In this document: positions 1 to 64,000 of the stretch, in pieces
How positions within the stretch are numbered: position 1 is the stretch's first letter
Layout of the letters: every line of letters starts with the position of its first letter
Assembly: GCF_035594765.1 (NCBI RefSeq)
Contig: NC_085842.1
Coordinates: forward strand, 78,344,782-78,408,781
Source: Anolis carolinensis
Taxonomy: Eukaryota
Length of the DNA stretch: 64,000 nt
Direction of reading: 5' to 3'
Position numbers and translations under genes: made by a program
The notes under the pieces: model-generated
Database searches by the model: none
Told to the model about the DNA's origin: nothing
What the model saw: only the letters and a program-made list of their open reading frames with translations

Positions 1-568
1 TACACTTTTGCAGACTGTTTGATTCACTGCTCAGCCAAGTCCCACTCACTCTCAGCCTCAGATGAAGGCAAATCCCTGCTGAATAAATCTTGCCAAGATA
101 CACTTTAAGTTTACCAGAAGTCAGAAATGGCTTGAAGGCATGCAACAACAACCACCTATTATTTGAGCGTTATTTTATACTTTATGTAGACATTAGTTAA
201 TTTTAAATTTTTAATAAAATTTGTCATTTTCATTTATCACAAATAAATGAAGGAGGCGATTTAAGACTTTATACATGGGTGAAAAAAACATGTTTCTCTG
301 ATATGGTTTCAACTAAGAGCTGGTGAGAACAGCATCCAACTTGTAAAAATATTTACAGGTGTCTTAGCATTAAATTATAGTACTAATCATAGTCCTAAAA
401 TCATATATGGTATATAAGGCCATTTTTCTTTAGTCTGTAACAACAGTATGAAAGATTATAATGGCTCAAAATCCTGTTGCACCATGAAATCTCATTACTT
501 TTAAAATAAGAATTTAGAAACCAGCTCTCAAGAAAGTAGTTTTTTTTTTAAAAAAAATCTTATTTTAG

Positions 569-779
569 GAAGCCTATAGTTCCTCAGAAGGAGCCATCTC
601 CACTTCTGGAAAAAAAGATTCAGCAGCTAGAAGCGAAATTTGCTGAATTGGAAGGAGGTGAGGAAGAGATAGAAGAGATGGGGGAAGAGGAAGGTGAAGT
701 CACAGAAGCACCAGCAATGCCTCAGATTCCAACTCCACTCACTAATGAATTAGATATAATGCCGTACACACCACCCCAG
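569..779 (+). CDS. PBRM1: Polybromo-1 internal coding exon (KPIVPQKEPSPLLEKK...MPYTPPQ)
   Basis: AG at 567-568 and GT at 780-781; translation matches the recalled vertebrate PBRM1 segment between BAH2 and the HMG box. Confidence 0.95.
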
Positions 780-1114
780 GTAACATTATTTACATATTCA
801 TGTTGGTGAAACCTTTCCTTTCTCTTCTTCTTTATTTTCTACATGTATGAGGAATGCTTCTTGCTATAGTAAACATACATATGTCCACATATGGCTGGTG
901 ATTATTTTTTCTCAATGCGCTAAATAATTTTGCTGATTTAGCACATCTGGTTTAAATATTATAGTCAAATATGCTTCATGTAGAAATGATTTTATTGGAA
1001 TATTTACAGTAAGGCAAATAGAATAGCATATATTTCTCTTTATGTTTAGCAAAAAAAAGCTGCATCCGAAAGAAAATAATATTTAAGGTCATATAAAGGT
1101 CAAATAATATTTAA

Positions 1115-1531
1115 GGGCTTTTTCGGTGGTGGCTCCGTGGCTGTGGAACTCCTTGCCAAGGGAGATTAGGGAAGCCTCCTCACTCATGTCTTTTAGGAAG
1201 CAGTTGAATACCTGGATATGGAACCAAGCTTTTGGCCCATCCTAGGATATGGGTTGATATGACTTGATGAATTATGTGGATTAATATGAAGTTGAACACG
1301 GACTGGCTCTGACTTTTGGCTCAATTCTACTGCCCCTGTTGTAATGGCCACATGGTTTTTATTGCCTTAATTGGATTTGGATACCGGCTTTTAATTGTGT
1401 TTTATGTTTGGTTTTACTACATTTGTATTATATGTGGCATCTAATTCTGCCATTGTGTAAAACCGCACTGGGTCCCCCTGGGGGAGAAGAGCAGTATATA
1501 AATTGAATAAATAAATAAATAAATAAATAAA
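1115..1531 (+). mobile_element. 5'-truncated L2/CR1-type LINE 3' end with (AAAT)n tail
   Basis: RAFSVVAPWLWNSLPREIREA-like remnant followed by 3'UTR and (AAAT)n. Confidence 0.75.
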
Positions 1532-2394
1532 ATCAAAACTTACCACCTATGTCTTGGCCACTGGTACTTGTGCCTGAAAAGTAAGAGATTTTATGAAACA
1601 AAAACATGTTTTTCAGTTTGTTCATTTTTAGTTTATTCCTCTGAGCCCTAGAGTTTGTCAATATGTGTCTTCAGATTCTAAAGCTTATAAAAATAGAATG
1701 CCATATCTTATATTTAGCCCAGATCATGTAATTTATTGAAGGACTAAAGACCAGACTACTATAGATAAACATTGCACACACACATAAATCCATATGTGGG
1801 AACTTTTCCACAAATACAGCACCAGAAAATGTCCTTGTCCACATCTCTGTTTACAACAAACTTGCTTTTCATGATTTTCATGTCAAGGGGAGAGAACCCT
1901 TTTTGCAATCTATTTGATGTGTATGCTCTTGTAGGTAGATGTTCATTTTCATATGGGCAACCACCATTAAACTGCACACAGATATTTACATATTGGGATA
2001 TTGTGTTTTGTGATTATGCAAAAGAAATACTGTTGTGTGGTAAAGAAAAAAAATCCTTGGCTGCATGCATTATTTTGTTTGATAATTTGCTCTGCCTAAA
2101 TGTTGAAAAGAGTAATTTGGAATGACATTTACTAACCAAATAGAGTCAGCCTTGTAAAGATTTTGTAAATTGGGTTCTTCAAAATCTTTACAAGGTTATG
2201 TAACTAAATAATCCTATGATTTTTCCACCTTAGCCTATATGCTGTCTTTCCATTTAAAGTTATATCAAAGACCATTATAAGAAACTGAAAGATTCTGCCA
2301 TCTTCTTCTTTTTACTTCTAATGTATTTATCATATTTTATATAAATAAATGTTTATTGCTCTATTTATCAAATTATCATACTATTTTTCCATAG

Positions 2395-2596
2395 TCCACT
2401 CCTAAGTCTTCTAAAGGCAGTATAAAGAAGGAAGGATCAAAAAGAAAAATCAATATGAGTGGTTACATTCTATTTAGTAGTGAGATGAGAGCTGTCATTA
2501 AAGCTCAGCACCCAGATTATTCTTTTGGAGAGCTCAGCAGACTTGTTGGAACAGAGTGGAGAAACCTGGAAACCACCAAGAAAGCGGAGTATGAAG
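2395..2596 (+). CDS. PBRM1: Polybromo-1 HMG-box exon (STPKS...KRKINMSGYILFSSEMRAVIKAQHPDYSFGELSRLVGTEWRNLE...EYE)
   Basis: AG/GT boundaries; HMG-box sequence nearly identical to recalled PBRM1. Confidence 0.97.
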
Positions 2597-2724
2597 GTAA
2601 ACCAAAACTGTAGTTGTGTAAAACCTTTTTTTCTTACAGAAAGATTATGTAAGCCTACATGTGTACTGTTGCTTGAGTAGAAGTTATAAAAGAATAGCTG
2701 AACATGTAAAATCCTTTTTTGCAG

Positions 2725-2889
2725 AGCGGGCAGCTAAGGTGGCCGAGCAGCAGGAGAGAGAACGGGCAGCGCAGCAGCAGCAGCAGAATTCCTCCCCAAG
2801 GGCTGGCACTCCAGTTGGGGCCCTAATGGGGGTGGTGCCACCCCCAACTCCTATGGGGATGCTCAACTCACAATTGACACCTGTTGCAG
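2725..2889 (+). CDS. PBRM1: Polybromo-1 exon (ERAAKVAEQQERERAAQQQQ...LTPVA), 165 nt, symmetric phase 1-1
   Basis: tttgcag acceptor and gtaaaa donor; peptide lies within ORF 2661..3002. Confidence 0.95.
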
Positions 2890-4629
2890 GTAAAACCAGA
2901 GATTCAGACCATTTCCCCCTTTTCATCTACTTTACCAGTTTTTATCATAATTGTTTAGTTGTGTCAGTTTGTTGGCGTCCAAGGGAGGGGAGATTCTATT
3001 GAACCTTACGTCTATACATTTAACTACAAATATCCTGATTTCTGAGCATAGATTTTGTTCTCCACTGGAGATAACATCCTTTAATCATAAGCATTGCAAC
3101 CTTATCCTAAATAAGCTTCTAGTAGCAACTTTATTACCAGCCTATTTGTCCAAAGTTTGTATTGAATTTTATCTGTTTACTGTTTCCTTTGAATGGCTGG
3201 AGAATCATCAAACCTTGAAAAGAGTGATTGTGTACTTGATGAAGTTGACTCTAGTCCACACAAAAATTGTGCCACAATGACATTTTTAGTCTTTCAGATT
3301 ATACAAGATGGTTTGATTTTTCTTATGTGGCAGGTCGACAGAATTATCAGGGTTTGGTATTACGCTGTTGTATTTTTGTGAAATATTAATACTGTAAGAA
3401 ATTGTAATTAAAATCTTCATTTGTAGGTATTTTTATGAATTATATTATGAGCAAAAGTTATTTTAGTTATTAGTTGAATTGATCTAAGACCTAAAATATG
3501 CCACTTGCTGTCCTAAGGGGACTGGTGTTTAAAAGCATCTTTAAATATCATGTTGTGGATCATTTTTGTAACTAACATTTCAAAAAGGAACAATGTGATT
3601 CAGACATGTGCATGTCCAAGGTTGGGTCTTATCCTTTCTATTTCCAGGATATCGTGAAGAAAAAGTTCAGTACTTTTCATTTCCATTTAAATGTGGTTCA
3701 TCACATGGAAGTTGTGAAACTCGAGGCGACATAAATTATGATTTAGGGCACACGAGCTTCAGATTGTTTTACAACTGCCTCTCAAACAAGGAATAAACGT
3801 GATCTTTACAATTTGGTGTGCATTTTTTAATTCCTGAGTCAGATTTAGTATATTTCTACCAACTCTGATTGCACCCAAAATTTTTCACATTCCAAATCTT
3901 TGACGGTGGCTCCATAGCCCTGCTCAAGATTCCTCCAACTCTCCTCAGACACAAAGCCTTCCTTTTTTTCCCAAAAACTCTCCTTTATCCTGCTGTTCCA
4001 GAACTATATCTACTTTATCTTCACCTCAAAATAATGCATGATACTTTAATTTCTCTAATATGTTAAAGTAAGCACCCATTGAAGACAGGGAAGTGTACTG
4101 TGAAAAACACAACTCTCTGGCATTGTTTATTTAACAGCATAATGACTTATTTATAATTCTGAAAAGCTATGTAAGAAATTATAATTGTACACTTCATTTT
4201 CTTTCTTGAACATATTAGTGTCACCCTACATAAAATTAAATATTATGAGTTTTAATGATCTATCATTAATGAGAATTGAGACGGAATAAAGGTTGAATTA
4301 AGTTCCCTTGAATAGATTTAAAAGAAATAATTAAACAAATTGAATGTTGCATTTTAAATATAATATTTTGTGTTGGGCTACAATACTGTTCCACAATTTT
4401 GGGTGTGCATGTTAACAATGTCATATCAGTTCATACGACTGACATAACATTTTGCATTTGCTTGCTGTAATAACGATTGATGCCAAATACTCTGTTTCGT
4501 TCTAAAAAGGTGCCAATAGTTTAAATATTAATTTGATCCAAATGCACTCTTTGGCATTATAACATTGTTCACTTTTTTACAACATACTAATGTGTATGGC
4601 AGTATTTGAAAACACTTATGTTTGAGTAG

Positions 4630-4675
4630 TGCATGTTATTACTATTTGAATAATTTTGCATGTCATTGATGCATG
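4630..4675 (+). promoter_or_regulatory. Cluster of three RBFOX-type TGCATG splicing elements upstream of the 147-nt PBRM1 exon
   Basis: TGCATG at 4630, 4657 and 4670; further copies at 3609, 4035 and 4406. Confidence 0.7.
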
Positions 4676-4700
4676 TTTGAAATTTGTTGTGTTCCTCAAG

Positions 4701-4847
4701 GCATGATGGGTGGGTATCCACCAGTGCTGCCACCTTTACAGGGCCCACTTGATGGCATTATTAGCATGGGTAGCATGCCACCACTTCACCCCGGGGTGCC
4801 TCCACCCCATCAGCTTCCACCAGGCATGTCAGGCATCCCACCACCGG
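4701..4847 (+). CDS. PBRM1: Polybromo-1 proline-rich exon (GMMGGYPPVLPPLQGP...GIPPP), 147 nt, symmetric phase 1-1, likely cassette exon
   Basis: ctcaag acceptor and gtaaga donor; peptide lies within ORF 4673..4948. Confidence 0.95.
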
Positions 4848-4975
4848 GTAAGAAGGACCTCCTCATTCATTCATTATCTTACCTTTCTGCTCTCTTTCTC
4901 CATTTAACCAAATACTGTGGGAAACAATGGCATCTTGTGCATTTGTAGCTTAGTTTCATGATTCATCCTGAATTT

Positions 4976-5152
4976 TTTCTTCGTGTACTCTGTGAATGCA
5001 CACTAATGGAGAACGCTGCGCCTGCGCAGGCTCCAACGGATACTCTTCCAAGCTAAAGTTTGAAATTTGGCGGTAACCCCGCCCCTCTCCCCAGAGGGTA
5101 TAAAGGGCGCCCTCCGCGCCCGCTCTCTGGTTCCTTTTTTTCCGCCGCAAAG
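4976..5152 (+). repeat. DIRS left inverted terminal repeat with promoter-like motifs (NRF1-like TGCGCCTGCGCA 5017-5028, GC box ~5078, TATAAA 5099-5104)
   Basis: Reverse complement of 15928-16100 with few differences. Confidence 0.93.
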
Positions 5153-5175
5153 CTCACTTCGGACTCTTCATTCTT

Positions 5176-6489
5176 ATGTCGACCACGCGTTTTAAGCGGT
5201 GCACTCAGTGTGCCGCTAAGATTCCAGATTCCGACGGTCACGCTAAGTGCCTTTTCTGTCTCGGCGAAAGCCACATCGTGGGTACCTGCTGCTTTTGCCT
5301 GGCCTTTACAGCTCAGGCCCGAAGAAATAGAGCTGCGAGACTCCGCGCAGCTCTTTACGAAAAAACTCTTGCTCCTGAGGCTTCTACTTCCACCTCGGCC
5401 TCGATGGTGTCAAGGCCTGCTCCGTCGGTATCATCCAAAACCTCGAAAACTTCAAGACCAAAACCGGCCAAACCGCCCTGCACGGTGACCACCGCTACGG
5501 TTTCCACCCGGTCGGGCAAAATGGGCCCTTCATCGACTTCGAGTTCGGTGGCTTCGGCCATTTCCACTCGATCCCGCCTGGCTTCGCCGCCATCTTCTTC
5601 CGCCATGAAGATTGCCTTCAAGAGGGCTCAGGAGGAATCCAGACGGGCCCAATCTGACTCAGCAGCTGTGTGCCCGATCCCCCCGACGCCGGGAAAATCG
5701 CTGAGGGTCGCGTCGAAGCAACCTCCAGCAAAGAAACGAATGATCCAGAGGTCGTCCTCCTCAGCGTCTTCGAAGAAGGACGTCCCCTCCTCTGTGGCTT
5801 CCTCTAGGAGATCCTCTCTTATCCAACCAGCACAACGCCTCCGCTCCTCTTCCTCTCCTCATGGTCAGTCCTCAGATGCGGACGCTCAAGCCTCCCCCGA
5901 CCGGTCGGTCAGGACAGTTATTAAGGATCCCCAGCCGACACCATCTCGTCTTCCGGCTCGACAAGAACTTTTTCCCCCGGCTCAAACACCCGAGAGGGGT
6001 AGACAGATGACGCGTTTAGCCCGTGCCGCCCAGGCTTCCGCGTCCAAGGGCGTTCGTCCACAGCCGGCTCCCGCTGCTCCTGAGGTGATACCTCATCAGG
6101 ACTCTGCGCATGTTTCTCCTCCCCGGTCCCCTCAAGGGCCCGAGGAGGATGACCCCGATATCGAACACCCCGAGTCGATCCTCTCCGCCTCCGTTGTCTC
6201 TCTCGTTCTCGACCTCTCCCCGCCTCACGACGCCTACGAGGTCGACCCACCTTCCCCGACGGATAATATCCGGGCTTTCTCCGACCAGATGGTCAGAATG
6301 GCAGATGCTCTGGGGATGGAAATTAAGCAAACCTCAAAAGCTGTTACCGACCCCGTTTTCAAGAGGGTCCAAGCCCAAGCCCCCCCAGCCACCTTGCTGC
6401 CTTTTCTTCCATACCTCCTGGACGTAATCCAGGCATCTTGGAAGACTCCATCTTCGATACATCCAACCTCTAAGAAAATAGAGGCCTGA
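5176..6489 (+). CDS. DIRS ORF1 (gag-like), N-terminal part with Cys/His zinc finger; truncated by the L1 insertion
   Basis: FKRCTQC...DGHAKCLFCLGESH...CCFC motif typical of vertebrate DIRS ORF1; the stop is created at the L1 junction. Confidence 0.88.
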   Translation: MSTTRFKRCTQCAAKIPDSDGHAKCLFCLGESHIVGTCCFCLAFTAQARRNRAARLRAALYEKTLAPEASTSTSASMVSRPAPSVSSKTSKTSRPKPAKPPCTVTTATVSTRSGKMGPSSTSSSVASAISTRSRLASPPSSSAMKIAFKRAQEESRRAQSDSAAVCPIPPTPGKSLRVASKQPPAKKRMIQRSSSSASSKKDVPSSVASSRRSSLIQPAQRLRSSSSPHGQSSDADAQASPDRSVRTVIKDPQPTPSRLPARQELFPPAQTPERGRQMTRLARAAQASASKGVRPQPAPAAPEVIPHQDSAHVSPPRSPQGPEEDDPDIEHPESILSASVVSLVLDLSPPHDAYEVDPPSPTDNIRAFSDQMVRMADALGMEIKQTSKAVTDPVFKRVQAQAPPATLLPFLPYLLDVIQASWKTPSSIHPTSKKIEA

Positions 6490-6580
6490 GCCATATACTG
6501 GCGGAGAGTTTGATTCATAATTACAATATAACAATAAAACAACATAGCAAGGAACAAATAATAGTACGTAAGAGAGGAGT

Positions 6581-7648
6581 ATGGCAACTTTCAAGGGAAA
6601 GCTGGATAAAGATTGGAAAGAGCTGAAAACAGGTCAAAGAAGGAACTCGATCCCGGCCCCGGATGAAGTAAACTTGAAAGATCTTTTGAGAGAGATCCAA
6701 CGGGTCTCGGAGAAACAAGACCTGCTACAGAAGGACATTCAAGCCATTGCCAGTAAACAAGACTTGCAACAAAAATTATTTCAAGAAGAACTGACTGAGT
6801 TAAAAAAAGAGCTGAGAGAGGAGATGTACACAATCAAAAGTGAGGTGCAAAAAAACTCAAAGGACATTCTTGAACTGAGAGATGAGAAAGTAAAAGAGGA
6901 AAGAACACGAAGTAAACTACAAAGGAGAGTAGAAGGGATTGAAGCTAAGAATAGTAAATTAGAAAAATTACAGGAAAAGATGGAATTAAACGAAACGGAA
7001 TTCCAACTGAGATTTAGGAATGTCCAGGAAGAGGCTAAGGAGAATATCAGAAGCACCATAATTAGTCTAGTAGCAAAAGCTATGAACAGCAGCGAACAGG
7101 AAACCAGTGCTCAGATTGATAGAGCATATAGAATAAACACGAACTATGCAAAAAAAAATAAAGTGGCTAGGGATGTAATTGTCCATTTCGCAAGAAAAAA
7201 CTATAGAGACGAATTACTGAGGAATAATAAAAGCAATCCAATTATCCACAAAGACCGAAGAGTTGCGGTATTAAAAGAGTTTCCACTATCTATATTAAAC
7301 AGACGTAGGAACTACTTCTTTCTTACGGACGAATTAAAGAGACTGCAAATAAAATTCCGGTGGGAGAAATACGAGGGGATTATGGTGACCTACAATGGTG
7401 AAAAAAATTGGATTACTTCTGAAGAGAAGGCAGACGAGTTTTACCGAAAATTGAAGAAAGATTTATCCCAAAAGAAACAACTGGAATCGGCAGAAAAGGA
7501 AAAAAATCCCAAGGACACAAAAAAAAGAAGATTCGACTCTCCCAAAGAAGCTGAGGAGCTATTGATCCAGTTTTCAAAGGACAAAGAGACTGAGGACTTA
7601 TCGGATAGCGTGGAGGAAGTAGAAGAGGAGATAGCGGCAAATGAATGA
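6581..7648 (+). CDS. L1 ORF1p (coiled coil, RRM and CTD; 355 aa)
   Basis: Heptad-rich N-terminus; LRFRNVQEE, IDRAYRI and RDVIVHF motifs of L1 ORF1. Confidence 0.93.
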   Translation: MATFKGKLDKDWKELKTGQRRNSIPAPDEVNLKDLLREIQRVSEKQDLLQKDIQAIASKQDLQQKLFQEELTELKKELREEMYTIKSEVQKNSKDILELRDEKVKEERTRSKLQRRVEGIEAKNSKLEKLQEKMELNETEFQLRFRNVQEEAKENIRSTIISLVAKAMNSSEQETSAQIDRAYRINTNYAKKNKVARDVIVHFARKNYRDELLRNNKSNPIIHKDRRVAVLKEFPLSILNRRRNYFFLTDELKRLQIKFRWEKYEGIMVTYNGEKNWITSEEKADEFYRKLKKDLSQKKQLESAEKEKNPKDTKKRRFDSPKEAEELLIQFSKDKETEDLSDSVEEVEEEIAANE

Positions 7649-10600
7649 TTTTAACCAATCAATAAAGGTTTTCTCAAACAACATCAACGGTCTGAATGCG
7701 CCCACAAAGAGAAAAAGGGTATATAATTATCTAAAAAAGAATAACTTTGATGTAATTGCTTTACAAGAAGTGCACATCAAACAAAGCCAGGCCAAATATT
7801 TGTTTAATGACAACCTGGGAAAGTTATACCACTCTCTAGACCGGGAGAAGAAGAAAAAAGGAGTGGCCCTGTATATTAACAATAAATTAAATCCATCTTT
7901 AGAATTTAAAGATAATGAGGGTAGAATAGTAGCAGCGAAAATTGAATCAAATTCAGAAACAATTTTAATTTGTAATATTTATGCACCTAACGGGCCAAAA
8001 AGAAAGTTTGTCAAAAATTTAAGAAACCATATTAGGGAGAGTGATTTTAATCACATTATTATAATGGGGGACTTCAATGGTATATTGGAAAAAAACAGAG
8101 ATAAAAAAGCACATAAAAAGACCATAACAAACAACATGTTACCACAGAATTTTATAGATCTAAAGAATGAATATGACCTCCACGATTCGTGGAGATTGAG
8201 AAACCCCACCCAATTAGATTATACATTCTATTCAAGTCGTCACAACTCGTGGTCAAGAATCGACATGATTTGGGTGTCTAAATTGTTAACCACTAAAATA
8301 AATAAGGTAGAAATTATGGCTAGAGATTTATCTGATCACGGTGCTATGTTAATGGAAATCAATAAGAAAAAAATAAATTTGAAATGGAGATTAGACGATA
8401 ATTTAATTAAAAGAGAAGAGGACATCGTTAAAATTAGGCAAATGACGAAAGAATATTTTAAATTTAATAATATTCAAGAGTCTGACCCACTAATTATATG
8501 GGACGCATACAAGGCAGTGGCCAGAGGGTTCTTTATTCAGCAAAAGAAGTTGAAAACGAGAACGAAAAAGGAGAATTTAAAAAGATTACAAATTCAAATA
8601 GAGCAAAAGGAAAAAGCACTTAAAGCGAATCCGGGTAACAATAAAATAAACCAGCAGTTGACCATTTTTAGGAACCAGAAAAAAAACCTCGAATTAGATA
8701 ACTTAGCAAACCAGATAAAGTGGGCAAAGCAATATTCATTTGAAAACGCTAACAAGCCTGGAAAGTGGCTTGCTAGATTATTAAGGAAGAAAAGGTATAG
8801 TCAACAAGTACTAAAAATTAATTCGCAAGGGAGAACAGTGTATACTGATGAGGAAATAAAGGAAGAATTTAAAAAGTATTATGAGCAACTGTACGAAAAG
8901 GAAGGGATCAGCCAGGAGGAAATAGTAAAATATTTATGCAAGCAAAAATTGCAAAAGATAACAGATGAGCAACGATTAGACTTAAATAAAGCAATAACAC
9001 CCGAAGAAGTGAAAGAAGCGATAAAAGAAACAGAAGCAAACAAAGCGCCCGGATTAGACGGGTTTATAGCTGGGTTTTACAAAATTGAACAGGAGGAGGT
9101 TATTGCACATTTGGTGCAAATAATGAATTTGGTCTTAACAGAAAGTATTATCCCAAAAACGTGGAGTGAAGCGGAGATAATAATGATCCATAAGGAAGGG
9201 AAAGATCAAAGTGATGTTAAAAATTATCGACCAATAGCGCTGCTAAATACGGATTACAAACTCTTTACAAAAATTATGGCAAAAAGATTATCAAAATTTT
9301 TAAACAATTGGATCGCAGACGACCAGTCAGGCTTCTTACCAAACCGCAGCACAAAAGATAACATCAGGATAATAATTGACGCAATTGAATATTACGAGTA
9401 TAATCACCAAAAGACAGTAGGCTTTCTCGCACTAGATGCTGAGAAAGCTTTTGACCAGTTGAATTGGGATTTCATAAAATTGCTATTACGAGAATTAGAT
9501 ATGGGGGCACAGTTTCAAAATACTATAAATGCTATATATACCCAGCAAGGAGCTATCATTAGAGTAAACGGTCAGACGTCGGGAAAATTCAATATTAATA
9601 GAGGAGCTAGACAGGGCTGTCCACTCTCGCCGTTGATTTTCATAATGACCCTAGAAATTTTATTGCGTTCCATAAGGGAAGATAGCAAGTTAGTAGGAAT
9701 TAAAGTAGATAGTCAGGAAATAAAAGCCAGAGCATTCGCGGATGATGTAATCTGCATAATAGAAAACCCTAGGGATAATACAAGAATTTGGCTAAATAAA
9801 ATTGAAGAATTTGGAAAATTGGCAGGGTTCAAAATTAATAAAGACAAATCAGTAATGTTGACAAAGAATCTGACATCACAGGACTTGGAAATAATAAAGA
9901 AAGAAACGGGACTCCAATTTGCAAACAAAATTAAATATTTAGGCATCTGGATTGCGTCAAAAAATAATCGCTTGCTGGAACTTAATTACGTGAGGAAATG
10001 GAAAGAAATAAAAAAAGATCTGGAGGAATGGAAAAATTTAAAAATATCTCTGTTAGGCAGAATAGCGACAGTAAAAATGTCAGTCCTTCCAAAGATGCTG
10101 TACTTATTCAGGAACATTCCCATAATAAGGAACAATCAAATATTCAACAATTGGAATAAAGACATAAGAAAATTTGTGTGGAACAATAAAAGACCCAGGA
10201 TCAAGCTCTCGACGATGCTAACTCCCAAAGAAAGAGGGGGACTTGATTTGCCAGACCTCAAATTATACCACGAGGCCTGTGCTTTAGATTGGATTAGAGA
10301 TTGGGCGAACTTAAAAAAAGCGAAAATTTTATCATTAGAAGGCTATAATTTAAGAAGGGGCTGGCATGGGTATTTATGGTATGGTAAACATAAAATTGAA
10401 AGGAATTTTGGTAATCATTTTGTGAGATCGGCGCTACTAAAAACTTGGACTAAGTATAAAAGATTTTTCTATGAAAAGACTCCGCTGTGGCTCTCGCCGT
10501 TAGAAGCATATCAGAGACGAGAATTAGGGTGGATATCCTGGCCAACGTATAAGGAGGTGTTAAACTGGTCAAACAGGAATGGATTACCAGAGATAAAGAA

Positions 10601-11393
10601 GTTAGAAGAAATTCAAATCAAATATAAGAATATATCATGGCTACATTATTACCAATTAAGAGATTGTTTTAGGGCTGATAAAAAACAAGGTTTTAGTCCA
10701 TCTGATGAGTTTTGGGATATTATTTTACAAAGAGAGAAAAAGGTATTAACTAATTTATACAATAAATTAGTGGAGTGGAACACGGAAAAGGAAGTAATAA
10801 AGGAATCAATGCTAAAATGGTCAAGAGATATAAACAGGCCAATTCTACTAAATGAATGGGAGGCGATTTGGAATAAGAAAATCAAATACTGCCGGGCCAC
10901 TGACCTCAAGGAAAACTGGATTAAAATCATTCATAGGTGGTACCTGACACCTAAAAAAATTGCCTTAATGTATAACAATATTGATAACAAATGTTGGAGG
11001 TGTAAAGAGCAGGTGGGGTCTTACTTCCACATGTGGTGGAGCTGTAAAAAAGTTAAAAAGTTCTGGTCTATAATTAACGTGGAAAGTAGGAAAATTCTGA
11101 AAATAAATTTGGAATGCAAACCTGAATACTATTTATTAGGGCTATACAATATCTTCGAAAATGAGAATAAAGTAGAAGCGAAAAACAAGGAGAATTTAGA
11201 TAAAATTTATACTTATTTAATAACGGCTGCGAGACTGGTAATTGCCAAAGATTGGAAGAATGCAGAAACCCCTACGAGAGAGATGTGGCTAAACAAAGTC
11301 ATGGATATTAAGAACATGGACAAGTTAACTTTTTTGATTGAAACGGACTGGACACTATTTGAAGACTATGTAGAAGAAGAGCTAAGAAGATGA
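7641..11393 (+). CDS. L1 ORF2p (APE endonuclease, reverse transcriptase, CCHC domain; 1250 aa)
   Basis: NINGLN, LQEVH, NIYAPN, GDFN and SDH (EN); YRPIALLN, DAEKAFD, QGCPLSP and FADD (RT); CWRC...HMWWSC. Confidence 0.96.
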   Translation: MNDFNQSIKVFSNNINGLNAPTKRKRVYNYLKKNNFDVIALQEVHIKQSQAKYLFNDNLGKLYHSLDREKKKKGVALYINNKLNPSLEFKDNEGRIVAAKIESNSETILICNIYAPNGPKRKFVKNLRNHIRESDFNHIIIMGDFNGILEKNRDKKAHKKTITNNMLPQNFIDLKNEYDLHDSWRLRNPTQLDYTFYSSRHNSWSRIDMIWVSKLLTTKINKVEIMARDLSDHGAMLMEINKKKINLKWRLDDNLIKREEDIVKIRQMTKEYFKFNNIQESDPLIIWDAYKAVARGFFIQQKKLKTRTKKENLKRLQIQIEQKEKALKANPGNNKINQQLTIFRNQKKNLELDNLANQIKWAKQYSFENANKPGKWLARLLRKKRYSQQVLKINSQGRTVYTDEEIKEEFKKYYEQLYEKEGISQEEIVKYLCKQKLQKITDEQRLDLNKAITPEEVKEAIKETEANKAPGLDGFIAGFYKIEQEEVIAHLVQIMNLVLTESIIPKTWSEAEIIMIHKEGKDQSDVKNYRPIALLNTDYKLFTKIMAKRLSKFLNNWIADDQSGFLPNRSTKDNIRIIIDAIEYYEYNHQKTVGFLALDAEKAFDQLNWDFIKLLLRELDMGAQFQNTINAIYTQQGAIIRVNGQTSGKFNINRGARQGCPLSPLIFIMTLEILLRSIREDSKLVGIKVDSQEIKARAFADDVICIIENPRDNTRIWLNKIEEFGKLAGFKINKDKSVMLTKNLTSQDLEIIKKETGLQFANKIKYLGIWIASKNNRLLELNYVRKWKEIKKDLEEWKNLKISLLGRIATVKMSVLPKMLYLFRNIPIIRNNQIFNNWNKDIRKFVWNNKRPRIKLSTMLTPKERGGLDLPDLKLYHEACALDWIRDWANLKKAKILSLEGYNLRRGWHGYLWYGKHKIERNFGNHFVRSALLKTWTKYKRFFYEKTPLWLSPLEAYQRRELGWISWPTYKEVLNWSNRNGLPEIKKLEEIQIKYKNISWLHYYQLRDCFRADKKQGFSPSDEFWDIILQREKKVLTNLYNKLVEWNTEKEVIKESMLKWSRDINRPILLNEWEAIWNKKIKYCRATDLKENWIKIIHRWYLTPKKIALMYNNIDNKCWRCKEQVGSYFHMWWSCKKVKKFWSIINVESRKILKINLECKPEYYLLGLYNIFENENKVEAKNKENLDKIYTYLITAARLVIAKDWKNAETPTREMWLNKVMDIKNMDKLTFLIETDWTLFEDYVEEELRR

Positions 11394-11659
11394 ATTAAAC
11401 AGGAAGACTAACAGAAGATAGTAGAGCGGAGGTCCATCCCCCTCCCCTTCCCCACCCCACTCTAAGGGCCCTTTACCTATTATTTTCCCTTTCCCTCCCC
11501 ACAGGTCTGGTCTCCCCACGCACTACCCACCCCTTCCCCTCCCCTCCCTTAATTCCCTGTCCCATAACCTACCTCTCCACCCACCTTTTCCCTTAGACGA
11601 TAAGTGTTATCTGGAAATTCTTTAATAAAGATCATTTAAAAAAAGAAAATAGAGGCCTG

Positions 11660-12404
11660 GTACCGAACCGATGACGAAGCCTTGGAATGGCTCAAGCATC
11701 ACCCTGACCCAAACTCCATGGTGGTAAAGGCCTCCCAATCGTCGGGTCGACAGTCCAACTCCCCTGCCGACAGGGAAGGTAAACGATTCGATGCGGTAGG
11801 CCGCAAGCTGTACTCCGGCGTTCTCCTCCTTTGCCGTATGGCGAACTACGGGGCCTGCATGGGCGCTTATCAACAGATCCTCAGGGGAAAAGCCCAACCT
11901 TTCTTCGCCAAACTTTCTGACGAAGACCGGTCAGTCCTTTCGACCCTCCAACAGGAGGCGGACTCCCTCGCACACCACCAAATTCAAATGGCTAAACATA
12001 CCGGTGATACCGCCGGAAAAATGATTGCCCACGCAGTCGCGATCAGACGGCATGCATGGCTTCGGTCCTCAGGACTCTCTTCTTCCTCTCAACAAGTGAT
12101 CGAAGACCTTCCTTTCGACACCCAGGGCCTTTTCAATTCTGGTACTGATGACAAACTGAAGTCCAATCACGACTTCAAGATTCTCGCAACAAAGTGCGGG
12201 ACCGATCAACCTCAGACTCAGCGGACCCGATGGTTCCCGCAACGGTACCGTCGCTACCCTCAGCCTTTTCGTCACCAGCCGTTTCGACGCTCGTCGAGCT
12301 CGAGTCACCACAGTCATCAGCAACAACCTCGCCGCCAGCACCAGGTTCCGAAAGGTCGGGGCAAGGGTGCTGCAGCTATGCCACAACCCCAACGACGGGC
12401 CTGA
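11660..12404 (+). CDS. DIRS ORF1 (gag-like, LAP2alpha-related domain), C-terminal part
   Basis: Removing the L1 and one TSD copy gives ...SKKIEAWYRTDDEALEWLKHHP... in frame (685 aa in total); RRHAWLRSS and DLPFD motifs. Confidence 0.88.
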
Positions 12405-13948
12405 CGCCCACTCTCTCTCTTTTCTACCTTCACTGCTACTGCCACTGCCATGCCGTTCCTAGGCCCCGACCAGATCCTTCCTCTCTGCTCTTTCCTCGAT
12501 CGCCTAGCTCCTTTCTACCGCGAATGGGAGTCTATAACCTCAGATGCCTGGGTTCTTCGCATTGTCAGAGACGGCTATGCCTTGGAATTCGAAACTTTGC
12601 CCCCCACGGGTCACATCCTCCACACCGACCCTTCACCGGAAATATGCTCCGAGGTCGACTCCCTTCTGGCGAAGGGCGCAATCCAGCCTTCTCCTTCCGA
12701 GCAGGACACTCAAGGTTTCTTCTCGAGATACTTTACGGTTCCCAAACGGGGCGGAGTTCTTCGGCCTATCCTCGACCTGCGAGCCCTAAACCTCTTCATT
12801 CTGCCTTCAAAATTTCGAATGGTCTCGGTGGCCTCCATTCTCCCGATGCTCCGACACGGAGACTACTTTGCCTCTATAGACTTACGCGATGCGTATTTCC
12901 ACGTCTCGGTGCGTCGATCCCACAGACGCTTCCTTTCCTTCAAGCTCCTGGGACAGTCTTACCAGTTCACAGTTCTCCCTTTCAGCCTCGTCACGGCCCC
13001 AAGGGTCTTTACGAAGGTGGTCGCCGTGGTGGCAGCGCACCTCAGAAAACAGGGCATAATGGTCTTTCCTTATCTGGACGATTGGATGATTGTCGCGTCC
13101 GACCCCTCATCCCTTCAAAACCACGTCTCTCAAGCTCTTTCTCTTCTACAACGGCTGGGCCTTCAGTTGAATGTCTCAAAGTCCCAACTCCTCCCGACCA
13201 CAGAGATCCGCTTCATCGGAGCTCTCTTCAACTCCATCGCGGAAACCGCCTCCCTACCGAAGGACAGGTTCCTAGCCCTTCAACAACACCTTTCTCTCCT
13301 CCTCCGCAACCGCAGGATCCGAGCCCACTCTGTCCAAGTTCTTCTGGGTCACATGGCCTCCACGGTCATGGTTACTCCTTTCGCCAGACTACATCTCAGA
13401 CCTCTCCAAAGATGGTTTATAGACTCTTTCAAACCCCATCGGCATCCGAGCTCAATGTTTCTCACGGTACCGAACCAGGTTCGCCTCTCCCTTCGTTGGT
13501 GGCAGGACCCAGCGAACGTTTGTGTGGGACTTCCCTTCCATCCCTCCCTCCCGTCAGTCACCATCACGACCGACGCCTCCAATTTTGCGTGGGGAGCCCA
13601 CATGTCAAACCTCACCGTCAGGGACCTTTGGTCCATCCAAGAGAAGTCTCACCACATAAACTTTCTAGAACTGTTATCAATCTTCAAAGCCCTCCGGGCG
13701 TTTGCTCGCTTTCTTCCCCACAAGACTGTTCTGATACAAACGGACAATGTAGTAGCTATGTACTACATCAACAAACAAGGGGGTACGGGCTCGAGAAAAC
13801 TGATGACTCTCTCGATGGACATTTGGCTATGGTGCATAGCGAGACACATAACCCTGTCGGCGGTTCACCTTCCGGGGGCTCAAAACACGCTAGCAGACTC
13901 TCTAAGCAGAATAACAACCTCCCCCCACGAGTGGCGTCTCGATCCTGA
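12194..13948 (+). CDS. DIRS overlapping alternative-frame ORF, inferred N-terminal extension of the YR ORF (first ATG at 12230)
   Basis: 584 stop-free codons in the -1 frame over RT; same frame relation as YR to the methylase domain after the frameshift. Confidence 0.65.
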   Translation: MRDRSTSDSADPMVPATVPSLPSAFSSPAVSTLVELESPQSSATTSPPAPGSERSGQGCCSYATTPTTGLTPTLSLFYLHCYCHCHAVPRPRPDPSSLLFPRSPSSFLPRMGVYNLRCLGSSHCQRRLCLGIRNFAPHGSHPPHRPFTGNMLRGRLPSGEGRNPAFSFRAGHSRFLLEILYGSQTGRSSSAYPRPASPKPLHSAFKISNGLGGLHSPDAPTRRLLCLYRLTRCVFPRLGASIPQTLPFLQAPGTVLPVHSSPFQPRHGPKGLYEGGRRGGSAPQKTGHNGLSLSGRLDDCRVRPLIPSKPRLSSSFSSTTAGPSVECLKVPTPPDHRDPLHRSSLQLHRGNRLPTEGQVPSPSTTPFSPPPQPQDPSPLCPSSSGSHGLHGHGYSFRQTTSQTSPKMVYRLFQTPSASELNVSHGTEPGSPLPSLVAGPSERLCGTSLPSLPPVSHHHDRRLQFCVGSPHVKPHRQGPLVHPREVSPHKLSRTVINLQSPPGVCSLSSPQDCSDTNGQCSSYVLHQQTRGYGLEKTDDSLDGHLAMVHSETHNPVGGSPSGGSKHASRLSKQNNNLPPRVASRS

Positions 13949-15368
13949 AATCCGTCTTCGACGATTGGGGCTGGCCAGCTCTGGACCTTTTTGCCTCCCC
14001 CTCGAACGCTCAACTTCCTCGCTTCGGAGCAAGACTACCTCCAAACTCGACTCCGGGCTGTCTCGGAGACGCGTTTCTCCTCGACTGGACCCTCGAGCCC
14101 GTCTATCTTTTTCCTCCCTTCCCTCTCATCTCGAGGGTAATAGAGAGAGACTATCTAACGCCAACATCGACCATCCTGATCGCCCCTGCATGGCCACGCC
14201 AGCCGTGGTACCCAACTCTACTCCGGATGTGTGCGGATCCTCCCCGCACTCTCCCAACTCTCCCTCATCTACTATCTTCACAGAAGGGACAGGTCCTCCA
14301 CCCCGACATCCCGTCCCTACACCTGACTGCCTGGAGGATACTTCCTTAAATTCTCTCCACCCAGACCTGCAGGCGATCCTTCGTGCCGCCCATAAGCCAG
14401 CCACGTCAAGGGCCTATGCTTACAAGCTTGCAAAATTCCAAACTTTCCTTCGGGACCGACACGTCGATCCCGCCTCTACTTCGATCCCGCTGGTCCTGGA
14501 CTTCCTACTTTCTCTTGCAGATCGTCAACTCTCTCTGGCCTCGATAAAATCCTATCTCGCTGCTCTCTCCTGGCATTTCCAACGTCAGAGACAACCCTCT
14601 CTCTTTTCTAACAACCTCATTAAGACCTTTCTTCGAGGTTACAACAACCTGCACCCTCCAGTTCAACCTCCGACTCCCGGATGGAGCCTCGAACTCGTCC
14701 TTTCTCAACTAGCTTCAGCTCCCTTTGAACCTATGGCCTCTGCAGACCTTCACCTTCTCTCTTGGAAGACTGCCTTCCTAATCACTATCACCTCTGCGTG
14801 CAGGTCTTCGGAACTGGCTGCTCTTCGGGTGGACGAACCCTACCTCCGTTTCCACCACGACAGGGCTGTTCTTCGCCCGGACATCACCTTCCTACCTAAG
14901 GTGGTCTCTGCTTTTCACCTTAACCAGGACATAATACTTCCTGCTTTCTTTCCTAATCCTTCTTCTTCTTTGGAGCGGAGACTTCATCTCCTGGATGTCA
15001 GGAGAGCCCTCCTTTTCTACAAAGACAGGACTAAGGACATACGTAAGTCACCTAGACTGTTTGTGGCTTACGCTACCCATAAGCTGGGCGAACCACTTTC
15101 TTCTCAAAGACTCTCACACTGGATTGCTCAGACTATCGAACTCGCTTACCAGCTGGCTAAACGCCAACCCCCCTCTTCGATCCGCCCTAGATCAACGAGG
15201 GGCCTTTCCACCTCTACTGCCTTCCTGAGGGGCGTCCCTCTCGACTCCATCTGTCGAGCGGCTATCTGGTCCACTCCATCCACCTTTGTTTCACACTACA
15301 GGATGGACTCAAAGAACCTCAAGGACTCGGCCTTTGCCAGGTCTATCCTTTCCTCCTGCCTTGCCTAA
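12450..15368 (+). CDS. DIRS RT-RNaseH read in frame into the tyrosine recombinase (972 aa; fusion caused by a frameshift near 13945)
   Basis: RPILDLR, SIDLRDAYFH, LPFSL and YLDD (RT); TDAS/ELL/QTDN/ADSLSR (RNaseH); RSSEL, FLPKV, RSTR, W and HY (YR). Confidence 0.9.
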   Translation: MPFLGPDQILPLCSFLDRLAPFYREWESITSDAWVLRIVRDGYALEFETLPPTGHILHTDPSPEICSEVDSLLAKGAIQPSPSEQDTQGFFSRYFTVPKRGGVLRPILDLRALNLFILPSKFRMVSVASILPMLRHGDYFASIDLRDAYFHVSVRRSHRRFLSFKLLGQSYQFTVLPFSLVTAPRVFTKVVAVVAAHLRKQGIMVFPYLDDWMIVASDPSSLQNHVSQALSLLQRLGLQLNVSKSQLLPTTEIRFIGALFNSIAETASLPKDRFLALQQHLSLLLRNRRIRAHSVQVLLGHMASTVMVTPFARLHLRPLQRWFIDSFKPHRHPSSMFLTVPNQVRLSLRWWQDPANVCVGLPFHPSLPSVTITTDASNFAWGAHMSNLTVRDLWSIQEKSHHINFLELLSIFKALRAFARFLPHKTVLIQTDNVVAMYYINKQGGTGSRKLMTLSMDIWLWCIARHITLSAVHLPGAQNTLADSLSRITTSPHEWRLDPEIRLRRLGLASSGPFCLPLERSTSSLRSKTTSKLDSGLSRRRVSPRLDPRARLSFSSLPSHLEGNRERLSNANIDHPDRPCMATPAVVPNSTPDVCGSSPHSPNSPSSTIFTEGTGPPPRHPVPTPDCLEDTSLNSLHPDLQAILRAAHKPATSRAYAYKLAKFQTFLRDRHVDPASTSIPLVLDFLLSLADRQLSLASIKSYLAALSWHFQRQRQPSLFSNNLIKTFLRGYNNLHPPVQPPTPGWSLELVLSQLASAPFEPMASADLHLLSWKTAFLITITSACRSSELAALRVDEPYLRFHHDRAVLRPDITFLPKVVSAFHLNQDIILPAFFPNPSSSLERRLHLLDVRRALLFYKDRTKDIRKSPRLFVAYATHKLGEPLSSQRLSHWIAQTIELAYQLAKRQPPSSIRPRSTRGLSTSTAFLRGVPLDSICRAAIWSTPSTFVSHYRMDSKNLKDSAFARSILSSCLA
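13945..14349 (+). pseudogene. DIRS DNA N6-adenine methylase-like domain, out of frame with RT
   Basis: Manual translation: LKSVFDDWGWPALDLFASPSNAQLPRF...DAFLLDW...YLFPPFPLISRV...ILIAPAWPRQPWYP...LHPDIPSLHLTAWRILP*. Confidence 0.85.
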
Positions 15369-15784
15369 CGTTGTTGCCTTACTCAAAACCAGTTTTTTTT
15401 GGTTATCCTTCTTACAAGCTGACCGCTGTCATTCAGCCTTTATGTACACGATATGTTCATGGGTTCATTAACGTAGTGCTTGTGTACTATACTTACCCAC
15501 TACACTGAAATGTATTTCATGAATACCTCTACCTCTGTTTTCAGGAAATGGGTCTATACTTACCTCTGTATTTTCTTACAGACTATCGCTCACATACAAT
15601 GTTGTGATTGTGTTCTGGGTCCTAATAACAAGGATCGGTTTTTTTGCACTATATGCTGTTGCATCGTTTTCTTTGACTGTTGCACTTGCTTGTTTTTGCA
15701 CCTTGTGCTCAATAAATGTGTTGTTTGGACACTAGACTGGTTATCGGGTTTGCTATCCCACCTACCTACACCTCAGCTTGCTAG

Positions 15785-15879
15785 TCTCCATTAGTGTGCA
15801 TTCACAGAGTACACGAAGAAAAAGGACAGGTTGCTTATCTGTAACCGTGTTTCTTCGAGTGTACTCTGTGAATTCACAC
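15785..15879 (+). repeat. DIRS internal complementary region (ICR)
   Basis: 15785-15823 is complementary to the 5' end (4974-5012); 15824-15879 is complementary to the 3' end (16071-16126) with one mismatch. Confidence 0.93.
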
Positions 15880-15927
15880 AATCCCGCCCTTCCTTCCCCA
15901 CATGCAAACCTCTCCCTTTCTCGCTGC

Positions 15928-16130
15928 CTTTGCGGCGTAGGAACTGGAGAGCGGACGCGGAGGGCGCCCTTTATACCCTCTGGGGAGAGGAGCGGGGTTA
16001 CCGCCAAATTTCAAACTTTAGCTTGGAAGAGTATCCGTTGGAGCCTGCGCAGGCGCAGCGTTCTCCATTAGTGTGAATTCACAGAGTACACTCGAAGAAA
16101 CACGGTTACAGGTAAGCAACCTGTCCGTTT
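15928..16130 (-). repeat. DIRS right inverted terminal repeat plus ~30-nt 3' extension ending in TTT
   Basis: Inverted copy of the left ITR; extension 16101-16130 matches the right half of the ICR. Confidence 0.93.
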
Positions 16131-16523
16131 CTGGGGTGGATCACTATATTAATACACAGAGTGCACCGAGAAATATATTGAGTGTATTTACCAAGCACAC
16201 TGGCATATTAAATATGTTGGCAAATCAACCTCATGTGCTTAATCCAGAAGCAAACTAGTTGAACAATAAAACAAGATAATGTATTTTTAAAAATATTTCA
16301 TTAAAATTGACTTAATTTTTCCAATGACGTGGAATATTGAAGGCAAATGTAGAAAGTCATATTCTTTGAAACTGGATGCAAAAATAACTCAATCCTGCAT
16401 TCAAGTAGAGTTCAATATAACATAAGTCAAACACAATTATCAAGTCATATGTAGAAGCACCTTTACTACCTTTATTTCGTTTATTTCCAACAAATCGTAG
16501 GACTTTCAGATGGCACAGAAACA

Positions 16524-16591
16524 GTCCTGTGTGTTCTTAAGGTTTCAAGGTCCTGTGTGTTCTTAAGGTTTCAGTCCTGTGTGTTCTTAAG
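16524..16591 (+). repeat. Tandem triplication of a ~24-26-bp unit GTCCTGTGTGTTCTTAAGGTTTCA
   Basis: Copies start at 16524, 16550 and 16574 (third is partial). Confidence 0.9.
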
Positions 16592-16633
16592 CTTGGAATA
16601 ACACTTCAGTTTTCTGTACATTTTGAAACACAG

Positions 16634-16701
16634 GTGTTATGGGTCAGAATGTTTCCTCGATGGTGGGAGCCTCAGCATCAGGAAATCCATTTGGACAGCA
16701 A
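16634..16701 (+). CDS. PBRM1: Polybromo-1 short exon (GVMGQNVSSMVGASASGNPFGQQ)
   Basis: cacag acceptor and gtaagt donor; aligns to recalled GVMNQGVAPMVGTPAPGGSPYGQQ; phases fit neighbouring exons. Confidence 0.9.
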
Positions 16702-17667
16702 GTAAGTGAATGAGGAAATCCTATATTTTTTTTTAAGTTTTCCTTTTTGGATAACTTTTACTTCAGTGATAATGGTGGGTGCATTTTATTTCCCTGATTT
16801 TGAATTTATCTAGCCTGGGATTGAATAGTTGCAGTTCAGGTATATACAAACTGCATCAACAGAAGTTTGCATGGCCATCTTTCAGCAATGCTTTAGTTGT
16901 GTATTCCTGCATGGAAAGGGGATGAAATTGCCAATATCAAATGGATTCCTAGATGCCAGAAGAGTTTAGCAACATAATAAGGAAGCTAGGGATGAGGGAA
17001 GGATTAGCAATTTTCTTTAAAAAAAAATCTTTCTCATTGTACATTTCTAGCATTGGTCCCTGCCTCCCTGTATCCAGAAAATCCATGGGACCTGTGGAAA
17101 ATTCATTATAACAAAATTCCAGATTCTGTAAAAAAAATGATCAAACCTCACTCTCCATATGTGAAAACCATTCAGTTATACAGTTTTCAAATAAGTAGTT
17201 GTGTTAGTCTGTTGCAGTAAGAATAATTCGGGGGAAAATAATCTAGCAGCACCTTTAAGATTAAGATTGATTATATAATATATTGATTTATATTTTAGCC
17301 AGGGCTTTTCTGATACTATAGTTGTATCTCCTCAAAGTTGTTGTCTATTTCTGATCATCTCTATCTACTAAAACTAGTGCTAAAATAGAAACCAATATTA
17401 AAGGTGCTGCTATAATCCGTTTTTTCTTCTCCGTTTCTTTCCCCCTTTTTGTTTAATCAGATGGCAATAAGACATATGGGCTTTTTGAAATAAATCTCAG
17501 AGTAACTTACTTAGATACAAACACTGGGTTATCTTGGTATAGGATTTGAAATACTTGGGGGCATTGGTTTTTTCAGCTGCCCATTGCTGAATGTGATCTT
17601 GAAATTTTCAAACTATTTTAACCTAGATTGTCATATGTGTTCTTTGTGTTGCTTGTTATTTTTCCAG

Positions 17668-17884
17668 ATGGGTATCCTTGGTCCATCTGGGCAGCAGGCA
17701 CCACCCCCCTATCCTGGTCAAAATCCAGGAAACCAACAGGTCATGCAACAGCCTACAACTCCCATGTTTGTCTCTCCTCCACCAAAGACCCAGAGACTTC
17801 TTCACTCAGAGGCTTATTTGAAATACATTGAGGGTCTTAGTGCTGATTCAAGTAGCATTAGTAAGTGGGACCAGACCCTTTCAG
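17668..17884 (+). CDS. PBRM1: Polybromo-1 penultimate coding exon (MGILGPSGQQAPPPYP...RLLHSEAYLKYIEGL...WDQTLS)
   Basis: ttccag/gtaaga boundaries; conserved C-terminal motif. Confidence 0.96.
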
Positions 17885-19768
17885 GTAAGAACATTTGGAT
17901 TATACACAAACTCTAAAAAAAATTTTAAGAGACTCTTTCATTCCATTATGGCTGTGCTATACAAAAAAATTCTCAGTTGCTGTTTCACAATTATATCCTC
18001 ATAGACCTGGGCAGGAAAATGATCTGGGAATACAGCAGGAATAAATTACAATTTCTGGTACAATTGGTCATAGGATGTTTAATAATGAAGACTACATTAT
18101 TTTTAAATCAAATGGCCTTGTTTGATTTTAAAATAAGTTATTTGTTATATCTTTTATCTGTTATATAACAAATGTAAACTGAAAACAACAGTAAATCCCA
18201 TATTAGATGTAGACTAGTTTAGAATTTGACCAAAATCCAATTGCAAGTCTCAGCTATAGTAAATTTCTTGACTCACATTGTTGAATGGTTAATCAGTAGT
18301 CACGTAACTCCTGTTGCTTCAGAGAGTGTAGTTGAGACTTGCAGTTGGGCTTTATCTTAATACACCAGTACAAAATTGTGCCTGTAGTAGTTCGGGTTCT
18401 TACAATATGCTCCCATTTCAAACATGATGTAGAACTGAATTGTACGTAGTCTTTTAGCATTGACTCTTATCACTAGCTGTTTCAATAGATAAAAAGAATT
18501 TCTATAAATTTCTTTTATCTGTCGAAACAGGCCTGATTCCTCATTTCTATCCCTGAGATTAAGAGACTGAGAGTCCTTCCTACTCCTACTTGTCAATTAG
18601 TTTCTAGATTCCGTCTGGGATCATGTTTATGAACTTCTGGGCCACCTTAGCGCCCAACCAGACAGGCTGAGTTAACATCAGCATTCCACTAAAGAATACT
18701 GATGTACTGGATTCTTAGGACATTTATATGGGAAATTGGGAGACTCTTTAGTGATATTTCAGGCTAGAAATGCACCCCTATGCTCAGTGGACATTTTGGA
18801 ACATTCCAGGGCAAAAAGAAAGTTTTGGGGAAACCATTTCAAACATTGTTTTTGACTCATGGAAGGCTCAGGGGACCTCCAAACATAGTAGAAACACCCT
18901 CTACACACACCAGAATGGTTTTGTAAGCATTCTAAAGGGAAATAAACTGTTTGGCAAAAATTGATATTTTTTTACCTAGAGGCCACCACACTCTGGCCTT
19001 CCTGATCTATAATTTTTTTTAAAGTTGGTAAGTTTATGTGTACTCTATATTTTTGCTACCAAATATTTCTTAACTTTACATGTGGTGTTGAGCAGCACTG
19101 TCCCATTTTTATAGTTATGGGAATGAAGCATTAAAAAAAGACCTCTCCCACTAAGTAGAGAACAGGGAGGCCTAGTGATTTTTACTATTTCCTCCTGCAT
19201 TCTATTATGTAATTCAGAACTCTATTATGGTGGGTTAAGAAGCCATGCAGGGCAGATGAAGGCTGGTGAACATTTCTCTTTCAGCAATATTGGAAACAGT
19301 AAAAAAAAAAAACCAACAACATAAGGGCTGAGAGCTGTAGCCCCTAGGAATCCTGCAACTCTCCCTGCCCTTATCCCCTTAATGATTCCTTTGTTGAGTT
19401 GTGTTACTGGGCCTCAGGATTGCCTCTGAAATGTGGACTTGTGGCTGTGCTGATGTGTGGGTTCATTACTATTGTACACATGGCCTACCTCCAATTTAGG
19501 ACTTAGCAAACAGCCAGAGTTGGGTTTTAAACAACAATTATGGGATTATTGAACACAAAAGTAAAATATATTAAATTCTAATAATCTATTCTTTAGGCTT
19601 TCCAATACCATAGGTAGTTCTTGGTTCTTTCTTAAATCCAAACTTTTATCAGTTCAACATCCATCTTGTGTCAGCTTTTTAAATTGCTGCATTTATATTC
19701 CCAGTGATTGTATAAATAAGTAATTTAAGCAAAGGAGTCCTATGACTGCACAACCTTTATTCTTTCAG

Positions 19769-19941
19769 CACGAAGACGTGATGTCCACCTCTCGAAAGAA
19801 CAAGAGAGCCGCCTACCTACACACTGGTTGAAAAGCAAAGGGGCCCATACCACAATGGCAGATGCACTGTGGCGCCTTCGAGACTTGATGTTGAGAGATA
19901 CGCTCAATATTCGTCAGGCATACAACATAGAAAATGTTTAA
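19769..19941 (+). CDS. PBRM1: Polybromo-1 last coding exon (ARRRDVHLSKEQESRLPTHWL...RQAYNIENV*)
   Basis: tttcag acceptor; TAA at 19939-19941; matches recalled PBRM1 C-terminus. Confidence 0.96.
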
Positions 19942-22900
19942 TCTTCTTTCGGTGCCAACATATAAAAAATTGTGGAACCATAGCTGTTTTAGTTATTGGT
20001 GGGGGAGGGCAAACTGTTTTTATTGCATCTTACTGTACATTGTGGGATTGTTTTTTTAAAAAAATATATATGGACACTTTTAATAAGCATATTTCACTTT
20101 TTTGTTATATTATGTTGACTTTTCTTAAATATACAGACTTGTGCATATGGTTCTTTAACCTGGAAGATGATCTCATGTTTGCTTATAAATGAAATAAGGT
20201 TGCATCCTTTTTCTTCACACGGAGGTTCTGATGCCATCCATGTTTTTTTTAAGAAGTAAGAATATTAACAGTTTAGCTGGGAAATGTGAATCTACATCTT
20301 AGCAGCACAAACACCCTTCTGCTCATCTGCTTATGTGGCAGTGACTTCCAATAAATATATCAAGTGAGTCTAAAATCATAAAGCTACTGGGGTGGGGAGT
20401 GGATAGAATCAACTTAGTAAATTACAATTTTAAACATTCATTCAGAGGGCTGCGGAATAAACAAGGAAGGCAGTTCCTGGCCATCTTCTTTGAGCTATTC
20501 CAAATTTCAGGACTGGTTTTTGTTGATGAAACTGGTGTATATGAAGAGCTCTACCAACATGAAAGCTTCTATGTGTTGCCAGTAGGCCCTGGACATGTGA
20601 GTGCAGTATCTTATGTTTTTTGTCCAGAATGAGACTTGAACTTATCACAGCAGATTATCCAAGGAAGATTCTTGAGGAAGCATAATGATAAAAGATGCAA
20701 ATATTTTCTATTTTGTTACCTAGCATGGTTCACTTTTTGACATGGTATATTAATACCGCAAGTCATTTGTAACAACATACTTTTTTTGGGGGGGGGGGGG
20801 GGGGAAACGTGTTTCTTAAATATTGCAGGATCTAGGATTCTTTTGTATTTCTATCACTGGAACTAAAATTGGACATAGTTCTATTCAGCTTTAAGTTACT
20901 TTTGCAAATGTACTAGTTTTAAACTGTGATCTTTGACAGTAAATAGGGCCTATAGAAGGGTTACTAGCATATTTTCCATCTTGAAATATATGTTACATTA
21001 GTAATTTGAGACTGATTGATAATTTGCCTTTTCCAAAAAACATTCTCACATGGAAAATATTGTACTTCATCTGTTGAGTATGTTAACCAACATACTCTGG
21101 ATGGATTGCAATTATTTCAACACATTTGTTGACAGAAGGGAAGTTACATACACCCTAATTGTGCATTTCTTTATTTAGACAGTCACTTAAGTTTTGAAAT
21201 AACTTACCCCCCAATCACTTGGGATCACAGTCTTAAGGTATCTCTAATAGCTACAGTTACAATCTAGGCTAATTCCTTAAAACATAAAAGGCCCATAGTT
21301 ATGTCTACTGCAGTTTTTACATTCATTTAAACAGGTTTCCCCTAGCTCCTGAATTTGTGTAATTCTCTGGTTTTCTGCTTACGTACATAGTATAACTTTC
21401 CAGATTCAAAGCCTTCCTCTGTTTGGAGATGATTGGTGGCTTATAGACAAAAGTCTTCATTTGTAAAAATTACAGCTTCAGAAAAAGCTGAGGGATGCAA
21501 TGTATTTTTAAGAATCAAACAGATTTAGAGAGGAATGTACCAATCAACTACATAAAACGTACATTAATGAATGAAAAATTATGTTTTAGATAGCTTGTTT
21601 AATTACAAGGTAACTAGATGAAGGATTGTTGTTCTGTTAGCTTCGGGGAATGAACAGATCACTAGGAAAACAAGTTTATTCTGGATTTTTTCAGTTTATC
21701 TGTTCATAGTTCTATCACAGTATAATGCAAATCCAGAAAATAGAAATATATTTGATGCCTCTGGATCTGTTCAAATCATACGTTGTAATGGTGGTGATAA
21801 AACATAGCCCCAAAAAGTACAAGCAAAACTATTAGAGATTCTGATGGGGTAGTACCTCAATTAATATTACAGGGGATCTTCTGCATTCTGCAGTTGGTGG
21901 TACACAATTTATTTTTGCTATGTCTGGAAACCTCATAGAAACACTGCTACCACCAGCTCTTTGTACCCATGGAGTTGGCTTAGCTAGCTGTGCAGCAACA
22001 TTCAACACAAAACTGGCTCAATCCTGGTGGGTGTGAGAGTGCTATTCTGAATTTGGCCAGTTTGTTTAAATTTCCTCACACGTTGCAACTTTCAAAAGTA
22101 GTTGGCAGCATGTCTTGAACGTAAGGTTTTTTTTTCTTTTTAGCACTTTGAACCACCATAGACTTTTGTTAATACAATCTCATTGTTTAAGGTACTGCAA
22201 AGATTACACCAAAGAGCCTAGCATACATTTATTTTTATTTATTAAAAATAAATATTTCTGAAGAACAGGATGAGATGCCCCCATTGGATTTTGTGTAGTT
22301 CAGAAGAATCGGGATGAAATGAATTGCAGTTTTGTCTTTCCCAGTTATTTAAGTTGACGGTAGCATCACATCTTCTAAAAGCCCAGGAGTAAACAATGAG
22401 AACTGAAAAAGAGGCCTCTTATGGAAGTGCAGAGCACTCCTTTTAGACCATTAGGCTGGCCCTAATTATCTTAGATGTTATTTATTCCAAAATCATGTCT
22501 CTGTGTGCAGGGGGAATTTCAATAATATGTATGGTGGTTTGAGGTTTGGTGGCTGCAATTCTGGATTGCACAACCAATTGACTGAAGTGTTTTCTAACTC
22601 TAAATCGTTTGTAACAAAAACAAACCATGTATTTTGTCGATTTGAGCCCACTGTTTTCTATAGTCTCACACTGTATTAAATTAAACGTATGCGAAATGGT
22701 TGCCTCAGGTAAGTGGAAAAATACATCCATTCTAAACTACTTTGGAAGGGATTAACCATTCACAAGCTATTCCATATTCTCCCTTCTTAAAGAGCAAGTG
22801 TGTGTAATATTTAAGCTTATGTTTATGTTTTCATCATACAAGCCTTTGGACCTGGTTAATCCATGCCTCATTTTTGCTCCTGGCTGTACACTTCAATGAG

Positions 22901-22990
22901 TAAAGTAATTAGTAGTAATTGTGCATGTACTATCACTTTGTCTTTTGGAGGATTTTTAATTTGAATAAAAATAGTATTCAATTTGGATTA
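19942..22990 (+). other. PBRM1: Probable long PBRM1 3'UTR; candidate AATAAA at 22964-22969 (alternative near 23519)
   Basis: About 3 kb of unique sequence with no recognisable repeats after the stop codon; the end point is inferred. Confidence 0.5.
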
Positions 22991-23760
22991 ACTAGGTTTG
23001 ATCCATTGAGATGTCTTTCCCCTTCTAAGTCTTGTTATCCGCAAAGAAATCACAACATACATCTTTCTTGTGAATGATAGGTCAGTGTCAGACTCCTATG
23101 ATTTTTTTCTCTTTAGGAGTGAGGAAAGATTGAAAGTAATTTCTTAAATTACACATTTACTCTAAAGGGTATTTTAAACCATGCCCAGGTGTCCAGTATC
23201 TCTAAAGTGTTCTCTCTTGTAAACCATGAAATCTAGATTAATTCTTCGGCACGGTTTTGGTTTTGTTACATAGCCTATTTCTGTCTTCTATGAGACATAC
23301 TGTCCTATATTCTTGTGTAGGACACCTCCCTTAGGTTGTGATAATTTTTTTCCACAGACCCTGCCTTAGCATTTGAAGAATTAGCTGCAGCAAAGCTTGA
23401 TGTCCCTATGTCGAGATCAACCAATTTCATAACCAAAGTGTTCTCTTTAATAATAGAAATAATATAGTACATTGTGATTGCAGAAGAGATCTTATTTTGA
23501 AAAAGTGATGAATACATAAATAAATGCCTTAGTTAACAGCCATTGTTTCTAAAGCACAATATAGGTAGCGAATTGTCTTTATCCCGTAAGCAACTCTAGT
23601 TAAACAAAGACACAGCAACAGCACTTTCTGTCATCAGGCCTGGTTGCAAAAAAATATATCCTGCAGGATGAGATATAGTCAGCCTGAAAAATTCAACAAT
23701 GGAAGGCTAGTAGGATTTAGCACTTGAAAATTCACATCACATCGCAATGCACCATGAAAT

Positions 23761-23819
23761 TCATCTTCCTTCCAAGTTCTCATGTTGTCTCTCAGACTGC
23801 TTTCTGCGGTAAACATCAT
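23761..23819 (-). CDS. SMIM4: SMIM4/UQCC5 last coding exon (YDVYRRKQSERQHENLEGR*)
   Basis: Minus-strand ttttacag acceptor at 23820-23821; matches recalled YDVYRRKASERQY; TGA at 23761-23763. Confidence 0.9.
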
Positions 23820-24912
23820 CTGTAAAACAATTTGTGATTATTTTTGAAGGTGCCGTGAAGAAGTTTTCTTTAAATGTAAATTTTGTTACTTAAGACAGCT
23901 AGCTTACATCTGTACAAAGATTATGTTTAATATAATCAACTGAGTTTATTCAAAAGACTATTTTGAATACTGGGGTAGTGGATAAACAATATTCATGCCA
24001 GTTTCCTTCTGTGGAAAGAATGAAACATATTCTTCTAACCCTGATAAATTTTGACATCAATTTCACATAATTTGATTTTGCTTAGTGTGAGACCTCCCAC
24101 TTGAGTTGGAGATCACCTGTACTGATTTCAGTCTCTCCCTAAAATGAAGGGCATATTTGACTTCATGAGAAGTTGTACTTTAGCAAAACTGGTGAAACCT
24201 AGTTCAGAGGAGAGAACAGGACAAAATTCTCTGTTTGAAAAATGAATGTGGATCTACTAGGTAGTGATCCGTCTCTGGATGACTGCTGCAAGATGTGAGA
24301 GATACAGAACGCCCCATATTGCAAAGATAAGACCAAACATTCTGAAATTATCTAACCTTCAGTTCCAGCATACCATCAAATAGCCCTGAAGAATCTAGAA
24401 ATTCCTAGTGAGATAAATTGTCTAGGAATTTCCTAGGTAATCCAGATCAAGTCTAACTTCTAGGGGATCATACCACAGAATCATCTGGATGTCCTAGCAA
24501 ATTACTAGGGAAACCATTTTCCTTTGGATATAGGTTCTGGAATTATGAGGTCAACTTTGAAGATACATTCAAGTGCCCAGAAAATGTCTGTTGCTGTGAG
24601 CCATCAACTTCTATCTTACCTATTGGTCAAAGTCCTGAAACTCCACTGAAGTTTTCACTGACAATTATATCTGCAAAAATCAGGAAGTGCAACTGAAACC
24701 AGTTGATTCTGCTAGAAGGTTCAGAAATGTTTGATAGCATTAATCATGGAGTCTTTAGTGAACCATGTACTTAAAGTGATTGCTCATTACCTTTCATATT
24801 ATATTATTAAGAAATGGTGCCTGAAAACAAGCATGAAGCCCTTCTAAAGAACAGTGTAAAATACTGGAGAAAAAATATGGCAGTATATTTGAAAGCTTTT
24901 TACAATACTTAC

Positions 24913-25063
24913 AAAAAGTCTCTTTGCCGATACGAACATTGATCATAAACCATTCCATAGCACCTCCAAGAAGAAAGAAGAAAGGGAGAAATCTATAAAT
25001 GCCAAAGCGCTGCTTTCCAGGCACCATATACAATAGCCGCTTTATTCTATGGCTGATGTGCAT
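24913..25063 (-). CDS. SMIM4: SMIM4/UQCC5 first coding exon (MHISHRIKRLLYMVPGKQRFGIYRFLPFFFLLGGAMEWFMINVRIGKETF)
   Basis: Diagnostic VPGKQRFGIYRFLPFFF.LGG.MEW motif; GTAAGT donor at 24907-24912. Confidence 0.93.
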
Positions 25064-25909
25064 TTCCTGTGAGATGGAGGCTAATTCTGGAGGGGAAAAA
25101 ATGGATAATAGTCAACACTGCTGGGGGTAGGGTGCAGTATTGGCACATTCTTCAAATGTTTCAATGATAGTTAAGAAATGTGTTGTATTTTCTTGTCTTC
25201 CTCCTTGGTACTCTTAAGAGTTTCCCAGTATTACACAATTCCATGGCTGATTGGCAATATATGATCTTAGAACACTCAAGTGTACTGATTTGTACATTTC
25301 AAACCTGTCTTACATACATTATGGGTTGTATACAATATTCCTGAGTGCTGGAGTAGGACTTTGAAGACTGATCACAACTCAGCCATGGAAACCCATTGGG
25401 TACAAATCTTAACTCCTAGCATTACGAGGACGGCAATTGTACATTTTGTCGTAAGAACCCTATGATAGGGTTGACCTAAGATGGGGTCATCTTGAAGATA
25501 CATTAACCACATATTCTACAAGTGTGGAATATTAGACCCTCTTAAATAGTTCATGGAGGAAAAGTGACACAAAATAAAACAGCTGGAGCTCTTCTTGTCT
25601 CCTATTACAGTCAGTGCTCCACTATCACAGGGGTTAGGGACATAGGAACCCCGTGAAAGTGAACAATAAGGACATTGCTATTTTTTTTTTACCTGAGAGA
25701 ACACCTTTAGGGATTTTTAAATCTTCCACTGTGACAATATGATCAACTTTTGCTGAAAGCTTATCATAGAATTGCTTGGAGGACCTGGAGGGAACATTTT
25801 TATGTAAACAGTCAAATCGGGAAAGGCCAAAATCAGAAATGTGGAAGGATGGCGATCCATTATTTGGTGTTTTATTCAAGCAGTAGGCAACCTCAAAATT
25901 GGTAGCCCA

Positions 25910-26895
25910 ATACGCTGTACATTGTACCAAGTTCAAAAACTGCAATTGATTCAAAATATGGCAGCTAGATTGGTCTTGGAAAATTCTTGATTTAAGGTGT
26001 TGGCATGCTGGCTGACATCCAAACAGAGGATGGGCTGGAGGTGTCAATGCCTTGGTCCTTTTGTTATTGGCTGCTACTGCCTGACGGATGTCAGGTGGTG
26101 CAATACCGGCTAAACAGACTTCACTCTGGGACAAGACGCAGAGCCAATCTTAAGAAATGGGGCTACAGATATAGGAGTGTGGAGAAGAGCAAACCACAAA
26201 CTGCAATGCAGCCTGAACCCTGTCACGTGCACAATGGAGGACCTTCTCACAGCAACACCAGAGGCGAGCTTCTGGAAATTTAGTATAATGTCAAGTTTTA
26301 ACTTTCTTTGTTTTTTATAATACATTATAATTGTTCCCTCAATTCGCTTATGACATGATAAAATAAGCCAGATTGAGCACAGGAACATACAGGAGAGAGC
26401 ATATTACACCTATCCTAAATTCACTCTATTGGCTGGCAATTAGTTTCTGGGAAATGCACAAAGTATTGGTTTTGACTCTTAAGGCCCTGCATGGTTTGGG
26501 TCCAGGTTACCTACAATATCGCCTTCTCCTGCACGATGTGCCTTTTAGGATACTAAGGTTTTCTGGAGGGCATTCGCTTCAGTCAGCCAGAATCCAACTA
26601 GGACTTTTCATCGGCCTCCCCATGATTGTGGAAATGGCCTGCCGGAAGAGCTAGATCAGTGGTAGGAATTTAAACCACATTTGAAGACCCTACTGGTGGG
26701 CCTACCCAGTCAACTTTCAATCAGGAATTTTAAAGCTATGCTCTGTGTCTATTTTAAACTTTGTTCTGTGTATTTTAATATGCTTAAAGATATGTTTTAA
26801 TCTATTTGTATACTGAATGTTTTTACAATGTGTTTGGTAATATTGTGCCCCGCCTCGATCCATTAGGAGAGGCAGGTAAGAAATGAATTATTATT
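25910..26895 (+). mobile_element. L2-type LINE 3' fragment split by a Vingi insertion
   Basis: KLQLIQNMAARL (to 25972) continues as STGTYRREHITPILNSLYWL...LKALHGLGPGYL (from 26376). Confidence 0.8.
25973..26365. mobile_element. Vingi-type LINE remnant with 5' inversion
   Basis: Minus-strand LAGIAPPDIR...HPLFG.QPA..HLKSR joined to plus-strand LNRL.SG...ANLKKWGY...CGEEQT and 3' tail; TSD AGC(T/C)AGATTG at 25963-25972 and 26366-26375. Confidence 0.72.
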
Positions 26896-26907
26896 ACTGT
26901 ATTATTG

Positions 26908-27780
26908 TATGACACAGCAAACAAGATAGATATGCTAGATTTCATATCACAAAATCACAAGTCGAACACTTTCCAAGTGTCTAGGACTGTGTGATGTATT
27001 TTCGGATGATGTGTGCAGTTCTCAGTAGGGTGGCCTTTTGCAGTTGGCAGATCATAATTTTGTCAATGTCTGTTGTTTCCAAATGCCGGCTGAGATCTTT
27101 TGGCACACCACCCAATGTGCCGATCACCACCGGGACCACCTGTACTGGTTTCTGCTAGAGTCTTTGAAGTTCAATCTTGAGGTCCTGATAGCGGCTGAGT
27201 TTTTCCTGTTGTTTTTCGTCAATGCGACTGTCACCTGGGATGGCAACATCAATGATCCAAACCTTTTTCTTTTCCACAACTGTGATGTCTGGTGTGTTGT
27301 GTTCCAGAACTTTGTCAGTCTGGATTCAGAAGTCCCACAGTATCTTTGCATGCTCATTTTCCAATACCTTTACAGGTTTGTGATCCCACCAGTTCTTTAC
27401 TGCTGGGAGGTGGTACTTGAGGCATAAGTTCCAATGAATCATTTGGGCCACATAGTTGTGACTCTGTTTGTAGTCTGTCTGTACGATTTTCTTATAGCAG
27501 CTGAGGATATGATCAATGGTTTCGGCGGTTTCCTTGCACAGTCTGCATTTTGGGTCATCAGCTGATTTTTCGATCTTGGCCTTAGTTGCATTTGTTCTGA
27601 TGGCTTGCTCCTGGGCTGCAAGGATCAGGCCTTCTGTCTCCTTCTTCAGTGTCCTATTCTTGCGCCATAGCCAGGTCTTCTCCTTATCAGCTTTTCCTTC
27701 AATTTAGTCAAGGAACTTTCCATGCAATGTTTTGTCGTGCCAGCTATCAGCTCTAGTTTGTAGTGCAGTTTTCTTGTACT
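26908..27780 (-). mobile_element. R4/Dong-clade non-LTR retrotransposon 3' fragment (CCHC plus restriction-like endonuclease)
   Basis: Degenerate ETEGLILAAQEQAIRT, KCRLCKE..ETIDHILS.C, HNTPDITVV, IIDVAIPGD and EKLSRYQDL motifs; flanked by (TAT)n. Confidence 0.8.
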
Positions 27781-27790
27781 ATTATTATTA

Positions 27791-27902
27791 CAGTAGAGTC
27801 TCACTTATCCAACACTCATTTATCCAATGTTCTAGATTAATCAAAGCATTTTTGTAGTCAATGTTTTCAATACGTTTATGTTGGATAAGTGAGACTCTAC
27901 TG
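27791..27902. mobile_element. Tc1/mariner-type MITE (TIR CAGTAGAGTCTCACTTATCCAA, TA TSD)
   Basis: Terminal inverted repeats flanked by TA. Confidence 0.85.
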
Positions 27903-28198
27903 TATTATTATTATTCTACAATGTCTTCTAAACTAAAAAGCTAGTCACATTTATGTTTGCATGTTCAGTTTGTTTTTACATGTAAACATTAGGGAGAAGT
28001 TATTGTTAGAAATTTTCTGGGTGGTATGGAAAACTACGCAAAAACAGCAGAGCATCCAGAAATATGCAAAAACAGGATTCTTATAGTCAGGCATTCAGCA
28101 CACAACAAGAAGAGTGTGAAGTGCCATGTGGCTGTGAGGAATTTTGAGCTTAGGAGGCAAACATGCATTTTTCTGACTTTAAAATCACAAAAGGTTTA

Positions 28199-28389
28199 AA
28201 GTGTTGTTGAAGGCTTTCATGGCCGGGATCACCGGGTTGTTGTATGTTTTCCGGGCTGTATGGCCATGTTCCAGAAGTATTCTCTCCTGATGTTTCGCCC
28301 ACATTTATGGCAGGCATCCTCAGAGGGCGAAACGTCAGGAAGAGAATACTTCTGGAACATGGCCATACAGCCCGGAAAACACAACAACC
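28199..28389. mobile_element. Penelope-like element terminal remnant with inverted (hairpin) arms
   Basis: Arms ~28234-28299 and ~28326-28390; 13-bp TSD CACAAAAGGTTTA at 28186-28198 and 28390-28402. Confidence 0.8.
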
Positions 28390-28726
28390 CACAAAAGGTT
28401 TATTTACAAAAATAATTACATTTCTTAATAGTAAAGAACTGGGTCTGAGCTACTCTAACTAACCCCATCTCTTCTAGGGTTCAAAAGAGAGGGAAAACCC
28501 ACCAAGCACTACATCTCTCCTGCCACATAAGCAAAGAGAGATCTCAATACATACAGCACATACCACGAAGTAAAAGTAGAAGTCAAAGACAAAAGGCATG
28601 CACCTGCAAAGTATCTACATACCAAGGTGGCTACATAACCAATCAGAATGGGAGTAGAATCAGAAATAGATACATTCTAATAGTCATTTAGGCGACACAG
28701 GGGAAAGGATATCCCTCAGCCCATTC

Positions 28727-28861
28727 CAGTGGTCCTCAATTTGTGGGTCCCCAGATGATTTGGCCTTCAACTCCCAGGAATCCTAACAGCTGATAAATTG
28801 ACTGGGATTTCTGGGAGTTGTAGGCCAAAATACCTGGGGACCCACAGGTTGGAAAACAATG
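28727..28861. mobile_element. hAT-type MITE (degenerate)
   Basis: CAGTGG termini; 8-bp TSD GCC(C/T)ATTC; same family as 31375-31509. Confidence 0.7.
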
Positions 28862-29269
28862 GCCTATTCTAAGCTAACTAACTCTTCCTCATTGAGAACT
28901 GCAGACTTGGGTAGTGTGGGGTTTAACTCCAGAAATTATTAGAGAGAAATTAGGGGCGACCCTTGTCCTTTTGACAAGGACAAAATAATAGGAAAGAATC
29001 TAGAACAGGCATGGGCAAACCGGCTGTCAGGAATTGTGGGAGTTAAAGTCCAAAAAACTTGGGAGGGCCAAAGTTTGCCCTGCCTGGCCTAGGCAATAAC
29101 TGGCACTGGTATTGTCGCTGGCCCTTCAATCACTTTGGACTGCGACTCCCACAGTCCTCTACCACTGGCAAAGGCGGCAGGGGATTCTGGGGGCTGAAGT
29201 CCAGAGACGACTAAGCACACTCAGCGCGTGCTCAACAACCGCTCACAACCCAACCCTTCCCGTCCTGAA

Positions 29270-29808
29270 TGCAGCCAATCAGGGGGCGCGGAAGAAGGCG
29301 CGAGCCCCCTCGCTCACCTCGGAAGCCAAAGGAGAAAGAAGGCCGGCGCAGAAGGCTGAACCAGGCGCAATGGAAGACCTTCACCTTGCTCCGCCCCTAG
29401 TTAAGGCAACAGCTTCATCTGATTGGCTGCTGTCTTGGAGGCGTGGCCTAGGCAGCGCTTGGGGAGGAAACGGAAATGAACAAGGAGTCTTTCGTGAGGG
29501 GAAGAACGCTTTTTAGCGAGAGGGAGTATTGATGTATAGAGATGTACAGAGATATTGTGATTGGTCGAGACCAGTGATTCCTTTGAGCCTTAGGAGTTCC
29601 GGACTTCAACTCCCAGAAGCCCCAGACCGCTTAGACAAGGGAGAGGAATTTGGGGGGTTGAAGTCCAAAACAGCTGGAGGGCCAAGGGTTGAATATCATC
29701 CGCGGGGGTGAGGCGTTATGTCGTCACATCCGGCAGTAGCGAAGTCTTTGGTTTCCTTGGAAACCCTCGAGAGGAGAAATGGGCAGCTCTGGCTAGGCCC
29801 CCTCCGCC
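29270..29808. promoter_or_regulatory. CpG-rich, probably bidirectional promoter (SMIM4 non-coding exon 1 on -, PSME3 retrogene on +)
   Basis: CCAAT boxes at ~29275, 29422 and 29560; GC box 29391-29396; minus-strand GTGAG donor at 29313-29317; ETS/CRE-like motifs near 29720-29733. Confidence 0.6.
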
Positions 29809-30552
29809 ATGGCTTCCCTCCTCAAAGTGACCCCGGAGGTTAAGATGGCGGTAGACTCTTTCAGGGAGCGAATCACAGGAGAAGCCGAAGAGCTCGTCGC
29901 GCATTTTTTCCCGAAGAAGTTTTTAGAACTGGATGCTTTCCTTCAGGATCCGACTCTGAACTTTCGCGATCTCAGCCAAATCCACTCAGATGTGAGCTAC
30001 CCTGTTCCCATCCTGCTGGGGCCAAACAGCCCTGCAGGGCCCAGTCTGAAAAAGAGGAAACTGGAAGGCAACTTGCAAGGCACCAGAGTCCTTGTGGTGC
30101 CTCAAGGGATGCCGAAGAGCAACCAGAAGCTGGTGGACATCCTGGAGAAGGTGAAACCCGAGATACGGCTGCTGATGGAGAAGTGCAACGTGGTCAAACT
30201 GTGGGTGCAGCTCTCCATTCCCAAGATAGAAGGCGGCAACAGCTTTGGGGTTTCTGTTCAGGAGGACACTGTGGCCGAGCTCCAAACTGTGGAGAGCGAG
30301 GCAGCGCTGCACCTGGACGAGATCGCGAGATACTACACCGCGCGGGCAAAGCTGGTTTCCAAAATAGCTAAATACCCTCACGTGGAGGACTACCGTCGCA
30401 CAGTAACCGAGATGGACGAAAAGGGATATATCTGTCTGAGGCTCCTCATTTTGGAGCTGAGAAATCAATACGTGCTTCTCCATGACATGATCCTAAAGAA
30501 TATTGAGAAAATCAAGCAGCCCCAGAGCAGTGAGGTAGAGGCTCTCTACTGA
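29809..30552 (+). CDS. PSME3: Intronless PSME3-like (PA28gamma/REGgamma) proteasome activator retrogene, 247 aa, intact
   Basis: MASLLKV...DSFRERIT...FFPKK...KVKPEIRLL...RAKLVSKIAKYPHVEDYRR...LHDMILKNIEKIK; strong Kozak CCGCCATGG; single exon, so a paralog rather than the multi-exon ortholog. Confidence 0.92.
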   Translation: MASLLKVTPEVKMAVDSFRERITGEAEELVAHFFPKKFLELDAFLQDPTLNFRDLSQIHSDVSYPVPILLGPNSPAGPSLKKRKLEGNLQGTRVLVVPQGMPKSNQKLVDILEKVKPEIRLLMEKCNVVKLWVQLSIPKIEGGNSFGVSVQEDTVAELQTVESEAALHLDEIARYYTARAKLVSKIAKYPHVEDYRRTVTEMDEKGYICLRLLILELRNQYVLLHDMILKNIEKIKQPQSSEVEALY

Positions 30553-30778
30553 TCAATGAACTGTTCAGTAGACTCAGTTACAGCCTTTGCCTAAATTTAT
30601 GGGACTACCAAGTCTGAAAAAGCTGGCAGGAAACAGTCCTCATCACACTTTAGTTAAACGTCTACAGAAACACATTCCTAGTGCTTTCTGGTTGGTTTTT
30701 ATTTGGGTGTTGGGGTTTGTCCCTCTCACTCATATTTTAACATGTGGAAGGTATGCCTCAGAGCTTCTTTTCCTACTT

Positions 30779-31058
30779 TTTTAAAAAAAAACATACGAAA
30801 GCAATTTGAGAACATACTGTAAGTCGCTTCTGGTGTGAGAGAATTGGCTGTCTACAAAGAAGTTGCCCAGGGGATGTCTGGATGTGTTACCATCCTAGTG
30901 GGAGGCTTCTCTTCTGTCCCTGCAAACTATAGCTGACAGATGGGAACTCACCCCATCTCACAGATTTGAACTGGCAACCTTCAGGTCAACAACCAAACCT
31001 TCAGGTCAGCAGCCCACCCAGCACAAAGCTTTAACCCATTGCACCACTGCAGCTCCTC
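30779..31058 (-). mobile_element. tRNA-derived SINE downstream of the PSME3 retrogene
   Basis: 12-bp TSD CTTTTCCTACTT at 30767-30778 and 31059-31070; tRNA-like head on the minus strand. Confidence 0.7.
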
Positions 31059-31374
31059 CTTTTCCTACTTAGGTGGGGATAACACAGTGGCTGATTTGAT
31101 TCAGGAGGCAATAATTTCCAGTTCCAGCAGTCCTGAATGCCTACTTGCCTGGATGAATGCTCCCTTCTTAGAGTACACCTACACTGTAGAATAAATGTAG
31201 TTTGGCACCACTTTAGGTGACATGGCTCAATGCTATGGAATTATGGGAATTATAGTTTTATAAGGCTTTAGCTCCCTGCCAAATAGGACAGGTGCCTCAC
31301 CAAACTAAAAATCCCATGATTTCATAGCATTGAATCAAGGAGGTTAAACTGATGTCAAACAACACCACTTAGAT

Positions 31375-31509
31375 CAGTGGTTCTCAACCTGGGGTCCCCA
31401 GATGTTTTTGGCCTACAATTCCCAGAAATCCCAGCCAGTTTACCAGCTGTTAGGATTTCTGGAAGTTGAAGGCCAAAAACATCAGGGGATCCCAGGTTGA
31501 GAACCACTG
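31375..31509. mobile_element. hAT-type MITE
   Basis: TIR CAGTGGTTCTCAACCTGGG; perfect 8-bp TSD ACTTAGAT. Confidence 0.88.
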
Positions 31510-31526
31510 ACTTAGATGCAGCTTAT

Positions 31527-31647
31527 GGGCCCTTCCAGACAGGCCCTATATCCTAGGATCTGATCCTAGGTTTTCTGCTTTAAACTGGATCATATGAGTC
31601 CCCACTGGGATCAGATCCTAGGATATAGAGCCTGTCTGGAATGGCCC
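31527..31647. mobile_element. Palindromic MITE (PIF/Harbinger-like)
   Basis: Long TIR GGGCCCTTCCAGACAGGC.CTATATCCTAGGATCTGATCC; superfamily assignment is tentative. Confidence 0.6.
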
Positions 31648-32369
31648 TACGTTTCCCCTTGACTGTTCAGCAATATCCCTAATCTTTTTGACTATTAGCT
31701 CCTCTCGTCCATTTGTCCCATTGTGCTTTTAGGTTCTCATCCATCTTCACTTTTCTACAGAATGAATTAAAGTTCACAAAATGTGTAACTGCTTTGTCTT
31801 TATACAAGGCACAAGTTTTGTTATTAGCTTTATTTGGCATCAGTATTGGACGAGGATTATTTCTGATTATTTATTGATCACCTTATGCGGCACCACACTC
31901 CTAAATAAATAAACTCAGAGAAAAAACTGACCAACGAGAATAACTGTTTTGTTCTTTTACGTGCAGGGCTCCATGCACAGATGTACAGGGATGGTGCTAG
32001 ACAACTAGATGAGATGGAGATTATTATAGTAATTTACTCTCCCAGGGAAGCGTGTCTAGGATGACAGCAGGCGCTCTTGAGCATAAATATGCATGATACC
32101 AAACCAATGTGACACTTCCCCCCCCCCCCCCCCCGCCGCCGCCGCCTTTCTCAGTGAAAATGACAAACAGGAGTGCAAGTGAACAGACATCTCCTATTAA
32201 AACCTAATTCTTGAGGCAGATAAAAACAACAACTAGCCCTAAAAAAGAATACGCAGTGGACACATTGAGCGGAATTAATTCCAGCTCGCTGTAAATCCCA
32301 ATTGCGGTTGACATCAATTTCCCCGCAAAACCATCGCAGTCTGGGAGCGGGAAACATCAAAGCAGTAAA

Positions 32370-32860
32370 CAGAGAAGCCATTGCAATCCACAAGCGTGTG
32401 GACACTTAAAACAGAAAGGAGGAAACCATGAAAATGAACAAAATCTGGCTACTGGTATTTAAAAACTCTAAAATCAGGACAGTGAATAAAGAACAACACT
32501 CAGAAAACGGGAATTCCAGACAAGAAACAATCAGAGCCAGTTAGCAACTCCCTACAAAGGTTTCTCTCAAGTAGGAATCAGCCAGGCCTTGAAGCTGCAA
32601 GGCTTTTCAGTGCTAATTAAGGTGATCAACTGCAACATTCACACTTGCCTCAGGCAAACAAGTGTTCTTTCTACGTCCCACCCTGGACCTTCCACGGATA
32701 TATTAACCTCCCTTGCCTAGTTTCCAATATACCTCACAACTTCTGATGATGCCTGCCATAAATGTGGGCAAAACGTCAGGAGATAATGCTTCTGGAACAT
32801 GGCCATACAGTCCAGAAAACTCTCAACCTAGTAATTCCGGCCATGAAAACTTCGACAACA
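32370..32860 (+). mobile_element. Penelope-like element 3' fragment
   Basis: REAI.IHK.V...NRKEETMKMNKIWL GIY-YIG-end remnant, then a terminal repeat ending GGCCATGAAAACTTCGACAACA. Confidence 0.78.
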
Positions 32861-33249
32861 AATATTTAAACATTTCTACGGAGACATAGCGGCAGCGAGA
32901 TGTCGCGGTTTGAGTGTTGGTCTCAGAGACTGCGAAACGGGGGTTTAAATCCATGGAAACTCACCGGGTGACCTTGGGGGAAAAGAGAAGCGAAAGCCAC
33001 CCTCCCCTCTGAGCAAAGGCTGCCAAGAAAACCCCACGACACATTCCCCTCTGTATCCGAAACGGTTTGACGGCACACAACAATAACAAACCCATACACA
33101 CGAAAGGGTTTTCGGGAATGGTAGTTCTTGCTCCTGGGGAGAGGCAGAACCTGTTCGCAACAAGACTACAAGTTCCAAGAGGCAACGGGGGCATGGGATT
33201 TAAGAGACAGCGCTTTCCTTCTCCCCCTCCTCCCCTTTTTTGTGGACAT

Positions 33250-33416
33250 GGCAGGGATTGGCTGGCTGGGCTCGCCTCGCGCGGTCATTGGTCGAGCGCG
33301 CACGAGCTCCTCTGGCGGCTAGCTAGACACGTCTTCGGCAGCTGAGGGGAGCGCGAGGTGGTTCTCCTGACGGGGGCTCCGAGGGCATGGGCTGAGAGGA
33401 GCCGCAGAAGGAGGCC
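33250..33416 (+). promoter_or_regulatory. NT5DC2 CpG-island promoter and 5'UTR
   Basis: CpG-dense; inverted CCAAT boxes near 33258 and 33286; immediately upstream of the ATG at 33417. Confidence 0.65.
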
Positions 33417-33759
33417 ATGGCGGCCGTCGGGCTCAAGGCTGCGAGGGGCGGCGGCGGCGGCGGCATGTGGTGGAAGAAGGGCGGTGGGTCTGGCAGCCTC
33501 CAGCTGGTGGCCTCCTCCTCCTCCTGCCCGGGCTCCGGCAGCAGAGGCAGCGGGGGTCAGGCCAAGGCCAAGGCTCACCAGCAACCCCCGCTTTCCCCGC
33601 CCTCCGTCAGCGGCGGCAGGGCCAAGCGGGCGGCCGAGCCCAGCCGAGGAGCAGCCTCTCCGCCTTTGGGAAACCAGCCCCAGCCCGGCCCCATCGAGGG
33701 AGTCGACACCAAGGGCTACCTCTGGGCTAGGTACCACGAGATGAAGAAGCTGGTTCACG
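33417..33759 (+). CDS. NT5DC2: NT5DC2 exon 1 (Gly/Ser-rich N-terminus...YLWARYHEMKKLVH)
   Basis: GCCATGG start; LWARY.EMK.LVH motif; GT at 33760. Confidence 0.88.
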
Positions 33760-33957
33760 GTAATGAACATCATAGTAGTAGTGGTGGTGGTGGTGGTAAT
33801 AGAGAGGAAGGAAAGAAAAGACCCTGTTTCTTTCAGGGCCCTTTCCGTTGTGGCCTCTCGCCGTGCAGCCCATCCCAGTTGTGGTTAATTCCAGGGCTTT
33901 TAGTACAGAATTTTTAAATCAGTCACAAAGGCGTCCAATGTATGAACAACTCTTTTG

Positions 33958-34725
33958 GGTTGTCGAAGGCTTTCATGAACGGAATCACTGGGTTGCTGTG
34001 AGTTTTCCGGGCTGTATGGCCACGTTCCAGAAGCATTCTCTCCTGACGTTTTGCCAGACATCCTCGGAGGTTGTGAGGTCTGTTGGAAACCAGGCAAGTG
34101 GGTTTTATATATCTGTGGAATGTCCAGGCTGCGAAGGGAAAAAAACTTTTGTCTGCCTGAGGCAAATGTGAATGTTGAAATTGGCCACCATGATTAGCAT
34201 TGAATAGCCTTGCAGTTTCAAAGCCAGGCTGCTTCCTGCCTGGGGGAATCCTTTGTTGGAGGTATTACCTGGCCCTGATTGTTTCATGTCTGGAATTTCC
34301 TGTTTTCAGAGTGTTGTTCTTTATTTACTGTCCTGATTTTAGAGTTTTTAAAATACTGGGAGTCAGATTTTGTTCATTTTCCTCCTTTCTGTTGAAATTA
34401 CCCACATGTTTGTGGATGTCAATGGCTTCTCTGTGTAGTCTGACATAGTAGTTGTTAGAGTGGTTGTTTGACCACTCTTAACAACCACTATGTCAGATTA
34501 CACAGAGAAGCCATTGAAATCAAAACCAACACCTCCCAACAAAGGACTCCCCCAGTCAGGAATCAGCCAGGCCTTGAAGCTACAAGGCTTTTCAATGCTA
34601 ATTAAGTTGATTAATTGCAACATTCACTCTTGCCTCCAACAGACAAGAGTTCTTTCTCCCATCCTGGACCTTCCACAGATATATAAACTTCAGTTGCCTA
34701 GTTTCCATCAGACCTCATAACCTCT
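33958..34725 (-). mobile_element. Penelope-like element fragment with inverted partial duplication
   Basis: 33958-34465 is reverse-complementary to the 32370-32860 family; 34470-34725 is a plus-strand inverted copy. Confidence 0.78.
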
Positions 34726-36089
34726 TGCAAATTTAAGTAACTTTTAAGTACGGTATGTTTTTGTTTTATGTGTGATTTCTTCTTGTTGTATATACCAGCG
34801 TTGTATGCCAATTTTCTTGTAGTATGACAATAAAAGCTATGTGCGTGTGCCATGTGGCTTTCTATATGTCCTGTATATAATGTCATGGTATTGTAATTTA
34901 AAAGCAAATGACTTACTCAGTATTGAAACTCCTTAGTGACTTTTAGCCCACCCTGCATAAAGTCTTTGATGATTTGTTCAGTATGTCACTATTTAACTGT
35001 ACTTCATAAGCAACTGAACCAACAGACCCTAAAAATATAACCCAAGGAACAATTTTGTATTTCTTTAAAATCAATTAAAATAGTTACATCCTACTCTACA
35101 TCAAAGGGTCTCTGCACTTTATAATCAAATCAAATATAGAAGTAAATAATAGGTTTTTATATAAAGCCTTTGGCATTTGATGGTTTTATTTGGTTTGTTC
35201 ATCACATTCCAAGTGTACTTAATTGTAAGTCTGTGTCTTTTAATATATTTATTTATTTATTTATTTTTCAAACTTATATGCCGCCACTCCCCTAGGGCTC
35301 GGAGCGCCTTACAAGAACCGGCTAAAATCAACAATTTAAAAAAATCTTTAAAAAATACCTTTAAAAAACATCTTAAAAAACATCCTAAAAGCACCTTTTA
35401 AAACATCAACAACAGAACTCAAAAGCCTATGTATTTCATTGGTTTTTCATTTTAATTTGTGTATTTCAACTTGCATAGGTTGTACCCTGCCTTGAGAAGG
35501 GATTGGTAATAAATAAAAATATGCTACTGTTGTTATTCTTATTGTTGTTGTTATTACTTGGTAAATGACTCAAGCAACAGACTCCCCAAAATACTCCCCT
35601 GTGAGCAAGATACTTACATCATACACTACATCAAAAGGTATCTTCAGAGTACAATAAAATCAAATTAAAGGTAAGATTAAAACATGGCTTTTATATAAAG
35701 CCTTTGGGGTGTGATGGTTTTATTCAGTTTGTACTTACTCATGGATTCAAATAGTTTTAACTTGGTTTTGTTGTTTAAAATAAATGGTTTAAAATGGTTA
35801 TGGTGATTCATGTGTTTTAAATCAATCAGCACAATTTTAAACAGTAAAAGATAGTTCAGATTTTTTAAATTGTTTGATTGTATTATACTGTACACTGCAG
35901 ATATCTTTTGATGTAGATTGGGATATAAATATTTTAATTAATTTAAACAATTGCCTTTTGGAGTATATTTTGGAGGATTTGTTGTTTGAGTTGCTAACCA
36001 AGTACAGTTGTATGATAATGAACTGAAAATACATTCTGCACCAACTCAATTGCTAATCTGTTTCAAATCATGGGTGTAATTTACACAGT

Positions 36090-37268
36090 ACAAGTAGTCC
36101 CCAATACGAACAACATAGGTTCTATAGATTTGTTCATAAGTTGTATTTGTATATAAATCGTAACAAGGTTCATTTTTAAAATGTAACTCTGGCCAGATAT
36201 AGATATCTACAGGGAAGGCCTAACACCCCTGTAACTTTTCTTTTGCTGTCTGTGCCCCTGTTCAGAAGATTTCATCTCACTTTCTGTGATAATTAGATAC
36301 TGAAAAAATTGGTTTGTTATGGAAAAAAAGATTGGAGAGAAAGCTTCAGTAGAGAGAAAGGCTCAATGGAGCTGATGACATTTTCTTTTCCTTTTTCATA
36401 TAACTCAGAACAAGATGTGGATTTATTGAATTAGATGTCCAGAGTTAGTGTAGAGTTGGCAGAGTTCAAAATAAGTTGAAAGTCAATTAGACCGCTAGCT
36501 AGTGTTGCTTAAGGCTTCTTGCTTTTTGGTCTTTCAAGTTTAAATGCTGCTTGTAGTACTGTAGTTTGAAGAGCTAGTTGTCATCAGAAAATAACATATT
36601 TCTTTGTCTGGGTATGGTCTTGCTTTGCTTTAGAAGTTTTTAGTATCTTGCACAATTCTGGTCTCATATCTTTATAACTGCTATACACTTGATCTCCCAT
36701 CTGCTACTTAGAAGAACAGAAAAGGCCACACAACATAGTAGAGATAGTGGAGATGGTAAAGTGATAATAAAGGACTAAAAAGATTATTTGCGTTATACCA
36801 GTATTTGTTTTTCCAAAATAAAACTTAAACTGAAGTATAAGCCTTTCCTGAGTTACAAACATCTGACTTACAAATGACTCATAGTTGAGAACAGGGATGA
36901 AACAACAGGAAGTGAGAGAAATCTACCTTTCAGAAAGGAAGGGAAATTCACTTTTGGAAGAGTTATCATTGTGAAAAGGTGTCTCCACGGAACCTTTATC
37001 ACTAATCCTTGTTTCCATAACTTACCAAATTTTTCAAAATCCAATTATCACAAGGACAGAAAAAGAGTTGAAATCCTCTGAACAGGGGCACGGATAGCAA
37101 AATAAAAGTTACAGGGGTGTTAGTCCTTCCCTGTGCTATCCAAAACTAATATATATATATGGTTGGAGTGACACTTAAAAGTGTATCTTTTAAGTGACTT
37201 ACATACAAATTCAACTTAAAAACAAACCTACAGAATCTATCTTGTTTATAGCTCAGGGACCTCCTGTA
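36090..37268. mobile_element. Two inverted copies (~36090-36355 +, ~36840-37268 -) of a Tigger/mariner-type non-autonomous DNA transposon
   Basis: Homologous to 44176-44650 (shared TGCCCCTGTTCAGAAGATTTCA and GTAAGTC.GATGTTTGTAACT segments). Confidence 0.65.
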
Positions 37269-38488
37269 TCTGCAGGCTCTTGTGTGATGACAATACATTC
37301 AAGTCTCATTGCTACTGTATACGTTCCAAAACAAAATGAAGCCAGTCAACGATCTCATTGCTACTTCAAGAAAAGTAACTATTTTTTATCCATGCTTTCA
37401 ACTCTAACATTATAAATGTCTTTAGTTAGATATGTAAAATTGTTTTATCTATGGAGCATTTTATTGTCCCTAGAGCAAAGCAGTCATACTGAGGAAGTAG
37501 CATTTGACCCATCATATCCTTTATATCTGTCACTTTTGAGTAGCAATTCACATGAATTCATTTCTTAGCTGTGGTGCTTGGAATGTTTTGCTCATTGATT
37601 TTGGGAAGCAATGAGCAAAACAGTTTGTGAAGGGGCTGAGTCAACTATTACATTCCTCATATAGCTGTATGCCTAGGGGCATTTTGGGACATTCTGCATG
37701 AAGACTTTCTTCAATGTTAACTGTAATTGGTTATCCTCTCTCCACATTGATCCTACTTACATGAACTTCCAGTCATAGTTCATGGGTGGGAAAGAACTGT
37801 ACTATTCGATTTGAATCAAGGACAGTTGGTGGCTGTCATTTGAGAGTGCTCTAAAATACGCTTATGAAATGTTTTTAAGTTTCAAGGCAAAGGTCTTCTA
37901 GTTACCTAGATTCATTGTTAAAACAGTCTTGGGAGAACTTAAAAGTCTGGATATAAGAATGTTGAAGAATCTCTGAATGAGAGACTGGAAACAGCCTCAT
38001 AATTCAGACTAGTATTACATTTAAATATAATTGTTAAGCCTGGATCCCAACCAGGCTTTCCTGAAGACCTTTTTCTCATGAACAAGGCTAAGATCAAGCA
38101 AAGGATCCTTGTGTAGAAATACAGGAAGGACTACAGGGCAAAGTGGGAATGCTTGAGACACATTACTACGTCCCATAAATTGAATCCCCTTTTCCTGCCA
38201 ACAGGAACACACCTCAAGATTGCCACCTGTGTGTTTGGGCTCACAAAATAGAAATTCAGTTATTCATTTTTGCAGTGGAAATAGAAGTATGCATATTATA
38301 TCAAAAATGAGTTTAGTTTAACTGAAAATGCCACATTCATTTCAAAAATATTATTGAATAGTGTTCCTTGGTTTCTGGTTAAAGAGGAAAGCAGATATTT
38401 CTTTCCTTTTTCTTGCAATTTAACAGTCCCAACTCCACATGGCATCTGATCAAACCCAAACAGTTGTTTTTCTGTTTGCTTTTTTCAG

Positions 38489-38673
38489 ATCTCCTTCCAC
38501 CAGGAGTCTGTAGTCTTCTCAATCCAGCAGCTATCTATGCAAATAATGAGATCAGCCTGGGAGATGTGGAGATCTATGGTTTTGATTATGATTACACGCT
38601 AGCACAATATTCAAATTTGTTGCACTCTATGATATTCAACACTGCCAGAGACATCCTGATTGAACAGTATAAG
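38489..38673 (+). CDS. NT5DC2: NT5DC2 exon 2 ([21 protein letters not shown]...[11 protein letters not shown]...EQYK), HAD motif I
   Basis: AG/GT boundaries; DYDYTL motif. Confidence 0.96.
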
Positions 38674-40318
38674 GTAACATTGTATTGTTTTTTAGTTTTC
38701 TAGTTATGAACTGATATATTTGTCTTTGCATACTAGTTAATCCATAATATATCACTGAAACACAATATTGGGTACATATTATGAGAAAAGAGTGTGTACA
38801 TTATTTATTTATTTATTTTGCATGTTGGCAGCCTACTGTTCATAAAGGTAAGATGGACATCCTCGAGATTAGAAATAGCTGCTTAGGGTCTTTTCAACTA
38901 ATTGTGATTTGCTGGTAGACTGAACTGGGACAAATTACTATTAATGTTGCTTATAGTGTAAGGAAACAAGGTAATAATTGAACATGATTTAAAATTGACT
39001 TTTTTCAATAAACTGTAGCTAACACTTAGGATCATTTTCCAGATTTTGCCATAAGAAGAAAATGTTTTGGATGTCTTTGGAACCATAGTGTGAGAATATC
39101 AGCTGGTGCACATAATGCTATATGAAAGCCTGTAAAATACCCACCCCTCCTGCTGTTGATCAGCTATAGTTTCCATCACCACATATCACTGACCATGCTG
39201 GCTTGGGGGCACAGAAACTGAAATGCAATGTGTGGAGGTCCAAACCCTGTGCTAAAGTTAGTTTAGCATTATGTACGAACTTAGCCATTGGGTCAATACT
39301 ATGAATGCAATCCTCAGACATCTGACTATATGGGTTTGGTATGGCCAGACATTTTCATTTCTTTTTTAGATTTTTCAGTTTATATTTTCTGTATGTGGAT
39401 AATTTTATTTAATACAAAAAAGCCAATTTGAATGTGTAAATAATTAAAAATTGCAGTTGATTTAGAAGGGAAAATGCAAATCTATTAATTGTTGGGAGTT
39501 GGAAAGGAAGAGTGTGTATAAGTCTGACATTTCACATCAAACTGTGGTTTAGCACTGAAGCCAAAAACAATTCTTAATATTAGTCTGCCTTTGGTTTTAA
39601 TCTAAGTAATATTCTTTCATTTATTTGAAGTTTGTCTGTTAACAGAAAATATAGAAAACAAGTTTCACTTTATGTTCCTTTGGCTAAGAATAAATAAATA
39701 AATATTTGTATTTAGTTTAGTATCTATTTGAACCGGATTAGTATTGCTTTGACTTTTTCTTCAGCCAGACTTTGACATCTAAACATTTTATACATGTTAT
39801 AATTGCTTCTTTTTATTGTATTGTAATCTATTTTGATATTTCAGTTGCTTCTGTTTTTGTTTGATTTTACCATTGTTAGCTGCCTTGAGTGCCATTTGTT
39901 GGAAGCAAGGTAGGGTATAAATTTAACTTATGTGGATTTATAGCTGTGCCTAAAAGGTCAAGCTTTAGATTTATAACTGGATAGTTTAGTCCTTGCTTGC
40001 TACATGTAGTGTTGGGAATATTTTGATTTAGTTTGGTGTATTTTTTAAAGGAAGAACTTTAGGTTTTTTCTCTAACACAAGACTCCTTCTTGTGGATGGG
40101 AAGATATAATGTGAAAATGCAGTATGTGTTCAAAGGCTCCTACTTTACAAAAGCCACGTGAAATAGAGAGCCAGAGGTCATGCAGGAAGTTTCATCACTG
40201 ACCAGTGTCCCAAACTAACTCACTATCCACTATACCCATTACCAGTCTTATCTTCTAGGATGGTTGTGTTTTTTGAAGAAATGACAAGATATTTGCTTTC
40301 TAATTGAATGTTTTGCAG

Positions 40319-40393
40319 TATCCAGAAGGATTAAGGAAGTATGAATACATTCCAGGATTTGCTATAAGAGGACTTCACTATGATGTGCACAAA
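40319..40393 (+). CDS. NT5DC2: NT5DC2 exon 3 (YPEGLRKYEYIPGFAIRGLHYDVHK)
   Basis: AG/GT boundaries; FAIRGLHYD motif. Confidence 0.94.
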
Positions 40394-42070
40394 GTAAGTT
40401 TATACAAATTATTCATGCATTCTTATACACTTTCACTGCATTGGTGGAACTGACATAACCCGTGAGTTAAGTTTGCTCACTGGAAATACATGGATATTTT
40501 CTTAGAAAATAAGGTACCTTTGGAGGATGAAATGTCATTTGATAGATCTTTGAGAATGTGACTCTTAGAAGAGAAAATAGAATGTTTGCATAGCAAAATT
40601 TTAGTAACTACATTGTCTTGTCTTGCAAGTTCAATTAAATAACAATTTAGAAAGAAAGTAATACTTAACTGTAAAGGATTGCAATAAAGAAATTGGCAGC
40701 CTGTTTATGGATTAATCTTTTCTGATGCAAGAAGCAAATTTTCTATGTACTGACTTTGAGAGGAAATTAAAAAGAGGAACTTGATTTTAAAACCCCAGAA
40801 GCAGCTTGGAAAAATAGATGTGGCACAGACTGAAGTAAAAATATGTCCCTATTTTTGGAGCATACAGATGTGTTCACAAGGATTTATGCAAATAGATGCA
40901 GTGTCATATATATTAGAAAAGATAGATAACTTCATGAAATCATAAATATACGCCTACTGTATGCTCTAAGGGTATAACTATGATGCACATGGCTGTGGGT
41001 CACTTCATATGTTACATTAAAACTCACTTTAAGGAAGTTATATTGCCTAAGAAGCTAGCCATGGTTGTGTAAACCTTCTCAATGTGGCAAAAACTGACAT
41101 GGTAAGAAGAATCCTGGCTGAGCTGGATGCAACAATAGGCCAATGCTACAGATAATTCTGGCTTATTGGTAATAAGCCTGATTCATCCCGCTAGCATGTA
41201 TTGCTTGATTAGCTACTGCTGCTTACAGGAGTTGTACCTGTTGGGAAAGACTGTTCCCTCAAAGGACCAATTCACATTGGTATCATTCTGAGAACAAGTA
41301 AAAAAAAAAGTGTTTTTCCCCCTAAAACATTTGGGTCCTAATTGTTTCACCCAAGTTTGCAATTTGTTTTTTAACTGGTTTTAACATGTGGGTTTTTTTT
41401 AATTTTATCAGATTGCTTTTAGTCTATTTAAATGTTTTTGTTAAATAGTTGTAAATTTGCCAAAGATATTTTATTGTACACTAGCCTGAGATCACATAGG
41501 CACCTTCATATATATTATATAAATAACTATATAAGAGTACAACTTGGGCAGATCACTCTCTCTCAATGTCAGAGGTATCAGATCTTGTCAAGAAAATCCC
41601 ATTATAGGTTTGCCTTAGGCTTGTCATAAGTTAGAAATGATTTGAAGATACACAACAAGTAGACAAACCAACCTGAATATCTCTTTCATTTAGTGTATTG
41701 TTTGGATGCTCTGGCTTGCTTCTGTTCTAGTCAGCCAAAGTCCTAAACCAAGAAAAATCCACAGCTTCTTACAATCTGACCTGTAAGGCTGAAGTGGAAT
41801 AGCACGCATGATAAACATGAAAATAGACTTAATTTTTAAAGCCACTTCCACTTGTAGGAGAAGTCCAGCAAGCTTAATTGGGAAGAATACAGGAACATCA
41901 TGTTTTGTTACAAAAAAAAGTTTGGAGTACTCAAGGTTCAGGGTTATTGTCTCTGAACATAACTGAAGACTTGTATATGTTACAGCACAGTGAAGGTCTT
42001 CAGCAGTATTTCTGTGACAAGTGGACCCTATCTGAAAATGCATGACAATAACAGGTGCTTAGCCCATATA

Positions 42071-42385
42071 GGTAAAGGTAAAGGTTTCCTCTGACGTTAA
42101 ATCTAGTTGTGTCCGACTCTGCGGTGTGGTCTCATCTCCATTTCTAAACCAAAGAGCCGGTGTTGTCTGTAGACATCTCCAAGGTCACGTGGCCGGCATG
42201 ACTGCATGGAGTGCCATTACCTTCCCGCCAAAGTGGTACATATTGATCTACTCACATTTGCATGTTTTTGAACTAAGTTGACAGAAGCTGGGGCTAACAG
42301 CAGGAGCTCACCCCACTCCCCAGATTCAAACCACTAAGCTTTCGGTCAGCTCAGCGGTTTAACCCGCTGTGCCATCAGGGGCTCC
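42071..42385 (-). mobile_element. Sauria SINE
   Basis: (ACCTTT)n tail, conserved body, tRNA-like head; approximate TSD TTAGCC.A.ATA. Confidence 0.85.
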
Positions 42386-42746
42386 TTAGCCTACATATGC
42401 ACATATAAAAAAATCAAGTTATCATGTTTTATCAAGTTAAGTATACGAAATCAGTGGCTTGGATATGGTGTCTTTTTGCTGTTGTAAAAATGGGCTTCTG
42501 GTCCTTTTGTGAAAGATTTTGAAAAGCAGGAAGTCCTTACTGTGGTTTCTTATTTGTTCAGGAATCTATTGGTAGAATTCTGCTGATGCACCATCTGGCA
42601 CGCATCCAGTGTGCCCTCAAAATCTGCTCTGAAAGTATTGGAGTCTAATTCTGCTAGATCTCAGCAGCTATAAAAATTAAATGCAGGTGTCATTTTAGAT
42701 TCAACCTATGAAACAATTTCACAATACAGGTCTGTTTATCCTTCAG

Positions 42747-42802
42747 AGCCTTCTGATGAAGATTGATGCTTTCCATTATGTTCAGTTGGGTACTGCATAT
42801 CA
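42747..42802 (+). CDS. NT5DC2: NT5DC2 exon 4 (SLLMKIDAFHYVQLGTAY)
   Basis: AG/GT boundaries; conserved peptide. Confidence 0.94.
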
Positions 42803-44175
42803 GTAAGTTATATACGTATTTTTAAAAAGTTTAATCAGTGGCACTGTCCTCTTTGTAAAACTCTTTTATATTTCTGTGTTTTCTTTCTGAATCCCTTGCT
42901 CTTTATAAATAAAGCTGTTTTAAAACAATGGCCAGGTGACGGAATGAAAACTAAGTTATGTTTTATGTTGTCAAAAGACTCTTTGTGTTGTCAAAAGACT
43001 CAGGATCACTTTTATGGCTGAGTTCTGATACAGTCTAAGCCACTGTAATCTGAATATGCCGGTAACATTCACCAAAGTCAGCTGCCCTCCAACTTGTGTT
43101 AATCATCTTTCGCAAATCTGCAAAAAAAAAAAAAAAACCAACAACTTGAGTTTGAAATGAGCATAAGGAGATTGACAAGTTTACGTATAGGTCCTGGAAT
43201 GCTGAAAAGAAGGAAGCTGGCATTTTAATAATAACAACAGCAGCAACAACAACTTTATTTTTATACCCCACCACCATCTCCCTCCAGGGACTCGGGGTGG
43301 CTTACACGCAGGACCAAGCGCAAAGCATACAACAAAATTTACCTGCAAAAACACAGTTAAAACATAATAAAACAATATAACATATAACAGTCTAATTAAA
43401 ACAATTAAAATCTGCAGGGTATAAAAACTTCGTAAAAGTGAATCAAACCAACAACTAGTAATCAGGAATATGGGGTGGGCCTGATCAAATTAGAGAAGGC
43501 TGGGCATGGACTTGTGTAAAAAGCAGGCTATAGGGGCAGGGCTGCGGGTAAAGTGCTGACTACAACTTTATCAGAAAATTAGGGCTGGGCATTCATAAAC
43601 AGGGACTAACCATAATTCAAATGCACACTAGAACATCCAGGTTTTCAAATCCCTGTGGAAGGCGGTCAGATAGCAATACAGAAGTACCATGCTAGTAACA
43701 GAAGTTGTTTGGAAACATATTTACTAAGAACAGAAACAATCTGCTTGAAGTTGATTAAGAACTCTTTCAAAAATTCAAGAACATTGTGTTTGCATAATGT
43801 GCTGAACAATTAAATAAAAAGTTCTACTTTGAAAGAAAATTACTGTTGATTTATCAGTTCTTTTGACATTTTCTTCCTCCTTCATCCTTTTATGTGGAAT
43901 CCTATTCATTTCCCTAGTTATCTACCATTTATTTATGCAACATCTTAAAATAGAGCACCAAGAGCACTGTTTAAAGGGGAGTTTTAATAACACCCGTATC
44001 TTACAACTTTATTCTTTTTGGAAGAACTTCCCCTTTATAGAAACCCTTTGTTGATAACCTTCAAATGCAATTTCTTTACCTCCTAATGTTGGCCATTATC
44101 AGTAACTAGTGTTTGTCAGTATTAATCGTAATGTGTAGATTTTGACCTCCCCACCCAGCTTAATAATATCCAGCA

Positions 44176-44280
44176 CAGGCAGTCCCCAAATTACGAACAA
44201 GGTAAGTTTTGTAGGTTTGTTCTTAAGTTGAATTTGTATATCAATCAGAACAAGTACATTTTCTAAGTGTAATTCCAGCC

Positions 44281-44342
<62 letters not shown>

Positions 44343-44650
44343 TTTCATATTCTTTGGCCAGCATAGGGAAGTGTTAACACCCCTGTGTTTGCTTTGCTGT
44401 CTGTGCCCCTGTTCAGAAAATTTCACCTCACTTTCTGCCCTGTGATAATTGAATTTTGAAAAAAATGGCTTGTTGTAGAAACAAGGATTGGCAAGAAAGC
44501 CTCAGTGGAGACGCCTTTTTCCCATGATAACTTTTTCAGGAGTGAATTTCCCTTCTAAAGGGGTACATTCCTCTCACTTTCTATTGCCTCACCTTGTTTT
44601 TAGCTATTACTCATTTGTAAGTCGGATGTTTGTAACTTGGGGATTGCCTG
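44176..44650 (+). mobile_element. Tigger/mariner-type non-autonomous DNA transposon containing (GATA)n at 44281-44342
   Basis: TIR CAGGCAGTCCCCAA.TTAC.AACA; 3' TA flank. Confidence 0.72.
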
Positions 44651-45096
44651 TAGTTACTTAGGTATTTAATGAGCTGACTATTTAAAGAGGCTTTTGTCAA
44701 TGAAGTGCTGCCATAATACCTGAAATTTAAACAATGAATACCATGATTTTCATGCCATTTTATAAACTCAAGTAATTATTATTCATTCAGTGTCACTCCC
44801 CACATATGCCATACTATTTTAAAAAATAATAATAATGATGACAAGCCAATAATCTTATTTTCCTTGAAGTGAACACAGCTGGTTGCCAGTTAATAAATGA
44901 AAAGTTTTAATCCCTGCTTTAATGGCTCAGAGTTCAAATAAAAGGCCATGCTGAATTAGAAACTGGTTTGGTATGAAGGTCAGATCTTTCTTGATTTTAC
45001 CCCAACTATTTAAAGTTCTGTCACTCTTTTCTCCTTATTGGCTTTCATCTCAGTTGAATATGACATTTACTGGAAGTTCTTTTAACTTGCTTTTAG

Positions 45097-45190
45097 AGGA
45101 CTGAAACCAGTGCCTGATGAAGAGGTCATTGAGATGTACGGTGGAACTCAACATATTCCATTATACCAAATGAGTGATTTCTATGGCAAG
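45097..45190 (+). CDS. NT5DC2: NT5DC2 exon 5 ([31 protein letters not shown])
   Basis: AG/GT boundaries; conserved peptide; phase fits exon 4. Confidence 0.94.
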
Positions 45191-46048
45191 GTATAGTAAA
45201 CACTCTTATTGATTGTTTAAGTAACCTTATCTTACCAACCAAGAAATTCAACATATGTGAATTACTGAGAATGCTAGAAATTTCTTGCAAGTTTGGGGAG
45301 CAGCACTTGTCAGTTCAAATAAACCGTTTTCCTAGCAGTTTCAACATGCTTACTAAGGGCCAAAAATGTGAAATACTTAAACATTGTTGATAAACTGGAT
45401 TAATATGCAGATGATGGTTTATCCAGTAACTTAAGTGGAACATCTCACCAACTGCAGAGCCATTCTCAACATAGCACATGTGTTGACTCACATCTTATTA
45501 GGGCATGCCATCTCATAAATCTGTAGATCATAACTCTTCCAGGGAGCATAACTGGAGCTCTCTATTTTTTTCTCTAGTCCAGCACACCATCATCATGACC
45601 ACTTTGATAGTCATGCTGTACTAAATATCTGATTTACCCAAGCATTGCTACAAAACCCAAAGAGACAGAATATTTCTTTTGCACCTTTTCCAACAATTTT
45701 CATTTCATTCCATTTGACCTCTGTACACTTTTGTTATTGGTTCCTCCCCAAATACTTTTACAACCTGGCAGAACTAAAGGGAAGAAGACAAAGTGTTATC
45801 ATTGCCCAGACAAAGCCTGCAAGTGAGCTGCCTCCACTCCCCATAAACCATTCTTTGTCAGACTTCTTTTCCATATATAAATACATGGTTTTTCTTATCT
45901 CATAAATCAAATCAAAAGAGATAGTTACAATTAGTTTATCTATATGGAAAGTCTGCTAAAACTGAGAAGATATATAAAAAGGAGATGTCCTTGTAATATA
46001 AACAGTACAGAAACGCATGTTTTGACCATGCCTAATTGACAAGTAATT

Positions 46049-46175
46049 GGCAGTCATGCCAACCACATGACCTTGGAGATGTCTACGGACAACGCCGGCT
46101 CTTCGGCTTAGAAATGGAGATGAGCACCAACCCCCAGACACAACTAGACTTACTGTCATGGGAAAACCTTTACCT
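46049..46175 (+). mobile_element. Sauria SINE 3' fragment
   Basis: GCCGGCTCTTCGGCTTAGAAATGGAGATGAGCACC and ACCTTTACCT tail. Confidence 0.75.
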
Positions 46176-49100
46176 AGTTGACAAGAACAGTATATATTAG
46201 GTGCAAAAATATTTAAGTATTTCCCTGTAATCAGGGCTAATGCTAACACATTTAAATAGGCTAAAGATAATTGGCTGGCAAAATATTTGGGTTATAATTC
46301 CCAACTTCTAGGCAGTTCAGAAAGCCTGCTTATCTTCTTGAGAACCTCCATCTCAGATCCTTCGTTTGCTCATCTCTTAAGCTCTTAGGAATCCTAATTA
46401 TAATAAGACTGAGGGAAAAATCTATAATGCTATTGTTTCTCCCCAACAGATCTCACCCAACTGGAGGAAAAATTATGAAATCAAGTGTTTAAGACAATAG
46501 CTAATAATATGGAACTAAGCTTATGCTTCTAAATATGTTTTCTCCTCCATTCTAAATAAGGCATTGGGAATGTGCCATGAGCCACTAAAGATATTTCTCA
46601 AGAATTTAGAATGTAGTTCCTCCAGGGGAAAAAGTCTTGGTATAGATACGACTGTAAACTGTATTTCCTTATTTTAGTTTTCCAGATCCTCACAATCCTT
46701 TTTAAACAGAGTCATTGGGTAGAAGAAAGTAATCTCTTCTTGTTTTGTCTTTTGAGGCCTTGCGCTTAAATTCAAAAATAATGTTCCTCTTGAAGTCTGT
46801 TCAGATACTATCAGGATTATCTCCCTGAGCTCTATGTATAGCAAGATCATAACCAGAGCACTTAGGCCGTAAAATTGCCTTCACTTGTGAATCTTCAAAT
46901 TCCATTTGATAAGGACGTTTATAATACACTGAATGGAAAGAAATACAGTACTTGTGTGTTACATGTCAAATGTCAGTGGACAGCAAGCACTCCTTTAAGC
47001 CCACACCATAATATTGCTCTTTTATACAATAAACTGAAAGAAGCAAAATGGTGAGAACGCATTGAATGGGCAAAAGCAGCTGCTTTGAGAAATTGTCCTT
47101 TGTGGTTATTCCAGTTTAAATATTTTTTTGTGCATGTTGCGTATCGCCCTATTACTGTGCACTGTTGTGTATCTTTGTAAGTATTAGTTTCTGTCCCCAT
47201 CTTCATACCATTTGGGTATAGGTTGTGTAAGAAAGAAATATTTTGTATCTAGTGCCATATTCTGAATCTTCCTAACCTGTTATATTTAAAATGTCTAATC
47301 ATGAGATGTTCTTAAAATAAGAAATATATTTTAAAAAGTGAGAAAAGAGAGTAAAATCAAGAAAAGGTTTTATATACTTTGTACAGCTTTTGAGATGGGA
47401 TGTTTCAGAGAGAATTTCTTATCCAAAGACATTCCAGGATAGAAAATAGTTTTGCCATGTCCAGATTAAATATCCTGTTGCGATTAAATATCCTTTCAAA
47501 TCTGTAATTTTGGGTTAATGAATTACTTATAGATTGTTGTTAAGTAAAATAAGATATGTTCCTAATTTCCCTAGGTGCTTTTGATCACTTGATCTACAAT
47601 CCTGAACTTGGATAGTGCCCAAAGTGTTACTGAATTTCTCATTTATAAACTGTTTTCTAACTTGCCAAGGGTTAGGGCGAGTAGTATGTGTGACTCCTAC
47701 AGATATGTGTGTTTTTGTGTGTGTGCATACAGATTGCAGAGTCAAAAGACCAACTTTGTAGTTGTGGTTTCTTGCTACTAGCACATTTTATCATCTCTCT
47801 GTTAAATTAATATGATTTACATTAATTTTGTCAATATAAAATTTCATATGGGATCAACCACATTATAATTATAATAAGTTGAAGCAGTTGGCAAGGATGT
47901 TGGTGAGTTGGTGAATCTGCTCCATATTTTAGTCTGAACTTTAAATAAGCTATTTAGAGTGAAGAGCCTATTTTGCAGATGAGGTCAGTGCTTTGGATGG
48001 GTCGTTTAAACTTTAAAAGCTTCACGTTAAACTGTATAAAGTATGTGCCCCCTATAGCTGTTCTACATACCTGTGCTATTCTTCCCCTTCACGCCTTGAA
48101 TGACTAAATAGTGTAAAAATGTAAATTTTGAGAGAAAATCTGTAGGATATTTCTCAAGCTACAGGCTTGAAACCTGACGGTAGACCCAACTAGGGTTGAT
48201 TCCCATTCAACCACTGATTGCTTTGATATTCTCGAGTTAGCCAACAATAGGGCTGAGGCCAGGAAATCCTCATGCTAATCTTTTTAAAAATAATATAATT
48301 TAATGTAATACATGCTTTCTTTTTATTTTTTCTATGAGCTTTTAAAAGCTCATGAACCTTACACAACAGTTTACAATGAACGTTAGAATGTCACAGATAT
48401 TACCCTCTGAAAAAAGAAGAAAAAAAAGAAAGGTCTTTACAAAATGAATAAAAAGGGAAGTGAGAAGTTCTGGTGGATACAACCAGCAATATTATTGTGC
48501 AACATGTGTAACTGGTAGCCCAAATAAAATCTCCAATTGTAAATGGAAGATGTGTTCTTTTTAATGGGGTCTTGAATGTTTAAGATCATTATGCTCATCT
48601 AGCTGTCTTATTTCACCAGCAAAGACAGAAACCGTTCCCTAGCCACATGACAATCTGTAGCTCTCTTCTGTTAATAAAACACTGCTCCCCCTTATTTGTG
48701 TTAGAACAGACTGTTCCCTTCTCAGATGAGAGGGTAGATCATATTTCAGTAGCTCTTGGCTGCTATGTGCTACTGTGTCTGACACTAATTTGTAACAGGC
48801 TTCCCTGATTATTTTTGTTTGGACTGTTTAGCTGCTCAGAAAGATACAATCCTTACTCTTTTGTGTTTCTTTCCCTAAAACACTTCTAGAGTCTCTTATT
48901 TCCTTAGATAAGACTGGAAAATGTTAAAGTCCAATTCCATTTTGGGATTATTCAATTTCTTCATTTTGTTTTCCCTTGAGAGTGCATGGACGATTTGATT
49001 GCACCACCTACAGTGATATTGCATTAAATGAGTATAATTTAATTTCTTTTGTTCACGTTATGTAGACCCATTAAGTATCATGGCTATACTTAAAGGGATA

Positions 49101-50692
49101 ATTACAGAGAGACTATATGTTGGCAAGGAATGGTCTTAAACCTTTTGACTACAACTAGAGAAGCTTGGCCTTAGAATGGGCCCAGAGCGACCTATTGATT
49201 AACAACCTGCCAGCCATTTTAACTAGTAACTCTCAACCCATCTGCTTACTCAATGCCACAATGTCCCATCGGGGCACTGCCATCTTGGTACAATGCCATC
49301 GTACACTGAATTGGATAAAGAGAAGGTGGGCACACATGGCTCTGATCATACTGAGATCAGAAGTGGAGGAGTTTTGACTGAAATAGACAGTGCAGACTGG
49401 AGTAAAGCTTACACTGGGAAAGGGAAGCACATTCGACACGTCGCTGTGAGCCTCATATGTTACCCTTGGTAAATTGGGAATGCTATTTAGACACAAATAT
49501 GATACCAGGTTAATGTTTTGAGTGATTAACATTCACATTAATGACCATCATAAGAGAAGAGAGATGGGATAAGTGCTAGCCTGTTATTTCTCTTCAAAGT
49601 AAATGCTGTTGACCAGAATCTCTTGAGCTGGATCAGCTCCATGTGTTGAGAGTCGGTACTTTGCATATGAAACTAACATAACAAGTAAGAGCTTTTTGAT
49701 GGCAACTTCCCAATTCCAGAACTCACTACTTGCAGAAATGGTAACACAACCATACTAATTTTGACGTAGGTATAATTTAAGACATATCTTTTCTAGTCGC
49801 ATTTCAGAGGAGTAGTATTTATTTGATAATCTTACTGGTTGATGCTATCATATTTATTGTCAGGTTGACATTTATTTGTCTAAAGACTCGTTTTATTGTT
49901 TTAAGTCATTTAATTTTTTTTCCAGCCCATGCTATAAAAAAGTTCAGGAATGTATGTGAAATATTAGTGGATAGGTAATACTTATTTTCATTTCATTAAA
50001 CTTTAATACTGCTTCAAATAGGTTTTGGTTTTATCAAATAAGTTTGCTGAAGAGTGAATTACCTTGTTTGGATTTTGTTCTATAGAATCTGCGGATATAT
50101 TCTTGACCATTTCAAAGCATTTCCTGATATGTGCTTTCATCAGCAAGACCAAGCTAGTTCCCACAGAGATAAAAAGCTAAATGTCTGAACACTCACCTAT
50201 AATTTCCCAGATGAAAGGAGCAAGGTTCTTGAGTGTCTGACATCTGAAAGTGAAGCAGTCATATATGCCTTTTTTCTGTGTTGACAGAAGTGTGAACTGT
50301 TAATAAAACAAGAAAGCTCATGTTCAATGGCTCTGTTATTCATGGTAAAGCAGTAAGTGCAGCTTGACCAGTAAATAAATGCTGAACTTTATGCAAAAGG
50401 TGACATTAGACAAGTTGATATGTTAAAATCCAAATCCAGTCTGGAATATAATTAGAATACAAGTTAAATGCATGAGGATTCTTTGGTGAAGCACATTAAT
50501 ATTTTTAAAAGGGTGTAGACGTTCTTATTTGGCAAAGCTTCATTTTTCCATAGCACATAATGATGTGGATTTTTCTAACAGGTTTTGCTAGAATGTGCTA
50601 AATCTATTTTTATTGACCATATTGAGGATTCCTTGGAAGCAGTTTATCTTCTTTCTTCCAGATTTGTGCTTTAGGACAATATTAAACAGCAA

Positions 50693-50733
<41 letters not shown>

Positions 50734-50747
50734 AACAACAACAACAA
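50693..50747 (+). repeat. (TAA)n(CAA)n microsatellite
   Basis: Directly visible. Confidence 0.95.
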
Positions 50748-51096
50748 GAAGTAGCAAATGGGGCATTTCTTTGCATCAAGTCCACCAAAGACGTGCTGAA
50801 ACAAATGGAGTTTTAACTAATCTTATGCAAATCATAATAAAAGTAGTTACGCCAATATATTTTCATTATCATTTATATTGCTAAATTCTTTATAAGCATG
50901 ATACTTGCATTTTATTTGGGTGTGGAATATTACAGATGCCAATTCAAAATGTATAGCTATATTTTTGGACATGGGAAAGATCAGCTATGTCCGCTTCATA
51001 GGTGAATTATTTATTTTAATAACAATTTATTCCTTACCACCCACTTGAGGCTATATCTATTTGTTTTTATAATGGTAAATCTCTTCCTTTGGGCAG

Positions 51097-51225
51097 GGAC
51101 CATCAATTAAACAGTTTATGGACATCTTCTCCCTTCCTGAAATGACTCTGCTTTCATCAGTGACTGACTATTTTATGACTCACAATATTGAGTACGACCA
51201 AGTTCATCTTTTCAAAGATATCAGC
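51097..51225 (+). CDS. NT5DC2: NT5DC2 exon 6 (GPSIKQFMDIFSLPEM...LFKDIS)
   Basis: AG/GT boundaries; QFMDIFSLPEM motif. Confidence 0.94.
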
Positions 51226-51250
51226 GTAAGTACAAGGGTTTTAGGACATA

Positions 51251-51573
51251 CAGTAGAGTCTCACTTATCCAAGCTAAACAGGCCGGCAGAAGCTTGGATA
51301 AGCGAATACCTTGGATAATAAGGAGGGATTAAGGAAAAACTTATTAAATATCAAATTAGGTTATGATTTTACAAATTAAGCACCAAAACTTCATGTTATA
51401 CAACAAATTTGACAGAAAAAGTAGTTCAATACGCAGTAATGTTATGTTGTAATTACTGTATTTACGAATTTAGCACCAAAATATCATGATATATTGAAAA
51501 CATTGATGACAAAAATGGCTTGGATTATCCAGAGGCTTGGATAAGCGAGGCTTGGATAAGTGAGACTCTACTG
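51251..51573. mobile_element. Tc1/mariner-type MITE, same family as 27791-27902
   Basis: Same TIR and TA TSD; 25 bp downstream of NT5DC2 exon 6. Confidence 0.88.
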
Positions 51574-52529
51574 TATTTGTAAGCAGTCTTTTCCAATGTT
51601 TTTCAAGTTGTACTTAGACCAAGCTAATGGGAACAGTGCTAATGTGAAGAATTTAGAATTCACGAATTAGAATTAACATCTGTTTTTAAGGTCTGCATTG
51701 CAGTGGTACTCACGTGAAACATGTTTCACTTGAGAAATTATTTTCAGCATTCATTTCACCACTAGGGAGGTTTACTCCTGTTATCTTAACATTATAGATT
51801 TACATGTGTGTGTGTGTGTGTGAGAGAGAAGGTGTATGTGTACTTGTTTTATGTAACAAAAAGTCATCCTTTTAAGTTTGAATGGTATTTTGTTCCATTT
51901 GCCTTAAGACAAGCCCTTGGAAATCGTACTCCAATATGCTATATGGTATATTGGAGGTTAAGTCATAATCTATTGCTGCAGTCATGTCACCAGTCTGATC
52001 TTTCATTGTCATGACCTTTGGTATGAAGCAGCATCTGATAGCATGTTTAGATCTGGAGATACAGAGCATCATTCTTTGGGATAGGGTGTGTGTCTTTCAG
52101 TATACTAGCAGCTAGGTATTTGTATAATAAAATAGTTGCTCAGGGTTTACAGTGCAGTATAATGGGACAAAATACATTACATGTTGGCATGCATGATACC
52201 TTTTCTTGATAATGTAAATTCAGGTCTAGCCCTGTAAAGCAAAACTTGAGTGCATTCCTATTTCGTCACTAGCTGTTATAGTTTCTCTCTCTCTTGTTCT
52301 TTTATTTAAGTGCTCTTTGAATTTCCTCTGCCACAGATAGCCAATATGTGGCCTGCATTTCACGCCATATTGCTAGTGGGCAGCTGCTAGCACTTAAAAC
52401 GTTCACAGTGATTCTGAGAGTTTCTTGGAGTCCTTAAAACCTTTTCATGAAAATGTGAACACATTGTACATAGCAAAACATCAACATTGATTGTGAATAT
52501 ATGAGGCCAATATTATAACTTCATTATAT

Positions 52530-52920
52530 ACTGGTGTTAGGTTGCATTTGGAATACAGTGTACAATCCTGGTTGCTACATTTCGGAAAGGATATTGCTGA
52601 GATGCAAGGGATCGTTAAAATAGAGTAACTCCTTTATGAAGAAAAGTTACACGATTTGGGGCTATTTAGTTTAAAAAGAAAGTAAATATGGAGAGGGAGA
52701 ACAAGAAAGAGTAAAAATACTATGGTACAGAGGAGTGGGATATTGAACTCCTCCCTCTCTCACAGTACTAGCACCAATGGCTGTCCAATGAATCAGAATG
52801 GCAGAAGATTCCAGACAGAGAAAACCTTCAATTGAACTATGAAAACTGGTTCTGCAGAATGGAGTAATGGCAACCAGCTTTGTTGGATTTTAAACTTGAT
52901 TCATAGGAAGATAAAGCTCC
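52530..52920 (+). mobile_element. Old CR1 LINE 3' fragment
   Basis: Degenerate LVR.HLEY.VQ.W.L.F.KDI remnant. Confidence 0.55.
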
Positions 52921-53068
52921 AGTTATACTATGCCTCTGATTACCAGTTCCAACATTTTATATACCTTGGCTCAGTCATTAATCAGAATGGAGACTGTAAT
53001 TAAGAAATAAAAATACTAGGACTTGGAAGAACAGCTATGAAAAAACTAGAAATGATCCTGAAATGTAT

Positions 53069-53113
<45 letters not shown>

Positions 53114-53114
53114 T

Positions 53115-53560
53115 AAATAGTAATGTTAGGATTGTCCATGCCATCATATTTTCCATTTCTATATGTGGTTGTGAAAGCTGGATTTCGAAGAAAGTTGTTA
53201 AAAAGTAAATCAGCTCATTTGAAATGTGCTGAAAAAGATTTCTGTAAATCTCTTGGACTCCTAAAAAGGACAAATAAATGACTAAATCAAGCCTGAACTT
53301 TTCTTAGACACCAATTAAATAGAGACTGTCACATTTTGGACATATCAAGAGAAAACTTGACTCAATAGACAAACAATAACGCTAGGTAAGATGGAAGGCA
53401 GTAGGAAAAGAGGAAGGTTACATCCTAGACGGATAGACAAAATCAAAGTAGTCGTGACCTTGAGTCTGTAAGACATATACAGGGCTGTTAAGGATAGGGT
53501 GGCTTGAAGGTCTCTCATTCATGGGGTGCCATTAGTCAAAGTCGACTTGACAGCAGTTAA
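53115..53560 (+). mobile_element. RTE/BovB LINE 3' fragment preceded by (GT)n at 53072-53110
   Basis: Degenerate FP...GCESW..KK...SFEMC remnant and BovB-like 3' end. Confidence 0.65.
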
Positions 53561-53688
53561 GAAACATTATTGTTGTAATTATTTTCATTTACATCTAGGA
53601 AATTGCACTGGGATAAAGTTTCATCTTTGTGAGTTTCCCATGAACATCTAGCTGGCTGATCTAGCTAGCAATGCTGGGCTAGGTGGAT

Positions 53689-55562
53689 TGTCATGCCACG
53701 AGAAGGCAGAACATCATCTGTTGCCCTGTCTCTTTAAGATTCTAAAAGGGCGGAGCTTAGCCTTGGCTCCTGCCAACCTGAAATGGCAGTTATTTTTTGT
53801 CAGTTAGATTTTGTCAGTTGGTGAGGCACTGGAAGGAAGTGTAGGAAGCAAAAAGGATCACAGAAATTCACGTCACGTTGGAACTGTATTCAAATTAGAT
53901 TAAAAGCCATAGACTACAGCAATAGAGAAAACCATGTCAACATTGCATTGAAGTCATCTCAAAGATACAAAGAATCTAGTCATAACAAGACTTTATACTC
54001 TGTGGCAATATCTATCCAGAACTGCATAGACTTAAAGATTTATTTCCTCACAAGAGACTTCATAGTGGCAACAAGAGGAAAAGAGATCAATTTTGTTTAT
54101 TAATAAAATATTTTGTTTCACCAAATACAGTCTCCAATCTGTCCTTCATGCTATGGTTCCTTCCAGTTCATTTAGTTCAGCATGGAGGCAGAACAGTAAA
54201 TTTCTTTTCTTCTGGCTTCCTAAATAAAAGTGAATTTCTTTCCTTTGACCTTCCCAAATAAAAGTGAATTTCTTTTCTTTTAGCTTCCCAAGTAGCAGCA
54301 GATTTCTTTCTTTAGACCTTCCTGAGGGGAAGTGAAAACTACCTCTGAAGGAGAAGGAGTTAAGCAGCCATTTTGATTGTAGAGAGCGCGCAGTCATAGA
54401 GGGCGCCATTTTGAAGGAACCTGAGGGAAGCTTTTTCTGAAGAAAATGTGGCTTTCAGGGCCACAATAGTTATTTTAAGTCTAAGTAAAAAGCTTTAAGT
54501 CTCAGTAAAAGAACTGAGAATTTTAAAAGTTAGTGATCACTTTATTTTAAGGGGCTATTAGTAACGGACAGCAACAGCAGAATAAAAGACCTACATTCCA
54601 AAGTAACAGAGAATAGGCTATTCAGTCCTTTCTGTCCAAAAGCAATTCAGTCTAATATAAAGTGACACAAACTTCAGAAGACTTAAAGATGACTGCTTCT
54701 TCCTCACAAAAGATCAGAATATCTAAACCTACCTCAAAAATGATGTCCTTCTGGCAAGATAAACTAGATTCTTTGAAACCTAAATATCAGAAGTCATGGC
54801 AGAGGATTTTAGATCTGAGTCAAGCAAGCCATCGCTTCAGGCAGTAGAAAGAAATATTAGATTGTAAGGAAAGATTACAACATCAATACTGTGAGTGGAT
54901 AACATATTCAGATAATATAATCTCTTTGCTTGAGCATATGAAAACTTCAGAATCTTTAATAAATAAGGAAGAAATGTTGTCAGAGAGAGAGAGAAAAGAA
55001 CTAGAATTTGATACCATCATGAATGATTTATCTAACAAAATATCAGAAGGTCAGGCAGAAGACCCTGCCTCCCTTATGGAAACTGTTGATGAAGAACAAG
55101 TGCAACATATGTTTAATAAAGACACAGATACAAAGTCAAACAGGTCTGTGTGTACATTAGCAAGCAAATCAAGATCGTCTCACACATCCCATAGAACAGA
55201 AAGAACGAGGGGGACTTCTGTTCATAGTGGTTCCTCTGGCCAATCCCTTAGTCTGGTCATAAAGGCTAGGGCCGAGGCAGCTGCCGCAGTAAAACAAATA
55301 GAGTTTCTTAAGAGAAGACAGCAAATTATTGCAGAAAAGAATCTAGTCATAACAAGACTTTATACTCTGTGGCAATATCTATCCAGAACTGCATAGACTT
55401 AAAGATTTATTTCCTCACAAGAGACTTCATAGTGACAACAAGAGGAAAAAAGATCAATTTTGTCTATTAATAAAATGTTTTGTTTCACCAAATACAGTCT
55501 CCAATCTGTCCTTCGTGCTATGGTTCCTTCCAGTTCATTTAGTTCAGCATGGAGGCAGAACA
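53689..55562 (+). mobile_element. Internally deleted LTR retrotransposon, probably BEL/Pao; 5' LTR 53689-54195, partial 3' LTR 55336-55562, gag remnant ~54662-55335
   Basis: TGT...ACA termini; 5-bp TSD TGGAT at 53684-53688 and 55563-55567; 227-bp direct repeat; Ser-rich KARAEAAAA gag-like segment. Confidence 0.85.
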
Positions 55563-56268
55563 TGGATCCTGGGGCTACTTGCAGCAGGGAATCCTCTCGT
55601 ATTCATACCTAGCATATTTGCCATATCCCTGTATATTTCCTGGCATGTGTGGCTTCAAAAGCAGTGAATAGACATGCAGATTACTCTTTGCTAATTTACT
55701 CTTTGTCCTTGATGCATGTAACTGTTTATCCTGGGGTAATCCATGCCAGATAGTTGTTATTAGAAGATCATTGTAAAATATAAACCTGTGCCCAAAAAGA
55801 AGGCACATCTCTTCATACAAGTGATATCCAGATTCCACAGTTTCATGCTTTCAGTGTACACCATTCCAGAAGATCACTACACACACAACCAACATTTTTG
55901 GAGCCATTGAAAAGGCAGCAGAAGTGCCTAATGGGACAAACAGATTTTACAAATTGAAATCAATTTCCTTTTTATTTTATTTAGCCTATAATTATTCAAA
56001 TACATCTGTAGATATACTATGTATTCACCAGGTTTATGGAAAAAGAGTTCATTCTTTGTGGTACCTTTAGTCCACAAATATACTGACCTGTGTTTGTGGG
56101 TTTAATAAGAAACTAAGCAGTCAAAAATCTAATCACATGTCTCCTATATCGTGTGTCAAGCTCTATTTTTTATGGTTTCCCAATAAAATGTCATATTTAT
56201 TGATGGTGCTGCATAAAATACAATGTCAGGTTTAAGAACTGATGCATCACTATTCTTTCCTATTTTAG

Positions 56269-56329
56269 GATGCCATCAAAGATGTCCATGTGAAAGGAAT
56301 GATGTACAAATGGATTGAAAAGGACATGG
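56269..56329 (+). CDS. NT5DC2: NT5DC2 exon 7 (DAIKDVHVKGMMYKWIEKDM)
   Basis: AG/GT boundaries; conserved peptide. Confidence 0.93.
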
Positions 56330-56999
56330 GTCAGTTAAGCTCTAAAGTTTGGTTCAGAATTTTGAATAATAATACATAGTGTCTGATATATTGCAGATCT
56401 AGATGAGGAATAAAGAACCCTTCTCTTTTTGAGGGCCAGGTGGCATCAGTCGGTGAAGCCACAACAATACTGAGCTGCCACATATACACACTTTGCACAC
56501 TAAGATAATCTTTCCTGTGCAGCATTCACATTTAGAAGAAGAAAAAACTACTGGTTTTCTAGAGCAGGAAGTTCTCTTTAAAACCTAATTAGAAAAGACT
56601 GTTTTCAGAGAGTCATATACAGAGAAGAGTGATTAGTCTTGTCCTTTCCTAGCCATGAACCCTTGCGTGTCCCTTTCCAAAGGAAGCTACCATCATCTAA
56701 AGTGTGGATACATTAAATGTATCACTGCTTTAAATCCCACCCATGGGAGAAAAGCGGGATAAAAATAAATAAATAAATAATGTCATCTCTCATTGATTCC
56801 CAAACCCAATTTGTATAGGTAGTGGGGAAAAGAAGGAAGGCTATGGGCTCAATACAGCCATATTGGTTTCTCACCTAAGCTTTGAATTAGAAGTTTTGTA
56901 TCACCAGGATAATGTTTCCATAAAGAATTCAAATTTTCTGTTGGATTTTTCCATTTTCCACGGTTTTGTCTTACATTTAGCTTTATTTGTCTATTTCAG

Positions 57000-57102
57000 A
57001 AAAATATATTCTTCATGGAGATGAAACTTATGCTGTCCTAAATCGCCTGGTTAATCACAACAAAAAACTCTTTCTGATCACAAATAGTCCCTTTACTTTT
57101 GT
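57000..57102 (+). CDS. NT5DC2: NT5DC2 exon 8 ([14 protein letters not shown]...[14 protein letters not shown]), HAD motif II
   Basis: AG/GT boundaries; LFLITNSPF motif. Confidence 0.94.
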
Positions 57103-59422
57103 GTGAGCATCCTCTCTTATATCAGTTTCTCATGTAAAGTGGTGATAAATGTGTTGATAGTAAATGTCTAATGATAGTATATAGTGAATTCTTTATGTAG
57201 ATATTTTTTAATGTGGAAAGAATGGGCTTTGGTGAAGAATTATGTAATGCTATGAAACTGTGAAGGCTGCAGCTATTAGAACTAGATATTACTAGCAGAT
57301 CAAGCAATACAAAATATGTTTAAAAACTGGTAGCAATCATACAGAATCCTTTTCTGTTCAGTCTTGGTGTTCATTGAAGCAATGTGCCAGGACTGTATGG
57401 GGAAATTGGAAATCTCTGTGTCAAGCACATTGTTAATATTAAGATGTTAGGCGTATTCAAATAGACCGAAAATTTGCTTTGTTTGTAGCCTTGGGTGATG
57501 GATTATCCATCATTACCTGTACAAGAACTGAAGGAGCTACCATGTTGCTATTGATCTTGGCTGGATGAGTCTCTTCTCTCCTCTTTGAGAGAACTTTATC
57601 CTACACATTGGTTACCAAGTTCTTATGAATGCAAGAAATGTCATCCAAAAGGATCAAAGCCCTCTTCATATATAATTCGATGACAGATGAATGTTGGTCA
57701 TCGCATGTATATTTAGGGACAAGTAGTCACTTCTGGCTCTATGAGGTACGTCCTAGGGTGGTGATAGTGATTATGAGATTATGTTTTAGGTTGAAAAAGC
57801 AGCCAGGTTCATGTCTTCAGTATCATGCAGTTTCTGATATGCATAGAATCCATGGAATGGCCCTCTGTTTTCTGAGTTCTTCTAAAGTACAGCATAATAT
57901 AAATTTCAAGATCCTACCTTAGCATGCAGAAGAATGCAGACTTCCTTTTAACCTTGGACACAGCTTTGGAGGCAAGTGGGACAAAGGCTTACTGTTTTCA
58001 ATTCCTTTCAAAACTGATCATGTCATGGAGATGGCACCACTCCTCCACTAACTGCCCGTCACCAATTTTGTTGGAAACTCTGCACTTCCATTGTCTATTA
58101 AATCTATCCAAAAATGATGGATGCTTGGTCCTTGGTCTATGTATTTAATTTATATCATTTGTAGAACTGGACACATGCATTTGCTCTGTGTTCATGGTTT
58201 GACTGATAAAAAGTTTGATGTGTACAGCAACTCTAAAAACAAGTGGCTTGACTTTAAAATAAATATTACTGTTATCAGGGGAATAGCCAAATTAGTCTAT
58301 TGTAATGAAGCATCCTAAGGAAAATTTTAATTTGACACAAGCTTTCATGGACTCCAGCCCATTTCATTAAATGCAGAGATGACTTTCCCATGCCTCTAAT
58401 AAAGCTGACTGTAGTCTGAAGAAGGCTTATAAATCTTGTTAGTTGTTGCCACAAGGTTCTTATGTTTGAGACAAAGTAGCTGTTGTGTAACAAATTTGTG
58501 CTACCAAGCTTATAGTAGCATGACTTGACTGCTTCTAGAAATTAAAGCATTGTTTTCTCAGCTATTTGAATTGGTGTGGACTATCAGCAGCCTTCAATAT
58601 GATGGAAACATTGGAAGTTGTGTGAAATATCTATTTTATTCTAATATCTATATAAAATCTCTCCCTAAAAGGAATGATCTTTTGGATTTCTTGAACATTT
58701 GAGAACATTCCTCCTGCATTGCTTGGAGCAAATGTGAATGTTATTCTTTTGAAAAATGGCATTTATAACCTTTTGGAAAACATCTTTTGGAGATGATAAA
58801 TTTTTAGAAAAGCATGACCTTTCAGAGAAGAGCCAAAAACCCCTTAGAGTTAAAATCTTCTCTTGTGGTATACAACCAAATGTAATTACGCTAGGCAATG
58901 GTTTCAGTTGTTAGACTGAATAACCCATTACCTCTGATCTTTTAGGAAAACAGATTTTGCCAGTGCATAAAAAAACAGCAGAGCTTCAGAAGTGTTTTTC
59001 AGTGCCCAAAAATGTATACTCTCCGATAAAACAACTTGTTTTATATCATGCACTTGAGACAAAAATGAAGTAGACTTTGATAAAAATAACATATTTGGTT
59101 TACTCACAATCTTCATGTGTTCAGCATATGCAGGTGCAATACTTATCAGTCCAGTTTCAGATATGTTTGAGATAATTCTCTGTGCCATCCGGCCCGGACA
59201 TCTCTTACAGCAAAACAGCAAGCGTGTAATCTGAGGTCTGAAATAGTCTGTAGTGATCATATGGTCTGCAGTCCTTTTTATAACTTCTCAGAAACCATAG
59301 CGTAAAGGAAGCTGCATACCAGAACATACATACAGGAAACAGTAAGCAATAGGATCATAAATACACATTACTATAGAAAGCTTGAAGAAGGTTGCCATGT
59401 AGATAGGGTTTCCTGTGGGTAT

Positions 59423-59658
59423 TATTTATTTATTTATTTATTTATTTACAGCATTTATATTCCGCCCTTCTCACCCCGAAGGGGACTCAGGGCGGATCAC
59501 ATTACACATATAGGCAAACATTCGATGCCATTTAACATAGAACAAAGACAAGACAAACATGGCTCCGAGCGGGCCTCGAACTCATGACCTCCTGGTCAGA
59601 GTGATTCATTGCAGTGATTCATTGCAGCTGCTCTCCAGCCTGCGCCACAGCCTGAGCC
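59423..59658 (-). mobile_element. tRNA-derived SINE with L2-like tail and (AAAT)n
   Basis: (TTTA)n, CCGCCCTTCTC...CTCAGGGCGG stem, minus-strand box B GAGTTCGAGGCC. Confidence 0.7.
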
Positions 59659-59948
59659 ATTATCTTCCTTTCTTCCTCCTGTAGCCCTGGGCACTAAGAC
59701 ACCTGTTGTCATTAGTAGGGATTTATAATTTTTACTATGTTCCAGAATTCATGTTCTATGAGCATTTCCTGTCGGGTTTGTGAGAGTGGCTGATCCTCCT
59801 GAGCACCATCATTTTCAAAACCTAGCTCTGTGTTTTGAGCTGGATAGGAAGGGTATCTGAAGGGAAAGGGGCTGTCCTTTTACGCTTCTTAAGAAAAGGC
59901 ATTTATAGTTCATCTAACTGCGTCACTTTTATCCTGTTTTGCCTGCAG

Positions 59949-60050
59949 GGATAAAGGAATGAAGTACATGGTTGGCAAGAGCTGGCGGGACCTTTTCGAC
60001 ATGGTCATTGTGCAAGCAGATAAGCCCAACTTCTTCACTGACAGGCGCAA
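59949..60050 (+). CDS. NT5DC2: NT5DC2 exon 9 ([33 protein letters not shown])
   Basis: AG/GT boundaries; KP.FF motif III. Confidence 0.94.
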
Positions 60051-60953
60051 GTATGTTTCAGAATTATATTACAGTAAGGGTTCAGTGGTGGGCTTCTGTT
60101 GGTGGAATGGCAGAATCCAGGACAACAGGGAGGGAAAGCAGTTCTCCACTGAAGCCCTCCTTCCTACAATGATTCTAGGAAAGGAACAGGTTGAGTCATT
60201 GGGATTGAAGGAGAGAAGATTTCAAAGATTCAACAAATAATTTTGTTCAGTCCCCTATTCTTTTGCTCAAACCTAGAAAGAATATGTAAAGAGACAGTAG
60301 TTTCCTAAATTGCCAGTGCATATTCTGAATGCCTGTATCCCATGTAATTAGTGGGGCAAGGTTAGAAATGCAGCAGTCACAGGTAAGCGTTGTGACAGAA
60401 GGAAAGAGGAATCAATTAAATGTTGGACTGTTTAATGCAGTTTTTAATGGTAGTCTTTCTGCAAAGGAAATGTAAAAATACTTCTGAACACCTAAGCATT
60501 TTGTTTAACTTTTGAAAGTATATTTCTTTAAGCACGGTGGGCTTACTTTTAAGATGATGAGTGGCTTTTTATATAATCAGAATCTGCTTAACTCAGCTAA
60601 AGTTGCTTTTGCTAAAAATTCTTTGTCTTTTCAGACATATTAACTTCAGACCTAGCATACATTTCAAATCCATAATAATCTCTGTAACATTAGCAATTGA
60701 AGGACTGTTGTACTTGTGTATTTATTGTGTATGACTGGGGGTTGGACTTAGTGGCCCTTGTGGTCATTTTCCATTCTTAAGATGTCATGATAAACAGGGT
60801 GCCAACTAAACAAAATTAGGAAAAGGTATGGTAAAAATATCCTGTAGTGAAAACATCATTAAAGACATTCTTCTGAAACATGGTTATAGATTTTCTGCTA
60901 AGAATCACTAAAAACTTGCAGACATGTCATAGGAGTTCTTTGACTTGTTGTAG

Positions 60954-61035
60954 ACCTTTTAGAAAAATGGATGAGGAAGGTTCACTTCATTGGGATAAAA
61001 TAAGCAAATTGGAAAAAGGAAAAATCTACAAACAG
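60954..61035 (+). CDS. NT5DC2: NT5DC2 exon 10 ([27 protein letters not shown])
   Basis: AG/GT boundaries; conserved peptide. Confidence 0.93.
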
Positions 61036-62274
61036 GTAAAATTATTTAAACCATATCTACTTATTTTATTATTTCAGTGTGGTTGATGGTTGAATTTTCT
61101 GGATGTGCTGTGAAGCATGAAAAAATAGTCTTGCCTGCTTCTAATATGTTTCTTTAAACCTTGTTAAGTGGCCTCTGTATTTCCAGTTGCTGAAACCACT
61201 TATTTTAAAGAACTACTATGCAAATATGCCTTAGAATAAAAGCTAATGTTGACTAGTCTCTGATGAGAGATGTAATTATTCATCTTTATTATGAATGGGT
61301 TTCTTTTCTAAGTGAGAGCACTGGTTCAAACCAAGCTCTGAATTTTGTTAAGGTCAAAGTGTGTCAGTGCCGAGTTGACATGATTTGGGGCATAGCAGTT
61401 TCATGCCAGTTATGTAGGATCCAGGATTTATTTTGTCAATTGAAATCAATAAGATAAGTTAATCATTGCTTACTTGAATCAAATGGCTTTCTTTGGATCT
61501 ACTCTATGACTAAACCTGGATGTAGTGTCATCCAAAGGTATTACACAGCCAAAATATGAATAAATGTCTCCAGGTTTTCTTAATTGAATTCTGTGGGAAT
61601 TAATCTGGGAAAAGAGGAAAGGTTTTACAGACTTGTAACTAATCTAATACATGTCCTACATATGCAAAAGATCCAATTGGGAATTACTTTGGTCTGTTTG
61701 TATCGCTTCCAACTGCCTTTATTGCAAGACTTTGACGTAGAAATCAGCAAGTTAAAAAATTCCCAGTTTCAGTGTGAGCACTAAATTACTGCTTAGCAAG
61801 GGTTGATTTTGAGTTTCCACTGAACCCGTCAGTTCTTATGTCACAGTGGTGAGTTTCCTAATGTTTGAACTGCCATTTAAACAGGAAAAAGTGGCAATCT
61901 TATACCAGGAGTAGGCAACTTCTGTGATCCTTACAAGATTCTTGTGAGGATAAAATAAACAGGAGCCTGAGATACCATTCAACTATAAATCTGGCTATTT
62001 ATGACCCAGGAAACGGGCAAGATATTAAATTGTATAGCTAATGGGATTACAAATTTGACTTTGAAAAGTTCCAATTTTTCCTAATTTGACAAAGTTCCCG
62101 TGAGAACTCCTTAAGCCTTTAGCCATGGAAATGTATTAAATAAGCAGCTTAGTATGAACAAATGTTTTTCCTTTGTTTCCTTGGCTCACCAGGAAAATCA
62201 AAGTACTTCGAGGCTTATTTTTTTGACCTTTTCAAGGAAGGCGTGTGGTGTTTTTTCTTTCAAAAAGAAATTGA

Positions 62275-62472
<198 letters not shown>

Positions 62473-63259
62473 TAGAATCTAAGGAAAGTTTCCTTTATTC
62501 CCCTTCCATTGTATTGATCAGCAACATACATTTGTAGTAGGGAACATTCTAAACTTTATGGTTTTGTTTCTTCCTCTTCTGTGTGGTAACAACTGTTAAA
62601 AAGCTGCTTTTTCCATTCACCTATTTCTGACCAGTGATAGGACTAACTAATCAATATCAAAAGAGTTCTCAGTTAAATTTAACATTTTCTGAAGAAAAAG
62701 GGCAATTTAATTGCCTCTTAAACTTGATTGAGCTAAGATACTTGAAAGCAAATTAATTGTAGAATTAATTAATAAATTCTAGAATGTTCAGTCAAGTAAC
62801 TTAAATCAACCAATGTTATGTTTCCCAGCTGGTTCTGTAATACATGTAAATGGCTTTTGGAATCTTGGGTTTGTTTGTTGTTTTAAAAAAGCATGATTGC
62901 AGCATGATAATTTAGCTAATTCTGAGGTCAAAAGATTAAAAGAAGCCAAATAATGCTATGAGCAGCATGAAAGGCTGGACCAGAGGGTCTTCTTTGCATG
63001 CAGGTGGCCCTTCTGTATTATATGCCAGAGATTCCTCATTTGTCCTTTTGAAAACTGAAGTTCATGTAACTGCGTTAAAAGCATATGGAGCTTAACTCTA
63101 AACTTCTATGGAAGAGAAAAAGTGTGTGTATGTATATATAATTTTTTCTTTCTCCCTTTTATCTTTTATTTTTCCTACTTTTCTTCATCATTATGTTCCC
63201 CCACTTTCACTGTATTGGAAAACATTCGTGGGCGCAACTACCTATTTACTATTTACTTT

Positions 63260-63392
63260 NNNNNNNNNNNNNNNNNNNNNNNNNNNNNNNNNNNNNNNNN
63301 NNNNNNNNNNNNNNNNNNNNNNNNNNNNNNNNNNNNNNNNNNNNNNNNNNNNNNNNNNNNNNNNNNNNNNNNNNNNNNNNNNNNNNNNNNNN
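63260..63392. other. Assembly gap (N run)
   Basis: Run of N. Confidence 1.
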
Positions 63393-63627
63393 TAAACAAA
63401 TAAAAATATCATTGAAAACTGAAGTTCTTAACCAAAGGGCATTTTCTGGGGTTCACATGGGAATCAGTAAACCAAAGAAAGGGGAAGATTAAGAGAATAT
63501 AACAGAGGAGAAAGGGAAGGAAAAGGATTTGGGTATGGTGGATGAGAGATGGAAATTTCAAAAATGTAGATGGTATTTTCCACCTTCCTTCTGATATGAA
63601 TGTTAGTGCCAGCTTTGGACTAAAACT

Positions 63628-63935
63628 TGGCGGTGGCGAAGTGTGTTAAAGCACTGAGCTGCTGGACTTGCAGACCGAAAGGTCCCAGGTTCAAACCCCC
63701 GGAGCGGCATGAGCTCCCGCTGTTAGCTCCATCTTCTGCCAACCTAGCAGTTCGAAAACATGCCAATGTGAGTAGATCCGGCAGGAAGGTAACGGCGCTC
63801 CATGCAGTCATGCTGGCCACATGAACTTGGAGGTGTCTACAGACAACGCTGGCTCTTCGGCTTAGAAATGGAAATGAACACCAACCCCCAGAGTCAGACA
63901 TGAATGGACTTAACATCAGGGGAAAACATTTACCT
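63628..63935 (+). mobile_element. Sauria SINE
   Basis: tRNA-like head with box B GGTTCAAACC; body matches 42071-42385. Confidence 0.85.
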
Positions 63936-64000
63936 TAACAATTATATATTTCATCCTTCTTACATAATTGAATTAGCTTTTTGGCACATTAATAATTAAC

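Follow-up and report, generated by a model that had tools for sequence, protein, structure and literature searches.

A 5'-truncated L1 nested in a damaged DIRS element within intron 27 of the Anolis carolinensis PBRM1 gene

Intron 27 of PBRM1 in Anolis carolinensis contains a DIRS element whose gag gene is split by a seemingly younger, 5'-truncated L1. The analysis covered 64,000 nucleotides of genomic DNA (the window; positions are counted from its first letter). The DIRS, which is of the AcDIRS2 type, and the L1 are both damaged and likely immobile on their own. We consider it probable that the block is a tolerated passenger, spliced out with the intron, whose effect on the choice of exon 27 is modest at most. 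A preliminary description had proposed the nesting of L1 in DIRS in a PBRM1 intron, all on the plus strand, and this architecture was borne out by a 17-bp target-site duplication (TSD), the split gag and the open L1 reading frames. The host gene comprises the following features:

2725..2889, plus strand: PBRM1 exon 26 orthologue, 165 nt, with splice joints in RNA run X17
4630..4675, plus strand: three TGCATG (RBFOX-type) motifs at 4630, 4657 and 4670, directly 5' of the exon-27 acceptor
4701..4847, plus strand: PBRM1 cassette exon 27 orthologue, 147 nt, frame-neutral
4848..16633, plus strand: host intron 27, 11,786 bp, GT/AG ends
16634..16701, plus strand: PBRM1 exon 28 orthologue, from RNA run X17 and sequence
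17668..17884, plus strand: penultimate coding exon of PBRM1, from RNA run X17 and sequence
19769..19941, plus strand: last coding exon of PBRM1 up to the stop codon, from RNA run X17 and sequence

The arrangement resembles human PBRM1, in which exon 27 is an RBFOX2-repressed cassette (PMC11574163). Exon order is the same, exon 26 measures 165 nt as in human (PMC13096959; PMC11574163), and the three motifs upstream of the anole exon (P ~1.5e-5 for three TGCATG in 100 nt) match three conserved UGCAUG upstream of human exon 27 (PMC11574163). An isoform lacking exon 27 was likewise found as a joint 2889 -> 16634 in X17, the sole RNA run examined. The anole exon differs from its human counterpart in length (147 versus 156 nt) and in the 11-kb insertion that starts 125 nt 3' of its donor (PMC11574163). 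The intron size given in the preliminary description was reproduced, with 628-631 bp left once both elements are removed.

The L1 and its target site were delimited as follows:

6472..6488, plus strand: 5' copy of the TSD, 17 bp, by exact repeat comparison
6489..11642, plus strand: L1 of lizard clade 1, 5'-truncated in the UTR with 92 nt left
6581..7648, plus strand: L1 ORF1, 355 aa (1,068 nt), open, with an 8-nt overlap with ORF2
7641..11393, plus strand: L1 ORF2, 1250 aa, open, with endonuclease and RT domains
11643..11659, plus strand: 3' copy of the TSD, by exact repeat comparison

The perfect TSD reported earlier is indeed an exact direct repeat, the only one of at least 8 bp between the two L1 junction windows, and its chance occurrence over 5,200 positions is ~5e-7. 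The L1 target consensus is TT/AAAA; the target CT/AAGAAAA differs from it at two positions and was rightly called L1-endonuclease-like. At the 5' junction the last 4 nt of the TSD copy also match the L1's own upstream UTR, and contig records 2 (run X1) and 26 (run X7) accordingly align to the window from 6485. The nesting might be an assembly chimera of two repeats, given that no L1-DIRS junction contig occurs among the 32 of ~6,300 pieces listed and that an N gap lies elsewhere in the window. A mis-join would not yield an exact 17-bp TSD, an endonuclease-like site, a poly(A) end and 5' microhomology, and both DIRS-host junctions occur in independent runs; a chimera is therefore extremely unlikely. 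Target-specific insertion of a Tx1-like kind into DIRS found no support, and in record 29 of X7 the 3' end of a close L1 continues into other sequence.

The element has the features of the L1 clade, namely an ORF1, an ORF2 with APE endonuclease and RT, overlapping ORFs, a poly(A) signal, an A tail and the TSD. Its overlapping ORFs and 249-nt 3'UTR placed it in lizard clade 1, and the ORF1 length fits this clade, although ORF1 matched no Pfam family at E<=0.001. Like the published clade-1 elements (PMC5381506) it has a 1,068-nt ORF1, overlapping ORFs and a C-rich 3'UTR with AATAAA (at 11624) and a short A tail. The nearest protein to ORF2, UniRef100_A0A803TVZ8 from A. carolinensis, is 97.1% identical over 1,165 aa. 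Open reading frame analysis confirmed that ORF1 and ORF2 are uninterrupted, as first described, yet the label of an intact L1 did not hold. Unlike clade-1 elements, whose 5'UTRs measure 792-1,465 nt, this copy retains 92 nt and has a gap near the ORF2 C-terminus (PMC5381506). The conserved 5' motif of the clade was not found within the 64-kb window, and other copies extend further, so the copy is not full-length; contigs in two runs carry 101 more nt of L1 5'UTR beyond 6485 among the pieces listed. ORF2 is not collinear with its relatives: an in-frame gap at 11339/11340 removes 9 residues that are present in 11 of 11 aligned Anolis C-termini and in the two members of the same cluster that reach this point. 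Among the 24 of 334 loose ends listed, X7 has one at 11340.

The surrounding DIRS parts are listed below:

4973..5135, plus strand: left terminus and inverted terminal repeat (ITR), inverted repeat with 15939-16091
5176..6489, plus strand: N-terminal part of gag, 437 codons, ended by a TGA created at the L1 junction
11660..12404, plus strand: C-terminal part of gag, resembling the LAP2alpha-matching region of salamander DIRS proteins
12450..14349, plus strand: pol (RT, RNase H, methyltransferase) from domain matches, frameshifted near 13945
14340..15368, plus strand: tyrosine recombinase (YR) core, open, with RSTR motif
15711..15716, plus strand: AATAAA followed by a GU-rich stretch, the sole AATAAA in the DIRS parts
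15785..15879, plus strand: internal complementary region (ICR), left ICR 15785-15823 and right ICR 15820-15879
15939..16130, plus strand: right ITR and right extension, with a sense donor-like site at 16112

Excision of the L1 brings the gag halves back into one frame, and the 685 aa claimed for the restored protein follow by arithmetic. Both halves are collinear in three homologues (P0025 163-241/238-410, P0017 56-131/128-324 and P0037 193-257/253-448). Neither half matched a Pfam family directly in the profile search, PF11560 included; the C-terminal part shares 34.5% identity (E 7e-20) with residues 448-614 of P0046, a protein whose residues 411-609 match PF11560 (LAP2alpha domain).

The termini have a DIRS1-like geometry. 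The ITR arms of 153 nt are 97% complementary, the left ICR is complementary to 4974-5012 at 39 of 39 positions and the right ICR to the right end at 58 of 60, so that both termini are matched and the two parts overlap at the junction. The left end lies within a T run and starts at 4973 or 4974. TTT stands at both ends as read from the filled site alone, and there is no longer TSD; DIRS1-like elements end in an NTT trinucleotide and likewise have none (PMC3266345). The gene set is also DIRS1-like, with gag, RT, RNase H, an out-of-frame methyltransferase and the tyrosine recombinase. Judged by published motifs and geometry, as distinct from base-level alignment, the element is of the AcDIRS2 type (Anolis carolinensis, PMC3266345 Table 3, Additional File 3): all seven listed motifs are present, its length without the L1 is 5,986-5,987 bp compared with 5,997 bp, and it shares the TTT start, an ICR of 39+60 nt and a long overlapping alternative frame (here 12230-13948). 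In both elements the left ICR starts 345 nt, the right ICR ends 251 nt and the right ITR starts 191 nt from the 3' end. It differs in its TTT end (TGT in AcDIRS2), the split gag and the frameshifted pol (PMC3266345). One contig of run X2 joins a DIRS right end to a left end, as expected of a circular intermediate, but may represent a tandem copy or an ICR variant.

The element had been called complete, which holds in outline but not for pol. The spacer between RNase H and methyltransferase measures 31 nt, compared with 13 codons in 38 of 38 pattern-fitting homologues (120 examined), so that RT-RNase H runs into the YR frame and leaves the methyltransferase, whose frame is matched by 86 of 120 homologues, out of frame. 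The resulting 972-aa ORF might be a natural RT-RH-YR fusion, as 20 of 120 hits match RT and YR without methyltransferase. This reading was set aside in favour of a lesion because a fused query selects for such proteins and because the out-of-frame methyltransferase is well conserved here. With an L1 within gag and a frameshift near 13945, the DIRS does not appear autonomous.

The block may thus have arisen in three steps. Tyrosine recombinase would first have integrated a DIRS circle into a TTT site lying 125 nt 3' of the exon-27 donor. The frameshift in pol would have followed, and the element would have risen to high frequency, or become fixed, among the animals sampled. Finally, an L1 RNA would have been inserted by target-primed reverse transcription at an A-rich site in gag; copying probably stopped in the 5'UTR, and the end was joined at the 4-nt microhomology, leaving the TSD.

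Of the earlier proposal that both insertions are recent, the order of events and the youth of the L1 stood: besides its perfect TSD, RNA contigs differ from the window's L1 by only 4 in 1,698 nt and 3 in 711 nt. The DIRS, however, looks older than the L1, with 2 mismatches in 115 nt of the conserved ITR and 2 in 60 nt between right ICR and right end. Its presumed polymorphism found no support in three DNA-like runs (X1, X2 and X7) from three studies, one of which may be the window's own source. These runs have 97-99% of words in common with the window, more distant animals (0.94-0.96) being left out, and X2, although labelled 'RNA?', was taken as DNA for its flat depth over introns without splice joints. 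Unique contigs of both flanks run into the DIRS in all three, with unbroken cover at single-locus depth (2300-4999 and 16101-19594 in X1, 2300-5000 and 16100-20300 in X2, 4638-5000 and 16100-20300 in X7). No empty-site joint occurs among the 14 joints listed. Under a 31-letter bridging rule the right junction is spanned in X2 and X7 alone (by 31 letters, or 28 if the last TTT belongs to the host), the left junctions having 27-28 letters and the right junction of X1 30. The animals would thus appear homozygous for the DIRS, although contig graphs drop rare variants. Fixed DIRS copies are frequent in the green anole, with 315-393 fixed and 930-1,796 polymorphic in each population (PMC7561263 Table 1); PBRM1 was not found in 12 of the 15 supplementary files of that study.

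Several hints that the L1 is absent from the sampled animals were set aside. X2 has no cover at 11464, the two records that align from 6485 pass into other 5'UTR sequence, and window alleles such as 9550 were unseen in all four runs; contig cleaning explains these equally well, and the DIRS alleles 5927 and 5938 were likewise unseen though the DIRS is present. An L1-free gag joint (6471 -> 11643 in X17, with loose ends in X1, X2 and X7) was also rejected as a DIRS-only allele of this locus, because any other DIRS copy gives it. The contig comparison behind these observations comprised 40 of 270 difference rows, besides the loose ends and pieces mentioned above.

Splicing across the block was observed in X17, a run judged to be RNA from its four GT..AG joints, including that from exon 26 to exon 28, which has just 30 letters on its short side. 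A contig of 4,334 nt extends across the last two exons and on into the 3'UTR. In these introns X17 carries another haplotype than the window, with loose ends at 4331 and 17034, and the insertion may be missing from it. Contig depth in X17 (210 upstream, 187.6 downstream) was rejected as evidence because it cannot rank parts of a gene.

The AATAAA signals at 11624 and 15711, proposed as causes of premature polyadenylation, are present with three coding exons downstream but are not special. On the sense strand the L1 holds 24 AATAAA, the native part of intron 27 one and four other PBRM1 introns nine; lizard L1 ORFs contain on average 25.0 AATAAA and ATTAAA (PMC5381506). Nonetheless, the allele with the L1 could be a recent polymorphism of low frequency, reducing PBRM1 output through premature polyadenylation or poor elongation. 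The L1 is young, sense-oriented and rich in AATAAA, its junctions with the DIRS are missing from the pieces listed, and purifying selection acts against long L1s in anoles. PMC9099904 describes such insertions as truncating host transcripts and sense-oriented A-rich L1s as depleted from mammalian introns. This depletion, together with the low frequency of full-length anole L1s (PMC3787681), implies that the L1-bearing allele may well be deleterious. Against a loss of output, the AATAAA number is normal for a lizard L1, other PBRM1 introns hold the signal too, splicing of exon 26 directly to exon 28 eliminates the block, and no transcript ending inside it was seen in the contigs of one RNA run. 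We regard this explanation as unlikely and favour the tolerated passenger.

The nesting is probably of an ordinary kind, and the regulated exon beside the block might be influenced by it. Both element families are already described in the green anole, where damaged, nested and fixed copies are expected, and the locus most likely matters little. Our search, which most subscription papers lay outside, found no report of this locus or of a transposable element in an Anolis PBRM1 intron. The locus could show whether an 11-kb insertion 125 nt past a conserved RBFOX-regulated exon alters exon inclusion. Should the DIRS be fixed and the L1 still segregating, it would also allow one to measure what a 5-kb sense L1 does to a conserved chromatin gene.

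A promoter in the DIRS left ITR might drive an RNA that comprises gag (437 aa), ORF1 and ORF2 and extends to the poly(A) site of the L1. The promoterless L1 would then still be expressed and could be mobilised with a 5' leader from the DIRS. The shared orientation, a TATA-like box near 5098, the two open L1 ORFs and the abundance of DIRS-like RNA contigs in X17 are consistent with such a rescue. Translation of ORF1, however, would probably have to restart behind an upstream ORF of 437 codons, ORF2 lacks its 9 C-terminal residues, and gag is represented in X17 by an L1-free contig, which any other copy could supply; this explanation is highly improbable.

A further explanation concerns the gag leader:

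5129..5152, plus strand: pyrimidine tract and AG, candidate acceptor, 23 nt before the gag ATG

Alternative last exons of TMPO and ZNF451 derive from DIRS gag, and the element was inferred to have supplied both the splice acceptor and the poly(A) signal (PMC4495291). Exon 26 or 27 of PBRM1 might similarly be joined at 5152/5153 to gag as an alternative last exon. A DIRS-only allele would then encode PBRM1 with the full gag and end at the 15711 signal, and the L1 allele would stop at 6489. The candidate acceptor is in frame and stop-free for the phase-1 donors of the host, has 16 pyrimidines in 20 and no competing AG within 40 nt. As in TMPO (LAP2alpha) and ZNF451, the gene of a nuclear protein contains a sense DIRS gag, here preceded by a candidate in-frame acceptor and followed by a poly(A) signal (PMC4495291); the gag C-terminal part is related to LAP2alpha-matching proteins and the DIRS is common to the three runs. 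Yet an equally good acceptor arose in 1,123 of 20,000 shuffled leaders (5.6%), no joint into 5153 is listed in X17, the one RNA run, which may lack the insertion, and the L1 interrupts gag early in the LAP2alpha-like region. Among 7,999 scored proteins of 766-2,185 aa, the gag N-half matched one, which was not PBRM1, a weak argument against the fusion. The TMPO and ZNF451 exons are moreover ancient, expressed and under purifying selection, whereas the present gag is young and L1-split (PMC4495291). Incipient exonisation is thus quite improbable, and there is very little chance of a LAP2alpha-style domestication in progress, with a DIRS common to green anoles, a tissue-dependent PBRM1-gag isoform and a segregating L1 that truncates it. 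Use of the gag acceptor, if it occurs, would make the locus a test of whether DIRS elements carry an acceptor and poly(A) signal with them, as proposed in PMC4495291.

The 3' end of PBRM1 lies within the window on the + strand, and the intron downstream of its exon 27 carries two retroelements, one inside the other:

4848-16633, + strand: PBRM1 host intron, 11,786 bp
4973-16130, + strand: DIRS, GC-rich element inside the PBRM1 intron
6489-11642, + strand: L1, A-rich element inside the DIRS

The nesting is genuine: the two elements belong to known anole families, and each of them is defective. All lengths given in the preliminary description were borne out on recomputation. The DIRS has inverted termini of 153 nt, and each of its ends is complementary to an internal region. 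An exact repeat of 17 bp stands on either side of the L1 (6472-6488 and 11643-11659; chance about 5e-7). The DIRS gag pieces to the left and right of the L1 share one reading frame and align collinearly with three homologues; the L1 was therefore inserted after the DIRS.

Comparison with AcDIRS2, the published DIRS1-like retrotransposon of Anolis carolinensis, revealed agreement in 7 of 7 motifs and equal terminal distances of 345, 251 and 191 nt (excerpts of PMC3266345 and its Additional File 3). In the ORF 12450-15368, reverse transcriptase (RT) and RNase H continue into the recombinase frame. The methyltransferase, which matches 86 of 120 homologues, lies in a different frame and is preceded by a spacer of 31 nt, the spacer being 13 codons long in all 38 pattern-matching homologues among the 120 examined. 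With pol frameshifted, the methyltransferase out of the RT/RNase H frame and gag split by the L1, the element is not intact; it had been described as complete.

The L1 ORF2 shared 97.1% identity over 1,165 aa with a protein labelled Anolis carolinensis; together with the AcDIRS2 match, this makes the green anole the likely host. By sequence features, namely overlapping ORFs, an ORF1 of 1,068 nt and a C-rich 3'UTR of 249 nt, the element fits lizard clade 1 as characterized in an excerpt of PMC5381506, which gives clade-1 5'UTRs of 792-1,465 nt. This copy retains 92 nt of 5'UTR, and the clade-1 5' motif, when looked for, was absent. Upstream of the L1 start, contigs in two runs extend 101 nt further, their alignment beginning at 6485 and thus overlapping the TSD by 4 nt; such microhomology is commonly seen where L1 copies are 5'-truncated. 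ORF2, although open, is nine residues short at 11339/11340 in comparison to all 11 aligned Anolis C-termini and to both same-cluster members reaching this position, and a loose end at 11340 in the DNA-like run X7 agrees with the gap. The description of the L1 as intact was therefore abandoned on account of the truncated 5'UTR, the missing motif and the shortened ORF2.

Of 24 sequencing runs listed, four were examined as contigs for polymorphism: X1, X2 and X7, which behave as DNA and stem from three studies, and the RNA run X17. All three DNA-like runs are near the window (97-99% of words common), X1 being a possible source of it. In each of them, flank contigs of single-locus depth pass unbroken into both DIRS ends, and no empty-site joint occurs among the 14 joints listed. 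Read plainly, the contigs, which lose rare variants, make each of the three animals a DIRS homozygote; only the right junction in X2 and X7 is long enough for a 31-letter junction rule. Fixed DIRS copies are common in the green anole (315-393 per population; excerpt of PMC7561263). The outer element is likely common or fixed, and the suggestion that it is probably polymorphic is not supported. No L1 junction contig was present among the contigs listed. A low frequency of the L1 is plausible in the light of published anole data (excerpts of PMC3787681 and PMC5389967). Mismatch counts agree with an older DIRS (2 in 115 nt of the conserved ITR, 2 in 60 nt of the ICR match) and a younger L1 (4 differences in 1,698 nt and 3 in 711 nt to RNA contigs).

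The exon at 4701-4847 is the orthologue of the human PBRM1 cassette exon 27. The preceding exon has 165 nt, equal to the human one (excerpts of PMC13096959 and PMC11574163), and the 71 nt next to the exon-27 acceptor contain three TGCATG motifs (P ~1.5e-5), in agreement with the three conserved RBFOX2 sites that the excerpt of PMC11574163 describes for human PBRM1. In zebrafish pbrm1l, too, an exon of this region is regulated, according to an excerpt of bioRxiv 10.1101/2024.11.01.621494. In X17, a joint from 2889 to 16634 skips exon 27 and the entire block, and the transcript runs on through the last exons; it corresponds to the isoform without exon 27 that is already known. The block is most likely removed by splicing. 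As the X17 allele may or may not carry the insertion, its splicing is no proof that the insertion is harmless. X17 also has long loose ends at 4331 (214 nt) and 17034 (at least 255 nt), which suggest more insertion or haplotype differences between animals in PBRM1 introns.

Premature polyadenylation of PBRM1 at the block is possible (excerpt of PMC9099904). The two AATAAA signals put forward for it are present but hardly distinctive: the one in the L1 is one of 24 there, the other is the only one in the DIRS, and other PBRM1 introns contain nine. Lizard L1 ORFs carry about 25 such signals on average (excerpt of PMC5381506).

Another conceivable consequence is exonisation of DIRS gag. The alternative last exons of mammalian TMPO and ZNF451 derive from DIRS gag (PMC4495291), and related cases from L1 ORF1 are known (excerpt of PMC12129022). 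In its C-terminal part, the gag is similar to the region of salamander DIRS proteins that matches LAP2alpha. An AG at 5151-5152, 23 nt before the gag ATG and following a tract with 16 pyrimidines in 20, is a candidate acceptor, stop-free and in frame for host phase-1 donors; 1,123 of 20,000 shuffled leaders contained an equally good site. No joint into 5153 is listed in X17, and a PBRM1-gag protein was not found (one match, not PBRM1, among 7,999 proteins scored). We consider a LAP2alpha-like exonisation into PBRM1 through this acceptor very improbable. The right extension of the DIRS holds a strong donor-like site at 16109-16118 (+), some 520 nt upstream of exon 28; the ICR counterpart of this site diverges from it at the donor position. 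Through this candidate donor, RNA started in the DIRS could be spliced to the last three exons of PBRM1; X17 lists no joint from it.

One X2 contig (depth 24.9) connects the right end of the DIRS (16124) with its left end (4973); it stems from a circle junction, from a head-to-tail copy or from an ICR variant of a different locus. X17 is rich in DIRS-like RNA contigs (window 5001-6500 and 11660-16130), including an L1-free gag contig, and also contains a diverged DIRS subfamily (24 differences in 715 nt) and contigs 99.6-99.8% like the L1. DIRS gag/pol sequence occurs in the squamate gene models P0001, P0014, P0037, P0042 and P0143, among whose labels are MED19, SLC15A2, TRPV6, WASH subunit 2 and CLCA-like; either annotation read-through or true exonisation accounts for it.

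Elsewhere in the window, an intronless ORF at 29797-30552 (+; 251 aa stop to stop) encodes PA28_N and PA28_C domains, and its exact protein had no identical entry in the protein collection. It is likely a PSME3-type retrocopy and lies between PBRM1 and an NT5DC2-like gene. A 227-nt direct repeat (53969-54195 and 55336-55562; 97.8% identity) enclosing a stop-free stretch of 182 codons (54848-55393) is possibly a small LTR-type remnant.

Follow-up and report, generated by a model that had tools for sequence, protein, structure and literature searches.

A transcribed, intron-free PSME3 copy in Anolis with altered activation loop and tail residues: a putative further PA28 subunit

Does an intron-free, PSME3-like reading frame in the genome of Anolis carolinensis still encode a proteasome activator of the PA28 type, and which of the PA28gamma properties would such a protein retain? 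This question was raised by a stretch of 64,000 nucleotides (referred to as the window in the following), for which the original prediction had described a retrogene featuring an altered activation loop and lacking the C-terminal basic motif, possibly still docking on the 20S proteasome but activating it differently or acting as a competitive modulator, with altered phospho-regulation. The parent gene, PSME3, is a multi-exon gene. Translation of the genomic DNA revealed a single uninterrupted, intron-free ORF of 247 codons plus stop codon on the plus strand (Table 1), and this contiguity in genomic DNA is as expected for a retrogene. The deduced product shows 76% identity to squamate PSME3 (73–76% across the PSME3 comparisons), contains the PA28_N and PA28_C domains (80.7 and 202 bits, both exceeding the Pfam cut-offs), and matches human PA28gamma with an E-value of 4e-111, compared to 4e-52 for PA28alpha. 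An AlphaFold2 model based on an 85-row alignment reached a mean pLDDT of 86.4; its top Foldseek match was human PA28gamma (7YQC, rmsd 1.3 Å), and it features the four-helix PA28 fold. Judged from its sequence, the anole copy belongs to the PA28 family and, within it, to the PSME3 lineage, but neither the consensus loop nor the motif at S247 is present. Residues are numbered according to PSME3, which corresponds to the position in the ORF product plus seven.

Homology to a parent-like transcript was found to extend 24 bases beyond the stop codon, and a check for a poly(A) remnant returned a 9-base A run at 30783–30791. A target-site duplication was not found around the copy, the longest flanking direct repeat (8 bases) being at chance level. 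The copy probably arose when an mRNA of a squamate PSME3 was retroposed.

Table 1. Features of the PSME3-like copy and its surroundings, given in positions of the window.
Feature	Position	Strand	Basis and details
Single-exon PSME3-like ORF, 247 aa plus stop	29809..30552	+	Translation, Pfam, predicted structure
Activation loop P145-G154	30220..30249	+	R146K 30223; D149G 30232-30234; N151 30238-30240; N152S 30241-30243
C-terminal docking tail	30514..30549	+	R244Q 30517; P245 30520; R246Q 30523; S247 30526; N249E; LY kept
Helix-3 lysines K188, K192, K195, all kept, gamma-type pore signature	30349..30372	+	Alignment; K188/K192 role from the accessible text of PMC9287138
Homolog-specific insert, 7 residues shorter than in PSME3	30010..30114	+	In-frame deletions common to A. 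sagrei; KKRK 30049-30060
Candidate 3' UTR remnant of retrocopied mRNA, 24 bases	30553..30576	+	Alignment to parent-like transcript; putative
Unspliced contig-covered stretch	29435..30835	.	Run X5; X2 covers 29656-30765
Upstream ORF, five codons, in frame, good start context	29779..29796	+	12 bases separate its end from the start codon
CpG-rich region, candidate bidirectional promoter	29275..29760	.	3 CCAAT and 2 GC-box matches; putative
Neighbor exon, UPF0640 family	24913..25086	-	Spliced at both ends in two runs
First exon of downstream 5'-nucleotidase gene, own CpG island	33342..33759	+	Pfam matches on later exons

In the phylogenetic tree, the copy was nested within amniote PSME3 (support 98/98) and fell among the squamate PSME3 sequences (88/87). 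The protein cluster to which the copy was assigned contains the Anolis sagrei protein XP_060621851.1, whose gene has already been annotated as PSME3-like and which is 91% identical to the window protein (23 of 247 residues differ). A literature search covering few subscription journals returned no publication on an anole PSME3 retrogene. The stem branch of the copy is 0.29 long, followed by tips of 0.05–0.07, and its root-to-tip change amounts to about 0.35 per site, compared to 0–0.015 for squamate PSME3; as judged from the sequences, this tree shape reflects fast early change and constraint thereafter. According to the accessible sections of PMC4453063 and PMC7915322, PA28alpha/beta and the tunicate PSMEb/c/d represent fast paralogs that originated from slow PSME3. 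The anole copy resembles PA28alpha/beta (PSME1/PSME2) and the tunicate proteins in its long post-duplication stem, the constraint that follows, and a PSME3 that remained almost unchanged, and would add a further fast paralog to this series. Unlike these, it arose within squamates, is intron-free, keeps K188, and has altered loop residues.

The activation loop of the copy reads PKIEGGNSFG and its tail KIKQPQSSEVEALY, whereas human PA28gamma (PDB file) reads PRIEDGNNFG and KIKRPRSSNAETLY at the corresponding positions. Compared to PSME3 (PA28gamma or REGgamma; 7YQD and 7YQC), the copy shares the fold, N151, K188, K192, K195, P245, S247, the terminal LY (Y254), and the basic insert motif; it differs by its lack of introns, an insert seven residues shorter, faster change, and the substitutions R146K, D149G, N152S, R244Q, R246Q, and N249E, as well as K14A. 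Translation and alignment to human PA28gamma confirmed the predicted loop and tail spellings together with D149G, N152S, R244Q, and R246Q, and also the retention of N151, K188, and the terminal LY. All four substitutions are likewise present in the A. sagrei copy, meaning that they are conserved in the one orthologous retrogene found. Loss of the C-terminal basic motif, by contrast, was borne out only in that both arginines were replaced by glutamine, whereas the basic K243 is kept (R in A. sagrei). Similarly, the predicted retention of the insert KKRK, a candidate nuclear localization motif, holds for the window copy but not for A. sagrei, which reads EKRK. The consensus loop comprising D149 and N152 is absent from the copy; nevertheless, eight of the ten loop positions fit the family, the common R146K included, and E148, G150, N151, F153, and G154 are kept in both anoles. 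The docking tail as defined by a proline at -10 and a terminal tyrosine is present in the form of P245 and Y254. Position K14, which we take to be an acetylation and SUMO site of PSME3, is occupied by alanine in both anoles and by glutamate in the gecko copy described below; both anoles retain K6, K12, and T23 (29809–29880).

To what extent these changes are unusual can be seen from the family as a whole. Within the 122 proteins of the first search, D149 and N152 were kept in all 119 non-anole rows, 117 of them reading PRIEDGNNFG, one PKIEDGNNFG, and one PRKEDGNNFG. The family set was drawn from 1300 representatives at 50% identity, of which the best 150 were taken, with 148 rows having a residue in the loop and 138 in the tail. 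Among these representatives, position 149 was occupied by D in 138 and by G in 5 out of 148 rows, position 152 by N in 137, D in 6, and S in none, and position 246 by R in 111, K in 17, and Q in 2 out of 138. PA28alpha keeps both D149 and N152, while PA28beta keeps D149 and has D at position 152. R146K is ordinary, since K occurs at this position in 64 out of 148 representatives. R244 is not family-conserved either, as 121 of the 138 rows have a residue other than arginine (K in 60, R in 17, and Q in 8). The Chk2 consensus features an arginine at position -3. Judging from these alignments, R244Q matters solely for the Chk2 site, and the three changes that matter at the family level are D149G, N152S, and R246Q. 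D149, N152, and R246 were also the only residues altered among 38 family-conserved core sites, corresponding to 3 out of 11 sites in loop or tail versus 0 out of 27 elsewhere (p = 0.02), an enrichment that rests on three sites and weakens when the cut for conservation is raised to 90% (p = 0.16). Two distant, divergent representatives also carry G149, namely P0243 in combination with Q246, the same pair as in the anole copy, and P0238 in combination with T246.

Previous work on PA28 docking and activation provides the frame for interpreting these residues, and is referred to here as far as the accessible sections of the cited papers describe it. Binding is conferred by a C-terminal tail with proline at -10 and a terminal tyrosine (PMC10526260), PA28gamma residues 146–152 become protected upon 20S binding (PMC7708635), and S247 was described as a Chk2 phosphorylation site (PMC4245943). 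N146Y/N136Y rings bind without activating (PMC7854634), and N151Y inhibits wild-type PA28gamma (PMC7662426). For wild-type PA28gamma, an allosteric activation of the trypsin-like site that does not involve opening of the gate was reported (PMC9287138), whereas the K188E mutant acts by opening the gate (PMC9287138; PMC10526260). Gate opening by the loop, the premise of the original prediction, accordingly fits PA28alpha/beta better than PA28gamma, for which the accessible text reports allostery (PMC9287138). The presence of P245 and of the terminal tyrosine supports its expectation that 20S docking is retained (PMC10526260), and altered phospho-regulation is likewise suggested, because R244Q, with Q244 in both anoles, removes the arginine at -3 and thereby probably the Chk2 context of S247 (PMC4245943). 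Mutant data for D149, N152, or R246 were not found in the literature searched, the only loop mutant with data being N151/N146, a residue intact in the copy. Neither PMC7854634, whose supplementary tables may be pictures, nor PMC9388094 yielded, in the accessible parts, residue contacts of PA28alpha D144, N147, or R241.

Comparison of the two anole proteins, which is limited to two sequences with the ortholog available as protein only, revealed an uneven distribution of differences, with 17 in the 102 residues of the N-terminal part versus 6 in the 145 residues of the core (p = 0.0014). A run of 70 identical residues (103–172) covers the loop (permutation p = 0.008). The differences between the anoles are located at less conserved family sites (0.30 versus 0.49, p = 3e-5), and the same applies to the core, where 28 residues differ from the skink parent (0.40 versus 0.59, p = 8e-5). 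From this protein-level pattern, the coding sequence of the copy is judged to be under purifying selection. The rough dN/dS value relative to a parent-like transcript, with PSME3 of other squamates serving as stand-ins, ranged between 0.25 and 0.40. Squamate PSME3 proteins differ from each other at only one to seven sites; because the parent thus barely changed in protein, dN/dS on the copy's own branch may be about 0.5–0.8, which may indicate long or early relaxation. Any change from R to Q in a single step is a CpG transition, the most frequent type of mutation; this would cover R166Q, R244Q, and R246Q, if single-step; five other CpG-containing arginine codons were kept in both anoles.

R166Q is also found beyond the anoles. 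The gecko PSME3-like protein XP_048361175.1 (P0123) and the sequence P0069 share M138L, R166Q (the CpG change), and Q178E with the anole copies at sites that are invariant in the other rows. The grouping of P0123, P0069, and the anoles received support values of 87/84 and 84/77, lying under the starred threshold and involving long branches. Among the 38 conserved sites, each of the two sequences is altered at positions of its own (4 and 2, respectively), and both keep D149, N152, and the RPR tail. With D149, N152, and the arginines of the tail retained in these two squamate-type divergent copies, the alterations of loop and tail seem to be confined to anoles within the set of sequences recovered. 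A fourth PA28 gene common to squamates appears plausible. Outside the anole cluster, no copy closer than the parent was detected among the best 120 of 371 and of 1111 matches, with eight short-protein candidates; in a leave-one-out test, divergent copies ranked near the bottom, so that protein searches are weak for copies of this kind. The loop of P0069 has a change of its own, I147K, which is also present in the distant representative P0270. Two gecko PSME3-like models, P0002 and P0123, differ by an internal repeat of ~66 residues, for which an annotation artefact or adjacent tandem copies are possible.

Transcription of the locus was evaluated by a run search that returned 19 matching runs from seven studies, none recorded as RNA and 14 guessed to be RNA; runs X2 and X5, originating from two studies, were examined. 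Both were read as RNA, because the exon of the neighboring gene was cut precisely at its splice sites and the bin 31761–32067 was empty. The X5 contig spans the whole ORF unspliced with three other letters, and the X2 contig does so with one, the strand being absent from the contigs; the sole coding difference listed in the contigs, at 30276, is silent. The copy locus is therefore transcribed in both of the matching runs examined. A second X2 contig, ~85% alike (28 differences in 192 bases and 81 in about 505), is 21 bases longer over the insert and fits the 254-residue parent PSME3. In runs X20 and X21 of other organisms, no coverage of the ORF was found, from which absence of the copy should not be concluded. 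A 5' exon formed by the terminal 330 letters of the X2 contig was considered and rejected, as position 29656 lacks a splice acceptor and coincides with a repeat.

The copy resides between a minus-strand gene of the UPF0640 family and a plus-strand 5'-nucleotidase gene, as assigned by Pfam; we take the former to be SMIM4/UQCC5 and the latter to be NT5DC2. The top minus-strand splice donor within 25090–29850 was located at 29318, and a splice joint to the neighbor's first exon was not among the joints listed. The copy probably uses the bidirectional CpG promoter of its minus-strand neighbor in head-to-head orientation. In the accessible part of PMC4772013, the use of a neighbor's bidirectional promoter is described as a known route for retrogenes in human and mouse, which the copy resembles in its head-to-head position beside a CpG-rich promoter, given the putative first exon of the neighbor. 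Besides the in-frame upstream ORF, a second one begins at 29718, is out of frame, and overlaps the start codon; an upstream ORF could lower translation, its use depending on the transcription start. On both sides of the promoter region and within it, short inverted-repeat elements belonging to a single family were encountered (28726–28862, 29010–29200, 29584–29700, and 31374–31510).

The reading that we favor, held with about as much doubt as confidence, regards the locus as a transcribed, constrained, intron-free PSME3 copy that likely encodes a fourth subunit of the PA28 type; for this protein, assembly into rings and docking are predicted, with activation that is likely weaker and outside Chk2 control. 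Such a subunit would assemble into heptamers, either alone or mixed with PSME3, and would dock on the 20S proteasome via the kept P245 and terminal tyrosine. Because the side chains of D149 and N152 as well as R246 are lost while N151 remains, its signal to the 20S alpha ring would be weaker. Any residual activation would be held to the gamma type by K188 and K192, S247 would be uncoupled from Chk2 phosphorylation, and within the cell the PA28gamma activity would be diluted or tuned. The engineered N146Y and N151Y mutants, which combine a changed loop with an intact docking tail, may serve as a model for a competitive or damping role, as far as described in the accessible parts of PMC7854634 and PMC7662426; unlike these mutants, the anole copy keeps N151. 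The tolerance of natural loops, with G149 in 5 out of 148 representatives and D at position 152 in PA28beta, counts against weaker activation.

That same tolerance is also in line with the view that the copy encodes a functional, near-equivalent PA28gamma whose changes were fixed under relaxed selection and tolerated, the gene being kept for dose or expression pattern. We consider this somewhat unlikely. N151, K188, K192, K195, P245, and LY are intact, natural loops vary (G149 as above, D152 in 6 out of 148), the stem branch of 0.29 and the branch dN/dS indicate relaxation, the R to Q changes are of the CpG type, and the gecko and P0069 copies also changed at conserved sites. However, none of the 27 conserved core sites outside loop and tail changed in the anole copy, S152 was encountered in none of the 148 representatives, and the altered loop was frozen between the two anoles. 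If the activity proved normal, the copy would be an ordinary retrogene, and the loop would be more tolerant than its conservation suggests. The location of the changes is read differently when a proteasome-independent ring is assumed, which would have kept assembly and nuclear scaffold roles and lost 20S engagement, its 20S-facing surface decaying. All three conserved-site changes face the 20S proteasome, but E148, G150, N151, F153, G154, P245, and LY were kept, the loop is invariant between the anoles, and the insert, the presumed partner-binding part, is the most altered portion of the protein (19 out of 35 residues identical to the parent), making such a ring very unlikely in our opinion. 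Among the representatives, loss of acidic loop residues co-occurred with loss of R/K after the tail proline (for D149, 2 out of 8 versus 3 out of 123; p = 0.03, the rows being non-independent), which would fit a decaying surface; counting only R, the value was p = 0.13, and coupling between D149 and R246 is not claimed.

The arrangement of the locus also has to be considered under the assumption of a transcribed pseudogene, with RNA originating from the neighbor's bidirectional promoter, little or no protein, and a frame that survived by chance. The presumed head-to-head position beside an active gene and the in-frame upstream ORF agree with this assumption, and the frame remained without stop in 4–16% of neutral simulations, so that its intactness alone is weak evidence. 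On the other hand, the sites at which the two anoles differ are distributed non-randomly in relation to both domain and conservation within the family, all deletions are in frame and restricted to the variable insert, and, by rough estimate, differences from the parent-like transcript are more numerous at silent than at replacement sites. A pseudogene is thus highly improbable in our assessment.

For the favored reading of a constrained, docking-competent subunit with weaker activation, the significance lies in the fact that PA28gamma signaling to the 20S proteasome is still debated. The copy represents a natural, selection-filtered variant in which N151 and K188 were kept and D149, N152, and R246 were altered together, and it bears on the role of these three near-invariant residues and on the natural separability of docking from activation. 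A more far-reaching extension would be a fourth PA28 gene retroposed early in squamates and serving in anoles as a natural damper, which joins PA28gamma rings or caps the 20S proteasome, activates partially, and ignores Chk2. This extension is speculative and, on balance, unlikely; if true, evolution would have produced in this copy an equivalent of the engineered dominant-negative N151Y mutant.

Further upstream in the window, the region 5104–15365, situated within an intron of the upstream gene, harbors long ORFs of 358 aa (6572–7645) and 1252 aa (7635–11390). From their translations, we assume that these ORFs belong to a full-length LINE-1-like element inserted in a DIRS-like element (5104–6486 and 11640–15365). 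Neither of the exon-like stretches at 2622–2999 and 17515–17913 had a Pfam match; both presumably belong to PBRM1.

Follow-up and report, generated by a model that had tools for sequence, protein, structure and literature searches.

The activation loop of PA28 proteins is near-invariant and required for activation (PMC10526260, PMC7915322); PA28 loop mutants bind, yet do not activate (PMC7854634), and the PA28γ mutant N151Y is inhibitory to the wild type (PMC7662426). PA28α and PA28β, whose loop is almost identical to that of PA28γ (PMC10526260), and tunicate PSMEb, PSMEc and PSMEd are fast but ancient offshoots of a slow PSME3-type gene (PMC4453063). Mouse Psme2b, in the account of Zaiss and Kloetzel (1999) given in PMC2413143, is an intronless PA28β retrogene that is expressed from a LINE1 promoter. 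Borrowing of a promoter by head-to-head placement is a known route for retrogenes (PMC4772013), and retrogenes are common in anoles, with about 136 estimated (PMC3136929). Both PA28 retrogenes, such as Psme2b, and fast PSME3 offshoots are already known.

An intronless copy of PSME3 is located in the window studied here, i.e. the whole stretch of 64,000 nt of Anolis carolinensis DNA, from chr2, that was analysed. As compared with its parent, PA28γ (REGγ, PSME3; PDB 7YQC and 7YQD), it has in common the four-helix fold, N151, K188/K192/K195, P245, Y254 and, in A. carolinensis, a basic NLS-like cluster. It differs in being intronless and 24–27% diverged, whereas vertebrate PSME3 orthologues differ by few residues, and in an insert that is 7 aa shorter and the changes D149G, N152S, R244Q, R246Q and K14A. 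Like Psme2b, as far as that account goes, it is an expressed retrocopy of an 11S subunit gene beside an apparently borrowed nearby promoter; Psme2b, however, derives from PSME2 and is LINE1-driven, and the anole copy derives from PSME3, adjoins a host-gene promoter and has a long protein divergence. Promoter-piggybacking retrogenes (PMC4772013) likewise lie <2 kb from a neighbour's promoter in divergent orientation, but the anole copy also retains a parent-derived 5' motif. Its altered loop sets it apart from PA28α/β, and it shares an altered loop and a kept docking tail with the engineered mutants PA28γ N151Y and PA28α N146Y (PMC7662426, PMC7854634), except that N151 is kept and the flanking D149 and N152 are altered. 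No 11S paralogue with such a loop, and nothing relevant on an Anolis PSME3 copy, was found in the literature searched.

Organisation and retroposition of the locus

The copy and its synteny neighbours occupy the following window positions.

23761 to 25063, minus strand: SMIM4/UQCC5 coding exons, synteny neighbour (gene records)
29712 to 29808, plus strand: parent-derived 5' segment (5'UTR), defined by homology; a parent contig starts at 29715
29809 to 30552, plus strand: single-exon PSME3-derived ORF, 247 aa (translation, Pfam, parent exon mapping, intact A. sagrei orthologue)
30553 to 31140, plus strand: parent-derived 3'UTR, ~300 nt of homology, split by a later insertion
30779 to 31055, no strand assigned: carolinensis-only repeat insertion in the 3'UTR, with a 15-bp TSD at 30764–30778 and 31056–31070; holds an A9 run
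33417 to 33760, plus strand: first coding exon of NT5DC2, with a separate CpG island; synteny neighbour (gene records)

Translation of 29809–30552 gave 247 aa followed by TGA with no stop or frameshift, and the start codon has a Kozak context (CCGCC-ATG-G), as described in the initial annotation, which was made from the sequence alone. The product includes the Pfam domains PA28_N and PA28_C. Its top ordinary BLASTP matches were bird and reptile PSME3 (73% identity), and identity with squamate PSME3 was 75–76% in a MAFFT alignment, close to the ~70% that had been estimated by eye. Human PA28γ was the top PDB match both by sequence and by fold, and a monomer model (pLDDT 83, with disorder confined to the insert and the last residues) matched its four-helix fold with TM 0.97 and rmsd 1.2 Å. 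The gene order is PBRM1 (+), SMIM4/UQCC5 (−), PSME3-like ORF (+) and NT5DC2 (+), in agreement with the location between SMIM4 and NT5DC2 given before. The identical protein is annotated in A. carolinensis GCA_035594765.1 CM069368.1, where the sequence of the locus equals that of the window, and the locus has already been annotated automatically as PSME3-like. In the neighbouring PBRM1 intron (5000–16100), a DIRS-type element with ORFs at 5176–6489, 11682–12404, 12194–13948 and 12450–15368, whose translations are RT/RNase H/recombinase-like, is split by an intact L1 (ORF1 6581–7648, ORF2 7641–11393); this block is missing from the A. sagrei alignment.

Exon-by-exon mapping revealed 11 coding exons in each of the PSME3 parents of skink, snake and lacertid, and the anole copy is contiguous across 10 of 10 parental intron positions in all three, which bears out its description as an intronless retrocopy. 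Homology to the parent is limited to the mRNA, from ~95 nt upstream of the ATG to ~300 nt into the 3'UTR, and ends well before the first poly(A) signal of the skink parent at +1400. A spliced parent-type contig from anole runs starts at 29715, the same place as the 5' homology of the copy; hence the copy is 5'-complete. Within its 5' segment, an out-of-frame, overlapping uATG lies at 29718 and a 5-codon uORF at 29779. The snake parent adjoins BECN1, so that the site between SMIM4 and NT5DC2 is an unlinked locus. These data showed that, on the anole lineage, a 5'-complete PSME3 mRNA was retroposed beside the CpG-island promoter of SMIM4.

Neither a poly(A) tail nor a TSD of the retrocopy was found at the locus, as noted earlier, and their lack is expected because such marks decay at the age of the copy. 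The A9 run at 30783 was rejected as the retrocopy tail, as it marks the edge of the later insertion, which has a 15-bp TSD of its own. Just 3' of the retrocopy (31196–31647) lie three palindromic MITE-like elements side by side, with arms of 71, 58 and 43 nt, which may have removed the tail and TSD that the copy once had.

Distribution, age and selection

The SMIM4 neighbourhood was compared in A. sagrei, Sceloporus, Varanus, Candoia and Podarcis, all of which show the NT5DC2-SMIM4-PBRM1 arrangement. By tblastn, the copy was located in A. sagrei at the equal site and in equal orientation, full length and intact (L004:6220-5477), and was not found at the syntenic locus of the other four squamates. 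This distribution indicates an insertion on the anole lineage after its split from Sceloporus (unless Sceloporus lost the copy) and before A. carolinensis and A. sagrei diverged, an interval of very approximately 80–45 million years ago. The copy is thus lineage-specific, as had been proposed, in a narrow sense: two Anolis species share the site. A squamate-wide ancient retrogene was rejected, as no orthologue was found in protein and representative searches or at any of the four syntenic loci. A second A. sagrei version of the copy is recorded as 'PSME3-like' (XP_060621851.1) and differs from the first at 8 of 247 residues; the gene list of the rAnoSag1 assembly has no gene called at the site. 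Podarcis raffonei has an extra SMIM4-like gene (P0194) on a different chromosome.

Sphaerodactylus townsendi likewise has an intact intronless PSME3-like copy (XP_048361175.1), which lies within a PDZ-LIM gene (L002:10001-11660). It was rejected as an orthologue on its different locus, its lack of insert deletions and its canonical loop, with D149, N152 and R246 kept. Third-position trees of the gecko and anole copies were unresolved (supports 34–69); the gecko copy is most likely a separate retroposition, and a shared source would be compatible with these trees. Changed sites common to both copies number 17, as compared with 9.7 expected (p=0.003), five of them carrying identical derived residues, and shared tolerance of sites would also give this overlap. 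The 3' end of the gecko copy is tandemly duplicated downstream (335 nt, 93% identity), which accounts for an odd 319-aa UniRef model (P0002). In the pit viper Protobothrops, a second, slightly diverged PSME3 model (XP_015683581.1, P0092) stands beside the canonical one.

Between the two anoles, dN is 0.058–0.063 and dS 0.18–0.22. The dN/dS ratio is 0.27–0.35 by four methods (bootstrap 0.16–0.45; Fisher p=6e-7), with 0.19 in the C-terminal domain and 0.44 in the insert. No indel separates the two copies in 744 nt, as compared with ~15 expected, and the flanking DNA (intronic, UTR and intergenic) shows 0.018–0.025 indels per base between these species; hence the intact frame is not due to chance. 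On a neutral expectation, the probability of both lineages being stop-free is 0.01–0.05 and that of being frameshift-free 7e-6, rising to 0.05 when the indel rate is set to one quarter. Pairs of PSME3 parents gave a dN/dS of about 0.02–0.03, and thus the constraint on the copy is ~15-fold relaxed. The copy is therefore under real but relaxed purifying constraint. Selection on the open frame, as suggested in the initial annotation, stands, though the constraint is much weaker than in the parent (~0.3 vs 0.02); the disrupted orthologues with dN/dS near 1 that would have spoken against it were not seen, the A. sagrei orthologue being intact and dN/dS well below 1.

Between the copy and the Anolis parent, dS is about 0.32–0.47 and dN/dS about 0.25–0.42 by difference counts in contigs, a ratio that is approximate, as it assumes the Anolis parent protein to be as in other squamates. 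As a local neutral yardstick, dS of the neighbours is 0.08–0.11 (from hand-set exons, the SMIM4 exon-2 frame being wrong over 15 of 211 codons) and introns give 0.10–0.12; dS of the copy is ~2-fold higher. Because a dN of 0.06 is about half the local neutral rate of 0.08–0.12, constraint may be weaker than dN/dS suggests. Stem dN is about 0.09; a burst of positive selection on the stem is not supported by this value or by the overall dN/dS of ~0.3 vs the parent. Changes on the stem lean from AT to GC (24 vs 11 nonsynonymous, 12 vs 8 synonymous), much of which is explained by site composition. Candidates for this lean, together with the raised synonymous divergence, are turnover of CpGs and GC-biased conversion at the promoter island.

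Seven replacements at conserved sites are private to the rAnoSag1 allele, and three of them lie in adjacent codons. They inflate dN/dS and hint at slackening in A. sagrei. In its codons 162–165 (window 30292–30303), four base changes in 11 nt give the three adjacent replacements. This cluster is possibly one template-switch event, as the changes create a short inverted repeat with downstream sequence.

Transcription and promoter

Elements relevant to expression are as follows.

29242 to 29463, minus strand: promoter and first exon of SMIM4, a block also conserved in Sceloporus, with a splice donor after 29318, a GC box at 29391–29396 and CCAAT at 29422–29426
29571 to 29692, no strand assigned: short MITE-like palindromic repeat that separates the SMIM4 promoter from the retrocopy 5' end (sequence comparison)
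29712 to 29733, plus strand: GC/CRE/ETS-like motif, candidate inherited promoter element, common to the PSME3 5' end in skink, lacertid and snakes (by eye)
31190 to 31195, plus strand: candidate polyadenylation signal (AATAAA); in two runs, contigs of low depth stop at 31241–31251

Fourteen presumed RNA runs from five studies, with two of the runs large enough for DNA, include 64–96% of the words of 29400–31300. In three small runs from three studies, one contig each covers the full ORF (29318–30848, 29344–30636 and 29435–30835); these contigs are unstranded and differ from the window at 0–3 positions. The same three runs leave unique DNA at 31750–32285 nearly empty (contigs over 28400–32400), and all three also contain a spliced full-length PSME3-type parent contig. 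The runs thus fit RNA, and the transcription called for in the initial annotation is supported. The copy as the only PSME3 in the genome, named there as a ground for refutation, was rejected, as the spliced parent transcript is present. The Anolis parent is known here from transcripts, its protein not being among the cluster members listed. A further run, from a different organism, gave the canonical PSME3 contig only. Contig depths for copy/parent (152/126, 57/44 and 106/190) are of the same order and cannot rank the genes, in runs that were picked for containing the copy. Within the carolinensis-only insertion (30779–31055) contig depth falls ~tenfold. The only coding variant among those listed for three carolinensis samples is synonymous (30276), and none is disabling.

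One contig ends exactly at the SMIM4 first-exon donor (29318), and the copy starts ~400 nt away, head-to-head. Its 5' end is within a CpG-rich island (o/e 0.55–0.72 vs 0.39 in the whole window). The SMIM4 block is a probable shared bidirectional promoter, and, as judged by motifs, it and the inherited parental 5' motif may both contribute. A start near 29435 would place five uATGs in the leader, and a start at the inherited motif one or two. In A. sagrei, the SMIM4/retrogene promoter has a ~104-nt tandem duplication (L004:6578-6800) that multiplies the CCAAT box, and a second donor-like site is also present.

The locus is thus very probably a protein-coding retrogene that is expressed, under some selection and moderately constrained. 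It is highly improbable that the ORF RNA is an antisense SMIM4 leader extension or other non-coding transcription, with the locus acting, if at all, as RNA or DNA: the contigs are unstranded and a single contig in one run spans from the SMIM4 exon-1 donor (29318) to 30848, but selection follows the plus-strand reading frame, SMIM4 has its own conserved promoter at 29242–29463, and the contig of another run begins at 29435, with coverage fading just past the plus-strand AATAAA.

Residue changes and predicted function

The protein regions discussed below are encoded at the following positions.

29998 to 30093, plus strand: homolog-specific insert, 7 aa shorter, about half of its residues changed (alignment; region defined in PMC7662426)
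30220 to 30252, plus strand: activation loop with R146K, D149G and N152S, N151 kept (alignment, conservation counts)
30514 to 30549, plus strand: C-terminal 20S-docking tail with R244Q, R246Q and N249E, P245 and terminal Y254 kept (alignment)

Residues are numbered as in human PA28γ, and conservation was derived from 138 vertebrate PSME3 and 144 distant PA28s, the pooled column counts including a few mammal-like protein matches (e.g. P0005, P0104). K14, a modification site, is replaced (K14A), and T23, K6 and K195 are kept. Outside the insert, ~40 replacements are common to both anoles. Sites conserved deeply among eukaryotic PA28s were changed in 5 of 61 cases vs 47 of 175 other sites (p=0.002), and none of the 48 core deep sites has a rare residue. 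All three rare-state changes (D149G, N152S, R246Q) fall within 13 loop and tail sites (p=0.008–0.024), an enrichment that is post hoc, having been tested after it was noticed, and rests on three changes. D149 and N152 are invariant in the 138 vertebrate PSME3 and 92–93% conserved in the distant PA28s; the range for the three altered 20S-facing residues is 81–93%. The loop is accordingly not canonical, with E148, G150 and N151 retained. Among the 144 distant homologues, five have D149G, and residue 149 changed once more in A. sagrei, where one haplotype has A in place of G. The more diverged gecko copy keeps D149, N152 and R246; hence a tendency of these sites to drift first does not by itself explain their changes.

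Seven residues are missing through three deletions (97 nucleotides in the parent transcript vs 76 in the copy); as the initial annotation had it, the deletions are in frame and lie in the insert. A basic NLS-like KKRK at 30049–30060 in A. carolinensis is EKRK (K85E) in A. sagrei. Residues 186–212 are unchanged, including K195 and the γ-type pore lysines K188/K192, whose role is described in PMC9287138.

'Activator' is the least certain word of the earlier claim, as the loop and tail are altered at near-invariant residues. The explanation preferred here, tentatively and at somewhat less than an even chance, is a PA28γ-type subunit that would assemble, dock and activate weakly, and so damp or retune the parent. 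Its protein is predicted to fold as a PA28γ subunit, to enter heptamers alone or mixed with the product of the parent, and to dock on the 20S α ring via the retained P245/Y254 tail. Activation would be transmitted poorly, as D149G and N152S may loosen the loop and R244Q/R246Q alter the tail. The job of the copy would be to dilute or retune nuclear PA28γ-20S activity, and the target of selection would be the helical core with the pore lysines and not the loop. The N151Y and N146Y mutants serve as a model for this role. Against damping, the residues best documented as essential (N151 and the terminal Y) and E148/G150 are retained; a leader with perhaps as many as five uATGs, the D149G of some distant homologues and a dN of about half the local neutral rate also count against it. 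A natural inhibitory 11S subunit, which would join PA28γ or occupy the 20S α ring without activating, like engineered N151Y, is unlikely. No natural PA28 paralogue with an inhibitory role is known to us, and none was found in the literature searched.

Retention of N151, E148, G150 and Y254, together with K188, K192, K195, P245 and T23, would suit a working 11S activator that tolerates or compensates for its loop changes, either a tissue-restricted back-up (e.g. in testis) or one with shifted peptide specificity. In the independent gecko copy, changes in helix 3 are found at matching sites, within the overlap given above. PA28γ is important in spermatogenesis (PMC7915322), young retrogenes are often testis-expressed (PMC4772013), and in both vertebrates and tunicates new activators arose as fast-evolving offshoots of PSME3 (PMC4453063). 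Three changes at conserved 20S-facing residues, which the gecko copy avoided despite its greater divergence, make a working activator rather doubtful.

A decaying duplicate would be expressed via the active CpG-island promoter under weak selection, e.g. against misfolded or poisonous subunits, and GC-biased fixation, with no distinct job. The ~15-fold relaxation, the private changes of rAnoSag1 and the differences between the A. sagrei versions, the lack of a called gene in rAnoSag1, K85E in the NLS and the stem AT-to-GC lean, itself largely site composition, would fit such decay. However, no branch carries a stop or frameshift, the three deletions are in frame and all within the disordered insert, the core deep sites are untouched and no disabling variant is listed for the carolinensis samples, so that decay is considered improbable.

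The importance of the weakly activating subunit proposed here is limited in that the copy is taxonomically narrow, already annotated automatically and maybe weakly constrained. PSME3, on the other hand, barely changes in vertebrates, and no part of the 11S family is more conserved than the activation loop. As a young, expressed copy under selection, with loop and tail altered and the core kept, the anole gene is a natural experiment on the activation of 20S by PA28γ, for which gate opening and allosteric activation of the trypsin-like activity are still debated, and it bears on the origin of new PA28 paralogues, the step from which PA28α/β once arose.
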